From Candidatus Scatovivens sp. (lineage in GTDB: Bacteria; Bacillota; Clostridia; TANB77; CAG-508), in the NCBI GenBank assembly GCA_045613965.1, contig JAZLBY010000065.1, positions 1 to 58,279 on the forward strand: a stretch of DNA of 58,279 bases, in the 5' to 3' direction. The translations under genes and the position numbers were made by a program. The notes under the pieces are model-generated. The model was not told the DNA's origin, ran no database searches, and saw only the letters and a program-made list of their open reading frames with translations. Of the stretch, positions 1 to 58,279 are shown piece by piece (the first letter of the stretch is position 1; the number at the start of each line of letters is the position of its first letter).

Positions 1-1319
1 CTTCAGGAGCTTACTGGAGAGGTGATGAAAAAAATAAAATGTTACAAAGAATTTATGGTATTTCATTCCCTAAAGCAAGTGAACTAGAAGAATACTTAAA
101 TATGCTTGAAGAAGCTAAAAAAAGAGATCATAGAAAATTAGGTAAAGAATTAGACTTATTCTTCTTTGATGAAACAGCTCCAGGTATGGCATATTGGATG
201 CCAAAAGGATTTAAAATGATGAACATTTTAATTGACCTTTGGAGAAAAGAACATGAAAAAAGAGGTTATCTAGAATTTTCTGGACCACAATTAAATAGTA
301 GTGAACTTTGGAAAACATCAGGACACTGGGATCACTATAAAGAAGATATGTTTGTTTTAACAGATTCAGATGGAAAAGAACAAGCATTAAAACCAATGAA
401 CTGTCCAAATGCTATTAAAATATTTGCTTCAAAATTAAGAAGTTATAAAGATTTACCATTAAGATTTAATGATATAGACGTTATTCATAGAAATGAAAAA
501 TCAGGACAATTAAATGGTCTATTTAGAGTTAGAATGTTCAGACAAGACGATGCTCATAACTTTATTACACAAGATCAAATTGGTTCTGAAATTAAAGATA
601 TTATTGAAATCGCTAAATACTTATATGGAATATTTGGATTAGATTTCGAATTAACATTATCTACAAGACCAGATGATTTCATGGGAGATATTGAACTTTG
701 GAATGAAGCTGAAGCTAATTTAAGATCAGTATTAGATGAATTATGTGGAGAAAATCAATATAGAATTAATGAAGGTGATGGAGCATTCTATGGTCCAAAA
801 ATCGATATTAAGATGAAAGATTGTTTAGGAAGAGAATGGCAAATGGGAACAGTACAAGTTGATTTCCAATTACCACTTAGATTTAATCTTTCATATATTG
901 ATTCAAATGGAGATAAAAAAGTTCCAATTCTTATCCATAGAGCATTATTTGGATCATTTGAAAGATTTATTGGAATTATTACAGAACATTTTGCTGGAGC
1001 ATTCCCAGTATGGCTTGCACCAGTTCAAGTAAAAGTTCTTCCAATATCTGATAACCAAAAAGCATATGCTGAAGAAGTAGTAGCAAGACTTGCTAAAGAA
1101 GGCTTAAGAGTTGAACTTGATGATAGACAAGAAAAAATTGGTTACAAAATTAGAGAAGCACAACTTTCTAAAGTACCATATATGTTAATACTTGGAGAAA
1201 AAGAAGTAGAAGCAGGTGCTGTTGGAGTTAGAGCAAGAAAAGAAGGAGATATTGGTGCTATGCCAATCGACAATTTTGTTGCTAAAATTAAAGAAGAAGT
1301 TGAAAACTTTGTAAGATAA
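1..1319 (+). CDS. thrS: threonine--tRNA ligase, C-terminal ~439 codons (5' end lies upstream of the window)
   Basis: The frame is open from the window edge (SGAYWRGDEKNKMLQRIYGISFP). It has a class II catalytic core (HRNEKSGQLNGLFRVRMFRQDDAH, GPKIDI) and a C-terminal anticodon-binding domain (WLAPVQVKVLPISD). The ATG at 39 in the ORF track is internal. Confidence 0.96.
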   Translation, partial: SGAYWRGDEKNKMLQRIYGISFPKASELEEYLNMLEEAKKRDHRKLGKELDLFFFDETAPGMAYWMPKGFKMMNILIDLWRKEHEKRGYLEFSGPQLNSSELWKTSGHWDHYKEDMFVLTDSDGKEQALKPMNCPNAIKIFASKLRSYKDLPLRFNDIDVIHRNEKSGQLNGLFRVRMFRQDDAHNFITQDQIGSEIKDIIEIAKYLYGIFGLDFELTLSTRPDDFMGDIELWNEAEANLRSVLDELCGENQYRINEGDGAFYGPKIDIKMKDCLGREWQMGTVQVDFQLPLRFNLSYIDSNGDKKVPILIHRALFGSFERFIGIITEHFAGAFPVWLAPVQVKVLPISDNQKAYAEEVVARLAKEGLRVELDDRQEKIGYKIREAQLSKVPYMLILGEKEVEAGAVGVRARKEGDIGAMPIDNFVAKIKEEVENFVR

Positions 1320-1326
1320 AATGAAG

Positions 1327-1358
1327 GAAGGTATAATTAATTTTATACCTTCTTTTTT
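1327..1358 (+). terminator. intrinsic terminator after thrS
   Basis: A 9-bp stem gaaggtata/tataccttc is followed by TTTTTT. Confidence 0.8.
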
Positions 1359-1425
1359 CTTGCTAAAAATAATTATTATGGATATAATTTATATGTACAT
1401 TAAGAAAAAAGAGAGGTACTAAATT

Positions 1426-2634
1426 ATGTTAAAATTTTTAGGAAAAGCATTTTTAATAATTGCGTTAATCGCAGCTACAGTATATGGATGGATCTATTTT
1501 ACAGTAAAAGCTGATGTAGAAGAAAACAAAAATAGAGAGAATATGATTGTAGATGAAACTGTAGAAGAAACAGAAAAAGAAGTAGAAGGTGAAGAAGAAA
1601 TAGATATTTCAAAAATTGAAGTTGTTGATAAAGAAGAAAAGTCAGATAAATTAAATGTAGTTCCAACTTTAGTTGATACATTAACAACAAACTCTGCATG
1701 GTGTGGTACAATGCAACTTATTTGGAATGATATGATTGATGAAGTAATAGGTACAAAACCTGTGTTTGAAGAATCACTTCCAATTGCTGAAAATTTAAAT
1801 AAACAAACATTTACAGCAAATGATTTATCAGAAAAATATTATTATAAAAAATACGGTATTAAAAATTTAGATTTAAAAGCTGAAATCGAAAAAGGAATTA
1901 AAGATAAATTTGGTGAAACAAGTGATGTTTTAGATAAAATAGATTGGTCATCAAATGCACTTGATCCAGAAACAGCAGGAGTAGATAGATATTTATTCTA
2001 TGCAATGCTAAAAAGAGAATTTGAATTCCCAATAGAATTTGATATTTTAGATAAAGGTAAATTTGGCGTGCAAGATAATGTTAATTATTTTGGAGTAGAA
2101 TCAAGTACAAATAAAAAAGTAGATAATCAATTAAATGTTTTATACTATGAAAATGAAGATGATTTTGCAATAGAGATAGAAACAAAAGATTCAGATAGAA
2201 TTGTTTTAGTAAGAAAAGATAAATTTGAAACTAATTTCAAAGACATTTATAATGTAGCAAAAGCAAGAGCAAATAGTTATGAAGGAAATAAAGTTTTTGA
2301 TGCAATTGATACATTTAAAATGCCTAATTTAGAATTTGATGTATTAAGAAATTATAATGAACTTGTTGGTAAATCATTTAAAACACCAGATGGCATGGGT
2401 GAAATAAATGCAGCAATGCAAACTATTAAATTAAAATTAGATAATAAAGGTGGAGAAATAAAAAGCGAAGCTGTAATGGATGTTACATTTACTTCTTCAA
2501 TTATTTTAGAACCTGAAAAGAAAGAACCTAGACACTTTAATTGTGATGAAGAATTCGTAATGTTCTTAGTAGAAGATGGTAAAGAAAATCCATATTTTGC
2601 AGTTAAAGTAGATGATATTACTTTATTTCAATAA
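1426..2634 (+). CDS. membrane-anchored serpin-like protein (N-terminal TM helix, acidic linker, serpin-fold-like domain)
   Basis: N-terminal hydrophobic helix FLIIALIAATVYGWIYF is followed by an E-rich linker. The C-terminal part resembles the serpin hinge/RCL and the s4B-s5B end (INAAMQTIKLKLDNKGGEIKSEAVMDV ... FNCDEEFVMFLVEDGKENPYFAVKV). This is by-eye recognition only. Confidence 0.45.
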   Translation: MLKFLGKAFLIIALIAATVYGWIYFTVKADVEENKNRENMIVDETVEETEKEVEGEEEIDISKIEVVDKEEKSDKLNVVPTLVDTLTTNSAWCGTMQLIWNDMIDEVIGTKPVFEESLPIAENLNKQTFTANDLSEKYYYKKYGIKNLDLKAEIEKGIKDKFGETSDVLDKIDWSSNALDPETAGVDRYLFYAMLKREFEFPIEFDILDKGKFGVQDNVNYFGVESSTNKKVDNQLNVLYYENEDDFAIEIETKDSDRIVLVRKDKFETNFKDIYNVAKARANSYEGNKVFDAIDTFKMPNLEFDVLRNYNELVGKSFKTPDGMGEINAAMQTIKLKLDNKGGEIKSEAVMDVTFTSSIILEPEKKEPRHFNCDEEFVMFLVEDGKENPYFAVKVDDITLFQ

Positions 2635-2648
2635 TAAATGAGGTATAT

Positions 2649-3326
2649 ATGAAAAAGAAATTATTTATAGTTTTTTTGATGTTAATATTATGTACTATAA
2701 TAGTTAATTTGTCTTATGATTTTTTTATGGATGATAACTTAGTTACTATTAGAGAAAAACTTACTTATAGAAAAATTTATGCTGAAAGAGAAATATTAGA
2801 AAATATAAATGGAGAAAAAGAACTTTCACATAATGATATAAAAATTACTTTAGAGAATAATTCTTATGATAAAGAAACAGGGAAATTAAAAGCTACATTC
2901 AAAATAGAAAACATGAAAAATCAAATATCAATGCTTACATCTATGATAAGAGTACATGATAATAGTAATGTGTTTTATAATTATAGAACTGAAGGAAATG
3001 AACAATATGTAGATGATATTGATTATTTTGTTTATAAATATAAAATGTATTCACAATTATCAACTAAAGGATATAAACTTGATAGATTAAATGATACAAA
3101 ACATTTTTACTTTTATAAACCACCATATGTAGTTTATGATGAGAATCAAAAAGATATTTATTCGAATTTATTTATGATTGATCTAGATCTAGATTTAGGT
3201 AAAGGTTATGAAATAGATGATTGTATCTATGTAGAGTTTTTAGATTTAATTCATCATTCTGGATATGCTTATCAAAAGAAAGCATTTGATTATTTAGGTG
3301 AATTTAAATTTAAATTAGATATTTAA
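2649..3326 (+). CDS. hypothetical membrane-anchored protein
   Basis: RBS gaggt lies upstream. N-terminal hydrophobic segment LFIVFLMLILCTIIVNL. No recognisable catalytic motif. Confidence 0.6.
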   Translation: MKKKLFIVFLMLILCTIIVNLSYDFFMDDNLVTIREKLTYRKIYAEREILENINGEKELSHNDIKITLENNSYDKETGKLKATFKIENMKNQISMLTSMIRVHDNSNVFYNYRTEGNEQYVDDIDYFVYKYKMYSQLSTKGYKLDRLNDTKHFYFYKPPYVVYDENQKDIYSNLFMIDLDLDLGKGYEIDDCIYVEFLDLIHHSGYAYQKKAFDYLGEFKFKLDI

Positions 3327-3335
3327 AAATAGAAA

Positions 3336-3364
3336 AGATAGAACAATTTGTTCTATCTTTTTTG
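3336..3364. terminator. bidirectional intrinsic terminator between convergent genes
   Basis: Stem agatagaac/gttctatct has an A-run upstream and a T-run downstream. It overlaps the stop of the minus-strand gene. Confidence 0.75.
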
Positions 3365-4084
3365 TTTTGTATAAGTAAAATCTGGATAATCATTCTTATC
3401 AAATTCTTTTAAATCTGTGACTGAATTAAAGTTATATTCATAAGTAGTTATTAAAAGTGGTGTTTCTAAGTCATTTGATGTATAACCTTCTGTTTTTATA
3501 ATTAAATTTGTCTCAATATCCATGTAGTAGATTGTTTTTTTGTATATTGAAGTAATGTTATCAATTGAGAATTTTAAACATTCTTTGTCGTCTATAGTAA
3601 CTTTTCCAAGATATCTGTAAGGGTTTTTGTTGATACCTTGATTTGCTGCATTTGATACTTGAGAAAAGACATCGCCAGCTCCAGATGTATATATTAACAT
3701 CATTTCTTCTTCAGCAGTAAAGTCAAAATCTAATTTATCATATTCAAGGATAGTTTTGGGATCATAGCAAAATTCTACAACACTAGTATCAGTTATAATG
3801 TTAAAATATTCATAACTTGGTCCGTTTTCTAATAATGAAATGCTTTTTTGATATTTATGAATTATATTATCTTTAAAATATATTTCACGAGTATAATCTG
3901 AAATATCATCGACTGAATTAATTTTTATATGTATATTATCTGGTATTTCTACTTGATTGAGTAATACAGCGATTTTATGCAAAGGGTATTTGGCTTGTAA
4001 ATATTCTTGGTATCCAAAATAAGAGATGAGAAGAATTATAGTGATTATAATTAAAGTTTTTATTATTTTTAAAAATGTTTTCAT
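3353..4084 (-). CDS. hypothetical membrane-anchored protein
   Basis: 243-aa ORF on the minus strand with N-terminal TM LIIITIILLISYFGY. One of only two minus-strand genes in the window. Confidence 0.6.
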   Translation of the reverse strand: MKTFLKIIKTLIIITIILLISYFGYQEYLQAKYPLHKIAVLLNQVEIPDNIHIKINSVDDISDYTREIYFKDNIIHKYQKSISLLENGPSYEYFNIITDTSVVEFCYDPKTILEYDKLDFDFTAEEEMMLIYTSGAGDVFSQVSNAANQGINKNPYRYLGKVTIDDKECLKFSIDNITSIYKKTIYYMDIETNLIIKTEGYTSNDLETPLLITTYEYNFNSVTDLKEFDKNDYPDFTYTKQKR

Positions 4085-4177
4085 ATGTATTCTCCTTGAA
4101 TAAGATGTTATTCATAAATAAATTTAACCACTAAAAAAGATTTTTGTAAATTAATTTTAAGAAATTTGAAAAAATAC

Positions 4178-4205
4178 TTGCAATAAATATTTTATGTGTT
4201 ATAAT
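4178..4205 (+). promoter_or_regulatory. sigma-A-type promoter with extended -10 (TTGCAA-16 nt-TGtTATAAT)
   Basis: -35 TTGCAA at 4178-4183. TG at 4197-4198. -10 TATAAT at 4200-4205. Confidence 0.6.
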
Positions 4206-4230
4206 CTTAAATACATTCAAAAAGGCAAGG

Positions 4231-4265
4231 GGCATCTATTGGGTAAAAAATAGATGTCTTTTTTA
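4231..4265 (+). terminator. intrinsic terminator-like hairpin about 25 nt downstream of the 4178 promoter
   Basis: Stem catctatt (4233-4240) pairs with aatagatg (4249-4256) and extends by G-C and G-U pairs. The loop is 8 nt and is followed by TTTTTT. Confidence 0.6.
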
Positions 4266-4277
4266 TATGATTTTTAG

Positions 4278-4330
4278 CAGACTTTTAGTTTTTGATAGAC
4301 CCTATAAAATTAAAAGTCTGTCGCTTTTTT
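4278..4330 (+). terminator. second hairpin plus U-tract in the helD leader (terminator or attenuator candidate)
   Basis: 10-bp stem cagactttta (4278-4287) / taaaagtctg (4311-4320), followed by tcgcTTTTTT. Confidence 0.45.
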
Positions 4331-4399
4331 GCGTGCATTTAATTACATTATATTTTCTAACTGGAAGTTTTTTTAAGTTGATTTTAGGGAGGTTAAAAA

Positions 4400-6625
4400 A
4401 TGGACGAAAAAGAATTTTTAAGAGAAAAAGAAAAGCTGAAGCAAGTTTGCCAAAAGCTTGATACTGAAGAAAAAGAGCTAGAAAATAATCTAGCAAAAAC
4501 TGATTCTAGTTACGAGAAAGACTCGTATGTAAGAGCTCACTTAGTGTACTTAGGACACAAAAAAATCATGGACTTAAGAAAGATTAAAACAAAGCCGTAT
4601 TTTGCAAGGATCGATTTTAAGGCAAATGGTGAAGAAAAAGAACAGCTTTATATTGGTAAACTATCAATTATTGATAGTAAAAGTCAAGAACCAATAATAA
4701 TAGACTGGAGAGCTCCAATCTCAAATCTTTATTACGATGGTCGCATCGGAAAATCTCATTACAAATCACCTGGCGGAAATGTTGAAGGTGAAATATCTTT
4801 AAAAAGGCAATACTTTATCGAAAACCAAATTCTGGAAAAATATTCTGATATTGATTTGAAAGCAAATGATGAACTACTTCAAGTAGCATTAGAAGAAAAA
4901 GCTGATGATAGGCTTAAAAATATTGTTGCTACAATACAAGGTGAGCAAAACAATATTATAAGAGCAGATATGAATAAAGCTTTAATAGTTCAAGGAGTTG
5001 CTGGTAGTGGTAAAACAACAATAGCGCTACATAGAATAGCTTACTTAATTTATAATTGGGATAAAGAATTTGATCCAGAGAATTTTATGATTATTGCTCC
5101 AAATAAATTCTTTTTAAATTATATATCTGGCGTACTTCCTGATTTAGGTGTTGAAAATGTAAAACAATATACATTTGAAGATTTAGCATATGAAATAATT
5201 GGTAAGAAACTTAAGATTTCAGATAGTAATGAAAAATTAGTTACTATAGTAAATAAAGAGTTTGATGATATCAATCATGGTGATGTTGATACAATAATTG
5301 CTGAATCAAAATTAAAATCATCTATTGAGTTTAAAAATGTAGTAGATGGATATTTAAAATGCCTAGAAGAGAATTATTTGCCTAAAGAAGATTTTATACT
5401 TGAAAATGTAAGAATAATGAGATATGACAATATCCAAAAGTTATTTTGTGATACATATAAAGATTTGGATTTTGAGAAAAGAATTAACGAAGTAAAGAAA
5501 CACATTTTTTCAAAAATAAAAAATAATAAAGATGTAATAGAGAAAACAATAATACAAAAAAGAACATTCAAAATAAATAAAATGCTTAAAGATGATAGTC
5601 TTTCAGAAGAAGAAAAAAGACAAAAGAGAATAGAAATATTCGAAGAGTCAGAAGATGTTTTAAAGAAACTTGATAAAGATAACATGAATATAGTAAACTT
5701 CTACTTTAATAAAATAAATAAGAAAGACTGTTTAGAACTATATAAAGATTTTATAAACAATTATGTATTTGATCATATAGACAGTGAAATAATTGGTAGT
5801 TATTTAGTAAGAAATACTATGAAAAATTTAAATAATGGAGAGATAACATTTGAAGATTTAGCACCAATTATATATATACATTATAAGGTGTTTGGAACTA
5901 AAGTTAAAACGGCTTTAAGACATGTTATAGTCGATGAGGCACAAGATTATGGAGAGTTCCAATTTAGTGTGTTAAAAACAATCCTGAAGAGTAATTCGAT
6001 GACAATACTTGGTGATATCGCACAAGGTGTTCATTCATATAGAGGAATAGAAAATTGGAAAAAATTTATGGATGTAGAATTTCCTGATGGAAATGTTTCT
6101 TATACTACTTTAGAGAAGACGTATAGAACAACGAAAGATATTATGAAAAAAGCAAATGAAGTAATTGATAAATTACCAGAATATGAAAAACAATATATCA
6201 TTAAAGGTGAACCAGTAGTAAATAGAGCTGATTCTATTTATATTGATAAAAAAGAATCTGAAGAAGAGATAATAAATTCAATACATTTAAAAATAAAAGA
6301 ATATCTAGATAAAGGATATAAATCAATAGCAATAATCGGAAAAGATATTGATGAATGTAAGTTTATTAAGAAAAAAATTGAAAAGTTAAATAAAGATGTT
6401 AAATTAATACAAAGCAAAGATTCAGAGTATAATGCTGGTATATCGATAGTGCCATCATATCTTGCTAAAGGTTTAGAATTTGACTGTGTAATGCTATTTA
6501 ATGTAAATGATGAAAAGTATAAAAATACAGTCTTAGATATTAAACTTTTATATGTTGCAATAACAAGAGCGATCAGTAAACTTGATGTATTTTATGTAGG
6601 AAATATATCAGAAATAATGAAATAA
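4400..6625 (+). CDS. helD: HelD-type UvrD-like helicase (RNA polymerase recycling ATPase)
   Basis: RBS gggagg upstream. N-terminal coiled-coil arm (EKEFLREKEKLKQVCQKLDTEEKELENNL), Walker A GVAGSGKTTIALHRIAYL, Walker B VIVDEAQDY, C-terminal UvrD_C-like GLEFDCVMLF..LYVAITRA. Confidence 0.85.
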   Translation: MDEKEFLREKEKLKQVCQKLDTEEKELENNLAKTDSSYEKDSYVRAHLVYLGHKKIMDLRKIKTKPYFARIDFKANGEEKEQLYIGKLSIIDSKSQEPIIIDWRAPISNLYYDGRIGKSHYKSPGGNVEGEISLKRQYFIENQILEKYSDIDLKANDELLQVALEEKADDRLKNIVATIQGEQNNIIRADMNKALIVQGVAGSGKTTIALHRIAYLIYNWDKEFDPENFMIIAPNKFFLNYISGVLPDLGVENVKQYTFEDLAYEIIGKKLKISDSNEKLVTIVNKEFDDINHGDVDTIIAESKLKSSIEFKNVVDGYLKCLEENYLPKEDFILENVRIMRYDNIQKLFCDTYKDLDFEKRINEVKKHIFSKIKNNKDVIEKTIIQKRTFKINKMLKDDSLSEEEKRQKRIEIFEESEDVLKKLDKDNMNIVNFYFNKINKKDCLELYKDFINNYVFDHIDSEIIGSYLVRNTMKNLNNGEITFEDLAPIIYIHYKVFGTKVKTALRHVIVDEAQDYGEFQFSVLKTILKSNSMTILGDIAQGVHSYRGIENWKKFMDVEFPDGNVSYTTLEKTYRTTKDIMKKANEVIDKLPEYEKQYIIKGEPVVNRADSIYIDKKESEEEIINSIHLKIKEYLDKGYKSIAIIGKDIDECKFIKKKIEKLNKDVKLIQSKDSEYNAGISIVPSYLAKGLEFDCVMLFNVNDEKYKNTVLDIKLLYVAITRAISKLDVFYVGNISEIMK

Positions 6626-6644
6626 AAATTAATAAAAAAGGAAG

Positions 6645-6678
6645 GTCGTTAAAGTAAATTTAACGACTTTACTTTTTT
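6645..6678 (+). terminator. intrinsic terminator after helD
   Basis: Stem gtcgttaaa/tttaacgac is followed by a T-rich tract. Confidence 0.75.
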
Positions 6679-6722
6679 GTAAAAAAATTGTAAAAAATGA
6701 TAAATAAAATGAGTTCAAGTAA

Positions 6723-6751
6723 TTGATAAAACGAAATTTCTGTGATATACT
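6723..6751 (+). promoter_or_regulatory. promoter of the 784-aa gene (TTGATA-17 nt-TATACT with TGn)
   Basis: -35 at 6723-6728. TG at 6743-6744. -10 at 6746-6751. Confidence 0.55.
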
Positions 6752-6784
6752 GTGCCTATATTATAAAGAAGAGGGGAAAGTAAG

Positions 6785-9139
6785 GTGGAGAATATTACAA
6801 AAGGCGAATTACAAAAGAAATTGCAATATTTGAATTTAGACTTAGAAAATGTTCCAAATGAAATAGTAGACTATCAACCACTTAATTTCAATGTATCTAG
6901 ATTGAATAACGATAAAGATCATAGAATTTTTCGCTTTGTACCAATCGACAAAATTGATATATTAATCTCACCATGTCTACGAACAGATTCATTAAAAGAT
7001 AAATATTCAAATGCATTGCCATTATTTAAGTACATATTTCCAGCTAAAAAAGAAGAAGATATCGAAAGATATACAATGTTTTTAAAAATGCTTGAAACAG
7101 TTACTGTTCCTGAAATAGAAAATGTAGCAAGTATTCAAAAAGAATTAGAGAAAAAAGAACCATTTAAAGTAGTATATCCAAAAGATAATATGTGGCAAAT
7201 ATATTATTCTGAAGCTACTAATAGATATTTTATGATTGTTTGCTCGAAAGAGAAAACTTTTGCTGAATTTTTCTATCTATTAAAAGCAAAAATTGACTAT
7301 CTTGAAAATGGTGGTAAAACAGTACCTAGAGTATATGTTCCAATTAATGCGATGAATTACTCTGAAGAGTATTTAAATAGAACAGAGATTGCTGATCTTG
7401 AAAATTACTTATGGCTATTTACAAAAAATTGGGCTATGTCTTTTGAAGTATATAATAAAACAAATTCATTATCACTTCAAATTACAGGTGAAACAATTGT
7501 ATATGATAATGTTAAAAGTAGTTATAAGATAAAACTTACAAATAGAGAAGAGGCGCTTAAATTTTATAAGCTTTTAAAAGCTTTATTTATCTTGCAAACA
7601 GAAATTAAAAATCGTTTTGAATTTACAACAAAAATCGATAGCAATAATAGTTTAGAATTATATATCGGAGAAACAAGATTAACATTTGAAATGTTAACTG
7701 ATTTTGTTAAAGAACAATTCAAAGTTGCTGAAGGCGAAATAAAAATTCAAAATGAAAAGATTAGAGAAATAGAAGAAGAACTTGCTAATATTAAGTTTGC
7801 AGTTAAAGCAAAAGAAGATGAGTATTTAATTAAGCAAAGAGAAATCTCAACTTACCTTGAATATAAGAAAACATTTATTGGTAAAATGAAATATTTCTTT
7901 AAATCAAATAAAATTAATAAAAAGATTGTATCAGATACTCAATCTGCAAGAAGAAAACGTCGTAGCGAAGAAGAAAATGAATTATTAGCTTCACAAGCAG
8001 TTAATACAGCACCACTTCAAACTACAATGAAAGATAAAAAATTCTATACAATTGAAGATTTAGTTACAGTTTTTGCATTACTTGAAAAAGGTGTAAGAAA
8101 TTATAAAAACTTAAATCAAGATTTAAAAGCTCAAAGATTAAAACTTGAGAATATTATATCTAAAGTTAAGAACGCAAATCTTTATATTGAAGAAATAGAT
8201 AAACACAAAAAGAGTATATTTGATTTCTGGAAGTTCTCTAATAAAGATGAGAAATTAAGCCTAGAAATGGGTGATGATTCAGACAGGGATGATAATAAAA
8301 AATCTTTAAAAAGAGCATTTGAACTTGAGACAGATATGGAAGACTTGGGAGCTAAAGTTGATACTCTTCAAAGAAAGAAATTATCTAGAGAAGAACTTGA
8401 TAGTGTTTACATAGCAAACACAGAAGTATTACCACTTCTTAATATGCTTAGAGTAAATGATCTAAATCAAAAAGCTTTAGAAGATTGTTTATTAAGATTA
8501 AAAGATGAATTCAATGAGAATAGACTTTTAATTGAAGAAGAAACATTTGATATATTTGGTAATGTATCTGATGATAGTACAAAATTAAAATATATCGGTA
8601 GCAGAGGACATAGAGAAAACAATAGAAGTAAATTTAAAATACTTAATGTTAATAAGAAAATTGATGTATTTGATTTTACTGAAAAATTACAAAGTATAAT
8701 TACATTTATTGAAGGAGCTATTCCTAAAGCTAAAGCAGAATATGATTTTTCACTTTATAAAGTATGTCAAATAACAGAAACAGTTAATGAAAATGCTTTT
8801 GAAGTTTATAATTTAGATGTAGAAAAAGCATTATCAGAATACAAAGATAATGGTGAAGGAGCTTTAAATTTAATTAAACTTAACTATAAAGAAGAATTAC
8901 CACTATTATATTATTCAAATATTATGTTTTATGATAACTCAAATCAAACATTACCAATCGGTATGGATGAATCTACTAGCGTATTAATTGATGCTAAGAG
9001 ATTAGAATTTAATTTAGTATCTAAAACAAAATTCAGAACAAATAACTATTTTACAGAAAGTAATAATTTAATACTTCCTAAAACAAAAGATGTATTTGTT
9101 TATGAATATGATGTTGATGTTAAGACAATAGAAAATTAA
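6785..9139 (+). CDS. large cytoplasmic protein of unknown function with a central coiled-coil region
   Basis: GTG start 8 nt after RBS gaggggaaag. 784 aa with no signal peptide, no TM and no Walker A seen. The central ~250 residues are K/E-rich and heptad-like (EGEIKIQNEKIREIEEELANIKFAVKAKEDEYLIKQRE), with a basic patch SARRKRRSEEE. Confidence 0.75.
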   Translation: MENITKGELQKKLQYLNLDLENVPNEIVDYQPLNFNVSRLNNDKDHRIFRFVPIDKIDILISPCLRTDSLKDKYSNALPLFKYIFPAKKEEDIERYTMFLKMLETVTVPEIENVASIQKELEKKEPFKVVYPKDNMWQIYYSEATNRYFMIVCSKEKTFAEFFYLLKAKIDYLENGGKTVPRVYVPINAMNYSEEYLNRTEIADLENYLWLFTKNWAMSFEVYNKTNSLSLQITGETIVYDNVKSSYKIKLTNREEALKFYKLLKALFILQTEIKNRFEFTTKIDSNNSLELYIGETRLTFEMLTDFVKEQFKVAEGEIKIQNEKIREIEEELANIKFAVKAKEDEYLIKQREISTYLEYKKTFIGKMKYFFKSNKINKKIVSDTQSARRKRRSEEENELLASQAVNTAPLQTTMKDKKFYTIEDLVTVFALLEKGVRNYKNLNQDLKAQRLKLENIISKVKNANLYIEEIDKHKKSIFDFWKFSNKDEKLSLEMGDDSDRDDNKKSLKRAFELETDMEDLGAKVDTLQRKKLSREELDSVYIANTEVLPLLNMLRVNDLNQKALEDCLLRLKDEFNENRLLIEEETFDIFGNVSDDSTKLKYIGSRGHRENNRSKFKILNVNKKIDVFDFTEKLQSIITFIEGAIPKAKAEYDFSLYKVCQITETVNENAFEVYNLDVEKALSEYKDNGEGALNLIKLNYKEELPLLYYSNIMFYDNSNQTLPIGMDESTSVLIDAKRLEFNLVSKTKFRTNNYFTESNNLILPKTKDVFVYEYDVDVKTIEN

Positions 9140-9186
9140 GTTATAGGACTTTAAAACCTAAATTTTTATACAAGGGATGAAGGATT

Positions 9187-10362
9187 ATGATTAAAAGAGC
9201 AGTTATTATAGTATTAGATAGTTTCGGTGTTGGAGAAGCACCAGATGCGGCTGAATACGGAGATGTTGGAAGTAACACAATAGAAGGTATTTATAATAAT
9301 ACTACTATGAATCTTCCTAATTTAAGAAAACTTGGACTTTACAACATTGATGGTTTAAACATTAATGAAAAAGAGGATATGCCAATTGGTGTATATGGTA
9401 AAGCTGCAGAAAAAACAAAAGGAAAAAACAGTCCTGTTGGACATTGGGAAATTGCTGGTTTTATTAAAGACGAACCATTCAAAACATACTATGAAGGATT
9501 TCCACAAGAACTTTTAGATGAAGTTGCAAAAAGAGGAAATATTCCAGGATTTATATGTAACGAAAAAGGTTCAGGTACATATTTCTTAGAGAAATACGGA
9601 GAAGAATCAATAAAAACAGGTAAACCAATCGTTTATACATCTGCTGATAGTGTATTCCAAATTGCTGCTCATACAGATATGATGCCAGTTCCTGTATTAC
9701 ATAATCTATGTAAGATTGCAAGAGAAACTATAGATGAACTTGGATACGGTATTGGTACTGTTATAGCAAGACCATTTGTTGGAACATGTGGAAGTGATTT
9801 TACTAGAACATATGATAGAAAAGATTGGGAAGCAGAAGACTTTGGTAAAACAATGCTTGATGCATTCCAAGAAAATAATAAAAAAGTTTTAGCTATTGGT
9901 AAAATTGAAGATTTATTCTCAGGAAGAGGAATCAATAGAGCTATTCATACTAATGGAAATGCTGATGGAATTGAAAAAACTATTGATGCAATAAAAAATG
10001 CTGAAGAAGATATGATATTTACTAACTTAGTTGATTTCGATATGTTATATGGACATAGAAATAACATTGAAGGATATGCTAAAGCTTTAGAAGAATTTGA
10101 TAAAAAATTACCTGAAATAATGTCAGCTTTAAATGATGATGATATTTTAATTTTAACAGCTGATCATGGTAATGATCCAAGTACTCCAAGTACAGATCAT
10201 TCTAGAGAATATATTCCAATTTTAGCATATGGTAGAAATTTAAAATCAAATGTTAATTTAGGAACAAGAGATACATTTGCAGATATATCAGCAACAATTC
10301 TTGATATATTTGGAATGGAAAAACTTGAACATGGAACAAGTTTCAAAAAAGAAATATTATAA
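9187..10362 (+). CDS. deoB: phosphopentomutase
   Basis: N-terminus MIKRAVIIVLDSFGVGEAPDAAEYGDVGSNT plus metal-site motifs LVDFDMLYGHRN and TADHGNDP. Confidence 0.95.
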   Translation: MIKRAVIIVLDSFGVGEAPDAAEYGDVGSNTIEGIYNNTTMNLPNLRKLGLYNIDGLNINEKEDMPIGVYGKAAEKTKGKNSPVGHWEIAGFIKDEPFKTYYEGFPQELLDEVAKRGNIPGFICNEKGSGTYFLEKYGEESIKTGKPIVYTSADSVFQIAAHTDMMPVPVLHNLCKIARETIDELGYGIGTVIARPFVGTCGSDFTRTYDRKDWEAEDFGKTMLDAFQENNKKVLAIGKIEDLFSGRGINRAIHTNGNADGIEKTIDAIKNAEEDMIFTNLVDFDMLYGHRNNIEGYAKALEEFDKKLPEIMSALNDDDILILTADHGNDPSTPSTDHSREYIPILAYGRNLKSNVNLGTRDTFADISATILDIFGMEKLEHGTSFKKEIL

Positions 10363-10370
10363 AAATTAAT

Positions 10371-10397
10371 GGGAAGAAAAAATCTTCCCATTTTTTA
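10371..10397 (+). terminator. intrinsic terminator after deoB
   Basis: Stem gggaaga/tcttccc is followed by aTTTTTT. Confidence 0.8.
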
Positions 10398-10406
10398 TTT
10401 TTAATA

Positions 10407-10435
10407 TGGACAACTTAAAAATTATGTGTTAAGAT
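10407..10435 (+). promoter_or_regulatory. promoter of tRNA-Leu (TGGACA-17 nt-TAAGAT with TGn)
   Basis: -35 at 10407-10412. TG at 10427-10428. -10 at 10430-10435, about 18 nt before the mature tRNA 5' end. Confidence 0.5.
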
Positions 10436-10453
10436 AATTAACGTATTAGATAT

Positions 10454-10536
10454 GCCCAAGTGGCGGAATTGGCAGACGCACACGACTCAAAATCGTGCGG
10501 GAAACCATGCGGGTTCGAGTCCCGCCTCGGGCACCA
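10454..10536 (+). tRNA. tRNA-Leu (anticodon CAA), encoded CCA end
   Basis: Cloverleaf read by hand. Acceptor gcccaag/ctcgggc has one A5:C68 mismatch. Anticodon stem cacga/tcgtg with loop cTCAAaa. There is a long variable arm. T arm gcggg-ttcgagt-cccgc, and the 3' end is acca. Confidence 0.92.
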
Positions 10537-10537
10537 A

Positions 10538-10568
10538 GAAACTGAACTTTTATAGGTTCAGTTTTTTC
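10538..10568 (+). terminator. intrinsic terminator after tRNA-Leu
   Basis: Stem actgaac/gttcagt is followed by TTTTTT. Confidence 0.8.
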
Positions 10569-10624
10569 TTTTATATTGTAATTGTTATTTGGTTATGATT
10601 TAATAATTATAGAGGTGAAATCTT

Positions 10625-11497
10625 ATGAAAAAATTCTTAGGAGCTTTATTAATTTTTTGTAGCGTTTTTAGTTTTAACAATGTATATGCATCGATTAATT
10701 ACTTTGATGCAAAAGAATTTACAATAAAAGTTAAAAATATAAATGAAAAAATTGAAAAGATAGAGCTTGTTAATTTTGAAGAATGTGAAATGGAAGAGAC
10801 TGGTTTTAATTATGAAACGACACATGAAGTAGTAGAACCATATGGAGATGGAATGATTGATCATTTAAAAGAACATGATACAGAAAATTATTTTGTTGAT
10901 CAGAAAGTTCATTATAATTATTTATCAGGAAGATTTAAAGATGATATAGAACATGCAATTGGTGGCGGCTTTTTTATGGAAGTGGCAGAAGATGGAACTA
11001 TAGATTATGATTATGCGTATGATCATATTTATAAAACTAAAGAAGATTTTGAAATTGGTTGTTCAATGGTGCTTCAACAAGGTGTTGTTTGTGCAAAAAC
11101 AACTAACTATAAATCTTATAAATTGACTCCTATAAAAGAACTTGATATATCAAATATAGAATCAAATGAATTTGTTTATAAACATGATGACATAAGAAAT
11201 TTGAAAATAGGATTGAGAATAAAAAATGAAAATAGTGAATATAAAACTTTTATAGCTCCAAGTGAATCTCATATAGGAATGTATAGATATGGAGGAAATC
11301 CTAGAATAGAAGAAGAGAAAATTATCGTTTTTGATTATTCTGGAGTATCATACGAATCAAATGTGGCTGCTTCATTTAATACTTATATAGAACCTTATGT
11401 GATAATTTATGGAAGTATAATAATTATTGTTTCAATACTTTTAATAATAATTTTTTTAATTGGTATTAATTTAAAAATGAAAAAATTAAAAAAATAA
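10625..11497 (+). CDS. hypothetical secreted protein with C-terminal membrane anchor
   Basis: RBS gaggtg upstream. Signal peptide MKKFLGALLIFCSVFSFNNVYA. C-terminal TM IIYGSIIIIVSILLIIIFLIGI followed by a basic tail. Confidence 0.65.
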   Translation: MKKFLGALLIFCSVFSFNNVYASINYFDAKEFTIKVKNINEKIEKIELVNFEECEMEETGFNYETTHEVVEPYGDGMIDHLKEHDTENYFVDQKVHYNYLSGRFKDDIEHAIGGGFFMEVAEDGTIDYDYAYDHIYKTKEDFEIGCSMVLQQGVVCAKTTNYKSYKLTPIKELDISNIESNEFVYKHDDIRNLKIGLRIKNENSEYKTFIAPSESHIGMYRYGGNPRIEEEKIIVFDYSGVSYESNVAASFNTYIEPYVIIYGSIIIIVSILLIIIFLIGINLKMKKLKK

Positions 11498-11502
11498 AAT
11501 GG

Positions 11503-11530
11503 AAAAAACCCGAGCAAGTCTCGGGTTTTG
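11503..11530. terminator. bidirectional GC-rich terminator between convergent genes
   Basis: aaaaaa-cccgag-caagt-ctcggg-tttt. Confidence 0.8.
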
Positions 11531-11544
11531 TTGTATGTGGGATA

Positions 11545-12201
11545 TTAGTATTTGGTTGTAAAGAAAGTCGTTTCTACTCCTTGATCAGTATACAGTTCAA
11601 TGCGGTATGTTACAAATTTGGCATTAGTTCCAAAATCTACTGTAACAGGTACTGCAGGAATGAAATATTGATCGTTTCCGCGATATTCACCTTCGGTCAT
11701 AAACCAGGTGTAACTTCCGGAAGTTTGATAGGAAATAGAAAGAGCTTCGTAGTTACAGTCGATAACGACAATGTAGCCATTATCACCCCAAAATACGGTT
11801 GGCTGGTTGGTTGATTTCCAATCACTAACAATCTTGTTTGTGTATGATGGTACAACTTTATTCCAGGACTCGATGTTGGGATTATAGACTGTAACAGTGG
11901 TCGATGTGAAAAAGAGTGGCAGGGTAATCCATGCTATGACAGCAAATACCAAAAAACAAATGAAGCCTGTAAGTTTTGGATGCTTTAAGGCAAAGAACTT
12001 GTTTCTGATGATTGTGCTGTGCTTGGTCTTGGTAACCTCGGGGATGAACCGTGCAAAGGGTCTTTCTTCGAACATCTTAAACCTCATTCTCCCACATGTT
12101 TGGCAGTGGGCACCATCACGAGAGTGTAGTAAGAGACGGGTAACCCACCACAGAAAAAAGAGTATAAATACTCCTAAAGATATTATATCACGGGTTGACA
12201 T
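11545..12201 (-). CDS. hypothetical two-TM membrane protein, compositionally foreign (higher G+C)
   Basis: Minus-strand ORF. I prefer the ATG at 12201 over the TTG at 12210. Two TM segments (ISLGVFILFFLWWVTRLLL, GFICFLVFAVIAWITLPLFF) flank a basic loop with HCQTCGRMR, followed by a ~125-aa beta-rich domain. 39 G+C in the 100 nt I counted (11601-11700). Confidence 0.6.
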   Translation of the reverse strand: MSTRDIISLGVFILFFLWWVTRLLLHSRDGAHCQTCGRMRFKMFEERPFARFIPEVTKTKHSTIIRNKFFALKHPKLTGFICFLVFAVIAWITLPLFFTSTTVTVYNPNIESWNKVVPSYTNKIVSDWKSTNQPTVFWGDNGYIVVIDCNYEALSISYQTSGSYTWFMTEGEYRGNDQYFIPAVPVTVDFGTNAKFVTYRIELYTDQGVETTFFTTKY

Positions 12202-12293
12202 AAAAGTCAAAAATGGTTGAATTTATAAGCTATTTATGATAATATGGATAAGCATGATAAATAAATATTTAACATGAATTGGAGGAATATCTT

Positions 12294-13076
12294 ATGAAAG
12301 AATTAGCAGTAGTAGTTCAATATGGAAACAAAGATGTAACAGTAAAAGAAACAATTGAAGCAATTAAAGAGGCAAAATTTAAAAATGTATTTGTTCAATG
12401 GTACGATAATAAAGATTGGAGCATGACTCAAGAAGAACAAGTTGAATACATTAAATCACAAGGTTTAAATATTATATTTGCTCATTTAGGATATCAAAAC
12501 ATTAATTCTATTTGGGTAGAAGGTGATGAAGGTGAAGCTCTAGTAGAAAGATATAAAAGGAATATAAGAGAATGCAAAGAAAGAGGAATAGAACTTGTAA
12601 TAATGCATTTAACAAGTAAACATGTTGCTCCAATGTATAATGAGATAGGATTAAATAGAATTAAGAAAATTACTGATTATGCAAAAGAAGTTGGAGTAAA
12701 AGTTGCTTTTGAAAATACAAAAATAAGAGGATATTTAGAATATGTTTTAGGAAATATAACAGATTCACATGTTGGAATGTGTTTTGATGCAGGACATTTT
12801 CATGCTCATTTTGATGATGATTTTAATCATGACTTTGTAAAAAATAGAATTTTTGCAGTACATCTTCATGATAATGATAAATCTGATGACCAACATTTAT
12901 TACCTTATGATGGTACAGTAAATTGGAATTTAGTTGTTGATAAATTAAAAGATTGTAATTATAATGGACCAATAACATTAGAGCTTTATTATAGAAAAGA
13001 TTATTTAAAAGATGATATAAAAACATTTTATAAAAATGGATATGAAAGAGGTCAAAAAATTGCAAAAATATATTAA
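12294..13076 (+). CDS. sugar phosphate isomerase/epimerase family (xylose isomerase-like TIM barrel) protein
   Basis: The ATG at 12294 follows RBS ggagg; the TTG at 12279 in the ORF track overlaps that RBS. Metal-site style motifs AFENT, CFDAGHFHAH, AVHLHDND, ITLE. Confidence 0.7.
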   Translation: MKELAVVVQYGNKDVTVKETIEAIKEAKFKNVFVQWYDNKDWSMTQEEQVEYIKSQGLNIIFAHLGYQNINSIWVEGDEGEALVERYKRNIRECKERGIELVIMHLTSKHVAPMYNEIGLNRIKKITDYAKEVGVKVAFENTKIRGYLEYVLGNITDSHVGMCFDAGHFHAHFDDDFNHDFVKNRIFAVHLHDNDKSDDQHLLPYDGTVNWNLVVDKLKDCNYNGPITLELYYRKDYLKDDIKTFYKNGYERGQKIAKIY

Positions 13077-13128
13077 AGTATTGAAATTAGAGGGTTTTAG
13101 ACTCTCTAATTTTTTTGTAAAAAAGTAT

Positions 13129-13157
13129 TTGTATTTTAAAAATATTAGTGCTAGAAT
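13129..13157 (+). promoter_or_regulatory. promoter upstream of the high-GC hydrolase gene (TTGTAT-17 nt-TAGAAT)
   Basis: -35 at 13129-13134. -10 at 13152-13157. It leaves a ~125-nt leader rich in self-complementary segments. Confidence 0.45.
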
Positions 13158-13288
13158 GATAATAAGGAGCACAATGTTGTGCTTTCTTACGTCGAGCAGT
13201 ACACATTTAAATGAAACAAATGTAGTTTTAATTGTGCTGCATGTCTCATTTTTCGATAGATTCATTACATTCAAGGGGGTTTTTCAGT

Positions 13289-14236
13289 ATGAAAAATGAA
13301 AAAATCACGTACAAATCAGCAGACAAAAAACACATGATCAATGCGATCGAATGGTCGCCTGACAACGGCGTAGAGCCGATAGCTGTTCTTCAGATTGCGC
13401 ATGGCATAACCGAACATATCGGAAGATATGAAGCTTTTGCAAAGTATCTGACCAGCAAGGGATTCGTTGTTGTCGCAAATGATCATCTCGGTCATGGTAT
13501 GTCGGGTGCAGCCGACAATGGACCTACCATGTATTTCGGAAAGCAAGGTAGCTGGTGGTACGTTGTGAAGGATATGAACACTCTGCTTGAGAAGACCAAG
13601 GCTAAATACCCTGATCTTCCTTACGGCATGCTAGGGTTTTCCCTGGGTTCCTATCTGGTAAGAACGTATCTGATCGATTATCCGGGCAATGTTGATGCCG
13701 CCATCATAATGGGAAGCGGCGACAAGTCTAAAGTGGAGATCGGTCTCGGCTTATTTGCTGCTTGGATTGGCAAAGTAAAAGACGGTGATGATGGAGAAAG
13801 TGATCTTATTGATGATCTTGCCTTTGGCGTCTACAATAAGCACTTTGAACCTCAGACTACCGAATTTGAATGGCTTTGCTCTAATCGTAAAGCAATCAAC
13901 CAGTATGTGGGTGACCGTTTAAGAGGCCACAATGTTACTCCGGGTCTGTTTAGAGAAATGCTCAGGGGCATGTCTTATACAGCAGAACCGAAGAATTTGG
14001 TGAAGATGTGGCGAAAGCTGCCGGTTCTTGTAATCTCTGGTGAGGAGGATCCGGTAGGTGACTTTGGTAATGCAGTCGGTAAGACTTACACCAATTTCAT
14101 TCGTGCAGGAGTACGTGATACAACCTTGGTAATGTATCCCGGACTTCGTCACGACCTGCTTCATGAAACCGAACATAAGAAGGTATACGAAGACGTGTAC
14201 AGCTGGCTCAACAGCAAACTGCTTAGAGCACGCTAA
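13289..14236 (+). CDS. alpha/beta hydrolase, lysophospholipase / monoacylglycerol lipase-like
   Basis: The ATG at 13289 follows RBS aaggggg; the 13232 start in the ORF track is an upstream extension. Motifs HGITEHIGRYE, nucleophile elbow GFSLGS, C-terminal RHDLLHE. 50 G+C in the 100 nt I counted (13501-13600). Confidence 0.8.
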   Translation: MKNEKITYKSADKKHMINAIEWSPDNGVEPIAVLQIAHGITEHIGRYEAFAKYLTSKGFVVVANDHLGHGMSGAADNGPTMYFGKQGSWWYVVKDMNTLLEKTKAKYPDLPYGMLGFSLGSYLVRTYLIDYPGNVDAAIIMGSGDKSKVEIGLGLFAAWIGKVKDGDDGESDLIDDLAFGVYNKHFEPQTTEFEWLCSNRKAINQYVGDRLRGHNVTPGLFREMLRGMSYTAEPKNLVKMWRKLPVLVISGEEDPVGDFGNAVGKTYTNFIRAGVRDTTLVMYPGLRHDLLHETEHKKVYEDVYSWLNSKLLRAR

Positions 14237-14254
14237 GAAAGAGACAAAAGACTT

Positions 14255-14288
14255 GGGTGGCATGTTACGGCCACCCTTCATTTTTTTA
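14255..14288 (+). terminator. GC-rich intrinsic terminator after the hydrolase gene
   Basis: Stem gggtggc/gccaccc is followed by ttcaTTTTTTTT. Confidence 0.8.
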
Positions 14289-14364
14289 AACTGGATAGTC
14301 AGTGTGATTGAATTAAAGTAGAATTTATGATAATATAATTAAAATAAATTTTGGAGGATATAAC

Positions 14365-14784
14365 GTGGAAGTAGTAACAAAAATAATACCTAGATATGCA
14401 GAAACTGATCAAATGGGAATAATACATCATTCAGTATATGCTGTATGGTATGAACAAGCTAGAACAGAATATTTTACAAAAGTTGGAATGAAATATGATG
14501 AAATTGAAGCAAGTGGTTTAATGACACCTCTTGTTGAACTTAATTGTAAATATAAAAGACCAGCTTATTATAATCAAGAAGTAGAAGTTAGAACTAAACT
14601 TGTAGAATTATCTCCTGCAAAATTTACTGTGGAATATAATATTTATGATAAAGATGGAGTACTTTTGAATATAGGAAGAACAACACTTGCTTGGGCAAAT
14701 AAGGAAACATTTAGAGTTGTTAATTTGAAAAAAGAAAGACCAGAAATGTATAAAATGATGGAAGATCTTTTAGAAAGTGAATAA
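14365..14784 (+). CDS. acyl-CoA thioesterase, 4HBT (YbgC-like) hotdog fold
   Basis: GTG start after RBS ggagga. N-terminal IPRYAETDQMGIIHHSVYAVWYEQARTEYF is typical of the 4HBT family. Confidence 0.8.
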   Translation: MEVVTKIIPRYAETDQMGIIHHSVYAVWYEQARTEYFTKVGMKYDEIEASGLMTPLVELNCKYKRPAYYNQEVEVRTKLVELSPAKFTVEYNIYDKDGVLLNIGRTTLAWANKETFRVVNLKKERPEMYKMMEDLLESE

Positions 14785-14793
14785 TAATAATTT

Positions 14794-14828
14794 TTAGCTA
14801 GTTTCTTAATGAAGCTAGCTAATTTTTT
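14794..14828 (+). terminator. intrinsic terminator after the thioesterase gene
   Basis: Stem ttagctag/ctagctaa is followed by TTTTTT. Confidence 0.7.
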
Positions 14829-14833
14829 ATAGG

Positions 14834-14857
14834 CTATTTAGAAAAAAATCTAAATAG
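14834..14857 (+). promoter_or_regulatory. perfect 9-bp inverted repeat CTATTTAGA-N6-TCTAAATAG abutting the -35 (candidate SdpR/ArsR operator)
   Basis: The two arms are exact reverse complements. The repeat ends 3 nt before the -35 hexamer. Confidence 0.5.
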
Positions 14858-14860
14858 TTG

Positions 14861-14889
14861 TTGACTCAAAAAATGTGAAATGCTATAAT
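14861..14889 (+). promoter_or_regulatory. sdpR-sdpI promoter (TTGACT-17 nt-TATAAT)
   Basis: -35 at 14861-14866. -10 at 14884-14889. Confidence 0.65.
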
Positions 14890-14893
14890 CTAA

Positions 14894-14913
14894 TTAGAAA
14901 GATTTCTAAATAG
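14894..14913 (+). promoter_or_regulatory. second palindrome TTAGAAA-ga-TTTCTAA plus a third TCTAAATAG copy, between the -10 and the RBS (candidate operator)
   Basis: 7-bp inverted repeat at 14894-14909. TCTAAATAG at 14905-14913 is identical to the right arm of the upstream site. Confidence 0.45.
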
Positions 14914-14928
14914 TATGGAGGTATAGTT

Positions 14929-15195
14929 ATGGGAATGTCAGAAACATTAAAAGCTATTTCTGATCCTGTAAGAAGAGATATTCTAGAACTTTTAAAAGAA
15001 AAAAGAATGTCTGCTGGAGAGATAGCGGAACACTTTAATTTAACTGCAGCTACAGTTTCATATCATTTATCACAACTAAAAAAAGCTGAACTTATTGAAG
15101 AGAGTAAATGGAAAAATTATATTTATTATGAATTAAGTGTTTCAGTTTTTGAGGATGTTTTAACTTGGATTTATGGATTAGGAGGTAAAAGATAA
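14929..15195 (+). CDS. sdpR: ArsR-family autorepressor, SdpR-like
   Basis: 88 aa. Winged-helix motif ISDPVRRDILELLKEKRMSAGEIAEHFNLTAATVSYHLSQLKKAELI. Its TAA stop overlaps the next ATG (TAATG). Confidence 0.8.
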   Translation: MGMSETLKAISDPVRRDILELLKEKRMSAGEIAEHFNLTAATVSYHLSQLKKAELIEESKWKNYIYYELSVSVFEDVLTWIYGLGGKR

Positions 15196-15824
15196 TGAAA
15201 AAGAAAAAAATTGTGTGGTCAACTTTAGTGCTTACTATAGTTTTTACATTAATACCAATGGTATATGGAACATTTTTTTACAGTGATCTTCCAGAAAAAT
15301 TACCAGGTCATTTTAATTTTAAAAGTGAAGTGGATAGATATGATCCTAAATGGGTAATAATATATGTACTTCCATTAGTTATGGCTTTGCTTCAATTAAT
15401 TTGTATATTAATTAGCGATTTAACTAAAGACCCAGAAGTAAAAGAATCAAAGGTGATTAGACTATCTAAATGGGTTATTCCGATAATTTCAAATGTTGTA
15501 GTAATTTTATCAATTATGGTTGCACTTAATTACTCAGTAGATGTTGGTAAAGCAATAACAATATTTTTATCAATAGTATTTATAGTAATAGGAAACTATA
15601 CACCAAAACTACCTTATGAAGATGCGAAAAGAACAGGTAAAATAGTTCCTAAATCAGAAGAAGTATACAAGAAAATGATGATAAGATGCGGATATGCATT
15701 TGTAATTGGTGGAGTATTTTCTTTAATATCTTCATTCTTTGATCCTGTTATGACAATAGGAATAATTTTAGGAGATTGTTTAGTAATAGCTATTTATAGT
15801 ATTTATTACACATTTAAAAGATAA
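15195..15824 (+). CDS. sdpI: SdpI/YhfL-family membrane immunity/signal-transduction protein
   Basis: 209 aa and polytopic. The N-terminus has a DUF1648-like motif (LPEKLPGHFNFKSEVDRYDPKW). It is translationally coupled to sdpR. Confidence 0.7.
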   Translation: MKKKKIVWSTLVLTIVFTLIPMVYGTFFYSDLPEKLPGHFNFKSEVDRYDPKWVIIYVLPLVMALLQLICILISDLTKDPEVKESKVIRLSKWVIPIISNVVVILSIMVALNYSVDVGKAITIFLSIVFIVIGNYTPKLPYEDAKRTGKIVPKSEEVYKKMMIRCGYAFVIGGVFSLISSFFDPVMTIGIILGDCLVIAIYSIYYTFKR

Positions 15825-15843
15825 TTAATAATTTATTTTAAAG

Positions 15844-15869
15844 CAGCAATTGTAAAATTGCTGTTTTTT
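15844..15869 (+). terminator. intrinsic terminator after sdpI
   Basis: Stem cagcaatt/aattgctg with loop gtaa, followed by TTTTTT. Confidence 0.8.
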
Positions 15870-15908
15870 GTTATAATAATATTATCAAATTATAAGGAGA
15901 TAAAACTT

Positions 15909-16706
15909 ATGAGTATTATAGGAATTGATGTTGGTACATCAACAACAAAAGTTATTGAAGTAAAAGAAAATGAAATTGTTAGTAAGGCTATAATTAGAGG
16001 AAGATTTTCAAAAGAATATTTTGATGAATTTTTGAAAAATAATGAAATTATAAATGTTGAAAAAATAGTTTTTACAGGGATAGGGGCTAATAATATAAAT
16101 AAAGATGATTTTTATTATCCTGTTAATACTATAGATGAATTTGTTGGTATAGCAAAAGGTGCACTTTCTTTAATGGATAAAGAAGAAGCTTTAGTAGTAA
16201 GTGTTGGTACAGGAACAGCATTTATAGATGTTACAAAAACAGATGTTAAACATTTAGGTGGAACTGGTGTAGGTGCTGGAACTTTATTTAATTTTTCAAA
16301 AGCTTTTTTAGGAATTACAAATTTTGATGAAATGTTAGAGCTTATTGAAAAAGGTAATGTTGAAAATGTAGATTTAAGAATTAAAGATATTACAAAAGAA
16401 GAGAAATCAACTCTTCCTTTAGATTTGACTTTAGCAAATTTTGGTAAATTAAGTAAAGATTCAAAACCAGAAGATATAGCAGCTGGATTAATAAATATGG
16501 TATTTGAAATAATTGGAGTTATGGCGTCATTTAATGTTGCTAATAAAGAAAACAAGGATGTAATATTAATAGGAAATATTACTACATTACCTGGAGTAAG
16601 AGAGGTATTAGATAGATTTGAAATGCTTGGAACAAATGTTAAATTTTATGTTCCAGAAGATTCAGAGTTTTCAGTAGCATATGGTGCTGTAATAGCAAGT
16701 ATGTAA
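15909..16706 (+). CDS. coaW: type II pantothenate kinase
   Basis: The ATG at 15909 follows RBS aaggaga; the ORF-track start at 15858 lies inside the upstream terminator. ASKHA-fold motifs IGIDVGTSTTK, VSVGTGTAF, GGTGVGAGT. Confidence 0.7.
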   Translation: MSIIGIDVGTSTTKVIEVKENEIVSKAIIRGRFSKEYFDEFLKNNEIINVEKIVFTGIGANNINKDDFYYPVNTIDEFVGIAKGALSLMDKEEALVVSVGTGTAFIDVTKTDVKHLGGTGVGAGTLFNFSKAFLGITNFDEMLELIEKGNVENVDLRIKDITKEEKSTLPLDLTLANFGKLSKDSKPEDIAAGLINMVFEIIGVMASFNVANKENKDVILIGNITTLPGVREVLDRFEMLGTNVKFYVPEDSEFSVAYGAVIASM

Positions 16707-16764
16707 TTTTGATAAGTGTGTATACTCACGCATACTCATGATTAATAAAGAATAAAAGATTTTA

Positions 16765-16796
16765 AGATGTCTATTTTAAAATAGGCATCTTTTTTT
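16765..16796 (+). terminator. intrinsic terminator after the pantothenate kinase gene
   Basis: Stem agatgtctat/ataggcatct (one G-U pair) is followed by TTTTTT. Confidence 0.75.
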
Positions 16797-16916
16797 AACT
16801 CTAAAAGAATTTAATAGAGGTTGATTTAATATAGAGTTAAATGTTATAAATGAGGAGGCGCGCACTTTTTTTTTAGAAGTGTAAAAATAATTTATATTAA
16901 CAAAGGAGAAGTTTTA

Positions 16917-17525
16917 GTGGCAGAATTAACAGGAAAATTTATAGCATCACAAATAATTGTAATTTTTGTATATGTATTTTTATCACTTACATATGTGGTA
17001 AAAGATAGAAAGGCGATAATAGCATTTAGTTTTTTATCTAACTTTTTAAATTCAATAACATTTATTTTATTAGAAGCATATACAAGTTCTGCTATGTGCG
17101 CAATATCAATATTAAGAGATATAATATTTTTGATAGATGAAAAAATTAATGGTAAAAGTAAAGTTATAACTAAAAAAGATATTGTTTTAATTAGTTTTAT
17201 CTATAGTTTATCTTTGATTTCTATAGTAGCAACATATAATGGACCATTATCACTTTTATATGCAGCAGGTTCAATGCTTTATACATATTCAATTTGGCAA
17301 AAGAACACAAAAGTATATAGATTTTTAGGAATACCAGTAACTTTAATAGTTATATTTGATAGTATAAATCTTAAATCAGTATTTGGTGCTATACTTCAAA
17401 TAATTGTCTTATTGGTAACTTGTGCAAGTCTTAAATCAAATAAATCTGAAAAAGAAAATAAAATATATACATTGGCAGAAGTAAATTTACCACTTATGGT
17501 AGATCCAGAACCAATGGCATCATAG
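16917..17525 (+). CDS. YgjV-family inner membrane protein
   Basis: GTG start after RBS aaaggaga. Polytopic, with YgjV-like segments (FSFLSNFLNSITFILLEAYTSSAMCAISILRDIIF). Confidence 0.6.
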   Translation: MAELTGKFIASQIIVIFVYVFLSLTYVVKDRKAIIAFSFLSNFLNSITFILLEAYTSSAMCAISILRDIIFLIDEKINGKSKVITKKDIVLISFIYSLSLISIVATYNGPLSLLYAAGSMLYTYSIWQKNTKVYRFLGIPVTLIVIFDSINLKSVFGAILQIIVLLVTCASLKSNKSEKENKIYTLAEVNLPLMVDPEPMAS

Positions 17526-17530
17526 TTGAT

Positions 17531-17561
17531 AAACCTTCATGTTTATGCATGGAGGTTTTTG
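17531..17561 (+). terminator. intrinsic terminator
   Basis: Stem aaaccttcatg/catggaggttt (one G-U pair) is followed by a T-run. Confidence 0.65.
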
Positions 17562-17628
17562 TTATTTTGTATTGAAAAACAAATCAAAATAATATAATAT
17601 GTAGTTGTTTAAGAAATGGAGTGATTTT

Positions 17629-18300
17629 ATGAAATTAAAATTATTTATAAAAATGATATGTGCATTAGTATTAGGTTTTATAATTGCTGCGCTATTATTA
17701 TTTTTACCAGTTGGAACAATTGATTATCCAAATGCTTGGTTATTTTTAGCATTGCTTTTTATTCCTACAACTGGTGTAGGAATGGTGTTACTTATAAAAG
17801 ATCCAGAGCTACTAGAAAAAAGAATGAACTTAAAAGAAAAACAAAAAACTCAAAAAGGAGTAGTTGGTTTAAGTTCACTAATTTTAGTTGTTGGATTTGT
17901 AATGACAGCACTTGATTTTAAATATGGATGGTCAGAAATGACAAGATGGCAAGTAGTTGAAGCAAGTTTATTGTTTTTGTTTGGGTATGGATTATATATT
18001 GAAGTATTACGAGAAAATAAATATTTATCTAGAACTGTTGAGATACAAGAAGGGCAAAAAATAATTGATACAGGGCTTTATTCTATAGTAAGACATCCAA
18101 TGTATCTTGCTACAATTATGATATTTTTAGCTATGCCTTTAATATTAGGATCTACATATGCACTTTTAGTTTTTATTTTTTATCCATTTTTACTTGCAAA
18201 ACGTATAAAAAATGAAGAAGAAGTTTTAGAAAAAGGTTTAGAAGGATATACAGAATATAAGAAAAAAGTTAAATTTAGATTAATACCATATATTTGGTAG
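17629..18300 (+). CDS. isoprenylcysteine carboxyl methyltransferase (ICMT/PEMT) family membrane methyltransferase
   Basis: The ATG at 17629 follows ggag; the 17605 start in the ORF track is a TTG. C-terminal signature GLYSIVRHPMYLATIMIFLAMPLILGS ... EEEVLEKGLEGY. Confidence 0.75.
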   Translation: MKLKLFIKMICALVLGFIIAALLLFLPVGTIDYPNAWLFLALLFIPTTGVGMVLLIKDPELLEKRMNLKEKQKTQKGVVGLSSLILVVGFVMTALDFKYGWSEMTRWQVVEASLLFLFGYGLYIEVLRENKYLSRTVEIQEGQKIIDTGLYSIVRHPMYLATIMIFLAMPLILGSTYALLVFIFYPFLLAKRIKNEEEVLEKGLEGYTEYKKKVKFRLIPYIW

Positions 18301-18309
18301 GAGGAAAAT

Positions 18310-19152
18310 ATGAAAAAAGGATTAGTGCTTGAAGGTGGCGCGATGAGAGGAATGTATACTAGTGGTGTACTAGATGCATTTTTAGATGAAAAAATAGAAT
18401 TTGATGATATAATTGGGGTTTCGGCAGGAACCCTTTTTGGTGTAAATTTCCTTTCAAAACAAAGAGGAAGAGCTATTAGATATAATAAAAGATTTTCAAA
18501 AAAATTAAATTATATGGGATTATTTTCTTTACTAACGAGTAAAAATATAATTAATAAAAAATTTGCTTTTTACGAAGTCCCATTTAAACTTGATGTGTTT
18601 GATAATGAAGAATATAAAAAATCAAATACTAATTTTTATGCGACAGTTACTAATGTTGAAACAGGCAAGCCAGAGTATATTCTTTTAAAAGATGTTTTTG
18701 AGCAGATGGAACTTTTAAGAGCAACATCTGCAATGCCATTTGTTTCTGAGATTGTTGATATAGATGGCAAGAAGTATTTAGATGGTGGTGTTTCAGATAG
18801 TATTCCATTTGAAAAATGTATTAGTATGGGATGCAATAAAACAGTAGTAGTTTTAACAAGAGATATTAATTATCGTAAGAAACCACATTCTGATAAAATT
18901 CATAAAATGTTCTATAAAAAATATCCTGAATTTATTAAAGTTTCTAGTAGTAGATATAAAACTTATAATGAATCTGTTGAAAAATTAATAGAGCTTGAGG
19001 AAAAAGGTGAAGTGTTTGTAATAAGACCAAGTGAACCTATTGGTATTGGTCGTTTAGAAAAAGATCCTCAAAAATTACAAAGTGTTTATGAATTAGGATT
19101 TAATGACGCTAAAAAGAATATTGAAAAACTTAAAAAATATCTTGAAAAATAA
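18310..19152 (+). CDS. patatin-like phospholipase
   Basis: Oxyanion motif GGAMRGMYTSGVLD, nucleophile GVSAGT, catalytic Asp motif LDGGVSD. Confidence 0.85.
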   Translation: MKKGLVLEGGAMRGMYTSGVLDAFLDEKIEFDDIIGVSAGTLFGVNFLSKQRGRAIRYNKRFSKKLNYMGLFSLLTSKNIINKKFAFYEVPFKLDVFDNEEYKKSNTNFYATVTNVETGKPEYILLKDVFEQMELLRATSAMPFVSEIVDIDGKKYLDGGVSDSIPFEKCISMGCNKTVVVLTRDINYRKKPHSDKIHKMFYKKYPEFIKVSSSRYKTYNESVEKLIELEEKGEVFVIRPSEPIGIGRLEKDPQKLQSVYELGFNDAKKNIEKLKKYLEK

Positions 19153-19218
19153 TGAAAATATAATTATAATATCGTAATGAAATTAAATAATATTTAATTG
19201 ATTTAGGAGGAAAATGTA

Positions 19219-20196
19219 ATGTTAGTACCAATCTTACTTATAGTATTAGGATTTGTATTGTTAATAAAAGGTGCTGATTATTTAGTAGAAGCATCAAGTC
19301 AAATCGCCAAAAGATTTCATATACCAGAAATAGTTATAGGATTAACAATTGTATCAATAGGTACAAGTTTACCAGAACTTTTAGTAAGTATAAACTCTGC
19401 TACAAAAGGTTTTTCTGATATGTCTCTTGGAAATGTAATAGGAAGTAATATTGCAAACTTACTATTAATTTTAGGGGTATCAGCTTCAATTAGAAGACTA
19501 AAATTAAAAAAAGAAACAAGATATATTGAAATACCATTATGTATTGCTTATACATTAATATTTATAGTTCTATGTAATTCAGGAAATGTTATTACAAGAC
19601 CAGAAGCTGTAATTTTATTAGTTTTATTTAATCTTTTTATTGGTTATACTGTTGCAATGGGTATCAAAGGAGAGAAATTTGACTCAGAGCCAGAATTAGA
19701 AAATGCTGATAAAGAACATGATAAAGTACCAAATGATAAACCAGAAACTTTGTTACAAAGTATTTTAAAAATATTAATAGGAATCGTAGCATTAAAATTT
19801 GGTGGAGACTTTATAGTTGATAACTCAATTATCATAGCAGAAGCTTTAAATATAAGTGAAAAAGTAATAAGTTTAACAATTATTGCAATAGGAACAAGCC
19901 TTCCAGAATTAGTAACAAGTGTTGTTGCAGCAATAAGAGGAAATAGTGATATATCAGTTGGAAATATTATAGGGTCAAATATATTTAATATGACTTTTAT
20001 TATTGGTATTGCATCTTTAATAAAACCAATAACTTTTAATATTTCTTATAATACAGATTTAATCATTTGCTTACTAGCGGGAGTACTTCTTTTCTTATTC
20101 CAATATATACCACCAAAAAACATGATGAGCAAAAGAAATGGTGTTATGTATTTAATTTGCTATGTTTTATATATGGTTAAAATGTTTGTTGGATAA
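19219..20196 (+). CDS. CaCA-family cation/Ca2+ exchanger (YrbG-like)
   Basis: Two alpha-repeats, each with GTSLPEL (IGTSLPELLVS, IGTSLPELVTS), separated by a hydrophilic loop. Confidence 0.85.
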   Translation: MLVPILLIVLGFVLLIKGADYLVEASSQIAKRFHIPEIVIGLTIVSIGTSLPELLVSINSATKGFSDMSLGNVIGSNIANLLLILGVSASIRRLKLKKETRYIEIPLCIAYTLIFIVLCNSGNVITRPEAVILLVLFNLFIGYTVAMGIKGEKFDSEPELENADKEHDKVPNDKPETLLQSILKILIGIVALKFGGDFIVDNSIIIAEALNISEKVISLTIIAIGTSLPELVTSVVAAIRGNSDISVGNIIGSNIFNMTFIIGIASLIKPITFNISYNTDLIICLLAGVLLFLFQYIPPKNMMSKRNGVMYLICYVLYMVKMFVG

Positions 20197-20210
20197 ACAA
20201 TTAAGATACA

Positions 20211-20240
20211 AAACTGGAAGAAATTCCAGTTTTATTTTTT
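20211..20240 (+). terminator. intrinsic terminator
   Basis: Stem aaactggaa/ttccagttt is followed by a T-run. Confidence 0.8.
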
Positions 20241-20384
20241 GTTAAAATATAGTTCAAAAAGTATTGATAAAATGATTTGGGATAAATATTAAATTTATGT
20301 TAAAAAAATAAAAAAAACTTGTATAATAGCATGTTTAGATATAAAATATAATGGATAAAAAAGGGATTGTAATCGGAGGAAATA

Positions 20385-23300
20385 ATGTTACAAATTAAAA
20401 ATATTTCAAAACAATTTAAAACTGGTGATTTAGTTCAAGTAGCACTTGATGATGTTAGTTTGAACTTTAGAGATAGTGAATTTGTTTCTATTTTAGGACC
20501 ATCAGGTTCTGGTAAAACAACACTTCTTAATATTATTGGTGGATTAGATAGATATGATAAAGGTGATTTAATAATCAATAATGTTTCTACAAAAAAATAC
20601 AAAGATAGAGACTGGGATTCATATAGAAATCATACAGTTGGTTTTGTTTTCCAAAGTTATAATTTAATACCTCATCAAACAATTCTTGCAAACGTTGAAC
20701 TTGCACTTACTATAAGTGGTATATCAAAAAGAACAAGAAAAAGAAAAGCTTTAGAAGCTTTAGATAAAGTTGGATTAAAAGAACAAGCACATAAAAAACC
20801 AATGCAAATGTCTGGTGGACAAATGCAAAGGGTTGCTATAGCAAGAGCTTTAGTAAATGATCCAGATATTCTATTAGCTGATGAGCCTACAGGTGCTCTT
20901 GATACTGCAACAAGTGTTCAAGTTATGGAATTATTAAAAGAAGTTGCTAAAGATCGTTTAGTAGTAATGGTAACACATAACCCAGAACTTGCAGAACAAT
21001 ATTCAACAAGAATTGTTAAATTAAGAGATGGAAAAATAACAGATGATTCAAATCCTTTTAAAGTAGAGAAAAATTCAAAAGAAAAACCAAAACATAAAAA
21101 CTTAGGTAAATCTTCAATGTCAATGGCAACTGCGTTTACATTAAGTTTAAACAACCTTTTAACTAAAAAGGGTCGTACAATACTTACATCTTTTGCAGGA
21201 TCAATTGGTATAATTGGTATTGCGATGATATTATCGTTATCAACAGGTTTCCAAAATTATATAGATAAAATTCAAGAAGAGACATTAACTTCATATCCAC
21301 TTACAATAGAGTCTGAAACTGCTGATGGAATGTCACTTTTAATGGGACAAATGGCAAAAGATGAAGAGCCTGAAAAGAAGAGTGATAGAAAAGTAGTTGA
21401 AAAACAAAACATTGCTGATATGTTCTCAACTATTGGTAAGAATGATTTAAAAACATTCAAAAAACAATTAGAAGATGATAAAGAAAAAGTAGATGAAATG
21501 GTTGCTCTTACATCATATAGATACGCAGTAGTTCCAACTATATATACTGAAACTGATGATAAAGAACTTTTACAATTAAATCCAAGTGATTTTATATCAT
21601 CATTAATGGGTAGTTCATCAAGTTTAATGGGATCTGGAATTACGATTTTTGGTGAATTGATTAATGATCAAAAAATGATCGAGGAACAATATGAGATAAT
21701 TGAAGGAAAATGGCCTCAAAAATATGATGAGATTATGCTTGTGCTTCCAGATGAGCAATCTGTTTCTGATTTATTACTATATGCTTTAGGATTAAGAGAA
21801 TTAGAAGAACTTGAAGATATGATAGCTCAAATAATGGATGGCGAAAAAGTTGTAAATGACTCTAAACCATTAGAAATTAGTTACGATGAATTAATGAATC
21901 TTGAACTTAAATTAATAGATGCTACAAGTAAATATAAATATAATAGTAAATATAAAATTTATGAAGATATGAGCGATGATGAAACTCATATGAAAGAAGT
22001 TTATGAAAATGGAACTCCACTTAAAGTTGTTGCTATAGTAAAACCAACAACAGCTTCAGGAAGTTTAACATCAGGAGTTTTATATACAAGAGCTTTAACA
22101 GAACATGTAATAAAAGAAGCTGAAAAATCTGAAATAGTACAAAAACAATTAGCAGATAAAAATCTAAATGTATTTAGTGGAAAAAGATTTGATGATGAAG
22201 AAAAATCACCAGGACTTGATTTCCAAGATATGGTATCAATTGATGAAGATGCACTTTCAAAAGCATTTGGTGTAAACATTAGCGAAGATGATATCAAAAA
22301 ATTAACAGAAGGTTATATGGGAGAAATTTCTTCTGCTATAACAACTGATACTGATAAAGCAAAAAAAGCTTTCTTGAATGGTCTAAAAGGATTAACAAAA
22401 AATATATTAACTGAATATGTTTCTAAAAAAGGTGTAGGCGGAATCGCAATGATTAAGCTAAGCGAAGTTGATAAAATTGTTGATGAAGGATTAAATAGTG
22501 ATTCTAATAAAGAAATATTAGCTAAATTAGAAAAAGATTATGTAATACCAGCAGATACATTTAAATCGACAATGTATTCAGAAATGATAAAAGGTATTTT
22601 AAAAGGTTATGTATCTATGGTTGGTGCTGGTGGAATGGGCGGAGGCTCAATGCCAGGTATGCCAGGAGTTGGCGGAGGTTTACCAGGAGGAACTGGAAGT
22701 TCTGGTGGAAATACTAATACCAACACGAATACTAATACAAATACTGGAAACACAGCTGTAGGAAATACATCAACTAATACAAATACAAACACTAATACTA
22801 ATACTAATACATCAGTTCCAGGCGGAGGAGATGTAGGAAGTCTTGGCGGAGGTACATCTATTCCTACTGATTTAACAGCACCAATTGCAGCGGCAACTAT
22901 TGATACTATTGTAGATACTTTAGTGTCTCAAAAAGAAATTGTTGCTGTAGCTGATCAAGTTGGTCCTAAAATGACAGAAGCTGTTATGCAAAAATCAATA
23001 TTAACTAAAGTTGGAGAATTAACAGCTAAGTTAATGGAAAAAATGGCTAATGCATTTAATGTAGATACAGATAAATTTGCAGGAGCATTTAAGTTTGAAA
23101 TGGATGAAGAAGAAATGAAACGTTTATTCCAAGCAATGACTACTGCTACTGTAGAAAATTCATTTACAAATTTAATATCATTAGGATATCAAGATTTAGA
23201 TGAACCAACATCAATTTCATTCTATTTTAAAGATTTTGATTCAAAAGAATTATTCTTAGAATATTTAGATGATTATAATGAAAAAATAGAGAAAGTTGAT

Positions 23301-23771
23301 GAAGAAAAAGTTATTAATTACACAGATATTACAGGTATATTAATGTCTTCTGTAAAAACTATCGTTGATAGTGTAAGTTATGTTTTAATAGCGTTTGTAA
23401 GTATATCACTTATTGTTTCTTCAATAATGATTGGTATTATCACTTATATTTCAGTATTAGAACGTACTAAAGAGATTGGTATATTAAGAGCGATAGGTGC
23501 TTCAAAACGTAATATTTCATCAATATTTAATGCAGAAACATTTATTGTTGGATTGTTCTCTGGTATTATTGGTATAGTTGTTACACTTTTACTTTTAATA
23601 CCAACTAATGCGATAATACATTCGGTTAATGAAGATATAACAGCAGTACTTCCTACAGTGGGAGCTACAGTGCTTGTAATACTAAGCGTTGTGTTAACTT
23701 TAATTGGTGGATTAATACCATCAAAACAAGCTGCTAAGAAAGACCCGGTTTTAGCATTAAGAAGTGAATAG
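20385..23771 (+). CDS. fused ABC transporter ATPase + FtsX/MacB-type permease with a very large extracytoplasmic region
   Basis: Walker A GPSGSGKTT, signature MSGGQMQRVAIARAL, Walker B ILLADEPT. One TM near aa 270, then ~700 aa of extracytoplasmic sequence. C-terminal FtsX motif ERTKEIGILRAIGASKRNI with 3 TM. Confidence 0.85.
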   Translation: MLQIKNISKQFKTGDLVQVALDDVSLNFRDSEFVSILGPSGSGKTTLLNIIGGLDRYDKGDLIINNVSTKKYKDRDWDSYRNHTVGFVFQSYNLIPHQTILANVELALTISGISKRTRKRKALEALDKVGLKEQAHKKPMQMSGGQMQRVAIARALVNDPDILLADEPTGALDTATSVQVMELLKEVAKDRLVVMVTHNPELAEQYSTRIVKLRDGKITDDSNPFKVEKNSKEKPKHKNLGKSSMSMATAFTLSLNNLLTKKGRTILTSFAGSIGIIGIAMILSLSTGFQNYIDKIQEETLTSYPLTIESETADGMSLLMGQMAKDEEPEKKSDRKVVEKQNIADMFSTIGKNDLKTFKKQLEDDKEKVDEMVALTSYRYAVVPTIYTETDDKELLQLNPSDFISSLMGSSSSLMGSGITIFGELINDQKMIEEQYEIIEGKWPQKYDEIMLVLPDEQSVSDLLLYALGLRELEELEDMIAQIMDGEKVVNDSKPLEISYDELMNLELKLIDATSKYKYNSKYKIYEDMSDDETHMKEVYENGTPLKVVAIVKPTTASGSLTSGVLYTRALTEHVIKEAEKSEIVQKQLADKNLNVFSGKRFDDEEKSPGLDFQDMVSIDEDALSKAFGVNISEDDIKKLTEGYMGEISSAITTDTDKAKKAFLNGLKGLTKNILTEYVSKKGVGGIAMIKLSEVDKIVDEGLNSDSNKEILAKLEKDYVIPADTFKSTMYSEMIKGILKGYVSMVGAGGMGGGSMPGMPGVGGGLPGGTGSSGGNTNTNTNTNTNTGNTAVGNTSTNTNTNTNTNTNTSVPGGGDVGSLGGGTSIPTDLTAPIAAATIDTIVDTLVSQKEIVAVADQVGPKMTEAVMQKSILTKVGELTAKLMEKMANAFNVDTDKFAGAFKFEMDEEEMKRLFQAMTTATVENSFTNLISLGYQDLDEPTSISFYFKDFDSKELFLEYLDDYNEKIEKVDEEKVINYTDITGILMSSVKTIVDSVSYVLIAFVSISLIVSSIMIGIITYISVLERTKEIGILRAIGASKRNISSIFNAETFIVGLFSGIIGIVVTLLLLIPTNAIIHSVNEDITAVLPTVGATVLVILSVVLTLIGGLIPSKQAAKKDPVLALRSE
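22710..22812 (+). repeat. in-frame (AAT-ACN)n repeats encoding two (Asn-Thr)6 runs inside a Gly/Pro-rich low-complexity insert (22620-22860)
   Basis: The DNA reads aat act aat acc aac acg aat act aat aca aat act ... act aat aca aat aca aac act aat act aat act aat aca. The protein reads GGNTNTNTNTNTNTGNTAVGNTSTNTNTNTNTNTNTS. Confidence 0.9.
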
Positions 23772-23784
23772 TAAATAAATTGTA

Positions 23785-23812
23785 AAAGAGCAGAGAAATC
23801 TGCTCTTTTTTT
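23785..23812 (+). terminator. intrinsic terminator after the ABC gene
   Basis: Stem agagcag/ctgctct is followed by TTTTTT. Confidence 0.8.
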
Positions 23813-23962
23813 GTTATCAAAAAGACATAAACTTGTAACCTGAGTTTAATTGCTTTTAGTGCTTTTTTGGAATAAAATTATACTGTATAAATGGGTGAAA
23901 AAGCATCCAAAATGTTTTGGATATTTTAGGACCTAGAAATCTTGAAAGAGAAAAGATAAAGA

Positions 23963-24964
23963 ATGCTTAAGAAATTAATGATAACTTTTTGTCTTTTCAT
24001 CTTACTAATTGCAATAAATTCATATGCATCAACTAAAACTTGTTTTGTAATAAAAGATGTAACAAAATCATCAGATTCTGATAAAGTTACAATTAATTTG
24101 AGTTTGGAAAACCCAAATAAGAATATTACAAGTTGGAGTTTAGATGTAAAATATGATCAAACAAAATTAGAATTCGTTAATTCAAGAGCTGGTAAAGATT
24201 TAAGTGCTACTTTTAAATTAGCAGAAAACTTACCAAGCGAAAGTAGAGTTGCGATAGGAGCAGTTAGTTTTACAGGTTTTAAGAAAGCTGGAGATTATTA
24301 TTCTTTAACATTTAGAGTAAAAGATTTATCTGAAGATATACCTTTAGAAATAAATTTAAGAGAAATATCTGATAGTAAGGGTAATCTTATTGATTGTGAA
24401 GTAAAAAATGGGAAAATATTAATTCCTAAAAATAACGATGTTAAGGTAGAGGAAACAAAAGAAGAAAAGAAACAAGTAAAACAAGAGATTTCTAATTTTG
24501 AAAAGAAAGATATTGAATTATTAGAATCAATTGAAAATATTATAATTAGTAATGGTAATATTGAATTATTACCAGAAGATGAATTGATATATGAAATTGA
24601 ACATAACGATATATTAGAAGTTCTTGACGATGGAACAATGATTCCTAAAAAAGATGGAACTACTACTGTTAGAATAAAATTGAATGGAGAAATAATTGGA
24701 ACTGTTCAAATTTATGTTCAAAATGGAATAGTATCAAAAGTATCTAAAGCTAAAAATAAAAAAGATTTTATACCACAAGCAACAACTGATGAAGAAGTTA
24801 AAATTGATAAAGTTGTTGAAGAATATAGACTAAAATATTTAGCTATACAAAAAAGAGAAAAACAAAATGAGTTGCTAGTTGAATTAGTGCTTATTTTGAC
24901 ATCGATAACAATAATACTTAAGATGTTTTTATTTATTAGGAAAAACAGAGGAGGAACAAAATGA
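23963..24964 (+). CDS. membrane-anchored cohesin-domain protein (signal peptide, cohesin-like module, one Big_2-like module, C-terminal TM)
   Basis: Signal peptide MLKKLMITFCLFILLIAINSYAS. Cohesin-like block KVTINLSLENPNKNITSWSLDVKYDQTKLEFVNSRAGKDL...YYSLTFRVKDL. C-terminal TM LVELVLILTSITIILKMFLFI + RKNRGG. The stop overlaps the next start (ATGA). Confidence 0.7.
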   Translation: MLKKLMITFCLFILLIAINSYASTKTCFVIKDVTKSSDSDKVTINLSLENPNKNITSWSLDVKYDQTKLEFVNSRAGKDLSATFKLAENLPSESRVAIGAVSFTGFKKAGDYYSLTFRVKDLSEDIPLEINLREISDSKGNLIDCEVKNGKILIPKNNDVKVEETKEEKKQVKQEISNFEKKDIELLESIENIIISNGNIELLPEDELIYEIEHNDILEVLDDGTMIPKKDGTTTVRIKLNGEIIGTVQIYVQNGIVSKVSKAKNKKDFIPQATTDEEVKIDKVVEEYRLKYLAIQKREKQNELLVELVLILTSITIILKMFLFIRKNRGGTK

Positions 24965-27900
24965 GGATAAGAAGAAAGATAATTGCATCATTATTAATTT
25001 TAGCAATTTTAAGTCCTTTCATACCAAATTTGGTAACACATGCTAGTACACCAATTTTTTCATTACAAGTAAATGGTGTACCAAATGCAACAGCTATTGC
25101 AGATGTTGGTGAAACATTTTCAGTAGATGTAAATTTATCTGAGGGATTAGAAAATCAAAAAATGGTAACAGTAATGCTTGGATTTGATCCTGCTTACGTA
25201 GAACCAGTACCAGATATTGATGATGGGATTGAGAAAAAATTAATTACAGGAAAAAGTCTTAACGCAGATATTGCACCAGGTTATTCTGTTGCAACAGGTT
25301 TAATTGGAACAAACGATGTAATGATGACTTTTGTAACACCAGCAGGTATTGCTAAAAGTGGAAGAGTAGCAACTGTTACATTTAAAGTAATACAACAAGG
25401 TGACACACAAGTTGAAATTACTTCAGCAAGTTATTGTGCAGATCCAGAATCACCTGAAGCTGAATTAAACACACCTGTTATTATCCCAACAGTAAGTTCT
25501 GTAAATTTAAAAAATCCGATTCCAATGACTGGTCTTATAATTCAAACACCATCTATATTAATGAATAAAGGTGGAGGAAAAGTTATAACAGCTGAAAAAC
25601 AACCAGCTAATACAACAAATACTGATAGAATTATATGGACAACAAGTAATTCAGCAGTTGTAACTGTTAATGATGGACACTTAGTAGCCGTAGGACCTGG
25701 AACAGCAACAATTACTGCTAAATGTAGTGGATTTGAAGCAACAGCAGAAGTTGAAGTAAGAAATCCTCTAACTGGAGTAACAGTAAATGAAAATGAATTA
25801 AATTTATCAAAAGGTGATAAATATCAATTAGTTGCAGAAAGAGTACCAGCAGATACTACAAGTACAAGTAGACTTTCATGGGTTTCATTAGATAATAAAG
25901 TTGTAACAGTTGATCAAACAGGATTAGTTACTGCAGTTGGTACTGGTAACACAGAAGTAAAAGTATCATGTGGAGCTTTTTCTAAAACGGTAAAAGTTTC
26001 TGTTACAGCACCACTTCTTGGAATTTCATTCGATTCTGATGATATAGCAATTGATTTAGGAGGAAAGACAAAACTAAATCTAATTAAAGATCCGATTGAT
26101 ACAACAGATACAACACCAACAGAATGGTCTTCAAGTGACGAATCAATAGTAACAGTTGATGAAAATGGTCAAATTGAAGGTATTGCTCATGGTAGAGCAG
26201 TAGTAACTGCTAAAGTAGGTTCTTTTAAAGCAATGATTGCAGTTATTGTTAATGCTCATATCGAATCAATTGAAATTATAAATGATGCTATTGATGAAAA
26301 TAGAAATATAGAATTATATAAAGGTCAATCAACAGAATTATCAGTTGTATTTAAGCCAGATGTTTTTGTGGAAGCAAGAACTATTAAATGGAGTACTAAT
26401 GCTGATAATATTGTAAAAATAGAAAATGGAGTAATCACAGCATTAGCTCCTGGACAAGCAAAAATAAAAGCAGAAACAGTTAATAAAATAACTGATGAAA
26501 TAACTGTTACAGTACCATATGTAAATGCACAAAAATTAGTTATAGATAAAAATGAATTAGCACTTGAAAAAGGAGAGGCTGTTCAATTAAGTGCAACAAT
26601 ATTACCTGAAAATACAACTGATGATAAAACAGTAAAATGGAAATCATTAGATGGTTCAATTGCTAGTGTTGATGAAAACGGAGTTGTTACAGCAAAAGGT
26701 ACTGGATTTACAACAATAGTAGCTTCAGCTGCAGGACTAACAGCAACATGTCCAGTAACAGTAACATGTTCATTGACAGATATTACTTTAAATCATACAG
26801 AAATTTCAGCAGATCTTGGAGTTCCTGTAATAGATGTCTTAAAAGTAACTAAAGTTCCAGTTGATGCAACAATAGATGAATCAGAAACAATTTGGAGATC
26901 ATTAAACGAAACTGTAGCAACAGTTAATAATGGTATTATAACAGCAGTTGGACCTGGTACAGCAGTTATTGAAGCTGAATTAGGTGGAAGAATTGCTAGA
27001 TGTAAAGTTGTTGTAAATGTACAACTTACAGGAGTAGAACTTGAAAATGGTGATACACCATTAGAAATAAAAGTAGGACAAATGTCTAAATTAAATCCTG
27101 TATTTTTACCAGCAAATGTTACAAAAGTTCCTATTCCAGAATGGACAACATCTGATGAGAATATAGTAACAGTTGATAATAAAGGTTTAATAGTAGCCAA
27201 AAGTGAAGGTCAAGCTGAAATAACAGTTGATTATGGAAATGGTATTAAGGCTTCTAGAATTGTAAAAGTATCAAGAGTTCATGCGGATTCAGTAGTTTTC
27301 GATAAAAAGATTGAAACATTAATTAAAGGTGAAGAAGCTGTTCTAGTTGCTAAATTAGTTCCAGAACTAGCTGTAGATGAAATTTCTTGGTCATCAAGTG
27401 ATGAGTCTATTGCAACAGTTGATCAAGCTGGTAACGTAAAAGCAATTAAATCAGGAAAAGTTAAAATTACAGCAACATCTTCTAATGGAAAATCAGCTAC
27501 AATGGAAATTACAGTTAAAGAAGCACAACTTGAATTTGTAACATTAACTTTAGAAAAAACAGAATTAAAAGAAGGCGAAACAACAAAATCAACAGTAACA
27601 TTTAATCCTGAAACAATTACTGATGAGGTTACAATAACATATTCATCATCAAATGAATCAATGGCAACAGTTGATAACTTTGGTGTTGTTACAGCAAAAA
27701 AAGCTGGTGAAGTTATAATCACAGTTGATGTAATTGCAATAAATGATGCTGGTGATGAAAAAGGTTTTTCTTCACTAGTAGATTTAACAATTATAGAAGT
27801 TCCAACAACAGATGGACAAATAGATCCAGATAAAGAACCTACTGGAGATAATGAAGATAAAGATCAAGAATCTGAAGGTGATAAAGAAAATTCAGATACA

Positions 27901-28149
27901 ACAAACCCTGATGAAAATAAAGATCCTTCTAATGAAGAAAACAAAGATACAGAAACACCAAAAGAAGAAAATAAAGAAGAGACTAAAAAACCAACAACAA
28001 GTACAACAACTCAACAAGCAGTTGAAAGTTTAGTAACTTCTCCACATACAGGAGATATGAATATTAAAGCTCTAGCGGTAATGATGTTAGTTTCAATAGT
28101 AGGAATGTTCACTAGATTCAAAACGATTGATTTAATAATTAACAAATAA
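24961..28149 (+). CDS. cell-wall-anchored surface protein: N-terminal cohesin-like module, 9 Big_2 modules, acidic linker, SPHTG sortase-B-type sorting signal
   Basis: Signal peptide, then cohesin-like block VGETFSVDVNLSEG..MVTVMLGFDPAYVEPV...GRVATVTFKVIQQGDTQVEI. Nine recurrences of the Big_2 motif (for example VVTVDQTGLVTAVGTGNTEVKVS). A D/E/K/N-rich linker follows. The C-terminus is SPHTG + hydrophobic ALAVMMLVSIVGMF + TRFK. Confidence 0.85.
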   Translation: MRIRRKIIASLLILAILSPFIPNLVTHASTPIFSLQVNGVPNATAIADVGETFSVDVNLSEGLENQKMVTVMLGFDPAYVEPVPDIDDGIEKKLITGKSLNADIAPGYSVATGLIGTNDVMMTFVTPAGIAKSGRVATVTFKVIQQGDTQVEITSASYCADPESPEAELNTPVIIPTVSSVNLKNPIPMTGLIIQTPSILMNKGGGKVITAEKQPANTTNTDRIIWTTSNSAVVTVNDGHLVAVGPGTATITAKCSGFEATAEVEVRNPLTGVTVNENELNLSKGDKYQLVAERVPADTTSTSRLSWVSLDNKVVTVDQTGLVTAVGTGNTEVKVSCGAFSKTVKVSVTAPLLGISFDSDDIAIDLGGKTKLNLIKDPIDTTDTTPTEWSSSDESIVTVDENGQIEGIAHGRAVVTAKVGSFKAMIAVIVNAHIESIEIINDAIDENRNIELYKGQSTELSVVFKPDVFVEARTIKWSTNADNIVKIENGVITALAPGQAKIKAETVNKITDEITVTVPYVNAQKLVIDKNELALEKGEAVQLSATILPENTTDDKTVKWKSLDGSIASVDENGVVTAKGTGFTTIVASAAGLTATCPVTVTCSLTDITLNHTEISADLGVPVIDVLKVTKVPVDATIDESETIWRSLNETVATVNNGIITAVGPGTAVIEAELGGRIARCKVVVNVQLTGVELENGDTPLEIKVGQMSKLNPVFLPANVTKVPIPEWTTSDENIVTVDNKGLIVAKSEGQAEITVDYGNGIKASRIVKVSRVHADSVVFDKKIETLIKGEEAVLVAKLVPELAVDEISWSSSDESIATVDQAGNVKAIKSGKVKITATSSNGKSATMEITVKEAQLEFVTLTLEKTELKEGETTKSTVTFNPETITDEVTITYSSSNESMATVDNFGVVTAKKAGEVIITVDVIAINDAGDEKGFSSLVDLTIIEVPTTDGQIDPDKEPTGDNEDKDQESEGDKENSDTTNPDENKDPSNEENKDTETPKEENKEETKKPTTSTTTQQAVESLVTSPHTGDMNIKALAVMMLVSIVGMFTRFKTIDLIINK
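25513..27800 (+). repeat. array of 9 tandem Big_2 (bacterial Ig-like group 2) modules, a protein-level repeat
   Basis: Modules were counted by the recurring motif x(V/A)T(V)(D/N)xxGx(V/I)xAxxxGxAx(I/V). The DNA copies are diverged, not identical. Confidence 0.75.
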
Positions 28150-28156
28150 TAAAGTT

Positions 28157-28188
28157 GGAGGCATAGAAAAATAATATGCCTCCTTTTT
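28157..28188 (+). terminator. intrinsic terminator after the large surface protein gene
   Basis: Stem ggaggcata/tatgcctcc is followed by TTTTT. Confidence 0.8.
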
Positions 28189-28212
28189 ATAATAAATAGG
28201 AGTTCAGAAATT

Positions 28213-29022
28213 ATGGCAGTAAAAAAACAACCAAAAGATTTAAGTAAAATGAGTAAAAGACTACAAAATAAAGTTATTAGAAATGCTGTATTATTTGTGC
28301 TTTTCTTAATAATGTTTATTTTCTCAGTTGTAAATTTAATTAGATGGGCAGTTTATAATGGTAAATCTGAAAGTCTAAAAAACCAATTGATTGAAAGTAG
28401 TTTTTCTGAGATTCCAAAAGATAAATATGCAAATACAAGAGATACTAAAAAGAAAAATCCAGTTGATTTTGACTCTTTAAAAGATAAAAATACTGATACT
28501 GTTGCTTGGATAAAAATTCCAGGTACAACAGTTGATTATCCAGTTGTTCAAACAACTAATAATGAATATTATTTGCATAAAGATTTTGATAGAAAATATA
28601 GTACATGTGGATGGATATTTATGGACTTTAAAAATAGTGCAAAAATGATTGATAAAAACACTGTTTTATATGGCCACAATATTAAGTCAGGTATAATGTT
28701 TGCTGACTTACAAAAGATACTTGATAATGAAATTGAAGGAGATGTAAATATTGAAGTTTATACTCCATATGAAAAATTAAATTATAAAGTATTCTCATCA
28801 TATATGACTTATCCAGATGATTATGCTATAAAATCAAATATTGTTGATGATGAAACACAAGGAGCATTTATTCGCGAAATGCTTGATAGATCAGAAACAA
28901 TTTATAATTTAGTACCTTATAAAACAGACAAAGTTTTAACATTATCTACTTGTGATGATAGTGGTTCACAACGTATTTTAATTCATGCTGTTTATGTAGG
29001 TGGAGAAATTTATAAATATTAA
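28213..29022 (+). CDS. srtB: class B sortase
   Basis: N-terminal TM. Motif TVAWIKIPGTTVDYPVVQTTNNEYYLHKDFDRKYSTCGWIFMD. Catalytic His in LYGHN, Cys in LTLSTCDD, Arg in QRILIHA. Confidence 0.85.
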   Translation: MAVKKQPKDLSKMSKRLQNKVIRNAVLFVLFLIMFIFSVVNLIRWAVYNGKSESLKNQLIESSFSEIPKDKYANTRDTKKKNPVDFDSLKDKNTDTVAWIKIPGTTVDYPVVQTTNNEYYLHKDFDRKYSTCGWIFMDFKNSAKMIDKNTVLYGHNIKSGIMFADLQKILDNEIEGDVNIEVYTPYEKLNYKVFSSYMTYPDDYAIKSNIVDDETQGAFIREMLDRSETIYNLVPYKTDKVLTLSTCDDSGSQRILIHAVYVGGEIYKY

Positions 29023-29033
29023 AGGATTAACAT

Positions 29034-31025
29034 ATGAAGAATAAAAAACTTATAGTTTTAATAATATTTTTAATTGGATTATTTGTAGCAATTCCATCAT
29101 TTGCAACTGAAATGGTGGAAACTGTTGATATGAGTCCTAAAAATTATTATAAGTTAAGAGAAGAATTTTATAAAAAACCAAATAAAGAACCTGCAAAGTT
29201 TTCAGTTGCAGTTAATAGTCAAACATCGATAGTAGATTATTTAGCTACTGAAGCGATGGTACAAAAAGAAAATATTGATATATCTCAGTTTAATATTACA
29301 ACAAGCGAGCTTACTAAAATAGTATTAGCTGTTTTTGATAGACCTGAAATGTATGCATTAGGTTCATCATATAAGTATTATTATAGAATAGATCCAGATA
29401 CAAATATAAAATATGTATTAAGCATAGAATTTAAATATATAATGACGCTTAATGAATATTTAGAAGCAGAAACAATAATAAATAAAGCAAAAAATTTATA
29501 TTTATCTGGGATCAAACCTGAATGGAATGATTTAGAGAAAATAGTATATACAAATAATTTCTTGTGTCAATATTGTACATATGCATCAAATATAATAGAG
29601 TCTTCTCACACATTATATGGAGCTTTAGTTGATAGATTACCAGTTTGTGATGGTTATTCAAAAGCATTTAAATTTTTAACTGAAGCAGCTGGAATAAAAT
29701 CAATTGTTGTTACAAGTTTTGATATGGAACATGCTTGGAACATGGTTGAATATAACGGTGATTATTATCATTTAGATGTTACATGGAATGATGATAATGC
29801 TGGAGTTGGTAGAACAACTTATAGATATTTTTTAGCTAGCGATTCAGGATTTTCTGATTCAAATAGAAATCACTATTCATGGATGGCAGAAAATGATTTA
29901 ACTGCTAATAATACTCAATTTGATGGAACTAATACACCATGGGGTATTGATTATTATAGAAGTTATTTGATGTATAATGATGGTTACTGGTATTCTTTAG
30001 ATAATATAAAAAATGTAAATTATATAAATATTTGCAAACAAAGTTTAAGAAATTTTAATGATAAAACTATTACTAAGAAAGATACTTCAGACTTAGTTTT
30101 TGCAAATCCAAGTTATACAACTGATAATGATTATATTTATTTTACAACTCAAAATATGATTATGCAGATGAAATTTGATGGACAAGATATGAAGTCAATT
30201 TTTATGAATCCTAATCAAGGTTCTAAAGTGCTTTTTGGAATAGAATATAAAGATAAAAAATTCTATTATGATACTCTTGATTTAGTTAATAATTCTGCAA
30301 ATACATCTACAAGAAAAACTTATGAATTAAATTTTGTATTAATTCAAGGTGTAGAAGTAGATGAAGTTATAGAGTTAAATGTTGATGAAGAAAAAACATT
30401 AACTGCAAAAATATTACCAGAAAATACTAGTATGGATAAAAAATTAACTTGGACTTCATCAGATACATCAGTAGCAACTGTTGATCAAAATGGAGTTGTT
30501 AAAGGCGTTGCAGCAGGTAATGCGGTAATAACTGTTATGACATCAAATGGAAAGAAAGATACTTGTTCTGTAACAGTAAATGGAATTCCAGAAGAAGTTG
30601 TATATACTAATTTAGCAATAGAAGAAATTGATGGAAAATATGTAATTAAGTTTCCAGTTAAAACAACAATAAATTCATCATTGAGTATTGATAATTTCCC
30701 AGTTTTAGGTAAGGGTTATACCGTTGAAGTTTATACAAGTGATGATGCATTTAAATCTGTTTTAGATTATTATGGTTCAAAAAATATTATAAAAATAAAA
30801 AAAGATGGTAATGTTGAACAAGAATATCTAGTAATTGTAAATGGAGATGTAAACGGTGATGGAAAAGCAATGTTATATGATGCTTTTCAAATACTAAAAG
30901 ATACAATTCTTCCAGGTACAGTATTAGATGATTTTGATAAATTGATTAGAGATGCAAATAATGATGGATTTATAATGTTATATGATGCATTTCAATTCTT
31001 GAAAAGATCAATTTTAGGTATTTAA
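29034..31025 (+). CDS. secreted transglutaminase-like (Cys-His-Asp) enzyme with one Big_2 module and a C-terminal dockerin
   Basis: Signal peptide. Core motifs VCDGYSKAFKFL (Cys codon at 29646-29648), EHAWNMVEY and YHLDVTWND. Big_2 motif SVATVDQNGVVKGVAAGNAVITV. Dockerin segments DVNGDGKAMLYDAFQILK and DANNDGFIMLYDAFQFLK. Confidence 0.8.
   Translation: MKNKKLIVLIIFLIGLFVAIPSFATEMVETVDMSPKNYYKLREEFYKKPNKEPAKFSVAVNSQTSIVDYLATEAMVQKENIDISQFNITTSELTKIVLAVFDRPEMYALGSSYKYYYRIDPDTNIKYVLSIEFKYIMTLNEYLEAETIINKAKNLYLSGIKPEWNDLEKIVYTNNFLCQYCTYASNIIESSHTLYGALVDRLPVCDGYSKAFKFLTEAAGIKSIVVTSFDMEHAWNMVEYNGDYYHLDVTWNDDNAGVGRTTYRYFLASDSGFSDSNRNHYSWMAENDLTANNTQFDGTNTPWGIDYYRSYLMYNDGYWYSLDNIKNVNYINICKQSLRNFNDKTITKKDTSDLVFANPSYTTDNDYIYFTTQNMIMQMKFDGQDMKSIFMNPNQGSKVLFGIEYKDKKFYYDTLDLVNNSANTSTRKTYELNFVLIQGVEVDEVIELNVDEEKTLTAKILPENTSMDKKLTWTSSDTSVATVDQNGVVKGVAAGNAVITVMTSNGKKDTCSVTVNGIPEEVVYTNLAIEEIDGKYVIKFPVKTTINSSLSIDNFPVLGKGYTVEVYTSDDAFKSVLDYYGSKNIIKIKKDGNVEQEYLVIVNGDVNGDGKAMLYDAFQILKDTILPGTVLDDFDKLIRDANNDGFIMLYDAFQFLKRSILGI
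30840..31022 (+). other. dockerin module (two EF-hand-like Ca2+-binding segments) at the C-terminus of the transglutaminase-like protein
   Basis: Both 12-residue loops fit D-x-N-x-D-G-x(5)-D (DVNGDGKAMLYD and DANNDGFIMLYD). Each is followed by a helix AFQ(I/F)LK. Confidence 0.75.
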
Positions 31026-31033
31026 ATAAAAGG

Positions 31034-31444
31034 ATGTTTATGAAAGAGATAGAAATAGTAAAAGAAAGATTATTGAATAAAGACGCAAGTTTAGTTGTAA
31101 TGTTTAAAGATGGAAATATAAAGGAATACTATAATAAAAGAGTTATAGATATTGTAAGTATTTTAAAAGAAAATGAAACAGCATTAAATGATGCAATAGT
31201 AGCTGATAAAATTATTGGTAAAGTTGCTGCGTCTCTTTTAATAAAAGGAAAAATAAAAGCTCTTTATGCAAAAACATTGAGTAAATATGGAAGAGAAGTT
31301 CTTGATGAAAACGGTATTTATTATGAGTATGATGAAGAGACTGAATATGTTATAAATAATGATAAAACTGGAATGTGTCCAATGGAAAATAAATTTAAAG
31401 ATGAAAAGAATTTAGATATAATCTATGATTTTTTTGTTAATTAA
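31034..31444 (+). CDS. DUF1893-family protein
   Basis: 136 aa with the pattern SLVVMFKDGNI..VADKIIGKVAASLL..GKIKALYAKTLS..NNDKTGMCPMEN, as I recall for DUF1893 (TM1506-like) proteins. Confidence 0.65.
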   Translation: MFMKEIEIVKERLLNKDASLVVMFKDGNIKEYYNKRVIDIVSILKENETALNDAIVADKIIGKVAASLLIKGKIKALYAKTLSKYGREVLDENGIYYEYDEETEYVINNDKTGMCPMENKFKDEKNLDIIYDFFVN

Positions 31445-31468
31445 TGGCATCGATAGATGTCATTTTTT
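31444..31468 (+). terminator. intrinsic terminator ending the srtB operon
   Basis: Stem atggcatc/gatgtcat (one G-U pair) is followed by TTTTTT. Confidence 0.7.
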
Positions 31469-31618
31469 ATTATAAAGTGAGCATTAAAGAGATAATGTAT
31501 AAAAGCGTGTGATAAATGTTTAAATATATGTATTTTTATTTAAATTCTTGCTTGCTTTTAATGTGTTTTATAAATATAATGGTTGTGTAATTTATATATA
31601 AGAAAGGATTTTTTTAAT

Positions 31619-32248
31619 ATGAAAAAAGCATTAATAATAATTGCAATTGTTGCAGTTGTGGCTGTAGCAGCTTTCTTTGTAGTAAAACCAATGTTACAAA
31701 AAGCTGAAAATACAGTAGATGAAGTAAAATCTAATTTAGTTTTAAATACAGCAGAAGATTTAACAAACTTCGTAACAAAATTATATGAAGGAAATGATAA
31801 TTTATATGGTAGTTTAATGACACAAGCTATAGATCCAACAGATAATGATAGTGTTGCATATATGACAGGGTTAGATAATGGAAATGATGTACAATTTTGT
31901 GTTGTTTCTGAACCAATGATGTCATCACAAGCATATTCTTTAGTTATTGTTAAAGTAAAAGAAGGTGTTGATGTAAATGCAGCAGCTAAAAAAATGAACG
32001 AAAACATTAATATGAGAAAATGGATTTGTGTTGAAGCTGAAAAAGCTTATACAACAAGCAGTGGAGATATAATCTGCTTAGTAATGTCTTCAGAAGAGAT
32101 GGCTAAACCAGTTTATGAAAAATTCAAAACATTAGCTGGCGGTATAGGAGAAGAATTCGTAAGAACAGCTGAAGTTGTAGAAATGCCTGATGATATGATG
32201 CCTGGAATGGATGAAGTTCCAGCTTATGATGGTGAACCAGCTGTATAA
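31619..32248 (+). CDS. hypothetical membrane-anchored extracytoplasmic protein
   Basis: The ATG at 31619 gives MKKALIIIAIVAVVAVAAFFVV. The longer ORF-track start at 31583 lacks an RBS. The C-terminal tail is acidic and Pro/Met-rich. Confidence 0.65.
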   Translation: MKKALIIIAIVAVVAVAAFFVVKPMLQKAENTVDEVKSNLVLNTAEDLTNFVTKLYEGNDNLYGSLMTQAIDPTDNDSVAYMTGLDNGNDVQFCVVSEPMMSSQAYSLVIVKVKEGVDVNAAAKKMNENINMRKWICVEAEKAYTTSSGDIICLVMSSEEMAKPVYEKFKTLAGGIGEEFVRTAEVVEMPDDMMPGMDEVPAYDGEPAV

Positions 32249-32266
32249 TAAATGATAAATCAATAA

Positions 32267-32296
32267 AGCGCCGCAATTATTTACGGCGTTTTATTT
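32267..32296 (+). terminator. intrinsic terminator
   Basis: Stem gcgccg/cggcgt is followed by TTTaTTT. Confidence 0.65.
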
Positions 32297-32312
32297 GTTA
32301 TAAGGAGTACGT

Positions 32313-33698
32313 ATGATTTTTTCAAGTATAACTTTTTTGTTTTATTTTTTACCGGTACTTTTAATCATATATTATTTAGTGCCTAAAAAAGCAAAAAATA
32401 TAGTATTGCTTGTTTCATCAATGTTATTTTATTTTGTTGGTGAACCAAAGTATATTTTTTTAATGCTTGTTTCAATATTAGTTACATATATATTTGGACT
32501 GTTAATAAGTAAATATGAAAAACATTCTAAAATTTTGCTTACAGTAGCATTAATTATTACTGGAAGCTTTTTAGTGTTCTTTAAATATTTTGACTTTTTA
32601 ATTGAAAATGTTAATTTATTTTTAAATAATAAACTGGATTTATTACATTTAGCTCTTCCTGTAGGAATCTCTTTCTATACATTCCAAATGATGAGTTATT
32701 TAATAGATGTATATAGAAAAGAAGTTCCAGCTCAAAAGAATATTTTGACATTAGCGTTATATGTTGTATTATTTCCTCAATTAATAGCAGGACCAATAGT
32801 TAGATATACAACAGTAGTAAAAGAATTAGAAGATAGAGAACATACTTTTGAAAAGTTTTCAAAAGGAGTAACAAGATTTACAATAGGTCTTGGTAAGAAA
32901 GTTTTAATTGCAAATGTAATAGGAGAACTTGCTAGTATATTCTTAGCATCAGGAGATAGAAGTGTTTTATATCATTGGATGTATGGAATTGCAGTAATGA
33001 TGCAAATTTATTTTGATTTTTCAGGATATTCAGATATGGCAATTGGTCTAGGAAAGATGTTTGCGTTCGAGTATAATGAAAACTTTAATTATCCATATAT
33101 AGCAACAAGTATAACAGAGTTTTGGAGAAGATGGCACATGTCACTATCTTCATGGTTTAGAGATTACGTATATATACCACTTGGTGGAAATAGAGTAAGT
33201 AAAATTAAATGGATTAGAAATATTTTTGTTGTATGGTTATTTACAGGAATATGGCATGGAGCAGCTTGGAATTTTGTAGTGTGGGGATTATATTTCGCGG
33301 TAATACTATTAATAGAAAAAATATTACTTAAAAAATATTTAGATAAAATGCCTAAAATATTTTCTAACATTTATACTTGTATACTAGTAATGATAAGTTT
33401 TATTATTTTTAATGGTAATGGAATCAAAGATATTTCAGAGAATCTTTTAGGATTAATAGGATATAATGGAATACCACTCGTAAGTGCAGAATCTATTTAT
33501 TATTTCAAAAGTTATTTTATAATTTTTGTTTTGGCTATAATTGGTTCAACACCACTTATGAAAATGATAGTAAATTCAGAAAAATTAAAGAAAGTATCAA
33601 ATGTATTAGAACCAGTATTTGTAGTAATAATTTTACTAGTATCTACAGCATTTATTGTTGATGGTTCATTTAATCCATTTTTATACTTTAGATTTTAG
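32313..33698 (+). CDS. MBOAT-family membrane O-acyltransferase (AlgI/DltB-like)
   Basis: Polytopic protein with the MBOAT signature FWRRWHMSLSSWFRDYVYIPLGGNR and a downstream WHGAAWNF. Confidence 0.85.
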   Translation: MIFSSITFLFYFLPVLLIIYYLVPKKAKNIVLLVSSMLFYFVGEPKYIFLMLVSILVTYIFGLLISKYEKHSKILLTVALIITGSFLVFFKYFDFLIENVNLFLNNKLDLLHLALPVGISFYTFQMMSYLIDVYRKEVPAQKNILTLALYVVLFPQLIAGPIVRYTTVVKELEDREHTFEKFSKGVTRFTIGLGKKVLIANVIGELASIFLASGDRSVLYHWMYGIAVMMQIYFDFSGYSDMAIGLGKMFAFEYNENFNYPYIATSITEFWRRWHMSLSSWFRDYVYIPLGGNRVSKIKWIRNIFVVWLFTGIWHGAAWNFVVWGLYFAVILLIEKILLKKYLDKMPKIFSNIYTCILVMISFIIFNGNGIKDISENLLGLIGYNGIPLVSAESIYYFKSYFIIFVLAIIGSTPLMKMIVNSEKLKKVSNVLEPVFVVIILLVSTAFIVDGSFNPFLYFRF

Positions 33699-33707
33699 GA
33701 GGGAATT

Positions 33708-34784
33708 ATGAAAGTAAAAAATATTATAATTACAGCATTATTCTCTCTTATAACAGTAGGATTTTTGATAATGAATATCGCTATAGAAGACAAAGATATC
33801 TCATTAGAAGAGAGAAGAAAACTTGCTAAATTACCAGAGTTTACAAAGGAAAATATATTTTCAAGTGATTTGATTAATAAGTTTGAAAGTTATGCTGTTG
33901 ATCAAATTGCGTTTAGAAAAGAATTAAGATCTTTGAAATCTCTTGTAAATGTTAAACTATTAGGGCAAAAAGATGATAATAAATATTTTGAAAAAGATGG
34001 TGCTATATATAAAATTGAATATCCAATTAATTATTCAAATCTAGAAAAAACAACTAATCTTTTGAAAAATGTTTATGATAAATATTTAAAAAATATGAAT
34101 GTGTATTATGCAATAATACCAGATAAAAATTTTTATTTAGAAGATGATCATTTAAAAATTAATTATGATGAATTAAAAGAATTGGTTAATAAAAAATTCA
34201 CAAATATAGAGTATATTGATATATGGAATGAACTTAGTTTAGATTCTTATTACAAAACAGATATACACTGGAGACAAGAACATTTAGAAAAAGTAGCAAA
34301 TAAAATTACTACATCAATGGGAAATGAAGATTTAAATTCTGCATATGAAAAACAAAATGTCGGTAAATTCTATGGAACATACTATGGTCAAATTGCAGCT
34401 GAAGTTGAAGCAGATGAGATGTATATTTTAAAGAATGAAATTATAGATAATGCGGTTGTATATAACTATGAAACAAATGAAGTTTTAGGAGTATATGATA
34501 CTAAAGACACTAATGATAAATATGATATTTATTTATCAGGAGCAACACCACTTATTGGAATTAAAAACCCAAATGTAAAAAATGGTAAAGAGTTATTAAT
34601 ATTTAGAGATTCATTTGGAAGTAGTTTAGCACCACTGTTAATAGAAGATTATGAAAATATAATATTAATTGACTTAAGATATATTTCGAGTCAAATAATA
34701 GATAAATTTGTTGAATTTAAAGATGGACAAGATGTACTTTTCATATATAGTACAATGCTCTTAAATCAAAATATCCTAAAATAA
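33708..34784 (+). CDS. DHHW-family (AlgX/AlgJ/DltD-like SGNH) extracytoplasmic partner of the MBOAT
   Basis: N-terminal TM anchor. DHHW-position motif YYKTDIHWRQEH (DIHW variant) and FRDSFGSSL. Confidence 0.7.
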   Translation: MKVKNIIITALFSLITVGFLIMNIAIEDKDISLEERRKLAKLPEFTKENIFSSDLINKFESYAVDQIAFRKELRSLKSLVNVKLLGQKDDNKYFEKDGAIYKIEYPINYSNLEKTTNLLKNVYDKYLKNMNVYYAIIPDKNFYLEDDHLKINYDELKELVNKKFTNIEYIDIWNELSLDSYYKTDIHWRQEHLEKVANKITTSMGNEDLNSAYEKQNVGKFYGTYYGQIAAEVEADEMYILKNEIIDNAVVYNYETNEVLGVYDTKDTNDKYDIYLSGATPLIGIKNPNVKNGKELLIFRDSFGSSLAPLLIEDYENIILIDLRYISSQIIDKFVEFKDGQDVLFIYSTMLLNQNILK

Positions 34785-34846
34785 AGGAGATAAAATGAAG
34801 AAAATTTAAATAATAGATAAAAAATATTATTAATAAGGAGGATATA

Positions 34847-35974
34847 ATGAACACTGAAAAAGAAGAAACAAAAAAATGGATTAAAATTATATTATTTGCA
34901 CTTATTGGTCTTCTGATAGTATTAAATTTTAATTCTACACTTGGATTTATTGGTAAGTTTATGGATATAATTAGTCCATTTGTAGTTGGTGCTGCACTTG
35001 CTTTTATATTAAATATACCAATGATTGCATTTGAAACAAAACTTTTAAAATTTAAAACTAAAGGTGGAAAAAAATTAAATAAAGGTTTAGTAAGAATAGT
35101 ATCATTATTATTAGCAATATTTGTAATAGGATTTATTATTACTTTAATCGTTAATTTAATACTTCCAGAAATTATTAATATAGCTAAATTATTAGTTGAG
35201 AATTTTCCTAAATACGCTACAGAGATTAAAAATTTTGCAATTGATGTAACAACTAATATACCAGAAGTTAGAGAGGCAATAGAAAATATAGATATTGCAA
35301 AACTTGGATCTGGTGAACAAGTTAAAAATATAGCAACAAATGTTATAACTACATCAATATCATTTGCAAGTAACTTAATAGGAAGTATATTTAATACAGT
35401 TGTATCTTTAGTATTTGCTATTTATATTTTAACAAGTAAAGATAAATTAAAAGCACAATCTAAAAAGATTTTATATGCATATTTTGAAAATGAAAAAGCA
35501 GAAAAAATTATTGAATTTGGAAGAACTTCAAGAAGAATATTTAAAAACTTTATTACAGGTCAATGCTTAGAAGCAACATTACTTGGAATTTTAAGCATAA
35601 TTGGTATGCTTGTTCTTAGAATACCATATGCTGTACCAATAGGAGTATTAATTGGAGTAACAGCATTAATTCCAATAGTAGGTGCATTTATTGGTATAAT
35701 TATTGGCGCTATATTAATTCTTTCAGTTGAACCATTAAAAGTAATGACATTCTTAATATTTATATTAATACTTCAACAAATAGAAGGAAACTTAATATAT
35801 CCAAAAGTAGTAGGTGATTCAGTAGGATTACCAGGAATTTGGGTGCTTGTTGCAGTAGCAGTTGGTGGAGATTTATTTGGATTAATAGGAATGCTATTAG
35901 GACTTCCAATTGCATCAATTTTATATACAGTAGTTAAAGATAACGTAAATTTAAGATTATCTAAGAAAAGTTAA
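34847..35974 (+). CDS. AI-2E family transporter (PerM/YtvI-like permease)
   Basis: Polytopic protein with the conserved QQIEGNLIYPKVVGDSVGLP. Confidence 0.85.
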   Translation: MNTEKEETKKWIKIILFALIGLLIVLNFNSTLGFIGKFMDIISPFVVGAALAFILNIPMIAFETKLLKFKTKGGKKLNKGLVRIVSLLLAIFVIGFIITLIVNLILPEIINIAKLLVENFPKYATEIKNFAIDVTTNIPEVREAIENIDIAKLGSGEQVKNIATNVITTSISFASNLIGSIFNTVVSLVFAIYILTSKDKLKAQSKKILYAYFENEKAEKIIEFGRTSRRIFKNFITGQCLEATLLGILSIIGMLVLRIPYAVPIGVLIGVTALIPIVGAFIGIIIGAILILSVEPLKVMTFLIFILILQQIEGNLIYPKVVGDSVGLPGIWVLVAVAVGGDLFGLIGMLLGLPIASILYTVVKDNVNLRLSKKS

Positions 35975-36074
35975 TAAATAAGCTGTTCACATAAAAGGCA
36001 CAATTGCATCATTAATAAGTCAAACAAATTGGTTATTATTAAAGCAATTCTTTTTATAAGGAGGGAATATCCCA

Positions 36075-36311
36075 ATGTTAGAACAAAACAACGCGACTAC
36101 TTACGAGGTAACCCTGGCAACTTGTCCCAAATGTGGTGCAACATGTGTTGAAGGCCATGATAACGATGGTCAGATCATGTGTGCAGCCTGCGGATTGTCT
36201 TTTATGCCTAAGGAAACGAAGGCTATCAGCGACGCAGAGTACAGACAGATGTCCAAGGAAGCAACTCAGAGATTTGACCGCGGTGGATGGACAGCTTTCA
36301 TTGTTAAGTAA
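36075..36311 (+). CDS. small zinc-ribbon protein (CxxC-N15-CxxC), compositionally foreign
   Basis: RBS aaggaggg upstream. 78 aa with C17xxC20 ... C36xxC39 plus C24. My hand count is 110 G+C in 237 nt (about 46%). Confidence 0.65.
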   Translation: MLEQNNATTYEVTLATCPKCGATCVEGHDNDGQIMCAACGLSFMPKETKAISDAEYRQMSKEATQRFDRGGWTAFIVK

Positions 36312-36338
36312 TTTAGATTCCCAAAAAACACAAAACGG

Positions 36339-36363
36339 CCAGAAGAGACTGCTCTTCTGGTTT
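36339..36363 (+). terminator. GC-rich hairpin after the small zinc-ribbon gene (weak U-tract)
   Basis: Stem ccagaagag/ctcttctgg with loop actg, followed by TTTgtgcaTTTT. Confidence 0.5.
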
Positions 36364-36380
36364 GTGCATTTTATGAGAAG

Positions 36381-36409
36381 TTGAAAAAATCTTGAAAATG
36401 TAGTATAAT
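36381..36409 (+). promoter_or_regulatory. promoter (TTGAAA-17 nt-TATAAT)
   Basis: -35 at 36381-36386. -10 at 36404-36409. Confidence 0.6.
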
Positions 36410-36441
36410 ATAAGAAGATTTAATTATAAAGGAGTTAATAT

Positions 36442-36981
36442 ATGACAAACGAACAATTATTATTAACTGAAAATATTTTAATTGATGCTGTAAAAGCATT
36501 TCATGATTTAGATGATAAGCAAAAAAGAGAAGAGTATGTAAGAGAATATACACTAGAATTTTGTAAGGAACATAAAATAGACCCAAAAGAAGCTATAGAC
36601 GTTTTAAATAAATATTTTGAAAGAAGAAGAAAAGATGACACTCTGTTTAATTTTGAACACTATAAAGGTAAAAAGACTTTGGAAAAAATAATTCTTTCAG
36701 ATAAATTAAGTGATAGTAAAGTGGCATTAATTGAAGCGGATTTAATTAATGCAATTAGAGCATTTCATGAAATATCAGATCCTGAAGAAAGAAGTAAAGC
36801 TATTAAAGAATATACATCGACATTTTGTGAAGAGAATGATGTTAAACCAGAACAAGTTCTTCCAATTGTAAAGAAATTCTTTAAAGAGCAAGCAAAGAGA
36901 AATACAATGTTTAAATATGAACATTATCAAGGAAAAGATACATTAGATAAACTAATGTTACCAGAAAAAGATGAAAGATAA
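36442..36981 (+). CDS. hypothetical protein made of two tandem ~83-aa repeats
   Basis: RBS aaaggag upstream. Residues 6-88 and 94-176 align without gaps, sharing A(F)H..D...EYT..FC.E...P....K.F......T.F..EHY.GK.TL.K..L. G+C is native-like and low (24 of the first 100 nt). Confidence 0.7.
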   Translation: MTNEQLLLTENILIDAVKAFHDLDDKQKREEYVREYTLEFCKEHKIDPKEAIDVLNKYFERRRKDDTLFNFEHYKGKKTLEKIILSDKLSDSKVALIEADLINAIRAFHEISDPEERSKAIKEYTSTFCEENDVKPEQVLPIVKKFFKEQAKRNTMFKYEHYQGKDTLDKLMLPEKDER

Positions 36982-36995
36982 TAATATTATAGAGT

Positions 36996-37028
36996 AAGAA
37001 AGGTTTTATGGACCTTTCTTATTTTTTT
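36996..37028 (+). terminator. intrinsic terminator
   Basis: Stem aagaaaggt/acctttctt is followed by aTTTTTTT. Confidence 0.8.
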
Positions 37029-37037
37029 GTAAATAAG

Positions 37038-37066
37038 TTGACATAAGTAAATAAAAGTAGTAATAT
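37038..37066 (+). promoter_or_regulatory. promoter (TTGACA-17 nt-TAATAT)
   Basis: -35 at 37038-37043. -10 at 37061-37066. Hairpin TAGGG-gtaatat-CCCTA at 37072-37088 sits at the predicted 5' end of the transcript. Confidence 0.6.
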
Positions 37067-37117
37067 GAACTTAGGGGTAATATCCCTATAGAATATATAA
37101 GCGTGAGGTAATTGGCC

Positions 37118-37342
37118 ATGAAGACGAACTGGGAAAAGATCATCGAGGAATGCAACCAGGAATGTCAATCTTGTCGTGAAGACTTTGAGAAAGCGGGTGT
37201 AGACTTTTCACACACAATGTGTCGAGGGTGCGCCAACGGTCACAAACTTCATAACGCGCTATGTCGGGTAAGTCCAGCTGAGAAGGCTTGGGGAAACCTT
37301 GACTGGAATTCAAGTAGGTACGAGAACTATTACAATGGATAA
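37118..37342 (+). CDS. small Cys-rich protein (CxxxCxxC-N15-CxxC...C), compositionally foreign
   Basis: The ATG at 37118 follows gtgagg; the ORF-track start at 37112 is a TTG. 74 aa with 6 Cys. My hand count is 103 G+C in 225 nt (about 46%). Confidence 0.6.
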   Translation: MKTNWEKIIEECNQECQSCREDFEKAGVDFSHTMCRGCANGHKLHNALCRVSPAEKAWGNLDWNSSRYENYYNG

Positions 37343-37361
37343 GTGCCAGTAACTTGAATGG

Positions 37362-37405
37362 AAAGCAGAACACAAAAGTCTAGTATTTTGTAGTCTGCTT
37401 TTTTT
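37362..37405 (+). terminator. intrinsic terminator (long interrupted stem)
   Basis: Outer stem aaagcaga/tctgcttt and inner stem acaaaa/ttttgt, followed by TTTTTT. Confidence 0.7.
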
Positions 37406-37495
37406 CATGTCAATTTTATGACATTGTTGAAAAAAATTTTTATTAGTAATAAAATTAAATTGTAAAATTTTTACAATTTTGGAGGCAAAAAATAA

Positions 37496-38380
37496 ATGAT
37501 TGACTTACATATACATACACATTATTCTGATGGAACAGATGGTGTAGTTGAATTATTAAAGAAAGCAGAAAGCTTAGAACTTGAATGTATTTCTATTACA
37601 GACCATGATAATTGTAGAGCATATAAAGAATTAGAAAATATAAATATTAAAGATTATTATTCAGGGAAATTAATTAATGGTATAGAAATAAAATGTGCTT
37701 TTAGAGGTAGACTTATAGAAGTATTAGGTTATGATTATGATCTAAATAAAATGAATGCTTGGATAGATGAATACTATAAAGATAAACAAAGAAAAGATTT
37801 ACAATTAAAATATTTTAATCATTTATATGATGCTTGTATAAAAAAAGGTTTAGATATGATGCCTAAAGAAAAATGGATATGGAATCCAGAAAATGATTGG
37901 GCAAGTGTAGAAATTTATAAGAATATAAAATTGTATCCTGAAAATCAAAGTAAATTACCAGAAGATCTATGGGAAGATTTTACAACATTTTCAAAAAAAT
38001 ATTGTGCAGATTTAAATGATGCTTTTTATATAGATAAATCAAAGGATTATCCAACAGTAGAAGAAGCTATTAATGCTATAAAAGATGCAGGCGGTAAAGT
38101 GTTAGTTGCTCATGTATTTATTTATAAATGGGCAGAAGATAAAGAAGCTTTAGTTAAAGAACTACATGAAAACTTTGATATAGATGGATTTGAATGTTAT
38201 CATAGTAATTTTTCAAATGAACAAATTGAATACATATTAGAATATTGCAATAATAATGGTTTATTAAAAAGTGGTGGAAGTGATTATCATGGTAAAAATA
38301 AACCAGGAATTGAGTTAAAAGTTGGTAAAGGAAATTTAGAAATTCCAAGAGATATTATTAAAAATTGGGAAAAAATGTAA
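37496..38380 (+). CDS. PHP-domain metal-dependent phosphoesterase
   Basis: Motifs MIDLHIHTHYSDGT, SITDHDN, VAHVF and GGSDYHG. Confidence 0.8.
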   Translation: MIDLHIHTHYSDGTDGVVELLKKAESLELECISITDHDNCRAYKELENINIKDYYSGKLINGIEIKCAFRGRLIEVLGYDYDLNKMNAWIDEYYKDKQRKDLQLKYFNHLYDACIKKGLDMMPKEKWIWNPENDWASVEIYKNIKLYPENQSKLPEDLWEDFTTFSKKYCADLNDAFYIDKSKDYPTVEEAINAIKDAGGKVLVAHVFIYKWAEDKEALVKELHENFDIDGFECYHSNFSNEQIEYILEYCNNNGLLKSGGSDYHGKNKPGIELKVGKGNLEIPRDIIKNWEKM

Positions 38381-38394
38381 AAATTTAAATTTTT

Positions 38395-38400
38395 TGAAAC
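38395..38400 (+). promoter_or_regulatory. candidate ECF-type -35 element TGAAAC upstream of the sigma factor gene
   Basis: TGAAAC lies 45 nt before the ATG. I could not assign a convincing CGT-type -10, so this is weak. Confidence 0.25.
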
Positions 38401-38445
38401 CAAATGGTGTTTTGAATTGTATTAATAGTAGATGGGAGGATTGTT

Positions 38446-38922
38446 ATGCAAAAAGAAGACTATTTAAAAGAAATAATTGATAAATATTCTGATATGGTAT
38501 ATAGAGTTGCACTTACTAGATGCGGAAACGTAGAAAATGCAGAAGATGTATTTCAAACTGTTTTTATGAAATTAAGTGAAAAGATGCCTAAATTTAAATC
38601 TGAAGAACATACAAAAGCTTGGCTTATAAAAGTAGCTATAAATTGTTCAAAAAATATTAATACTTCATATTGGAATAAAAAAGTTGTTACATTAGATGAA
38701 AATATTGAATTTGAAACAAAAGAGGAATCGAATGTTTTTTCAATAGTTTGCGAACTGCCTCAAAATTATAAGACAGTAATATATTTATTTTACTATGAAG
38801 GCTACAAAGTAAATGAAATTGCAAAACTTATGAGTAGTACAGAAGGTACAATAAAAACATGGCTATATAGAGCTAGAGAAGTTTTAAAAACTAAATTAGA
38901 AGGAGGATTTGAAAATGAATAA
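38446..38922 (+). CDS. ECF (sigma-70 family group IV) RNA polymerase sigma factor
   Basis: Region 2 VYRVALTRCGNVENAEDVFQTVFMKL. Region 4 HTH YEGYKVNEIAKLMSSTEGTIKTWLYRAREVLK. Confidence 0.85.
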   Translation: MQKEDYLKEIIDKYSDMVYRVALTRCGNVENAEDVFQTVFMKLSEKMPKFKSEEHTKAWLIKVAINCSKNINTSYWNKKVVTLDENIEFETKEESNVFSIVCELPQNYKTVIYLFYYEGYKVNEIAKLMSSTEGTIKTWLYRAREVLKTKLEGGFENE

Positions 38923-40969
38923 TAAAGAAAACTATAAAAAAGCTTTTGATAACATTCATGCTCCAGAAAGATTAAAAAGAGAAACTTTAGAAAAAGCAAT
39001 TAATGCAAAGAAAATTTCAAAAATTAAATATATGAAAGTTTTATCATGTGTTGCAGTAGTTGCTATAATTTGTACAGTAGGATTAATGAATAGAAAAGTT
39101 ACTTTAGATCCTGGTGTTCAAATTGCAGTTAGTGAAACTGGAATTAAATATTCAGAAACAGATTTACCTAAATTTAAAAATATTCAAGAATTGAGAAGTG
39201 CATTAAATGAATCTGAAAATATTTACTTTAATTCTGGATTAAATGGTGGTTTAGTATTTGATGCAATGGCTTCAGATAGCGTAATGCAATCTGCTGGTTC
39301 TGAATTAAAAGATGCAGTAGCATCTCAAAATAAACAAGAAGTAGCTGTAGGAGATTTATCTGGAAATAGAGATTTTTCTACTACAAATAATCAAGTTGCT
39401 AATGTTGATGAAGCAGATATTGTAAAAACAGATGGTGATTATATTTATTATGTTGCAAATAATAAAGTATATATAGCAGGGGCTAACAAACTTGATCTAT
39501 TATCAACAATTGATATTACTGAAAATAGAGAAGAAAGATTTTATCCAACAGAAATATTTATAAATAAAGATAAATTAGTTGTACTTGGTACACATTACAT
39601 TTATGAATATGAAGAAAATATATTAAAAGAAGAATATTATGATTATGGATATTATTCATCTAGTAAATCTAGAACTAAAGTAATGGTTTACAATATGGAT
39701 GATAAAAAAGATTTAAAACTTGAAAGAGAAGTTGCTTTAGATGGTAATTATGTTCAAGCTAGAATGATAGATGATAATGTATATTTCATTAGTAGAAAAT
39801 CAATCAGATACTATAGAACAATGAAAGATGTTGAATTATTACCAGTTGTTTGGGATAGCGTTGTTGGAACAAAAGATATAGTAATTGATTGTAATAGAAT
39901 TATTTATTTCCCAGAAAATAAAACAAACACATATATGATGGTCGGTGGATTTAATATTAACTCTAATGAGGAAATGTGTGTAGAAACATTCTATGGTGCA
40001 GGAAATGAAGTTTATGCAAGTGAAAATAATCTTTATATAACAAAACAAATATATGATAATGATTTAACAGATAGAAAAACAACAATTTATAAATTTAATT
40101 TAGATAATGGAACTTTAAAATTAGATACAACTGGAGAAGTAAAAGGATTCTTAAATAATCAATTCTCAATGGATGAATATGAAGGTAATTTAAGACTTGC
40201 TACTACAGTGTATATTGATGAAGAAGTTAGAAAAGAACTAAAAGATACAAGAACAGGTGCTATAAGTGTAGTGATTGATAATCAAAGAATTACAGCAAAT
40301 AACTTGTATGTATTAAATGAGAAATTAGAAGTAATTGGTAAAATCGAAGATTTAGCAAAAGATGAAAAAATATATTCAGCTAGATTTGTAGGTGACAAAG
40401 GATATGTTGTAACATTCAAACAAATAGATCCATTATTTGTAATAGATTTATCTAATCCAAACAATCCAGAAGTTAAAGGCGCTTTAAAAATACCTGGATA
40501 TAGTTCATATTTACATCCATATGATGACAATCATATTATTGGAATTGGATATAATACAAAAACAAATAAATATGGTAATACAACAAATACAAACATGAAA
40601 ATGGCTATGTTTGATGTATCAGACTTAGAAAATCCAAAAGAAATATTCTCAGTTGATATTGGTGATGAAAAAGGATATGTATCTTCAGATATAAGTTATA
40701 ATCATAAAGCATTGTTCTATAATAAAACTAAAAATTTAATTGGATTCCCATTAAGAGAATCTTCACAATCAGGAATTGTTATCTACAAAATTAATTTAGA
40801 AAATGGTTCTTTTGATGATTATGGAAAAATAATGTATACAAATAGATACTCTGATGAAATTCAAAGAATGATTTATATTAAAGATGTTTTATATACACTT
40901 TCAAGAGATGAAATTGAATCTTTTGATTTAATTACATTTGAAAAATTAAATGAACTTGAATTAGATTAA
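38915..40969 (+). CDS. putative anti-sigma factor fused to a large extracytoplasmic beta-propeller domain
   Basis: The ATG at 38915 follows aggagg and overlaps the sigma gene by 8 nt. A short cytoplasmic N-terminus is followed by TM VLSCVAVVAIICTVGLM. I recognise motifs of the secreted beta-propeller family (TNNQVANVDEADIVKTDGDYIYYV, PGYSSYLHPYDDNHIIGIG). Confidence 0.7.
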   Translation: MNNKENYKKAFDNIHAPERLKRETLEKAINAKKISKIKYMKVLSCVAVVAIICTVGLMNRKVTLDPGVQIAVSETGIKYSETDLPKFKNIQELRSALNESENIYFNSGLNGGLVFDAMASDSVMQSAGSELKDAVASQNKQEVAVGDLSGNRDFSTTNNQVANVDEADIVKTDGDYIYYVANNKVYIAGANKLDLLSTIDITENREERFYPTEIFINKDKLVVLGTHYIYEYEENILKEEYYDYGYYSSSKSRTKVMVYNMDDKKDLKLEREVALDGNYVQARMIDDNVYFISRKSIRYYRTMKDVELLPVVWDSVVGTKDIVIDCNRIIYFPENKTNTYMMVGGFNINSNEEMCVETFYGAGNEVYASENNLYITKQIYDNDLTDRKTTIYKFNLDNGTLKLDTTGEVKGFLNNQFSMDEYEGNLRLATTVYIDEEVRKELKDTRTGAISVVIDNQRITANNLYVLNEKLEVIGKIEDLAKDEKIYSARFVGDKGYVVTFKQIDPLFVIDLSNPNNPEVKGALKIPGYSSYLHPYDDNHIIGIGYNTKTNKYGNTTNTNMKMAMFDVSDLENPKEIFSVDIGDEKGYVSSDISYNHKALFYNKTKNLIGFPLRESSQSGIVIYKINLENGSFDDYGKIMYTNRYSDEIQRMIYIKDVLYTLSRDEIESFDLITFEKLNELELD

Positions 40970-40985
40970 AAAAAGACTGGAAAAA

Positions 40986-41022
40986 AATGCCTATTCCGTA
41001 TATAATGGAAGGGGCATTTTTT
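40986..41022 (+). terminator. intrinsic terminator
   Basis: Interrupted stem atgcc..ttcc / ggaa.ggcat is followed by TTTTTT. Confidence 0.6.
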
Positions 41023-41113
41023 ATTTATTAATAAAACTTGACCGGTCAGTATAATGACACGACAAAAATTTATTGATATAAATATAGTGTCGATAGTTAC
41101 TAAGGAGGCCTTA

Positions 41114-42820
41114 ATGAGTAAAGAGAGAACTTTTTTAGAAATCAAAAATCTAAAAGATATGTTAAACAAGACGAAAGATTTATATGGAAAAAAGGCAGCT
41201 TTTAAATTAAAAGATGCTAATGGTAAATATAAAGAAATAACTCATAAAACAGTAAGAGAAGAGATAGATAAATTAGGAACAGCGCTATTAACGTTAGGAT
41301 TAAAAGGAAAAAGAGTAGCTGTAATAGGTGAAAATAGATATGAATGGGAAATTGCATACTTATCAGTAGTATGTGGCGTTGGAATTGTTGTTCCACTTGA
41401 TAAATCACTTCCAGAAAACGAATTAAAAAGAGTTATTGAAAGATCAGCTGTAGAAGCAGTTATCTTTTCAAATAAATATGAAGAATCACTAAAAAGAATA
41501 GTTATAGAGGGGACTGGAAAATTAAAACATTTAATTTCGATGGACTCTAAAACTCATGAAAATGGAATATATTCATTATCAGAACTTATAGCAATTGGTG
41601 ACGTTTTACTAAAAAACGGTAACAGAGAATATATAGATGCTGAAATTGATGAAAATGAAATGCAAATTATGCTATTTACTTCAGGAACAACATCAGAATC
41701 AAAAGTTGTTGCTTTAAGTCATAAAAATTTATGCGAAAACTTAATGGGGCTTGATAAAGTTCAAGAAGTAGATTCAAGCGATAGATTTTTATCTTTCTTA
41801 CCGATACATCACGTATTTGAATGTACAGTTGGATTTTTATATTCATTATATAAAGGTGCAAGAACATCTTTCTGTGATGGAATAAAACATATGCAAGAAA
41901 ATTATAAAGAATATGATATTACTTTTGCGGCATGTGTTCCAGCAATATTCGAAAGTATGTATAGAGGAATCTGGAAAAAGCTTGAAAAAGAAGGTAAAAA
42001 AGAAAAAGTTTTAAAACTTTTAGAAGAGCATAAAGATGCTAACATGGAAAAAAGAAGAAAAATATTTAAAGATGTACATGAAATGTTTGGTGGACGAATT
42101 AGAACTTTTATTACAGGTGCAGCAGCGATCGATAAATCAGTTGTAGCAGGATATAGAGATTTTGGTATTAATCTATGTCAAGGATATGGATTAACAGAAA
42201 CTTCGCCAATCGTTGCTATTGAAGGTGGAGATATTCACAAAATAGGATCAATTGGTAAGGTTATTCCTGGAGTGGAAGTTAAAATAGACGAACCAAATGA
42301 AGAAGGTGTTGGAGAACTTTTAGTAAAAGGGCCATCAGTAATGCTTGGTTATTACGGCAATGAAGAAGCTACAAACGAAGCTATTGTTGATGGATGGTTC
42401 CATACAGGAGATTTAGCATATATAGATGAAGAAGGATATATATTTATCAAAGGAAGAAAGAAAAGCGTTATTGTTCTAAAAAATGGTAAAAATATTTTCC
42501 CAGAAGAAATGGAAAATATCGTTAATAGAATAGAAGGTGTTAAAGAATCATTTATTTTTGGTAAATCAATAAAAAAAGAAGATCCAGATGACATTAAAAT
42601 ACATGTAAAAATTGTATATGATAAAACTGTTATGAAAATAGCTTATAAAACAGAAGATAAAGAAAAAATCCATGAAATTTTAAGTGATAAAATAAAAGAA
42701 ATTAACAATATAATGCCAGCATATAAATCTATAAGAGGAGTAGTTTTATCTGAAACTCCACTTATAAAAACCACAACTAACAAGATTAAAAGACAAGAGG
42801 AAATGAAAACAATTGAATAG
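41114..42820 (+). CDS. AMP-forming long-chain acyl-CoA (or acyl-ACP) synthetase, paralog 1
   Basis: The ATG at 41114 follows taaggagg. Motifs LFTSGTTSESK, GYGLTETSPIVA and GWFHTGDLAY. The C-terminus is KTTTNKIKRQEEMK. Confidence 0.85.
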   Translation: MSKERTFLEIKNLKDMLNKTKDLYGKKAAFKLKDANGKYKEITHKTVREEIDKLGTALLTLGLKGKRVAVIGENRYEWEIAYLSVVCGVGIVVPLDKSLPENELKRVIERSAVEAVIFSNKYEESLKRIVIEGTGKLKHLISMDSKTHENGIYSLSELIAIGDVLLKNGNREYIDAEIDENEMQIMLFTSGTTSESKVVALSHKNLCENLMGLDKVQEVDSSDRFLSFLPIHHVFECTVGFLYSLYKGARTSFCDGIKHMQENYKEYDITFAACVPAIFESMYRGIWKKLEKEGKKEKVLKLLEEHKDANMEKRRKIFKDVHEMFGGRIRTFITGAAAIDKSVVAGYRDFGINLCQGYGLTETSPIVAIEGGDIHKIGSIGKVIPGVEVKIDEPNEEGVGELLVKGPSVMLGYYGNEEATNEAIVDGWFHTGDLAYIDEEGYIFIKGRKKSVIVLKNGKNIFPEEMENIVNRIEGVKESFIFGKSIKKEDPDDIKIHVKIVYDKTVMKIAYKTEDKEKIHEILSDKIKEINNIMPAYKSIRGVVLSETPLIKTTTNKIKRQEEMKTIE

Positions 42821-43382
42821 TAAATGTATAGGAAAAAGAATGTTTTACTATAAATCTATAGATTCAACTCAAAAAGAAGTCTATAGAAGAATAGAAAATA
42901 AAGATATTCTTTCAGGTGATATAATAATTGCTGATATACAAACAAATGCAATTGGTACACATGGTCGACGTTGGTATACTGATACAGAAAATAATATTGC
43001 TTTTTCTCTATTTATAGAGTTAGGTGAAGAAGTAAAAATACTTGATGGTATAACAATCAGAATTGCCGAAATTTTGAAAGAAATATTTAAGGTAATATAC
43101 GATGTCGATTTAACAATTAAAGAACCAAATGATTTAATTTTAAATAGAAAAAAGATTGGCGGTATTTTAACCGAAACTAAAGTATGTGGTAACATTGTAA
43201 AATATATTGTTCTAGGAATAGGAATTAATACAAATCAATTAGTTTTTGATGAAAATATAGAAAAAATTGCAAGTTCTATAAAAAAAGAAACTAAAATAAT
43301 TATCGATAATAATAAAATAATATATGAATTTTTATATAGATTTGCAAAAGAAATCGATATTAGGATTGGAGAAAAACTATGA
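42813..43382 (+). CDS. birA: short biotin--protein ligase (group I, catalytic domain only)
   Basis: 189 aa. Motifs YYKSIDSTQ, QTNAIGTHGRRWYT (divergent GRGRxGRxW), KIGGILTE and LGIGINTN. No N-terminal HTH, and apparently no C-terminal SH3-like domain. Overlaps the upstream stop by 8 nt. Confidence 0.7.
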   Translation: MNSKCIGKRMFYYKSIDSTQKEVYRRIENKDILSGDIIIADIQTNAIGTHGRRWYTDTENNIAFSLFIELGEEVKILDGITIRIAEILKEIFKVIYDVDLTIKEPNDLILNRKKIGGILTETKVCGNIVKYIVLGIGINTNQLVFDENIEKIASSIKKETKIIIDNNKIIYEFLYRFAKEIDIRIGEKL

Positions 43383-44308
43383 GAATTGGATTGCTATTTC
43401 CTGGACAAGGATCACAAAGCCTTGGAATGGGAAAAGATATTTACAATGATTATGAAACATACAGAAATGTTGTAAAAAAAGTGAATGAATATACGGGTTT
43501 GAATTTAGAAGAAATTACTTTTAATTCTTCTGAAGAAATATTAAATCAAACTAAAAATACTCAAATCGCAATACTTACAATGAGTTTAGGTATACTTGAA
43601 ATCTTAAAAGAAAATAAAGTAAATGCAGAAGCTTCATTGGGCCTAAGTTTAGGCGAATATGGAGCTTTAATTTTTGGCCAAATTTTAAGTTTAGAAGATG
43701 GCGTAAAAATAGTTAAAAAAAGAGGCGAAATAATGCAAGACCTTTGCCCTGAAGGAGATTGGGCTATGGCAGCGGTTCTTGGACTAGATGAAAAAATAGT
43801 AAATGAAGTTTGCTTAAATGCAACAAAAGGATTTATTTCAGCAGCAAATTATAATTGTCCAGGACAAATAGTTATTTCAGGAGAAAGAATTGCTTTAGAA
43901 GAAATAACAGAAAACTTAAAAGCTAAAGGTGCTAAAAGAGTAATTGAACTAAATACAGCTGGACCATTTCATACAAAAATGCTTAAAGATGCATCAATAA
44001 AATTGAGAGAAGAATTAGAAGATATTACAATTAATAGTTCTAAAAATGTAGTAATTAAAAATATTGATGGTAAGGCTTATAAAGATTCAGAGGATGTTAA
44101 AGATATTTTATCTAAACATATAACCAATCCAGTAAGATTTGAGGACGGAATAAAAGAAATGATTGATATGGGAATTGATACATTTGTAGAAATAGGACCA
44201 GGTAAAACATTATCAGGATTTGTTAAAAAGATAAATAAAGATGTAAAAGTGTTAAATATAAATAACAGTGAATCTTTAAAATTAGCGTTAGAAGAATTAA
44301 GTATTTAG
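43379..44308 (+). CDS. fabD: malonyl CoA-ACP transacylase
   Basis: Motifs LFPGQGSQ, GLSLGEY and GPFHT. ATGA overlap with birA. Confidence 0.93.
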   Translation: MRIGLLFPGQGSQSLGMGKDIYNDYETYRNVVKKVNEYTGLNLEEITFNSSEEILNQTKNTQIAILTMSLGILEILKENKVNAEASLGLSLGEYGALIFGQILSLEDGVKIVKKRGEIMQDLCPEGDWAMAAVLGLDEKIVNEVCLNATKGFISAANYNCPGQIVISGERIALEEITENLKAKGAKRVIELNTAGPFHTKMLKDASIKLREELEDITINSSKNVVIKNIDGKAYKDSEDVKDILSKHITNPVRFEDGIKEMIDMGIDTFVEIGPGKTLSGFVKKINKDVKVLNINNSESLKLALEELSI

Positions 44309-44317
44309 GAGGAAATT

Positions 44318-45052
44318 ATGGATAAAGTTGCATTAATAACAGGAGCTGCTCGTGGTATTGGAAAACAAATAGCAATAACACTTGCAAAAGAAGGATATAA
44401 CATTGCTTTAAATTATAGAACAAATACAGATTCAATTATTGAATTAAAAGATCAAATTGAAAGTTATGGAGTAAAGTGTCTTTTGATTCAAGGAGATGTA
44501 TCAGTATATGAAGATACTGAAAGAATGACAAATGAGACAATAGAAGAATTCGGTAAAATTGATGTTTTAGTAAATAACGCTGGAATAACAAAAGATACAT
44601 TACTTTTAAGAATGAAAGAAGAAGATTTTGAAAGCGTAATAAATGTTAATCTTATCGGTACATATAACATGACTAAAAATGTATCAAGTCATATGATGAA
44701 AGCAAGAAATGGTAGAATAATTAATGTTTCTTCAGTAGTTGGTGTTTCAGGTAATGCAGGACAATCAAATTATTCTGCATCAAAAGCTGGAATTATAGGA
44801 TTTACAAAAAGTTTAGCTAAAGAATTAGCATCAAGAAATATTTTAGTAAATGCCGTAGCACCAGGATTTATTGAAACAGATATGACAAAAGTTTTAAAAG
44901 ATGATGTTAAAGAAAAAATATTTGAACAAATTCCTTTAAAAAGAGAAGGAAAAGCAGAAGAAGTTGCAAATGTTGTTAAGTTTTTAGCATCTAATGATAG
45001 CAGTTATATTACAGGACAAGTAATAAATATTGATGGTGGAATGTTAATGTAA
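44318..45052 (+). CDS. fabG: 3-oxoacyl-ACP reductase
   Basis: SDR motifs TGAARGIG, NNAG and YSASKAG. Confidence 0.93.
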   Translation: MDKVALITGAARGIGKQIAITLAKEGYNIALNYRTNTDSIIELKDQIESYGVKCLLIQGDVSVYEDTERMTNETIEEFGKIDVLVNNAGITKDTLLLRMKEEDFESVINVNLIGTYNMTKNVSSHMMKARNGRIINVSSVVGVSGNAGQSNYSASKAGIIGFTKSLAKELASRNILVNAVAPGFIETDMTKVLKDDVKEKIFEQIPLKREGKAEEVANVVKFLASNDSSYITGQVINIDGGMLM

Positions 45053-45064
45053 GGAGAAATAAAT

Positions 45065-46300
45065 ATGGAAAGAAGAGTTGTAATTACAGGATTAGGAGCG
45101 ATAACTCCGATAGGAAACACATCTAAAGAGATGTGGGATTCTATTAAAGATGGTAAAAGTGGTATAGATGAGCTAACTTTAATTAATTCTGAAACATTTA
45201 AAACAAAACTTGCTGCTGAAGTTAAATCTTATGATCCTCAAAAATATTTTGAAGTTAAAGCTGCAAAAAGATTAGACAGAGATTCTCAATTTGCAATGAT
45301 AGCAGCAAGAGAAGCTTTAGAAGATAGTAAATTAAATAGTGATAATGCAGATTTTAATAATATTGGAATTTATATTAGTTCTGGTATAGGTGGATTTAAT
45401 ACAATAGAAACTCAATGTAATACATGTAATGAAAAAGGAAATTCTAGAGTATCACCAATGTTTATTCCAATGGGAATCTGTAATATGCCAGCAGGAAATG
45501 TTGCGATAGATTTAGGGTTAAAAGGTTCATCACTTGCGATAGTAACAGCATGTGCATCATCAACACATTCAATTGGTGAAGCATATAGAACTATAAAACA
45601 TGGATATGAAGATGTTATATTTGCAGGTGGAGTTGAAGCTGCAATAACACCAACAGCTATAGCTGGATTTGAGAATATGAAAGCTTTATCTAATGCTACA
45701 GACAAAACAAGAGCAAGCATTCCATTTGATAAAGAAAGAACTGGATTTGTAATGGGAGAAGGCGCTGGAGTAGTTGTTTTAGAAGAATTAGAACATGCTA
45801 AAAAAAGAGGTGCAAAAATATATGCTGAAGTAATTGGATATGGAGCAACATCTGATGCTTATCATATAACATCACCAGAACCAGATGGTGAAGGAGCAAC
45901 AAGAGCAGTTACAAGAGCTTTAAAAGATGCTGGAATTGATAGCACTGAAGTAGATTATATAAATGCACATGGTACTTCAACACATTTAAATGATTCAATA
46001 GAAACAAAAGTAGTAAAAAAAGTATTTGGCGATAATTCTAAAGTAAGAGTAAGTTCTACTAAAGGAAATACAGGACACTTACTTGGAGCTGCTGGAGCTG
46101 TAGAAGCGATTATATCAGTAAAAGCAATTGAAGAAGGAATACTTCCAGCAACAATTAATTATAAAGAAAAAGACGAAGAATGTGATCTAAATTTAGTAGT
46201 AAATCAATGTGAAAAACAAAATATAAATATTGCAATGTCAAATTCATTAGGATTTGGTGGTCATAATGCAAGTATTATCTTTAAAAAATTTGAAGGTTAA
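45065..46300 (+). CDS. fabF: 3-oxoacyl-ACP synthase II
   Basis: Active-site Cys in [18 protein letters not shown] and GHLLGAAG motifs. Confidence 0.93.
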
Positions 46301-46314
46301 GGAGGATAATCAAA

Positions 46315-46758
46315 ATGGAATATGACAAAATTAAACAATTAATTGAAGATATGGGAAACTCAAAAATTACTTCACTTGATATAGAATTTCCAGATGGAAT
46401 GAAAGTTAAAATGGAAAAAGGAGTTTCTAATGTTAAAGTTATAGAAACAACTACTTCTGTAGAAGAACCTATCATGAAAGAAACAGTAGTAAAAAGCGAA
46501 GAAATAAAAGAACCTAAAGAAGATGGAAAAATAATAAAATCTCCAATGATTGGAACATTTTATGCTAAACCTTCACCTGATAGTAAACCATATGTAGAAG
46601 TAGGAACAACAGTTAAAAAAGGTACAGTGTTATGCATTGTTGAAGCAATGAAATTAATGAATGAAATTGAATCTGAGTTTGACGGAAAAATAGTTGAAAT
46701 ATTAGTTAAAGACGGTGAAACTGTAGATTACGGAAAACCACTTTTTAAAATAGTATAA
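46315..46758 (+). CDS. accB: biotin carboxyl carrier protein of acetyl-CoA carboxylase
   Basis: Biotinylation motif [10 protein letters not shown]. Confidence 0.93.
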
Positions 46759-46772
46759 AAGGAGAATTTAAT

Positions 46773-47195
46773 ATGCTAAATAAAGAAGAAATTAAAGAAA
46801 TAATTCCACAAAGAGATCCATTTTTGATGATCGATGAAGTAGAAGAATATGTACCAGGAGAATCTTGCACTGCATATAAAAATGTAGATGAAAATGAGTG
46901 GTATTTTAAAGGACATTTTCCTGGAAATCCAATTATGCCTGGCGTATTAATTACAGAAAGTTTAGCTCAAGCTGGAGCTGTTGCAATTTTATCTATGCCT
47001 GAAAATAAAGGTAAAAATGCATTGTTTGGTGGAATAAATAATATGAAATTTAAAAAGATGGTTGTTCCTGGAGACAGATTAAAATTAGAAGTTAAAATAA
47101 TAAAAAGGAAAGGTCCAATCGGAGTTGGAGAAGCATTAGCTACTGTAGATGGTGCGATAGCTGCTAAAGGAGAACTTACTTTTGCGGTAGTATAA
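46773..47195 (+). CDS. fabZ: 3-hydroxyacyl-ACP dehydratase
   Basis: Motif HFPGNPIMPGVLITESLAQAG. Confidence 0.93.
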   Translation: MLNKEEIKEIIPQRDPFLMIDEVEEYVPGESCTAYKNVDENEWYFKGHFPGNPIMPGVLITESLAQAGAVAILSMPENKGKNALFGGINNMKFKKMVVPGDRLKLEVKIIKRKGPIGVGEALATVDGAIAAKGELTFAVV

Positions 47196-47211
47196 ATGAA
47201 AGGATATTTAT

Positions 47212-48546
47212 ATGAATAAAATATTAATAGCAAATCGTGGTGAAATTGCAGTTAGAATAATTAGAGCATGTAAAGAAATGAATATAAAAACAGTTGCTGT
47301 TTATTCAGAAGCAGATAAAGATGCTCTTCATGTAAAACTAGCAGACGAAGCTGTTTGTATAGGACCTGCAAATTCACAAAAAAGTTATTTGAATATAAAA
47401 AATATTATAGGTGCAGCCAATATTACTGGTGCTGATAGTATTCATCCGGGTTTTGGTTTTTTATCTGAAAATTCACAATTTGCATCAATTTGTGAAGAAT
47501 CTAATATTAAATTTATTGGACCTAAAAGTGATGTAATTAATCTTTTAGGAAATAAATCTAATGCAAAAGATATGATGAAAAAAGCTGGTGTACCTGTTAT
47601 TCCAGGATCAGATGGAAGTATAACTGGTATAAAAGAAGCAAAAGAAATCTGTGAAAAAATAGGTTATCCTGTAATATTAAAAGCAGCAAGTGGCGGTGGA
47701 GGAAAAGGTATAAGAATAGTTGAATCAGAAGCTGCACTTGAACAAGCTTATAATTTAGTAAAACAAGAAGCTAAAGCATCATTTAATGATGATGAAATTT
47801 ATATAGAAAAATTTATAAGAAATCCAAGACATGTTGAAATACAAATTTTAGCGGATGAACATGGAAATGTTGTACATTTAGGTGAAAGAGATTGTTCTAT
47901 TCAAAGAAGACATCAAAAAATGATAGAAGAAACTCCATCTACTGCTATAGATGAAAAAATAAGAAATAAAATGGGTGATGCTGCTGTAAAAGCTGCTAAA
48001 GCAACTGGGTATACAAGCTGTGGTACAGTTGAGTTTTTGGTAGATGATGAAAGAAATTTCTATTTTATGGAAATGAATACAAGAATTCAAGTAGAACATC
48101 CAATAACTGAAGAGAGAACTGGAATAGATATAGTTAAAGAACAAATTAAAATTGCAGCTGGTGAGAAATTAAAATTTAAACAAAAAGAAGTAACATTTAG
48201 AGGTCATTCTATAGAATGTAGAATAAATGCTGAAAATCCAAGTAAAAACTTTATGCCATCTCCGGGAAAAATAACAGGTTTATATTTACCAGGAGGAAAT
48301 GGAATAAGAATTGATACAGCTATTTATGAAGGATATACAATATCTCCACATTATGATTCTATGATAGCTAAAATTATTGTACATGGAGTAACAAGAAATG
48401 AAGCTATTGCAAAAATGAAAAGAGCATTAGAAGAATTAGTAATTGAAGGTGTTGAAACAAATAGAGATTTCTTGTTTGAGATAATTAAAACTCCAGATTT
48501 TATAAGAGGAAATTTTGATACATCTTTTATTGAAAAGAATTTTTAA
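47212..48546 (+). CDS. accC: biotin carboxylase subunit of acetyl-CoA carboxylase
   Basis: Motifs [23 protein letters not shown]-grasp GGGGKGIR and [14 protein letters not shown]. Confidence 0.95.
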
Positions 48547-48561
48547 AAGGAATGAAAAATT

Positions 48562-49398
48562 ATGATAGTTGATAAGATTAAAAAAAGAAATCCTTCACTT
48601 AAAAAAATAGAAAATAAAGTAGATATTCCAGTTGGAAAATGGATTAAATGTGATTCATGTAAAGAAATTATTTATAAAGATATTTTAAATGAAACATTAA
48701 ACACATGTCCTAATTGTGGTAATTATTTTAGAATGCATATTGCAAAAAGATTAAAACAAATAATTGATGATAATACATATGAAGAATTTGATTTAAAAAT
48801 AGATTCAACAAATCCATTAAATCTTGAAGATTATCCTAAAAAATTAAAATCTTTAAGAGATAGAACAGGACTAGAAGAAGCTGTAACATGTGGAATCGGA
48901 AAAATTAATGGTGAGAACACTGTAATATGTATAATGGATAGTGGTTTTTTAATGGGAAGTATGGGCGCAGTAGTTGGTGAAAAGATTACATACGCTATAG
49001 AAAAAGCTATAGAAAAAAGATATCCTTTAATAATATTTTCTGTTTCTGGTGGAGCTAGAATGCAAGAAGGAATTATTTCACTTATGCAAATGGCAAAAAC
49101 AACAGCTGCACTTACTAAACTTCATGATGCAGGTCTTTTATATATTTCTGTATTAACAGATCCAACTTATGGAGGAGTAACAGCATCGTTTGCAAGCTTA
49201 GGAGATATTATTTTATCAGAACCAAAAGCAATGATAGGTTTTGCCGGACCAAGAGTAATTGAACAAACAATTGGCGAAGCACTTCCAGAAGGATTTCAAA
49301 CTGCAGAATTTTTATTAGAACATGGATTTATAGATAAAATAGTTGAAAGAAAAGATTTAAAAGATACACTTTATAAGTTAATCAAATTTAACAAATAA
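48562..49398 (+). CDS. accD: acetyl-CoA carboxylase carboxyltransferase beta subunit
   Basis: N-terminal zinc ribbon CDSCKEI...[10 protein letters not shown], followed by the CT domain. Confidence 0.93.
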
Positions 49399-49422
49399 AT
49401 CATTAAGTATAGGAGGTAATGT

Positions 49423-50235
49423 ATGAAAAAAGAGTTAACAGCTTGGGATAGAGTTGAAATAGCTAGAAATCCAAAAAGAAAAACTTCAATTGAATATATT
49501 GAAAATATATTTGATGATTTTATAGAATTACATGGAGATAGAAATTATAAAGATGATAAAGCTATAGTGTGTGGTCTAGCAAGTATAGGTAATCAAAATT
49601 TTACTGTAATTGCTGAACAAAAAGGAAGAACAACTAAAGAAAATATTGAAAGAAATTTTGGTATGCCTAATCCAGAAAGCTATAGAAAAGCTATTAGATT
49701 TATGAAACAAGCAGATAAATTTAAAAGACCAGTAATAACATTTATTGATACTAAAGGTGCTTATCCAGGAATTGGAGCTGAAGAGAGAGGCCAAGGTGAA
49801 GCAATCGCTAGATCAATGTTTGAAATGGCGAGATTAAAAGTACCAGTTATTGCAATTATAATTGGTGAGGGTTCAAGTGGTGGTGCTCTTGCATTAGGTG
49901 TAGCAAACAAAGTAATAATGCTTGAAAATGCTGTGTATTCTATTTTATCACCAGAAGGTTATAGCAGTATTCTTTGGAAAGATTCATCAAGATATAAAGA
50001 AGCTGCAGAAAAAATGAAATTGACAGCTGGAGATTTATATGATTTAAATGTAATAGATAAAGTGATTAAAGAACCACGTCAAGTTAGTGATGAAGATTTT
50101 AAATTAATTTGCAATAATATACAAAAAGAAATAAAAACTACAATTAATAAATTAAAGAAATTATCAGACGAAGAAATAGTTGAGGATAGATATCAAAAAT
50201 TTAGAAGAATCGGTGAATTTGTAACGTTAAATTAA
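49423..50235 (+). CDS. accA: acetyl-CoA carboxylase carboxyltransferase alpha subunit
   Basis: Motifs FIDTKGAYPGIGAEERGQGEAIA and GEGSSGGALA. Confidence 0.93.
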   Translation: MKKELTAWDRVEIARNPKRKTSIEYIENIFDDFIELHGDRNYKDDKAIVCGLASIGNQNFTVIAEQKGRTTKENIERNFGMPNPESYRKAIRFMKQADKFKRPVITFIDTKGAYPGIGAEERGQGEAIARSMFEMARLKVPVIAIIIGEGSSGGALALGVANKVIMLENAVYSILSPEGYSSILWKDSSRYKEAAEKMKLTAGDLYDLNVIDKVIKEPRQVSDEDFKLICNNIQKEIKTTINKLKKLSDEEIVEDRYQKFRRIGEFVTLN

Positions 50236-50250
50236 AGGAGGAGTTTTTAA

Positions 50251-51024
50251 ATGTTACTTGAAAATAAAAAGATATTAATAATGGGAATTAGAAATAAATG
50301 GAGTATTGCATATGGTATTGCTAAATCAGCTTATGAACATGGTGCTAAATTAATATTCACATTTATGGGTGAAGAAAATAGAGATAAAATTGAAAGTTTA
50401 ATTTCAGAATTTGAAGGAAGTAAAGCATATACAGTTGATGGAGCATCTGAAGATGAAGTTGTTAGAGAAGCTTTTGAAAAAATAAAAGCTGAGAATGGAA
50501 AAATAGATGGATTAGTTCATGCTATAGCACATGCTAATACAGAAGATCTTCATAATGATTTTATATTTACAAGTAAAGAAGGATTTTCTCATGCTTGTGA
50601 CGTTAGTGCATATTCATTTGTATTAGTATCAAGAATGGCAAAAGAATTAGATATGTTAAATGAAGAAGCAAGTTTAATTACTTTAACATATAATGGTTCT
50701 GAAAGAGTAATTCCTGGATATAATGTTATGGGAGTTGCTAAAGCTGCATTAGAGTCAAGTGTTAGATATCTTGCAGAAAATTATGGTAGAGAAAGTATTA
50801 GAGTAAACTGTATTTCTGCTGGACCAATTAAAACATTATCAGCAAAAGGTATCAAAGATTTTAATAGTGTTTTAACAGTAGTTGAAGAAAAATCACCTTT
50901 ACATAGAAATGTTACTACTGAAGAGGTTGGAAATGTTGCAACATTTTTATTAAGTAATATGTCTAGATGTATAACTGGTCAAATTATTTTTGCTGATAGT
51001 GGATACAGTATTATGGGTGTTTAA
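50251..51024 (+). CDS. fabI: enoyl-ACP reductase (FabI type)
   Basis: Motifs [19 protein letters not shown], catalytic [13 protein letters not shown] and [10 protein letters not shown]. Confidence 0.9.
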
Positions 51025-51047
51025 AAAATATATGGAGGAATAAAAAA

Positions 51048-51284
51048 ATGAATGAAAATGAAATATTAGAAAAATTAAAAAATATTATAGTAGATCAATT
51101 AGGTGTTGAAGGAGAACAAGTTGTTCCAGGAGCTAACTTTATTGATGATTTAGGTGCTGATTCTTTAGATATAGTAGAACTTGTAATGGCTATTGAAGAA
51201 GAATTCGACATCCAAATAGAAGATGCTGATGCAGAAAATATTGTAACAGTTAAAGATGTAATTGAATATATTAAAAATAAATAA
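51048..51284 (+). CDS. acpP: acyl carrier protein
   Basis: 78 aa. Phosphopantetheine site [20 protein letters not shown]. Confidence 0.95.
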
Positions 51285-51290
51285 ATCATT

Positions 51291-51318
51291 GGTAGCTAAA
51301 AAGCTACCTTTTATTTTT
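51291..51318 (+). terminator. intrinsic terminator closing the fab/acc operon
   Basis: Stem ggtagct/agctacc with loop aaaa, followed by TTTTaTTTTT. Confidence 0.85.
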
Positions 51319-51527
51319 GGAAAAAACTGACCGAATAGTCAAATTATAAAGTGACGATATAATAAAATTTTTTTAAAAAATTAAGACACGAAATAGGCTA
51401 TTTTTAAGCATCTAGTTTTCGATATTAGATTAAATGGTTAATGAGGTTTTATAAACTATTTACAAATATTCATTGATATAATATAATTTGCACGTAAATA
51501 TTTTTTTAAAAAGAAGAGGATAAATTT

Positions 51528-53249
51528 ATGGAGATTAAAAGAATTAATAAAGTTCCTAAACCAAATAATATTAAAGATATTATTTATAGATCAGCTGAAA
51601 AATTTGCTGATAAAGTAGCATTCAAAATTAAACATCAAGAAAATAAAGAAGTAACTTATGAAGAAATAACATATAAAAAATTATTAGAAGATGCTAATAA
51701 ACTTGGTTCAGGTTTATATAAAATGGGATTTAAAGGCAAAAGAGTAGCTATAATTGGTAAAAATAGATACGAATGGTCTTTATCATATATAACAAATTTC
51801 CTAGGAGGAATTGTTTCTGTTCCACTAGATAAAGATTTACAATACGATGAATTAGAAAGATCTTTAATTAGAAGTAAAGCTGAATGTATAATTTTTGATG
51901 AAAAATTAGAAGAATCAGTTACTAAAATTAGAAATCAAGAAAAAACATCTTTAAAAGAATTTATTTGTATGTCTGAACTAAAAGGATTTAAATCTATTAC
52001 AGATGTTATGAATGAAGGAACAAAAGCTTTAGAGAATAATTATAATGATTATATTAATTCAGAAATTAATAATGATGAAATGGCTGTTCTTTTATTTACT
52101 TCAGGAACAACAGCTCAATCAAAAGCTGTTATGTTATCTCAAAAAAATATTGCAACAAACATATATGATTTACAAAGTATGGAAGATATTAATGAAAAAG
52201 ATGTTAGTATAGCACTTCTTCCATTCCATCATATATTTGGTTCAACATGTATGATTTATACATTAGCATGTGGAGTAAAAATTGTTTTTGCTGATGGATT
52301 AAGATACGTAAAACAAAATTTAGCTGAATACAAAGTAACAATGTTTGTTGGAGTTCCTCTTTTAATGGATTCTATTTACAAAGGTGTTACAAAAGAAATT
52401 GAAAAACAAGGAAAAACAAAATTAATTAAAGTTGCCACAAAAGTAAGCAATGGACTTTTAAAATTAAAAATAGATATTAGAAGAAAATTATTTAAACAAG
52501 TTATTAACGGTTTAGGTGGAGCTTTAAGAGTAATTATTATTGGTGGTGCTCCCGCTGATCCTAAAATATTAAAAGCATTTGATGATTTTGGAATTATTAC
52601 ACTACAAGGATATGGATTAAGTGAAACTTCTCCAGTTGTTGCTGCTGAAAATCCTAAACATAAGAAAAATGGAACTTGTGGTCAAGCAATGCCAAGTGTA
52701 ACAATGGAAATTGTTGATAAAGATGAACTTGGTATTGGAGAAATAAGAGTAAAAGCTGATTCTGTAATGCTTGGATATTATGAAATGCCAGAAGAAACAG
52801 CAGAAGTTTTAAAAGATGGATGGTTCTATACAGGTGATTTAGGATTTTTAGATCCAAAAGGTAATATTACAATTACAGGAAGAAATAAAAATATGATAGT
52901 TTTAGCTAATGGTAAAAAAGTATTCCCAGAAGAAATTGAAACAATGCTTAATAGATTACCATTAATAGAAGAATGTATGGTATTCGGACTTCCATCAAAA
53001 GAAGATAAGAATGATGTTACATTATCAGTTAAAGCTGTTTATAATAAAGAAGTTGCTGAAGAAAAATATCCAGGAAAATCTGAAGATGAATTATATAAAA
53101 TTCTTTGGAATGAAATTAAAGAAATTAATACAACATTCCCAAGTTATAAACATATTAAAAATCTAATTTTAACAAGTGAAGAATTAATTAAAACAACAAC
53201 TAAAAAAGTTAAAAGAAGAGAAGAAATGAAATTAATATTAGGTGAATAA
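51528..53249 (+). CDS. AMP-forming long-chain acyl-CoA (or acyl-ACP) synthetase, paralog 2
   Basis: Motifs LFTSGTTAQSK, GYGLSETSPVVA and GWFYTGDLGF. The C-terminus KTTTKKVKRREEMK is clearly paralogous to 41114-42820. Confidence 0.85.
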   Translation: MEIKRINKVPKPNNIKDIIYRSAEKFADKVAFKIKHQENKEVTYEEITYKKLLEDANKLGSGLYKMGFKGKRVAIIGKNRYEWSLSYITNFLGGIVSVPLDKDLQYDELERSLIRSKAECIIFDEKLEESVTKIRNQEKTSLKEFICMSELKGFKSITDVMNEGTKALENNYNDYINSEINNDEMAVLLFTSGTTAQSKAVMLSQKNIATNIYDLQSMEDINEKDVSIALLPFHHIFGSTCMIYTLACGVKIVFADGLRYVKQNLAEYKVTMFVGVPLLMDSIYKGVTKEIEKQGKTKLIKVATKVSNGLLKLKIDIRRKLFKQVINGLGGALRVIIIGGAPADPKILKAFDDFGIITLQGYGLSETSPVVAAENPKHKKNGTCGQAMPSVTMEIVDKDELGIGEIRVKADSVMLGYYEMPEETAEVLKDGWFYTGDLGFLDPKGNITITGRNKNMIVLANGKKVFPEEIETMLNRLPLIEECMVFGLPSKEDKNDVTLSVKAVYNKEVAEEKYPGKSEDELYKILWNEIKEINTTFPSYKHIKNLILTSEELIKTTTKKVKRREEMKLILGE

Positions 53250-53257
53250 TATAATTA

Positions 53258-53287
53258 ATACCTCTGCTATAAGCAGAGGTATTTTTC
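53258..53287 (+). terminator. intrinsic terminator
   Basis: Stem atacctctgc/gcagaggtat is followed by TTTTT. Confidence 0.85.
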
Positions 53288-53391
53288 TTGACTTAAAATA
53301 AAAATTACATATACAAAATGATATTCTTATGTGATATAATATTATTGCTTTTGAAATATCTGCAAAATAATAATAAAGGAGAGATATACGT

Positions 53392-53916
53392 ATGAAAGAA
53401 TTAAAAGATTACGTAAGAAGCATACCTGATTTTCCAGAAGAAGGAATAATGTTTAGAGATGTTTCTACAGTATTACAAGATAAAGATGGTTTTAAACTTG
53501 CAGTTGATAGTATGATTGAGAAGTTAAAGGACATAGATTTTGATGTAGTTGTAGGACCAGAAGCAAGAGGATTTATATTTGGAACACCTATTGCTTATGC
53601 TTTAAATAAAGCATTTGTTCCGGTAAGAAAAAAGGGTAAATTACCTTTTGAAACAATACAAGAAGATTATGAATTAGAATATGGACATGCAACACTAGAG
53701 ATTCATACTGATTCAATTAAAAAAGGTCAAAAAGTTGTAATCGTAGATGATCTAATTGCAACAGGAGGAACATTAAAAGCTATAATTAAATTAGTTGAAA
53801 GATTAGGTGCAGAAGTTGTAAGAATAGCTTGTTTGATTGAACTTCCTGAATTAAATGGTAGAAATAATTTAGAAGGATATGATGTAGTATCATCAATATC
53901 TTTTGAAGGTAAATAG
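53392..53916 (+). CDS. apt: adenine phosphoribosyltransferase
   Basis: Motifs IPDFPEEGIMFRDVSTVL and PRPP motif VVIVDDLIATGGT. Confidence 0.95.
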   Translation: MKELKDYVRSIPDFPEEGIMFRDVSTVLQDKDGFKLAVDSMIEKLKDIDFDVVVGPEARGFIFGTPIAYALNKAFVPVRKKGKLPFETIQEDYELEYGHATLEIHTDSIKKGQKVVIVDDLIATGGTLKAIIKLVERLGAEVVRIACLIELPELNGRNNLEGYDVVSSISFEGK

Positions 53917-53927
53917 AAGGAGTTAAA

Positions 53928-54626
53928 ATGAAAATAGGAATAATAGCTGCTGAAAATGCAGAAATGATGGCAATAAAAAATATAATGACAGATATTAGTG
54001 AAGAACCTGTATACAATTTAATGTTTACTCATGGAAAAATAGAAAATAAAGATTGTGTACTTGTAGAATGTGGTGTTGGTAAAGTTAATGCTGCAAGAAC
54101 TACACAAATAATGATTGATAAATATTCTGTAGATTATATTATAAATGTTGGATCTGCTGGTGGTGTTAATAGTGAACTAAATATATTAGATTTAGTTGTT
54201 GGAAAAAGTTTAGTACAATATGACTTTGATATTTCAGGTGCTGGAAATTATGAAAAGGGAGAAATTTGTGGTACTGGAAAATATTTTAATTCAGATGAAA
54301 GATTAGTTTCATTATGCCAAGAAGTATTAGATAACATAGAAAATAGAGAATTTAATTATAGAGTAGGAATTATAGGTTCTGCTGATATGTTCTGTACAAA
54401 TCCTGAAGTTGGAAAAGCTGTTAGAAATGATTTTGGTGCAGAGTGTGTTGAAATGGAAGGAGCTGCAATTGCTCAAGTTTGTATGCTTGATAATATTCCA
54501 TTTTTAGTAATAAGAGGAGTATCAGATTCTCCAAATGGCAATAACGATATTGATTTCCATACATATTTAGGAATAGTATCAAATAGAGTTGCTTCAATAT
54601 TAAAAGAACTTGTAATTAAAATTTAA
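53928..54626 (+). CDS. mtnN: 5'-methylthioadenosine/S-adenosylhomocysteine nucleosidase
   Basis: Motifs MKIGIIAAENAEM, CGVGKVNAA, VEMEGAAIAQV and VIRGVSD. Confidence 0.92.
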   Translation: MKIGIIAAENAEMMAIKNIMTDISEEPVYNLMFTHGKIENKDCVLVECGVGKVNAARTTQIMIDKYSVDYIINVGSAGGVNSELNILDLVVGKSLVQYDFDISGAGNYEKGEICGTGKYFNSDERLVSLCQEVLDNIENREFNYRVGIIGSADMFCTNPEVGKAVRNDFGAECVEMEGAAIAQVCMLDNIPFLVIRGVSDSPNGNNDIDFHTYLGIVSNRVASILKELVIKI

Positions 54627-54691
54627 GTTGAATAAAATACATGTATATGGTATTATATTTTAGTAAAATTTAAGGAAGAGATAAAATAATA

Positions 54692-55438
54692 GTGAATTTA
54701 AAGACTACAAAACATGAAAAAAAGAAATTAATTGAAGATAGAACAATGCAAATACTTCGTTTTTTAAATTTGAGAGTTAAAAATTCAAATATAGTTGAAC
54801 AATTAGGAATTGTATTAAGATTATATAAATACGTTGTTCAAAATATATATGAGGATTCATATGAAGAATCAGATTCTCAAAAAACAAAACAAGAAGAATA
54901 TTTGAATGAATTATATAAAGGTGTTTTAAAGAATCCTGGAGATCAAACAACTAATGCGATTTTATTAAACCATTTACTTTATATGAAAGGATTCGATACT
55001 CATATTATTCTTGCAAAATCAAAAAAAGGAGTACCTCATGTTGCAAATATTGCAAGAATTGGTAAAGAGTACTTTTTCTTTGATACAACTTTAGAAAGAA
55101 GTATTTATGTTGAACAAGGAGAAAATCCTGATGAAATGTTATTCTGCTGTGCTGCTTTAGGTAAAGAAGAATATAGTAAGTTCTATACACCTATAGAAGT
55201 TTTAAATGAAGATTTAGATAAACCAGCAGTACCATTTCCAACAGCTATGGCAGAAGAATCTATGCCAAGACAATTAATTGAAAGCGTTGTGAAGTTAATT
55301 CCTGACTTATCAATTGAAAATAATCCTGAATTTGAAAGATGTGCTTCACAAGAAGAGCCATCAGTAACAAATATGTTACCATTCATGAAAAGAAATAAAA
55401 CAAAATCAGACGATAAAGATAGGGAAAGAGAAGAATAA
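54692..55438 (+). CDS. hypothetical protein with a degenerate transglutaminase-like core
   Basis: GTG start 11 nt after aaggaagag; an ATG at 54746 is an alternative. The segment TTNAILLNHLLYMKGFDTHIILAKSKKGVPHVANIARIGKEYFFFDTTLE resembles the TGase-core layout (His and Asp positions) but lacks the nucleophile Cys. The stop overlaps the next ATG. Confidence 0.5.
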   Translation: MNLKTTKHEKKKLIEDRTMQILRFLNLRVKNSNIVEQLGIVLRLYKYVVQNIYEDSYEESDSQKTKQEEYLNELYKGVLKNPGDQTTNAILLNHLLYMKGFDTHIILAKSKKGVPHVANIARIGKEYFFFDTTLERSIYVEQGENPDEMLFCCAALGKEEYSKFYTPIEVLNEDLDKPAVPFPTAMAEESMPRQLIESVVKLIPDLSIENNPEFERCASQEEPSVTNMLPFMKRNKTKSDDKDREREE

Positions 55439-57012
55439 TGTTAAGATTAGAAAATATTAAAATTTATGAAGACTTAACTGAAGAAGATGTTGTTAAAAAA
55501 GCTTGCGAAAAGTATAATATTGATTTTTCAAAAGTAAATAATTTTGTTATTTACAAAAAATCAATAGACGCAAGAAATAAAGACAACATCTTTTATAATT
55601 ATACGATAGATGTTAATTATTTAGGAAATAAAAAGATTAAAGGTGTAAAAATAGTACCAGAAGAAAAGTATGAACTTAACGTTGATGTTAAAAGAAATTC
55701 TAAAGTAAGACCAGTTATTATTGGTGCTGGACCTGCAGGATTATTTTGCGCATTAATACTTGCTCAAAAAGGAATTAAACCTATAATAGTTGAACAAGGT
55801 AAGAAAGTTGAAGATAGAAAAAGAGATATTGATACTTTTTTAGAAACAGGTAAATTAAATATAAATTCAAATGTTCAATTTGGTGAAGGTGGAGCTGGAA
55901 CTTTTTCAGATGGTAAATTAACAACAGGAGTTAATAATCCACTTGGAAGAATTGTACTTAAAGAATTTGTTAATTTTGGTGCACCAGAACAAATAATGTA
56001 TATTAGTAAACCACATATTGGTACAGACAATTTAATAGTAACAATAGCAAATATGAGAGAACATATTATTTCTTTAGGTGGAGAGTTTTTATTTGAAACA
56101 AAACTTGTTGATTTTGAAGTTGAAAATAATTCTTTAAAGAAAGTAATTTGTAAAGATTTAAATACAAATGAAATTAAAGAAATTGAAACAGATTCTGCTG
56201 TATTTGCAATTGGACATAGTGCTAGAGATACATTTGAAAAAATGTATGAAAAAGGTTTAAAAATGGAAAAGAAAAACTTTTCTGTAGGTGTAAGAATTGA
56301 ACATAAACAATCTATGATAAATGAATCTCAATACGGAACTAAAACTAAACTTAAATTACCACCAGCAGAATATAAACTTGCATATCATGGTGAAAATAGA
56401 TCTTGTTATACATTTTGTATGTGTCCAGGTGGAGTTGTTATGGCTTCATCAAGTGAAAATGATGAGATTGTTACAAATGGTATGAGTAAATTTGCTCGTG
56501 ATGGTGAGAATGCAAATAGTGCTGTTTTAGTTAGTGTAACACCAGATGATTTTAAAGGTGATTCACCTCTTGAAGGAATTTATTTTCAAAAAGATTTAGA
56601 AAAGAAAGCGTTTGAATTAGGAGGTAGCAATTTTTATGCGCCAATTCAAACTGTTGGAGATTTTTTAAAGAATCAAAAAACAATTTCGATTGGTGAAGTA
56701 AAACCAACATACAAACCAGGAGTTACATATGCTAATTTACAAGAAATACTACCTGATTATGTTGTTAAAACAATGCAAGAAGGATTATTAGATTTTGATA
56801 GAAAAATAAAAGGTTTTGCAAGTAGTGATGCAATACTTACTGGTTTAGAAACAAGAAGTTCATCTCCTGTAACAATAGTTAGAAATGAACAACTAGAATC
56901 AAATGTGAAAGGTATATATCCTTGTGGCGAAGGTGCTGGATATGCAGGAGGTATTATGACTGCTGCTATGGATGGTATTAAGTGTGCAATTCAAATTTTA
57001 ATAAAAGAATAA
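55438..57012 (+). CDS. FAD-dependent oxidoreductase of the uncharacterised COG2509-like family
   Basis: Dinucleotide-binding motif VIIGAGPAGLFCALILAQKG, plus GGAGTFSDGKL and the C-terminal CGEGAGYAGGIMTAAMDG. Confidence 0.8.
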   Translation: MLRLENIKIYEDLTEEDVVKKACEKYNIDFSKVNNFVIYKKSIDARNKDNIFYNYTIDVNYLGNKKIKGVKIVPEEKYELNVDVKRNSKVRPVIIGAGPAGLFCALILAQKGIKPIIVEQGKKVEDRKRDIDTFLETGKLNINSNVQFGEGGAGTFSDGKLTTGVNNPLGRIVLKEFVNFGAPEQIMYISKPHIGTDNLIVTIANMREHIISLGGEFLFETKLVDFEVENNSLKKVICKDLNTNEIKEIETDSAVFAIGHSARDTFEKMYEKGLKMEKKNFSVGVRIEHKQSMINESQYGTKTKLKLPPAEYKLAYHGENRSCYTFCMCPGGVVMASSSENDEIVTNGMSKFARDGENANSAVLVSVTPDDFKGDSPLEGIYFQKDLEKKAFELGGSNFYAPIQTVGDFLKNQKTISIGEVKPTYKPGVTYANLQEILPDYVVKTMQEGLLDFDRKIKGFASSDAILTGLETRSSSPVTIVRNEQLESNVKGIYPCGEGAGYAGGIMTAAMDGIKCAIQILIKE

Positions 57013-57023
57013 AGGAGAGTATA

Positions 57024-57587
57024 ATGGAGAAATTAAGAAATTTAGTAGAAAGTTATATTCCATGTAATGAACAAGAAGAAGCTGATAAAGCAATGATGAT
57101 AGAGTATATGGATACTTTTAGTGATACTTTAACTAGAGATAATAAAGTTTGTCACTTTACTGCTTCAAGTTGGATTGTTAATAAAGAAAAAACAAAGGTA
57201 TTAATGATTTATCATAACATTTATGATTCATGGGCTTGGACTGGCGGACATTGTGACGGTGATCCTGATGTACTTCATGTAGCTTTAAAAGAAGCTGAAG
57301 AAGAAACTGGAATTAAAAATATAAATGTTTTAGATAATGGATTAGCTAGTTTAGAAATATTAACGGTTGATGGTCATGTTAAAAGAGGAAGATATGTATC
57401 ATCACATTTACATCTAAATTGTTCATTTATTTTAGAAGCTGATGAAAATGAAGTTTTACAAATAAAAGAAGACGAAAATAGTGGCGTAAAATGGGTTAAT
57501 ATTGAAGATGCTATTAGTTTAACGAATGAAACAAAAATGAAACCAATATATAAAAAATTAAATGAAAAAGTATTGAAATTAAAATAG
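57024..57587 (+). CDS. NUDIX hydrolase
   Basis: The ATG at 57024 follows aaaggaga; the ORF-track start at 56982 overlaps the upstream gene. NUDIX box GGHCDGDPDVLHVALKEAEEETGI. Confidence 0.85.
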   Translation: MEKLRNLVESYIPCNEQEEADKAMMIEYMDTFSDTLTRDNKVCHFTASSWIVNKEKTKVLMIYHNIYDSWAWTGGHCDGDPDVLHVALKEAEEETGIKNINVLDNGLASLEILTVDGHVKRGRYVSSHLHLNCSFILEADENEVLQIKEDENSGVKWVNIEDAISLTNETKMKPIYKKLNEKVLKLK

Positions 57588-57594
57588 AGGTAAT

Positions 57595-58134
57595 ATGGAA
57601 TATTTTGATGTATTAACAGAAACTGGAGAATATGAAGGTAGAATAGAATCACGTGATATTTGTCATGAAAAAGGGTTATGGCATAAAGCTGTAGCAATGT
57701 TTATGATAAATTCAAATGATGAAGTTTTACTTCAAAAAAGAAGTGCTAGTAAAAAATTATGGCCAAATATGTGGGACATAACAGCAGGTGGACATGTTTT
57801 AGCTGGTGAATTTGGTTTTGAGGCTATTATAAGAGAAATTAAAGAGGAATTAGGTGCTAAAATAGATAAAAATGATATTTTATTTATTGGTTCAGCTATT
57901 TCTACAAATATCAAAAATGATATTATTAACAGACATTTTAATGAGTTTTACATTATTAATAAAGATATAGATATTTCAAATTTAACATTACAAGAAGATG
58001 AAGTATCAGAGATAAAATGGTTCAGTAAAGAAGAAATAATTAAAAGAATTAATAATAATTATGAAGGTATTACTGATAAAACTGGCTGTTGGGATTATTT
58101 AATTAAATATTATGAATGGAAAGAAAAAAAGTAA
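57595..58134 (+). CDS. NUDIX hydrolase (Idi-like subgroup)
   Basis: NUDIX box GGHVLAGEFGFEAIIREIKEELGA, preceded by GLWHKAVAMFMIN..LLQKRS..K..WPNMWD. Confidence 0.85.
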   Translation: MEYFDVLTETGEYEGRIESRDICHEKGLWHKAVAMFMINSNDEVLLQKRSASKKLWPNMWDITAGGHVLAGEFGFEAIIREIKEELGAKIDKNDILFIGSAISTNIKNDIINRHFNEFYIINKDIDISNLTLQEDEVSEIKWFSKEEIIKRINNNYEGITDKTGCWDYLIKYYEWKEKK

Positions 58135-58164
58135 AATCAACTTTACATAATTATAAAATTAATC

Positions 58165-58193
58165 TTGACTAAATATAATAAAGAGAGTAAAAT
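58165..58193 (+). promoter_or_regulatory. rnpB promoter (TTGACT-17 nt-TAAAAT)
   Basis: -35 at 58165-58170. -10 at 58188-58193. Confidence 0.6.
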
Positions 58194-58199
58194 TAAACA

Positions 58200-58279
58200 T
58201 AGAGTAAATTGGATAGTCGCTGGTGAAATTCGAAAGGATTCACAAGAGGAAAGTCCGGGCTCCATAGAGCAATGATACT
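58200..58279 (+). ncRNA. rnpB: RNase P RNA, 5' portion (continues beyond the window end)
   Basis: Universally conserved P4 strand AGAGGAAAGTCCGGGCTCC at 58245-58263, preceded by a P1-P3-like stem-loop (gatagtcgc tggtgaaattcgaaaggattcaca). The 5' end is inferred from the promoter. Confidence 0.85.

Follow-up and report, generated by a model that had tools for sequence, protein, structure and literature searches.

A probable self-contained, non-cellulosomal cohesin–dockerin surface-display cassette with a transglutaminase-like cargo in Candidatus Scatovivens

The window, the whole 58,279-nucleotide stretch of Candidatus Scatovivens sp. DNA that was analysed (GCA_045613965.1, JAZLBY010000065.1), contains a cassette of four genes, encoding a membrane cohesin protein (CohTM), a cohesin–nine Big_2–SPHTG scaffold (Sca), a class B sortase (SrtB) and a cargo protein with a C-terminal X module and dockerin. 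All five open reading frames (ORFs) named in a preliminary description of this DNA, which also counted a DUF1893 gene, were recovered at the positions assigned to them. The features of the locus are as follows.

23784-23809, + strand: terminator-like hairpin (11-pair stem, then a T-run) closing the upstream ABC/FtsX gene; upstream edge of the cassette
23963-24964, + strand: CohTM, single-cohesin membrane-anchored protein of 333 aa (Pfam Cohesin and HL_N-beta/Big-like matches), with a signal peptide at aa 1-22
24047-24421, + strand: CohTM cohesin, aa 29-153 (Pfam Cohesin), followed by an Ig-like domain at about aa 190-255 (HL_N-beta/Big-like match at aa 209-248)
24872-24937, + strand: CohTM transmembrane helix, aa 304-325, hydrophobic, with the basic tail RKNRGGTK after it
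24961-28149, + strand: Sca, single-cohesin, predicted wall-anchored scaffold of 1062 aa (Pfam, profile matches, sorting signal), with a signal peptide at aa 1-28
25093-25470, + strand: Sca cohesin, aa 45-170
25513-27741, + strand: nine Big_2 domains of Sca, aa 185-927 (Pfam, E = 7.5e-78), followed by a low-complexity linker at aa 928-1026
28039-28053, + strand: Sca sorting signal SPHTG; a hydrophobic segment and basic tail follow, up to nt 28146
28157-28189, + strand: intra-cassette hairpin and T-run between the scaffold genes and srtB, terminator or attenuator
28213-29022, + strand: class B sortase (TIGR03064 match, solved SrtB structures), with an N-terminal membrane anchor at about aa 20-48 and the catalytic motifs YGHN (histidine, aa 153) and TLSTC (cysteine, aa 243)
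29034-31025, + strand: cargo protein of 663 aa (Transglut_core and Big_2 Pfam matches, model, profiles), with a signal peptide at aa 1-24
29520-29777, + strand: transglutaminase-like Cys-His-Asp core of the cargo, aa 163-248 (C205, H233, D248), followed by a beta-rich domain at about aa 300-435
30369-30566, + strand: single Big_2 domain of the cargo, aa 446-511 (Pfam)
30591-30839, + strand: X module of the cargo, aa 520-602
30840-31022, + strand: dockerin of the cargo, aa 603-663 (two Ca loops, family profile)
30846-30881 and 30951-30986, + strand: dockerin Ca loops, canonical DxNxDGxxxxxD
31034-31444, + strand: DUF1893/TM1506 gene (Pfam E = 1.3e-32), a neighbour outside the conserved cassette
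31443-31464, + strand: terminator-like hairpin downstream of DUF1893 (terminator scan)

The two scaffold genes share the ATGA overlap previously noted (24961-24964). The cohesin-like N-terminus and C-terminal transmembrane helix proposed for CohTM were borne out by a score of 32.1 bits on Pfam Cohesin (PF00963), above the gathering threshold of 24.1, and by the hydrophobic helix at aa 304-325, and orthologues of this protein are present in every intact locus. Sca also has the cohesin, nine Big_2 domains and sorting signal ascribed to it. When Sca was scanned at full length against Pfam, no cohesin match was listed; its N-terminus scanned alone reached 27.0 bits (threshold 24.1), and seven of the seven orthologues tested also matched. 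The N-terminal profile found the solved scaffoldin cohesins 3l8q, 1qzn and 5g5d (E = 7.9e-10 for 3l8q, to 6e-4), its closest solved matches being type-II-like or cellulosomal scaffoldin cohesins. The CohTM cohesin profile reached only E = 0.34 with its best match among solved structures (5nrk), and the CohTM family profile aligned with that of the Sca cohesin (hhalign probability 95.7%). Neither scaffold has a CBM, and each has one cohesin, the remainder being Big_2 or Ig-like domains.

The class B assignment of the sortase was upheld by 171.2 bits on NCBIfam TIGR03064 (curated cut-off 153.75), by the catalytic histidine and cysteine motifs and by matches to solved SrtB structures (~1e-23 to 5.7e-31), including C. 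difficile SrtB (5gyj/4ux7). That enzyme cleaves SPKTG, SPQTG, SPSTG and PPKTG, with D usually next (PMC4155245), and the C-terminus of the adjacent Sca, in which SPHTG-DMN is followed by a hydrophobic stretch and TRFK, fits the same clostridial motif, (S/P)PXTG (PMC4155245); no report of SPHTG as a sorting motif was found in the literature searched. The sequence SPHTGDMN was unchanged in all 11 Sca orthologues examined, in which the cohesins are just 22-50% identical, and Sca was the sole sorting-signal ORF found by an ORF pattern scan of the window and ten related loci (L001-L010). Two short antisense ORFs matched the pattern besides Sca. Sca is accordingly named here as the putative cognate substrate of the cassette sortase, with cleavage predicted from the motif. 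The substrates of C. difficile SrtB are also adhesin-like multidomain surface proteins in which S-P-x-T-G-D precedes a hydrophobic stretch and basic tail (PMC4155245), but they lack the cohesin found in Sca, and that sortase has a housekeeping role, with some seven substrates that are scattered, whereas the cassette sortase is encoded beside a single invariant one.

The terminator previously placed after the scaffold genes corresponds to the hairpin and T-run at 28157-28189, which has the form GGAGGCATA-N9-TATGCCTCC followed by the T-run (fold -16.9 kcal/mol, z = -4.4) and was missed by the terminator scan because of its 9-base loop. A stable counterpart occurs in 10 of 12 loci, and the stem core G-GGCAT...ATG-CTC is invariant in the nine that were aligned. 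The DUF1893 gene, placed in the sortase operon by the preliminary description, is not part of the kit, as it is absent from two of the three genomic contexts in which the cassette occurs: it does not lie beside the cassette in L002, L003, L005 or L006, and is separated from it by two intervening genes in L004.

The cargo head matches Transglut_core (PF01841) at 26.0 bits (threshold 23) and retains C205, H233 and D248, in agreement with the transglutaminase-like Cys-His-Asp core first described. The cargo was modelled with a pLDDT of 85-88, falling to 63-76 in the dockerin part. The best match of the head is S. pyogenes TglA (9crn; 3.3e-10 by sequence, 3.8e-8 by fold), with which it shares the motif pattern CxGY...HAWN...DxTW, followed among fold matches by the TGase 4xz7 and the cysteine protease 3isr. 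TglA lacks Big_2, X module and dockerin and is only about 20% identical to the head, and the match gives no functional transfer to the cargo. The catalytic Cys is replaced by Ser in four of 21 members of the cargo family, three of which have also lost the His, indicating that catalysis is not universally conserved and that some members may only bind. Elsewhere, the N-terminal module is fused to ChW or SLH wall anchors, an argument for its being normally tethered at the surface.

The cargo tail had been described as a textbook two-segment dockerin; such a module consists of tandem segments of some 22 residues, each an EF-hand-like Ca2+ loop (D-x-N/D-x-D-G-x5-D) with a helix after it. The two Ca-loop/helix segments are present, as DVNGDGKAMLYD + AFQILK and DANNDGFIMLYD + AFQFLK at aa 605-622 and 640-657, with near-identical helices (helices predicted at 614-625, 633-639 and 649-661) and with loop Asp and Gly residues that are invariant across 21 homologues; "textbook" overstates the case, since the cargo scores just 14.3 bits on Pfam Dockerin_1 (PF00404), below the threshold of 22.9. 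Good family-level evidence nevertheless rescues the call as a predicted dockerin of a divergent "YDAF" subtype: Dockerin_1 matches 12 of the 21 family members at E <= 0.01 (best 7.2e-7), the YDAF-type dockerin of a 444-aa protein in L002 scores 25.0 bits, and the family profile matches the solved dockerins 4uyq (1.9e-4) and 3ul4 (2.7e-4). The near-identity of the two halves predicts a dual binding mode.

Outside cellulosomes, cohesin- and dockerin-like modules are in many cases not known to have a partner. The modules described here could likewise be cohesin- or dockerin-like in fold alone and not bind one another. In that case the cassette would amount to a sortase with its Big_2 adhesin, plus a membrane protein and an enzyme that is secreted freely and has an EF-hand pair serving only for stabilisation by Ca2+. 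The sub-threshold Dockerin_1 score of the cargo and the absence of a solved cohesin at a significant E-value for the CohTM profile fit such an explanation, but no other cargo module is as well conserved as the dockerin (mean identity 57%; X module 41%, Sca cohesin 34%), which would be difficult to account for if it served only to stabilise the protein. In addition, dockerin genes strictly co-occur with both cohesin genes across three independent contexts and across changes of cargo head, and the bona fide wall anchors ChW and SLH replace the dockerin on the same head elsewhere; an absence of binding is considered very unlikely. As to which cohesin is the partner, a distance-matrix comparison gave r = 0.77 and 0.72, without discriminating between the two.

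The four genes occur as a set at no fewer than 12 further loci, all from metagenome-assembled genomes (MAGs) of gut Clostridia, in three unrelated genomic neighbourhoods, which supports the earlier reading of the locus as a self-contained kit; one MAG holds two copies. Every YDAF-type dockerin gene found with enough flanking DNA adjoins cohesin genes. Pattern scans covering 185,579 species genomes and 241 million metagenome records matched only cassette loci or cut contigs, plus L012, in which a TGase-like homologue has ChW repeats in place of the dockerin. In relatives, additional cargo genes join this dockerin to LRR, CAP, CHAP/ricin or second TGase-like modules; unrelated cargo heads share the Big_2–X–dockerin tail (E about 1e-84). 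Some cargo proteins of relatives carry a second, canonical dockerin.

These comparisons bear on whether the locus is just an ordinary piece of some larger system of the cellulosome or amylosome type, whose main clients would be CAZyme-borne dockerins or dockerin-bearing scaffoldins elsewhere in the genome. True cellulosomes do include single-cohesin anchoring scaffoldins that bear a sortase signal, such as ScaE (PMC2930009, PMC5301203), the Sca cohesin profile is nearest to cellulosomal scaffoldin cohesins, and the canonical dockerins of some relatives show that these organisms also have dockerins of other types. Against this, no GH, CE, PL or cellulose-binding module was present in any dockerin protein scanned from the window or from 17 related loci (L001-L017); these proteins carried only TGase-like, LRR, CAP, CHAP, ricin-lectin or Big_2 modules; the absence of carbohydrate-active modules stated in the preliminary description thus extends, for glycoside hydrolase, esterase and lyase modules, to the dockerin proteins of all loci examined. 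No further cohesin, dockerin or carbohydrate-active module was found in the 58-kb window by Pfam (28 of 54 listed ORFs) or by a six-frame dockerin-motif scan. The features that define a cellulosome, a multi-cohesin primary scaffoldin, usually bearing a cellulose-binding CBM, and, in the window and L001-L017, enzyme-borne (GH, CE, PL) dockerins, were not found, both scaffolds being single-cohesin proteins without a CBM. The dockerin subtype occurs at cassette loci only in the whole-collection scans, L012 with its ChW repeats aside, and the hosts are animal-gut Clostridiaceae-like MAGs that are not known fibre degraders. On these scans of the window, the related loci and the sequence collections, a cellulosomal fragment is considered very unlikely.

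It could also be proposed that the TGase-like protein is a processing enzyme for the scaffold, docked so as to cut or cross-link either the Big_2 scaffold itself or the bond that holds it to the wall, on the model of C. difficile ZmpI/PPEP-1, which is encoded beside the SrtB substrates that it releases. A protease-fold gene always adjoins the scaffold and sortase genes, a long low-complexity linker lies directly before the Sca sorting signal, and control of clostridial SrtB substrates by a protease has been described before (PMC4591827). However, the docking tail is also found on LRR, CAP and CHAP/ricin proteins without such a role, some cassettes (L003, L006) retain the scaffold and sortase although their TGase-like protein has lost its catalytic Cys or His, and the locus has no known riboswitch or other Rfam element, the sole match being sub-threshold. 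Scaffold processing is consequently regarded as an unlikely role for the cargo, and display of the cargo by the scaffolds remains the preferred reading.

Cohesin–dockerin pairing is reportedly used for non-cellulose purposes in the toxin/glycosidase complexes of Clostridium perfringens. Those complexes and the Ruminococcus bromii amylosome organise glycoside hydrolases (amylases, sialidases, hyaluronidases), whereas the clients of the cassette are TGase-like, LRR, CAP and CHAP proteins. The amylosome (PMC4611034) resembles the cassette as an instance of cohesin–dockerin use beyond cellulose breakdown in gut Firmicutes, with some scaffolds anchored by sortase.

The closest precedent is ScaE of Ruminococcus flavefaciens, whose single cohesin is anchored by a sortase and serves as the receptor for symmetric group-4 dockerins (PMC5301203). 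Sub-group 4b dockerins of this species occur on TGase-like and LRR proteins, and strain FD-1 has ten TGase-like proteins with a dockerin (PMC2930009), so a dockerin-bearing TGase-like protein is not unprecedented. The clients with this class of dockerin include signal-peptide/transglutaminase-like/dockerin and LRR/dockerin proteins encoded head to tail in one operon, and an NlpC/P60 X-dockerin protein. By sequence, the layout of the cassette resembles that of ScaE-type anchoring: one cohesin, a sorting signal, and an X module with a symmetric dockerin. The likeness would lie in a single-cohesin scaffold with predicted sortase wall anchoring and in direct docking at the cell surface through internally symmetric dockerins, whose dual binding mode has been demonstrated in the case of ScaE. 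There are also several differences. ScaE has an LPXTG motif, whereas the cassette has SPHTG and a dedicated class B sortase. ScaE is encoded in a sca cluster and is part of a true cellulosome, alongside ScaA, ScaB, ScaC and >220 dockerin proteins, many of them CAZymes, whereas the cassette has no sca cluster and no CAZyme client was seen in the window and L001-L017. The Sca cohesin is carried on nine Big_2 domains, is accompanied by a second, membrane-anchored cohesin protein whose gene overlaps by ATGA, and is nearer in sequence to type-II-like cohesins than to ScaE, which is absent from its PDB profile matches. The cassette is thus a compact variant of the known cohesin–dockerin "socket and plug" principle and not a new kind of system.

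Taken as a whole, the region 23963-31025 is quite probably a self-contained, non-cellulosomal cohesin–dockerin surface-display cassette, for which a mechanism of six steps is proposed. The two scaffold genes would be co-translated via their ATGA overlap, and all four products, judging by their N-terminal signal or anchor sequences, would be exported by Sec. The membrane-bound class B sortase would then cut the 1062-aa scaffold at SPHT|G and attach it to peptidoglycan, by analogy with C. difficile SrtB and its cleavage of (S/P)PXTG, leaving the N-terminal cohesin at the tip of a stalk made of nine Big_2 domains. The 333-aa protein would be kept in the membrane by its C-terminal helix, with its own cohesin extracellular, and the secreted 663-aa protein may dock non-covalently and in a Ca2+-dependent manner on one or both cohesins via its X module and dockerin. 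The displayed module would be a papain/transglutaminase-fold Cys-His-Asp protein, most likely acting on extracellular protein or peptide substrates, for which proteolysis, transamidation and peptide-stem cleavage are candidate reactions.

The cassette is real and rare and is probably a self-contained display system; its most likely role is to hold a protease/transglutaminase-like protein at the cell surface without a carbohydrate enzyme. As relatives load the same cohesin sockets with LRR, CAP and CHAP/ricin proteins, it has the look of a small kit with which gut clostridia would adhere and modify proteins at their surface.

The cohesin–dockerin cassette occupies 23963-31025 of the window. The five open reading frames of the preliminary description were recovered with unchanged boundaries, and the locus is arranged as follows (coordinates on the forward strand):

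23963-24964: CohTM, membrane cohesin protein, 333 aa; signal sequence, cohesin, small Ig-like domain and C-terminal hydrophobic helix followed by RKNRGGTK
24961-28149: Sca, putative wall scaffold, 1062 aa; N-terminal cohesin, nine Big_2 domains, then C-terminal SPHTG-DMN, a hydrophobic stretch and TRFK
28157-28189: hairpin with T-run
28213-29022: class B sortase; N-terminal anchor, YGHN and TLSTC motifs (TIGR03064 171 bits, cut-off 154)
29034-31025: cargo, 663 aa; signal peptide, Transglut_core, one Big_2 domain and a C-terminal pair of Ca2+ loops
31034-31444: DUF1893 gene (Pfam match)

Both scaffold proteins carry the N-terminal cohesin-like module first proposed for them. Residues 29-153 of CohTM match Pfam Cohesin at 32.1 bits (threshold 24.1), and the signal sequence together with the C-terminal hydrophobic helix and RKNRGGTK argues for a type I membrane protein with its cohesin on the outside. 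The first Pfam scan listed no cohesin in Sca; its isolated N-terminal 210 residues reach 27.0 bits on the same model, with like matches in 7/7 orthologues tested. A profile of Sca N-termini also finds solved scaffoldin cohesins (3l8q, 7.9e-10) and aligns with the CohTM family profile at 95.7% probability. The nine Big_2 modules and sorting signal assigned to Sca were likewise confirmed, as was the ATGA shared by its start codon and the CohTM stop codon; judged by ORF coordinates, this 4-nt overlap is kept in eight of nine intact loci. The CohTM gene is broken into two or three ORFs in three of the related loci from gut Clostridia (L005, 215-673 and 921-1220; L006, 5037-6043; L015, 245-1256), in which the remaining three cassette genes are intact; these splits are frameshifts, arising either from assembly errors or from gene decay. 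A further locus, L017, encodes a 195-aa cohesin protein (10767-11351, Pfam Cohesin 40.5 bits) from which the C-terminal membrane helix seems to be missing, and which thus appears to be a free-standing cohesin.

The sortase belongs to class B as originally stated, scoring above the TIGR03064 cut-off with both motifs present, and resembles solved SrtB enzymes including that of C. difficile. SPHTGDMN is identical in 11/11 Sca orthologues, while their cohesins share 22-50% identity. C. difficile SrtB cuts SPKTG, SPQTG, SPSTG and PPKTG between T and G, with D usually next (PMC4155245), a pattern that the predicted SPHTGD site fits. A literature search found no description of SPHTG as a sorting motif; it is a candidate new SrtB recognition sequence. 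Sca is the only sorting-signal ORF found per locus, two short antisense ORFs also fitting the scan pattern. A role for this sortase in pilus assembly was set aside, given the single substrate per locus; in addition, Sca has a full membrane-anchor tail and its part outside the Big_2 domains is a cohesin.

Directly after Sca, the expected terminator is represented by a terminator-like hairpin with a T-run (-16.9 kcal/mol, z = -4.4), which a terminator consensus scan overlooked only because its loop is 9 nt long. A hairpin 3' of the scaffold gene is kept in 10/12 loci (the window, L001, L002, L004, L005, L007-L010 and L016) and is absent from L003 and L006. Its stem core, G-GGCAT...ATG-CTC, is invariant in nine aligned loci that differ in loop length, and both sequence and structure are conserved across cassettes whose proteins share only 30-55% identity. 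An Rfam scan of 23500-32400 returned sR52 as its sole match, below threshold (21 bits, gathering score 50), and no known riboswitch, such as one for c-di-GMP.

The transglutaminase-like Cys-His-Asp core attributed to the cargo is borne out by a Transglut_core match (26 bits, threshold 23) and the presence of C205, H233 and D248. In two models (pLDDT 85 and 88) the papain-like core is alpha/beta and leads into a beta-rich domain. Top-ranked among the matches to this head is S. pyogenes TglA (9crn; 3.3e-10 by sequence, 3.8e-8 by fold), for whose function a literature search found no usable description, followed by the bacterial TGase 4xz7, the putative cysteine protease 3isr and arylamine N-acetyltransferases; the whole set consists of Cys-His-Asp acyl-transfer folds. 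In alignment A1, which holds cargo homologues, the Cys is replaced by Ser in four of 21 relatives: P0004, which is 67% identical to the window cargo, and P0025-P0027, in which the His is lost as well. These four, which retain the dockerin, are possibly pseudo-enzymes or Ser-nucleophile variants; catalysis by the window cargo is plausible from its residues and is not universal within the family. Elsewhere, TGase-like heads are joined either to ChW repeats, as in Clostridium sp. MSJ-8, or to SLH domains, both of which are wall-binding devices. These fusions indicate that the head is evidently meant for surface retention, with the dockerin as its probable holder in the cassette.

The C-terminal dockerin was called textbook in the preliminary description. 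Its two loops, DVNGDGKAMLYD and DANNDGFIMLYD, both preceding AFQ(I/F)LK, are backed by family evidence, but the adjective is too strong because Pfam Dockerin_1 reaches only 14.3 bits on the window cargo (threshold 22.9). An alignment of 21 homologues shows little or no variation at the loop Asp and Gly positions or at the YDAF helix starts, and 12 of the homologues match Dockerin_1 (best E = 7.2e-7); one dockerin of this divergent subtype, here named YDAF, scores 25.0 bits. A profile of the 62-residue module aligns end to end with solved dockerins (3ul4, 2.7e-4; 4uyq, 1.9e-4), and an AlphaFold model places three helices exactly at the dockerin with moderate confidence (pLDDT 63-76), preceded by a beta-sandwich X module at residues 520-602. 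The predicted dockerin assignment is therefore good at the family level. The two halves of the YDAF dockerin are nearly identical, a hallmark of dual-binding-mode dockerins.

A motif scan of all six frames of the window found the cargo dockerin as its sole instance, and neither a further cohesin or dockerin nor a CAZyme turned up in Pfam scans of 28/54 listed ORFs. In genomes having the YDAF subtype, pattern scans met it only at cassette loci, and other dockerin types could exist; this answers in part the refuting condition of the preliminary description, an abundance of dockerin proteins elsewhere. Some relatives carry two different dockerins per cargo (L010, 10164-12821 and 12885-15203; L011, 937-3255; L014, 376-2655; L015, 7901-10180), the internal one canonical (e.g. 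DLDRDGRFTSLDASRIL / DLDGNGVVNANDASIML; Dockerin_1 23.6-32 bits where scanned) and the C-terminal one YDAF. The two dockerin types and two cohesin types of one cassette may form matched pairs.

Relatives of the cassette were collected by fetching the contigs of cargo homologues with full architecture (about 20 clusters) and by searching for conserved peptides in collections of species genomes and metagenomes. The order membrane cohesin, cohesin-Big_2-sorting signal, sortase, dockerin cargo recurs in L001-L010, L015 and L016; L017 is rearranged, with cargo genes upstream of the scaffold gene. The loci fall in three unrelated genomic neighbourhoods:

Context A (that of the window): patatin, Na/Ca exchanger and ABC-FtsX upstream; DUF1893, MBOAT and DHHW downstream
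Context B: cassette flanked by a pair of paralogous acetate kinase genes
Context C: cassette between a RelA/SpoT-HD gene and an adenosine-deaminase gene

One MAG (GCA_965315525.1) holds one B copy and one C copy. The acetate kinases of context B (L002, 821-2005 and 13299-14483; L010, 3304-4500 and 15376-16569) are 63-65% identical, and this bracketing suggests either insertion of the cassette into the ackA locus or a duplication around it. DUF1893, first placed in one operon with the sortase and cargo genes, is rejected as a member of the cassette on synteny: the gene is missing from contexts B and C, lies two genes away in L004, and is part of the neighbourhood.

Other genes of the window, which is AT-rich (G+C content of 2-kb segments about 24-35%, mostly 25-30%) and has almost all genes on the + strand, include several shared with context A relatives. 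A fused ABC ATPase-FtsX permease of 1128 aa (20385-23771), with a long low-complexity insert GGSMPGMPGVGGGLPGG...NTNTNTNTNT, adjoins the cassette upstream and is conserved there in context A. Downstream, at 31583-34784, lie a DUF4358-like protein, an MBOAT acyltransferase and a DHHW protein, a trio with a possible role in cell-envelope modification. Synteny of the trio extends to L001 and, judged from ORF sizes, to L008; in contexts B and C it has no relation to the cassette. At 38446-40969 an ECF-type sigma factor gene overlaps that of a 686-aa, almost all-Beta_propel protein (PF09826, E = 1e-154), together predicted to be a sigma/anti-sigma-like pair, which is present in L001 too. ORFs of 402, 225 and 784 aa at 1426-3326 and 6785-9139 have no Pfam match at E <= 1e-5.

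Dockerin genes number one to three at each of the relatives' cassettes and one in the window; this census comes from locus-based Pfam scans, a dockerin-profile search of a 5.8-billion-protein set having returned short fragments only. Besides TGase-like heads, the relatives' dockerins are borne by LRR_4/LRR_8 proteins, BspA-type LRR_5 proteins, LRR_5-CAP-Big_2 proteins, one CHAP-Bsp-ricin-Big_2 protein, one LRR_5-TGase-like protein and Big_2-only proteins. A Big_2-X-dockerin tail of about 225 residues is common to all (E about 1e-84 against the family profile). Pfam scans found no glycoside hydrolase, esterase, lyase or cellulose-binding module in the dockerin proteins of the window or of the relatives' cassettes; together with the 28/54 ORFs scanned, this agrees with the earlier view that the locus lacks a carbohydrate-active module. 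The system is rare: an exhaustive representative search of 1.84 billion proteins yielded only 15 representative clusters of the Sca cohesin, and the cassette occurs at 6 loci among 185,579 species genomes and 6 among 241 million metagenome records. Its carriers are uncultured Clostridia from animal-gut or unspecified samples; examples are Ca. Scatovivens (Clostridiaceae) and entries from sheep rectum and from a mouse gut catalogue.

The nearest precedent is the ScaE system of R. flavefaciens FD-1. ScaE is a single-cohesin, sortase-anchored scaffoldin whose dual-mode binding by symmetric group-4 dockerins has been demonstrated (PMC5301203). Sub-group 4b comprises six dockerin proteins, five of which, four TGase-like-dockerin and one LRR-dockerin protein, lie head to tail in one probable operon; TGase-like proteins with a dockerin number ten in the whole genome (PMC2930009). 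ScaE is additionally bound by an NlpC/P60 protein that carries an X-dockerin (PMC3573020). Neither the client types nor the logic of direct docking on a sortase-anchored cohesin, docking being predicted in the present case, is therefore new. Unlike ScaE, the window cassette has no cellulosome around its locus; its class B sortase is a dedicated one and the SPHTG signal is invariant, a nine-Big_2 stalk and a probably co-translated second, membrane-anchored cohesin are present, and the set is portable as a whole. No multi-cohesin scaffoldin, CBM or CAZyme client, the criteria of a cellulosome, was found at the window or relatives' loci, and its predicted domains place the cassette among non-cellulosomal cohesin–dockerin display systems.

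The observed modules and their order, the gene overlap, the hairpin, the conserved linkage and the invariant sorting signal point to the following probable mechanism. The four cassette proteins would be exported by Sec, and SrtB would transfer Sca to peptidoglycan. The X-dockerin tail would then dock in a Ca2+-dependent manner on the membrane-bound cohesin, on the one that tops the Big_2 stalk, or on both, and the displayed Cys-His-Asp module would act on extracellular protein or peptide substrates. Mean pairwise identity is 57% for the dockerin, 53% for the membrane cohesin and 34% for the Sca cohesin, so that dockerin and membrane cohesin are similarly conserved and the stalk-tip cohesin is the fastest-evolving module. 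Mirror-tree comparison of distance matrices with the dockerin (r = 0.77 for the membrane cohesin, 0.72 for Sca) does not discriminate between the cohesins; mis-assignment of the L016 sortase entry made partial correlations unreliable, and the mean identities alone were used. Given the second, canonical dockerin on some relatives' cargo, the two cohesins may each serve a different dockerin type.

Why the very large R. flavefaciens cellulosome includes such oddities as TGase-like and LRR dockerin proteins has lacked an explanation since 2010. Clients of this kind now turn up in a stripped-down, CAZyme-free cassette of four genes with its own sortase and only two cohesins, so the purpose of non-carbohydrate dockerin proteins becomes approachable. 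As a predicted display system built from a sortase signal, a stalk, a socket and a plug, the cassette is naturally minimal, and its pairing of a membrane-anchored with a putatively wall-anchored cohesin is rare; it leaves the current understanding of cohesin–dockerin systems unchanged. A bolder and rather improbable reading is that it constitutes a minimal, portable 'adhesome' outside carbohydrate breakdown. In its two-tier form, the well-conserved membrane cohesin would catch dockerin proteins leaving the Sec channel, and the fast-evolving cohesin atop the wall-anchored nine-Big_2 stalk would present them outward; alternatively, each cohesin would take a different dockerin type, since relatives' cargo has two distinct dockerins. 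If this adhesome reading is true, the cassette would reveal a role of cohesin–dockerin pairs outside carbohydrate breakdown, such as holding in place a transglutaminase or protease by which host or dietary proteins are remodelled or the bacterium is attached to them.

Follow-up and report, generated by a model that had tools for sequence, protein, structure and literature searches.

Single genes of atypical G+C are routinely read as recent horizontal transfers, and the locus described here raises the question of whether that reading holds for two small genes of Candidatus Scatovivens sp. In the window (the whole stretch of DNA that was analysed, 58,279 nucleotides), three small genes lie on the forward strand between an AI-2E transporter gene and a PHP phosphoesterase gene. 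P1 (36075..36311) encodes 78 amino acids, with a G+C of 0.46 overall and of 0.47/0.47/0.46 at the three codon positions (GC1/2/3); P2 (36442..36981) encodes 179 amino acids in the native composition, with a G+C of 0.26 and a GC3 of 0.12; and P3 (37118..37342) encodes 74 amino acids, with a G+C of 0.46 and a GC3 of 0.49. GC3 is 0.07 and 0.09 in the AI-2E and PHP genes on either side. The sequence-only reading that preceded this analysis had placed the three ORFs at these coordinates and had described an AT-rich gene between two genes of about 46% G+C, and both statements were correct. The boundaries between GC-rich and AT-rich DNA coincide with the RBS on one side and with the stop codon or the terminator on the other. 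Genome-wide, about 5% of the ORFs have a GC3 of at least 0.30, some of which form multi-gene GC-rich blocks resembling mobile DNA.

The two GC-rich patches could in principle be non-coding, that is, structured RNAs or spurious ORFs on acquired DNA, as RNA genes commonly account for GC-rich patches in AT-rich genomes and both patches hold long alternative-frame ORFs. However, there was no Rfam match in the islet (the whole window gave a single tRNA, located elsewhere), the folding z-scores were unremarkable, and dN/dS against the sister species G047 was 0.08 for P1 (dS 0.14) and 0.11 for P3 (dS 0.95). Moreover, the conserved cysteines were invariant in P1 and P3 sequences down to 25-30% identity, and the AF2 models were confident (pLDDT 82.4 and 78.6, respectively). 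Because the homologues keep the Cys spacing at a dN/dS of about 0.1, the spurious-ORF reading fails, and a non-coding origin is hardly credible. The homologues with conserved Cys spacing for which PSI-BLAST or HHpred searches had been proposed exist for both proteins, and P1 and P3 are real, selected, Cys-based small-protein genes without family assignment. The literature search returned nothing on either family, nor on such composition in Ca. Scatovivens.

Both outer proteins had been said to carry a CxxC-N15-CxxC spacing and to be zinc-ribbon-like. The spacing is exact in P1 (C17/C20...C36/C39) and in P3 (C16/C19...C35/C38), and the ribbon likeness holds for the former, which is modelled as a beta zinc ribbon, but not for the latter, whose model is all-helical. 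In the P1 family, C17/C20 and C36/C39 were invariant among 25 sequences and a fifth cysteine, C24, was kept in at least 90%, giving the pattern CxxCxxxC...CxxC. The protein has a zinc-ribbon core (CPxCGAxC...CAxCGxSF) and, besides a helix, a GWxAF/Y hairpin at its C-terminus. In the AF2 model (strands E11-16, E23-26 and E49-52, helix H53-62, strands E65-69 and E72-76) the CxxC knuckles sit between short strands, as zinc-ribbon knuckles do, and P1 is predicted to be a beta zinc ribbon. Its profile matches were generic ribbons only, such as eS27 and eL43, and Pfam, PHROGs and PADLOC yielded only sub-threshold generic zinc-finger matches. The best of these in Pfam was Lar_restr_allev (PF14354; E = 1e-4, 22.9 bits, below the gathering cut-off of 28.6), a model matched by 5/25 family members (E <=0.01). 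Identification of P1 as a Lar restriction-alleviation protein was rejected on account of this score under the Pfam gathering threshold, the lack of phage context and the housekeeping neighbours.

In the P3 family, five cysteines including C12 were invariant among 19 sequences, with the pattern CxxxCxxC...CxxC; C12-x3-C16-x2-C19 lies on helix 1 and is accompanied by C35-x2-C38. The model comprises the helices H5-25, H32-36, H39-51, H53-60 and H66-71. The zf-C4pol family (PF14260) was weakly matched by 7/19 members, the best at E = 0.005, far below threshold, and P3 itself had no match in Pfam, PHROGs or PADLOC and no PDB structural match at E <=0.001. Neither sequence nor fold searches of the PDB gave a significant match for the P1 or P3 model, and the own genome contains no paralogues of the small proteins. 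The CxxxCxxC motif also occurs in radical SAM and related Fe-S enzymes, an assignment that was discarded for a 74-aa helical bundle without a Radical_SAM Pfam match. P3 probably binds Zn or an Fe-S cluster. As a small protein with Cys on helices, it may resemble small Fe-S regulators such as WhiB-like proteins. Our best guess is that P1 and P3 are small metal-dependent binding or regulatory proteins.

Examination of the intergenic DNA indicated that P1, P2 and P3 are each monocistronic, with a putative promoter and terminator of their own. Upstream of P1, an AT-rich element, TTCACA-N7-CACAA-N6-CAT (35986..36010), is conserved at a constant distance from the ATG in at least 9 homologue loci and is kept in each of at least three genomic contexts in which the gene is found. 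It may bind a regulator or belong to an unusual promoter. No other convincing sites were detected before genes of this genome, and a regulon motif was rejected on this ground; sigma-54, Rex, CRP and sporulation-sigma readings were considered by eye and dropped because the spacing or the half-sites misfit. The sequence-only reading had assigned no promoter to P1. A candidate weak sigma-70-like promoter, TTAATA-16-TATTAT (36012..36039; 9/12 consensus positions), may drive it, and the homologues show TCAAA-N13/14-ATAW at the aligned positions. The P1 RBS, AAGGAGG (36058..36073), is overlapped by a small hairpin, GGGAATATCCC (36063-36073), of 4 bp, which is identical in the sister species. The P1 intrinsic terminator (36337..36372) has an 11-bp stem (hairpin 36337-36362) followed by a T-run and is kept in G047 with one mismatch. 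For P2, a promoter TTGAAA-17-TATAAT (36381..36409; 11/12 consensus positions) was detected, and a terminator hairpin AAGAAAGGT...ACCTTTCTT with a T-run (36996..37029) was read from the sequence. The P3 promoter, TTGACA-17-TAATAT (TTGACATAA...GTAATAT; 37038..37066), was detected likewise and is family-conserved, since TTGACA(T/C)A...GTAnnAT was found in 13/13 P3-family loci examined, irrespective of genomic context. The near-consensus promoters attributed earlier to P2 and P3, and the terminator hairpins attributed to both GC-rich genes, were thus recovered; in the minimum-free-energy fold the P3 terminator (37360..37405) forms a long hairpin, with U7 after it.

The P3 transcript is predicted to begin with a 5'-terminal stem-loop, TAGGGGTAATATCCCTA (37072..37088). 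Hairpins at the predicted +1 occur in 8/13 P3-family members with differing sequences, including TAGAGGG/CCTCTA, TAGGG/CCCTA, GTAAT/ATTAC and GTTTGGTTTTGG/CCGAACAAA. The 8-mer AATATCCC, which together with a preceding GGG had been proposed as a common element of P1 and P3, does not have this standing. The window has 3 copies of it where 1.95 are expected, and 28/100 shuffles also reach 3. Nor is it conserved in orthologues: L065 has GGGAATATTCC before P1 and TAGGGAATACCCTA before P3, and GGCTTATGCC stands at the P1 site in two further homologues. Its two occurrences here fall in unrelated small hairpins, namely the P3 5'-terminal stem-loop and the 4-bp hairpin abutting the P1 RBS.

The distribution of the three genes shows that the islet is made of two independent, self-contained genes and is not one module. 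P2 consists of two copies of a domain of about 90 amino acids, and each half matches single-domain homologues of 88-114 aa, which confirms the internal duplication noticed earlier. Its homologues elsewhere lie in unrelated contexts, far from any P1 or P3, and in L065 the order is AI-2E, P1, P3, PHP, with P2 absent. P2 is an unrelated native gene that happens to separate P1 and P3 in this lineage, and it stands outside the GC-rich units. The P1 and P3 families are rare: 1.84 billion representative proteins contain only about 25 clusters of them at 50% identity. They are confined to Ca. Scatovivens and a small number of further genera within one order of AT-rich gut Clostridia with reduced genomes. 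Nearly all sampled members reside in AT-rich chromosomal DNA among housekeeping neighbours, and no homologues of either were found in IMG/VR, INPHARED or PLSDB (viral contigs, phage genomes and plasmids).

A functional module of all three genes, or of P1 and P3, with a regulatory, toxin-antidote or anti-phage role had been put forward, and it is favoured by two observations. The arrangement AI-2E...P1, P3...PHP recurs in three lineages (G000, G047 and L065); P1 follows AI-2E in G047, G005, G051, G064 and L065, and P3 precedes PHP in G047 and L065. Furthermore, in a survey of 75 genomes of the genus, P1 was present in 8/75, P3 in 12/75 and both in 5, against 1.3 expected (Fisher p 0.002, with genomes treated as unrelated). 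Against the module, P2 is dispensable, its homologues never adjoin P1 or P3 elsewhere, and the G047 islet holds two additional native genes. P1 and P3 are elsewhere apart (17.5 kb in G020) or alone, P1 standing by itself at the locus in G005 and G051; G008, G051, G065 and all 7 carriers from another genus have P1 but lack P3, and the reverse holds for 7 Scatovivens genomes. Each gene has a separate promoter and terminator, and the matches to defence systems were weak and partial (best PADLOC E = 0.002; none for P3), with no meaningful PHROG match. A type II toxin-antitoxin pair was likewise rejected, given the separate promoters and terminators and the frequent occurrence of P1 and P3 alone or apart. 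We regard a module as very unlikely. The alternative offered beside it, two independent acquisitions at a permissive site, is closer: the independence of the two units stands, but their co-occurrence in the genus is above chance.

Whether the two genes are foreign is a separate matter, and their G/C-rich coding looks like a heritable family trait, not a recent import. GC3 ranges from 0.20 to 0.60 in the P1 family (16 members, one at 0.20 and the others at least 0.31) and from 0.29 to 0.62 in the P3 family (15 members), in flanking DNA of 0.23-0.36 G+C, apart from three loci whose flanks, at 0.41-0.42, are very short or lie within larger GC-rich islands. The window is colinear with contig C8 of G047, with dS of 0.5-1.0 for about 45 genes. 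ThrRS was left out as a marker of species distance because it exists in two forms within the genus. All four GC-rich genes of the window are syntenic in G047, with GC3 pairs of 0.41/0.41, 0.46/0.43, 0.46/0.49 and 0.49/0.38, and three of them (P3, a hydrolase gene and a membrane-protein gene) are so at dS of 0.95-2.7. Thus, the atypical composition expected of a recent import is present (GC3 0.46-0.49 vs 0.07-0.12), whereas absence from the same locus in relatives is not observed, silent drift toward the host A/T is not seen by a rough method, and neither the phage, plasmid and viral collections nor the sampled genomic contexts gave a donor or vehicle whose composition matches. The proposal of foreign composition by recent acquisition is contradicted by synteny across near-saturated species with the G+C kept.

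Passive retention of an ancestral composition was evaluated at 4-fold sites. In native genes GC4 is 0.04 and a G/C at such a site is shared by G000 and G047 in only 13% of cases, whereas GC4 is 0.37 in the GC-rich genes. Neutral decay from a shared ancestor is ruled against because an ancestral GC4 above 1 would be needed, in an estimate that takes native 4-fold sites as neutral. The non-ORF DNA of the genome is 26% G+C, so native A/T-ending codons may themselves be selected, and G/C decay in weakly expressed genes could be slower than estimated. The pairwise symmetry of S and W changes between G000 and G047 says nothing on direction, and silent changes were therefore polarised by three-taxon parsimony, which is rough at near-saturated divergence. 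P3 showed 5 S>W against 14 W>S changes, which are small counts, and the neighbouring GC-rich hydrolase showed 35 vs 42, 27 vs 26 and 15 vs 28. Silent changes run as often toward G/C as away from it, which implies that a fixation bias, either selection or biased gene conversion, opposes the A/T pressure of the host. The atypical G+C of these two orphan families appears to be inherited and actively held against strong A/T mutational pressure.

Lateral movement has nonetheless occurred. P1 is missing from 175 genomes of other genera in the taxonomic family of its host and yet present in a genus of another family, so that its lateral spread is real; P3 has a patchy distribution over several genera. 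Moreover, the dS of P1 is six-fold below that of its neighbours, which implies a fairly recent lateral move or replacement of at least this islet, and the high-identity tract around P1 is only about 270 bp. These data, together with the mobile-looking blocks among the GC-rich ORFs and a hydrolase family whose GC3 forms a continuum from 0.09 to 0.47 in the genus, as amelioration would give, are what would be expected if an unsampled mid-GC reservoir, in some higher-GC host or mobile element, repeatedly supplied these and the other GC-rich genes to AT-rich Scatovivens genomes, or if such genomes exchanged them by allelic replacement, with copies too short-lived to ameliorate. That explanation is possible but, in our judgement, unlikely: the phage, viral-contig and plasmid collections hold no homologue, nearly all sampled members sit in AT-rich chromosomes, the genes carry along control regions of AT-rich, host-like composition, neither P3 nor the hydrolase nor the membrane-protein gene has been exchanged recently and yet all three keep their GC3, and an A/T-ward excess of silent changes is lacking.

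The same recent exchange, confined to the P1 cassette, would also suit GC-biased gene conversion at recombination-hotspot cassettes, which would hold the G+C without benefit to the cell; W>S silent changes equal or exceed S>W changes, and the data cannot separate selection from conversion. However, the effect required (GC3 0.45 vs 0.1, GC4 0.37 vs 0.04) is far larger than what Lassalle et al. (2015) are reported to have described for GC-biased gene conversion in bacteria. In addition, the composition boundaries lie at the RBS and at the stop codon or terminator instead of at arbitrary recombination tracts, and P3, without sign of recent exchange, is as GC-rich as P1. We consider gene conversion quite unlikely.

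With inherited composition as the preferred reading, our best guess is that it is maintained by codon choice or mRNA stability as a form of expression control. The P1 and P3 families use CAG at 48-68%, AAG at 35-45%, CTC+CTG at 27-42% and CGG at 14-20%, compared with 0-11% in native genes. In G067 and G047, C34 tRNAs were found for Lys, Glu, Thr, Arg-AGG and Leu-UUG, and for Gln in G067 too; those for AAG, GAG, CAG, ACG, AGG and UUG are single-copy, and every 4-fold box for which tRNAs could be decoded has one U34 tRNA. A tRNA-Arg(CCG) was not seen in the draft genomes G047, G067 or G000, where 2 tRNA matches each are undecoded and G000 yields only 29 tRNAs. The codon set may act as a control: the mRNAs of P1 and P3, full of codons that native genes almost never use, would be decoded by single-copy C34 tRNAs (Lys-CUU, Glu-CUC, Gln-CUG and Thr-CGU) or by U34 wobble, with no tRNA so far detected for reading CGG. 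Furthermore, high G+C, the 5' stem-loop and a strong terminator could make for long-lived mRNAs in an AU-rich transcriptome, and tRNA supply or mRNA decay would determine when the proteins are made. A specific mRNA structure was rejected as the cause of the high G+C, as the coding regions were only a little more stable in their folds than synonymous shuffles, with weak z-scores (mean -1.2 for P1 and -0.6 for P3).

Taken jointly, two independent small-protein genes, an inherited G/C-rich coding that is held, and a codon-based control of expression form an account to which we give about an even chance of being right. A broader proposal is that AT-rich, reduced-genome gut Clostridia keep dispersed, self-contained small genes, P1 and P3 among them, in G/C-ending codons, and that their translation would be gated by minority tRNAs (single-copy C34 isoacceptors, U34 superwobble and no CGG decoder); this generalisation is speculative, and we think it rather improbable. 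If the inherited reading holds, composition-based calls of horizontal transfer are misleading for such genes, and a force on silent sites in reduced-genome gut bacteria is indicated, with codon/tRNA-gated translation, mRNA survival and unusually strong biased gene conversion as candidates. Moreover, two new small-protein families have been defined, each with a conserved control region, and they are directly testable.

In comparison with known systems, P1 and P3 resemble acquired islets in the framework of Lawrence and Ochman in being gene-sized, sharply bounded patches of atypical G+C and codon usage that are patchy in relatives. Unlike such islets, they are found at the same loci in near-saturated species without silent A/T drift, no donor or mobility genes were found for them, and host-like AT-rich promoters travel along. 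At the protein level, P1 is similar in size to small bacterial and phage zinc ribbons such as Lar (PF14354) and TFIIB-type ribbons and, like them, has a pair of CxxC knuckles on beta hairpins, whereas only its own family shows the conserved EGHDDD loop, the fifth Cys and the GWxAY hairpin at the C-terminus. P3 is similar to zf-C4pol, the CysA/CysB motifs of B-family DNA polymerases, in having Cys on helices, with a CxxxCxxC face plus a CxxC. The stem-loop at the predicted +1 of P3 and of most homologues examined recalls the Firmicutes 5' stem-loop stabilisers (ermC, aprE and cryIIIA-type leaders), although the transcription start of P3 is known from prediction only. Finally, the bldA tRNA-Leu(UAA)/TTA system of Streptomyces and the codon-biased modification tunable transcripts (MoTTs) offer a parallel in which a few accessory genes are written in codons that the genome otherwise avoids, and translation here would likewise depend on minority tRNAs, kept single-copy in this genus. 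The polarity is reversed in the present case, with G/C-ending codons in an AT-rich genome, and the bias extends over many codons. The likeness is one of mechanism by analogy only, in which a regulated tRNA or modification is hypothetical; tRNA-gated genes in G/C-ending codons would, if real, be the inverse counterpart of bldA/TTA control in Streptomyces.

The islet was examined in a draft genome of Candidatus Scatovivens, an uncultured genus of gut Clostridia represented by metagenome-assembled genomes (MAGs) from sheep rectum and rumen. The MAG (G000) is 1.45 Mb long, 28% G+C and 83% complete, and the window is its entire contig C65. The three open reading frames that the sequence-only reading had placed between the AI-2E transporter and PHP phosphoesterase genes were all recovered. 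P1 (36075-36311, 78 aa) and P3 (37118-37342, 74 aa) each have 46% G+C, with G+C at third codon positions (GC3) of 0.46 and 0.49, respectively, against 0.07-0.12 for the middle gene, P2 (36442-36981), and for the AI-2E and PHP genes on either side. The CxxC-N15-CxxC spacing is exact in P1 and P3, terminator hairpins lie after both GC-rich genes, the promoters of P2 and P3 are near-consensus sigma-70 sequences, and P2 consists of a duplicated domain of about 90 aa, which occurs in single copy elsewhere. The observation was therefore confirmed, and the interpretation placed on it was supported in part. The 8-mer AATATCCC, which had been read as a shared upstream signal, did not hold up, with 3 copies in the window versus 1.95 expected and altered sequences in orthologues. 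At P3, the predicted start of the transcript (about 37072) carries a stem-loop whose loop and 3' arm are formed by the 8-mer, and 8 of 13 homologues retain this stem-loop with very different sequences; at P1, the 8-mer forms a 4-bp hairpin abutting the Shine-Dalgarno sequence.

P1 and P3 are genes, with dN/dS values of 0.08 and 0.11, respectively, against the sister species G047. When 1.84 billion representative proteins were searched with a profile, about 25 small P1-type proteins were recovered, and a word-indexed profile search yielded 18 P3-type proteins. The four cysteines of the paired motifs are invariant in the alignments of 25 (P1) and 19 (P3) sequences, and each family has a fifth conserved cysteine, giving CxxCxxxC...CxxC in P1 and CxxxCxxC...CxxC in P3. 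In the AlphaFold2 model of P1 (pLDDT 82), a beta zinc ribbon precedes a helix and then a beta hairpin, and the model of P3 (pLDDT 79) is an all-helical bundle with three cysteines on a single face of helix 1. The proposal that both proteins are zinc-ribbon-like was consequently borne out for P1 and contradicted for P3. In Pfam, neither protein reached any threshold; the top match of P1 was Lar_restr_allev (22.9 bits against a cut-off of 28.6), and 7 of 19 P3 relatives gave weak matches to zf-C4pol. Searches of PDB, PHROGs and PADLOC produced no meaningful match for P1 or P3, and Rfam produced no match. P1 is thus a new family with a predicted zinc-ribbon fold, and P3 is an orphan protein, predicted to be helical, with five cysteines.

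The notion of a three-gene module was not sustained by the gene neighbourhoods. G047, whose contig C8 is colinear with the window, has the arrangement AI-2E, P1, P2, P3 and PHP with two further genes in it, one for a 469-aa membrane protein between P2 and P3 and one for a 200-aa protein between P3 and PHP. In a related lineage (loci L065-L067), the order is AI-2E, P1, P3 and PHP, with P2 missing, and P2 homologues are located in unrelated places. Moreover, P1 stands alone after AI-2E in two genomes (G005 and G051), and 17.5 kb separates P1 from P3 in G020. Among the 75 species genomes that GTDB holds for the genus (1.1-2.3 Mb each), P1 is present in 8, P3 in 12 and both in 5, versus 1.3 expected (Fisher p = 0.002, with relatedness of the genomes ignored). 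In an order-wide sample of 300 genomes, P1 was also found without P3 in 7 genomes of one genus in another family, and a few other genera had P3 without P1. Each gene forms a self-contained unit. An AT-rich upstream element, TTCACA-N7-CACAA-N6-CAT-N8-TCAAA, is common to P1 homologues in three contexts (after AI-2E, plsC/DAGK and cdaA); its TTCACA-N7-CACAA-N6-CAT part lies at 35986-36010 in the window and at homologous positions in L069-L075, L065 and L090, with no further copies in the G000 genome. Furthermore, the promoter TTGACATAA...GTAnnAT recurs at every one of the 13 P3 loci examined.

The G+C content of P1 and P3 had been regarded as foreign, and the evidence says that it is not a mark of recent import. 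P1 relatives have GC3 values of 0.20-0.60 (one at 0.20, the others at least 0.31), and P3 relatives have values of 0.29-0.62. The flanks are 23-36% G+C at nearly all of these loci; the three exceptions, with flanks of 0.41-0.42, have very short flanks or lie inside larger GC-rich islands. On these sequences, GC-rich coding is a family trait of both P1 and P3. Viral contigs, phage genomes and plasmids contained no carrier of matching composition. In addition to P1 and P3, two other GC-rich genes of the window occupy the same sites in G047, namely a gene for a two-TM protein with a CxxC loop (11545-12210, minus strand) and an alpha/beta hydrolase gene (13289-14236, plus strand). Window and G047 GC3 values are 0.41 and 0.41, and 0.46 and 0.43, for these two genes, and 0.46 and 0.49 for P1 and 0.49 and 0.38 for P3. 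Among about 45 orthologous pairs, dS is mostly 0.5-1.0, and GC3 of the two additional genes is unchanged despite dS of 1.7-2.7. At native 4-fold sites, G+C (GC4) is 0.04, and a G or C in one species is matched by a G or C in the other just 13% of the time. Because of this low retention, neutral decay to 0.4-0.5 today would require a shared ancestor with a GC4 above 1, which is impossible. An A/T-biased mutation spectrum at GC3 of about 0.45 should neutrally yield a ratio of G/C-to-A/T over A/T-to-G/C changes of at least 3:1. The polarised silent changes in three-taxon sets were 5:14 in P3 and 35:42, 27:26 and 15:28 in the hydrolase, without excess towards A/T, with the caveat that parsimony is crude at such divergence. 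The G/C-rich coding of P1 and P3 has apparently been inherited and maintained.

Lateral movement nevertheless occurs alongside long residence, since the P1 cassette appears to have been exchanged and the other evidence speaks against recent import. The dS of P1 against G047 (0.14) is the lowest of the approximately 45 pairs, the others being 0.36-2.7, and the high-identity tract against contig C8 is only about 270 bp long (36044-36311). Its ends, at the ribosome-binding site and the stop codon, suggest that a piece the size of one cassette was recently exchanged between species. Moreover, GC3 in the hydrolase family spans 0.09-0.47 within the genus. The native GC4 of 0.04, taken from window genes against G047, is far below the 0.26 G+C of non-ORF DNA; native 4-fold sites may therefore be under selection themselves, and mutation bias in this lineage may be reinforced by selection for A/T-ending codons. 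Across the 99 contigs of G000, a GC3 of at least 0.30 is reached by about 138 ORFs out of a crude total of roughly 1500; some of these are wrong-frame or RNA artefacts, yet dozens are real GC-rich genes, and several multi-gene blocks among them (e.g., on C92, C53, C38 and C96) may represent mobile DNA. The threonyl-tRNA synthetase, a fragment of which lies at 39-1319, has two forms in the genus (loci L111-L125), one 91-99% identical to that of the window in 8 of the genomes tested and one about 50% identical in 6, a pattern that points to replacement by a xenologue in some members of the genus. No match to the cluster for fatty-acid synthesis and acetyl-CoA carboxylase at 42813-51024 was present in the 80 kb of contig C8 of G047 that were compared, with matching genes on both sides; the two species may differ here by an indel, or the cluster may have been relocated.

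With regard to what holds the composition, the P1 and P3 families use CAG at 48-68%, AAG at 35-45%, CTC plus CTG at 27-42%, CCC plus CCG at 45-56% and CGG at 14-20%, and the same codons are used at 0-11% in native genes. The tRNA sets were read in two genomes of the genus, G067, which is 100% complete, and G047, which carries P1 and P3. Both sets are minimal, with a single U34 tRNA in each 4-fold box decoded, and no tRNA-Arg(CCG) was seen in G047, G067 or G000. Single-copy C34 tRNAs are retained for Lys, Glu, Thr, Arg-AGG and Leu-UUG, and additionally for Gln in one of the two genomes. The complement is 31-36 genes (loci L142-L191 of G047 and G067, and also G000), and C34 isoacceptors are kept for G-ending codons at just 2-11% usage in native genes. 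In P3, moreover, a near-consensus promoter is combined with a stem-loop at the 5' terminus and a long terminator; such features stabilise transcripts in Firmicutes. Given the rare codons, the minimal tRNA set and the P3 transcript features, we infer that silent sites are under selection linked to expression, which might act through codon- or tRNA-gated translation or through mRNA persistence. This explanation is favoured over two rivals, in which GC-biased conversion or turnover from a reservoir would hold the composition. A specific RNA structure was also considered as the cause, and folding tests gave it no support.

In conclusion, the interest of this locus lies in two orphan small-protein families with inherited and apparently maintained G/C-rich coding, not in a module. 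Islets acquired by horizontal transfer resemble those of P1 and P3 in composition only; the P1 and P3 islets are not absent from relatives, have no identifiable donor among the viral contigs, phage genomes and plasmids searched, and show no decay towards host composition. In the mechanism proposed here, the closest likeness would be to rare-codon control, as in bldA/TTA and MoTTs, from which the P1 and P3 islets differ in their reversed polarity and in that the regulated tRNA is putative.
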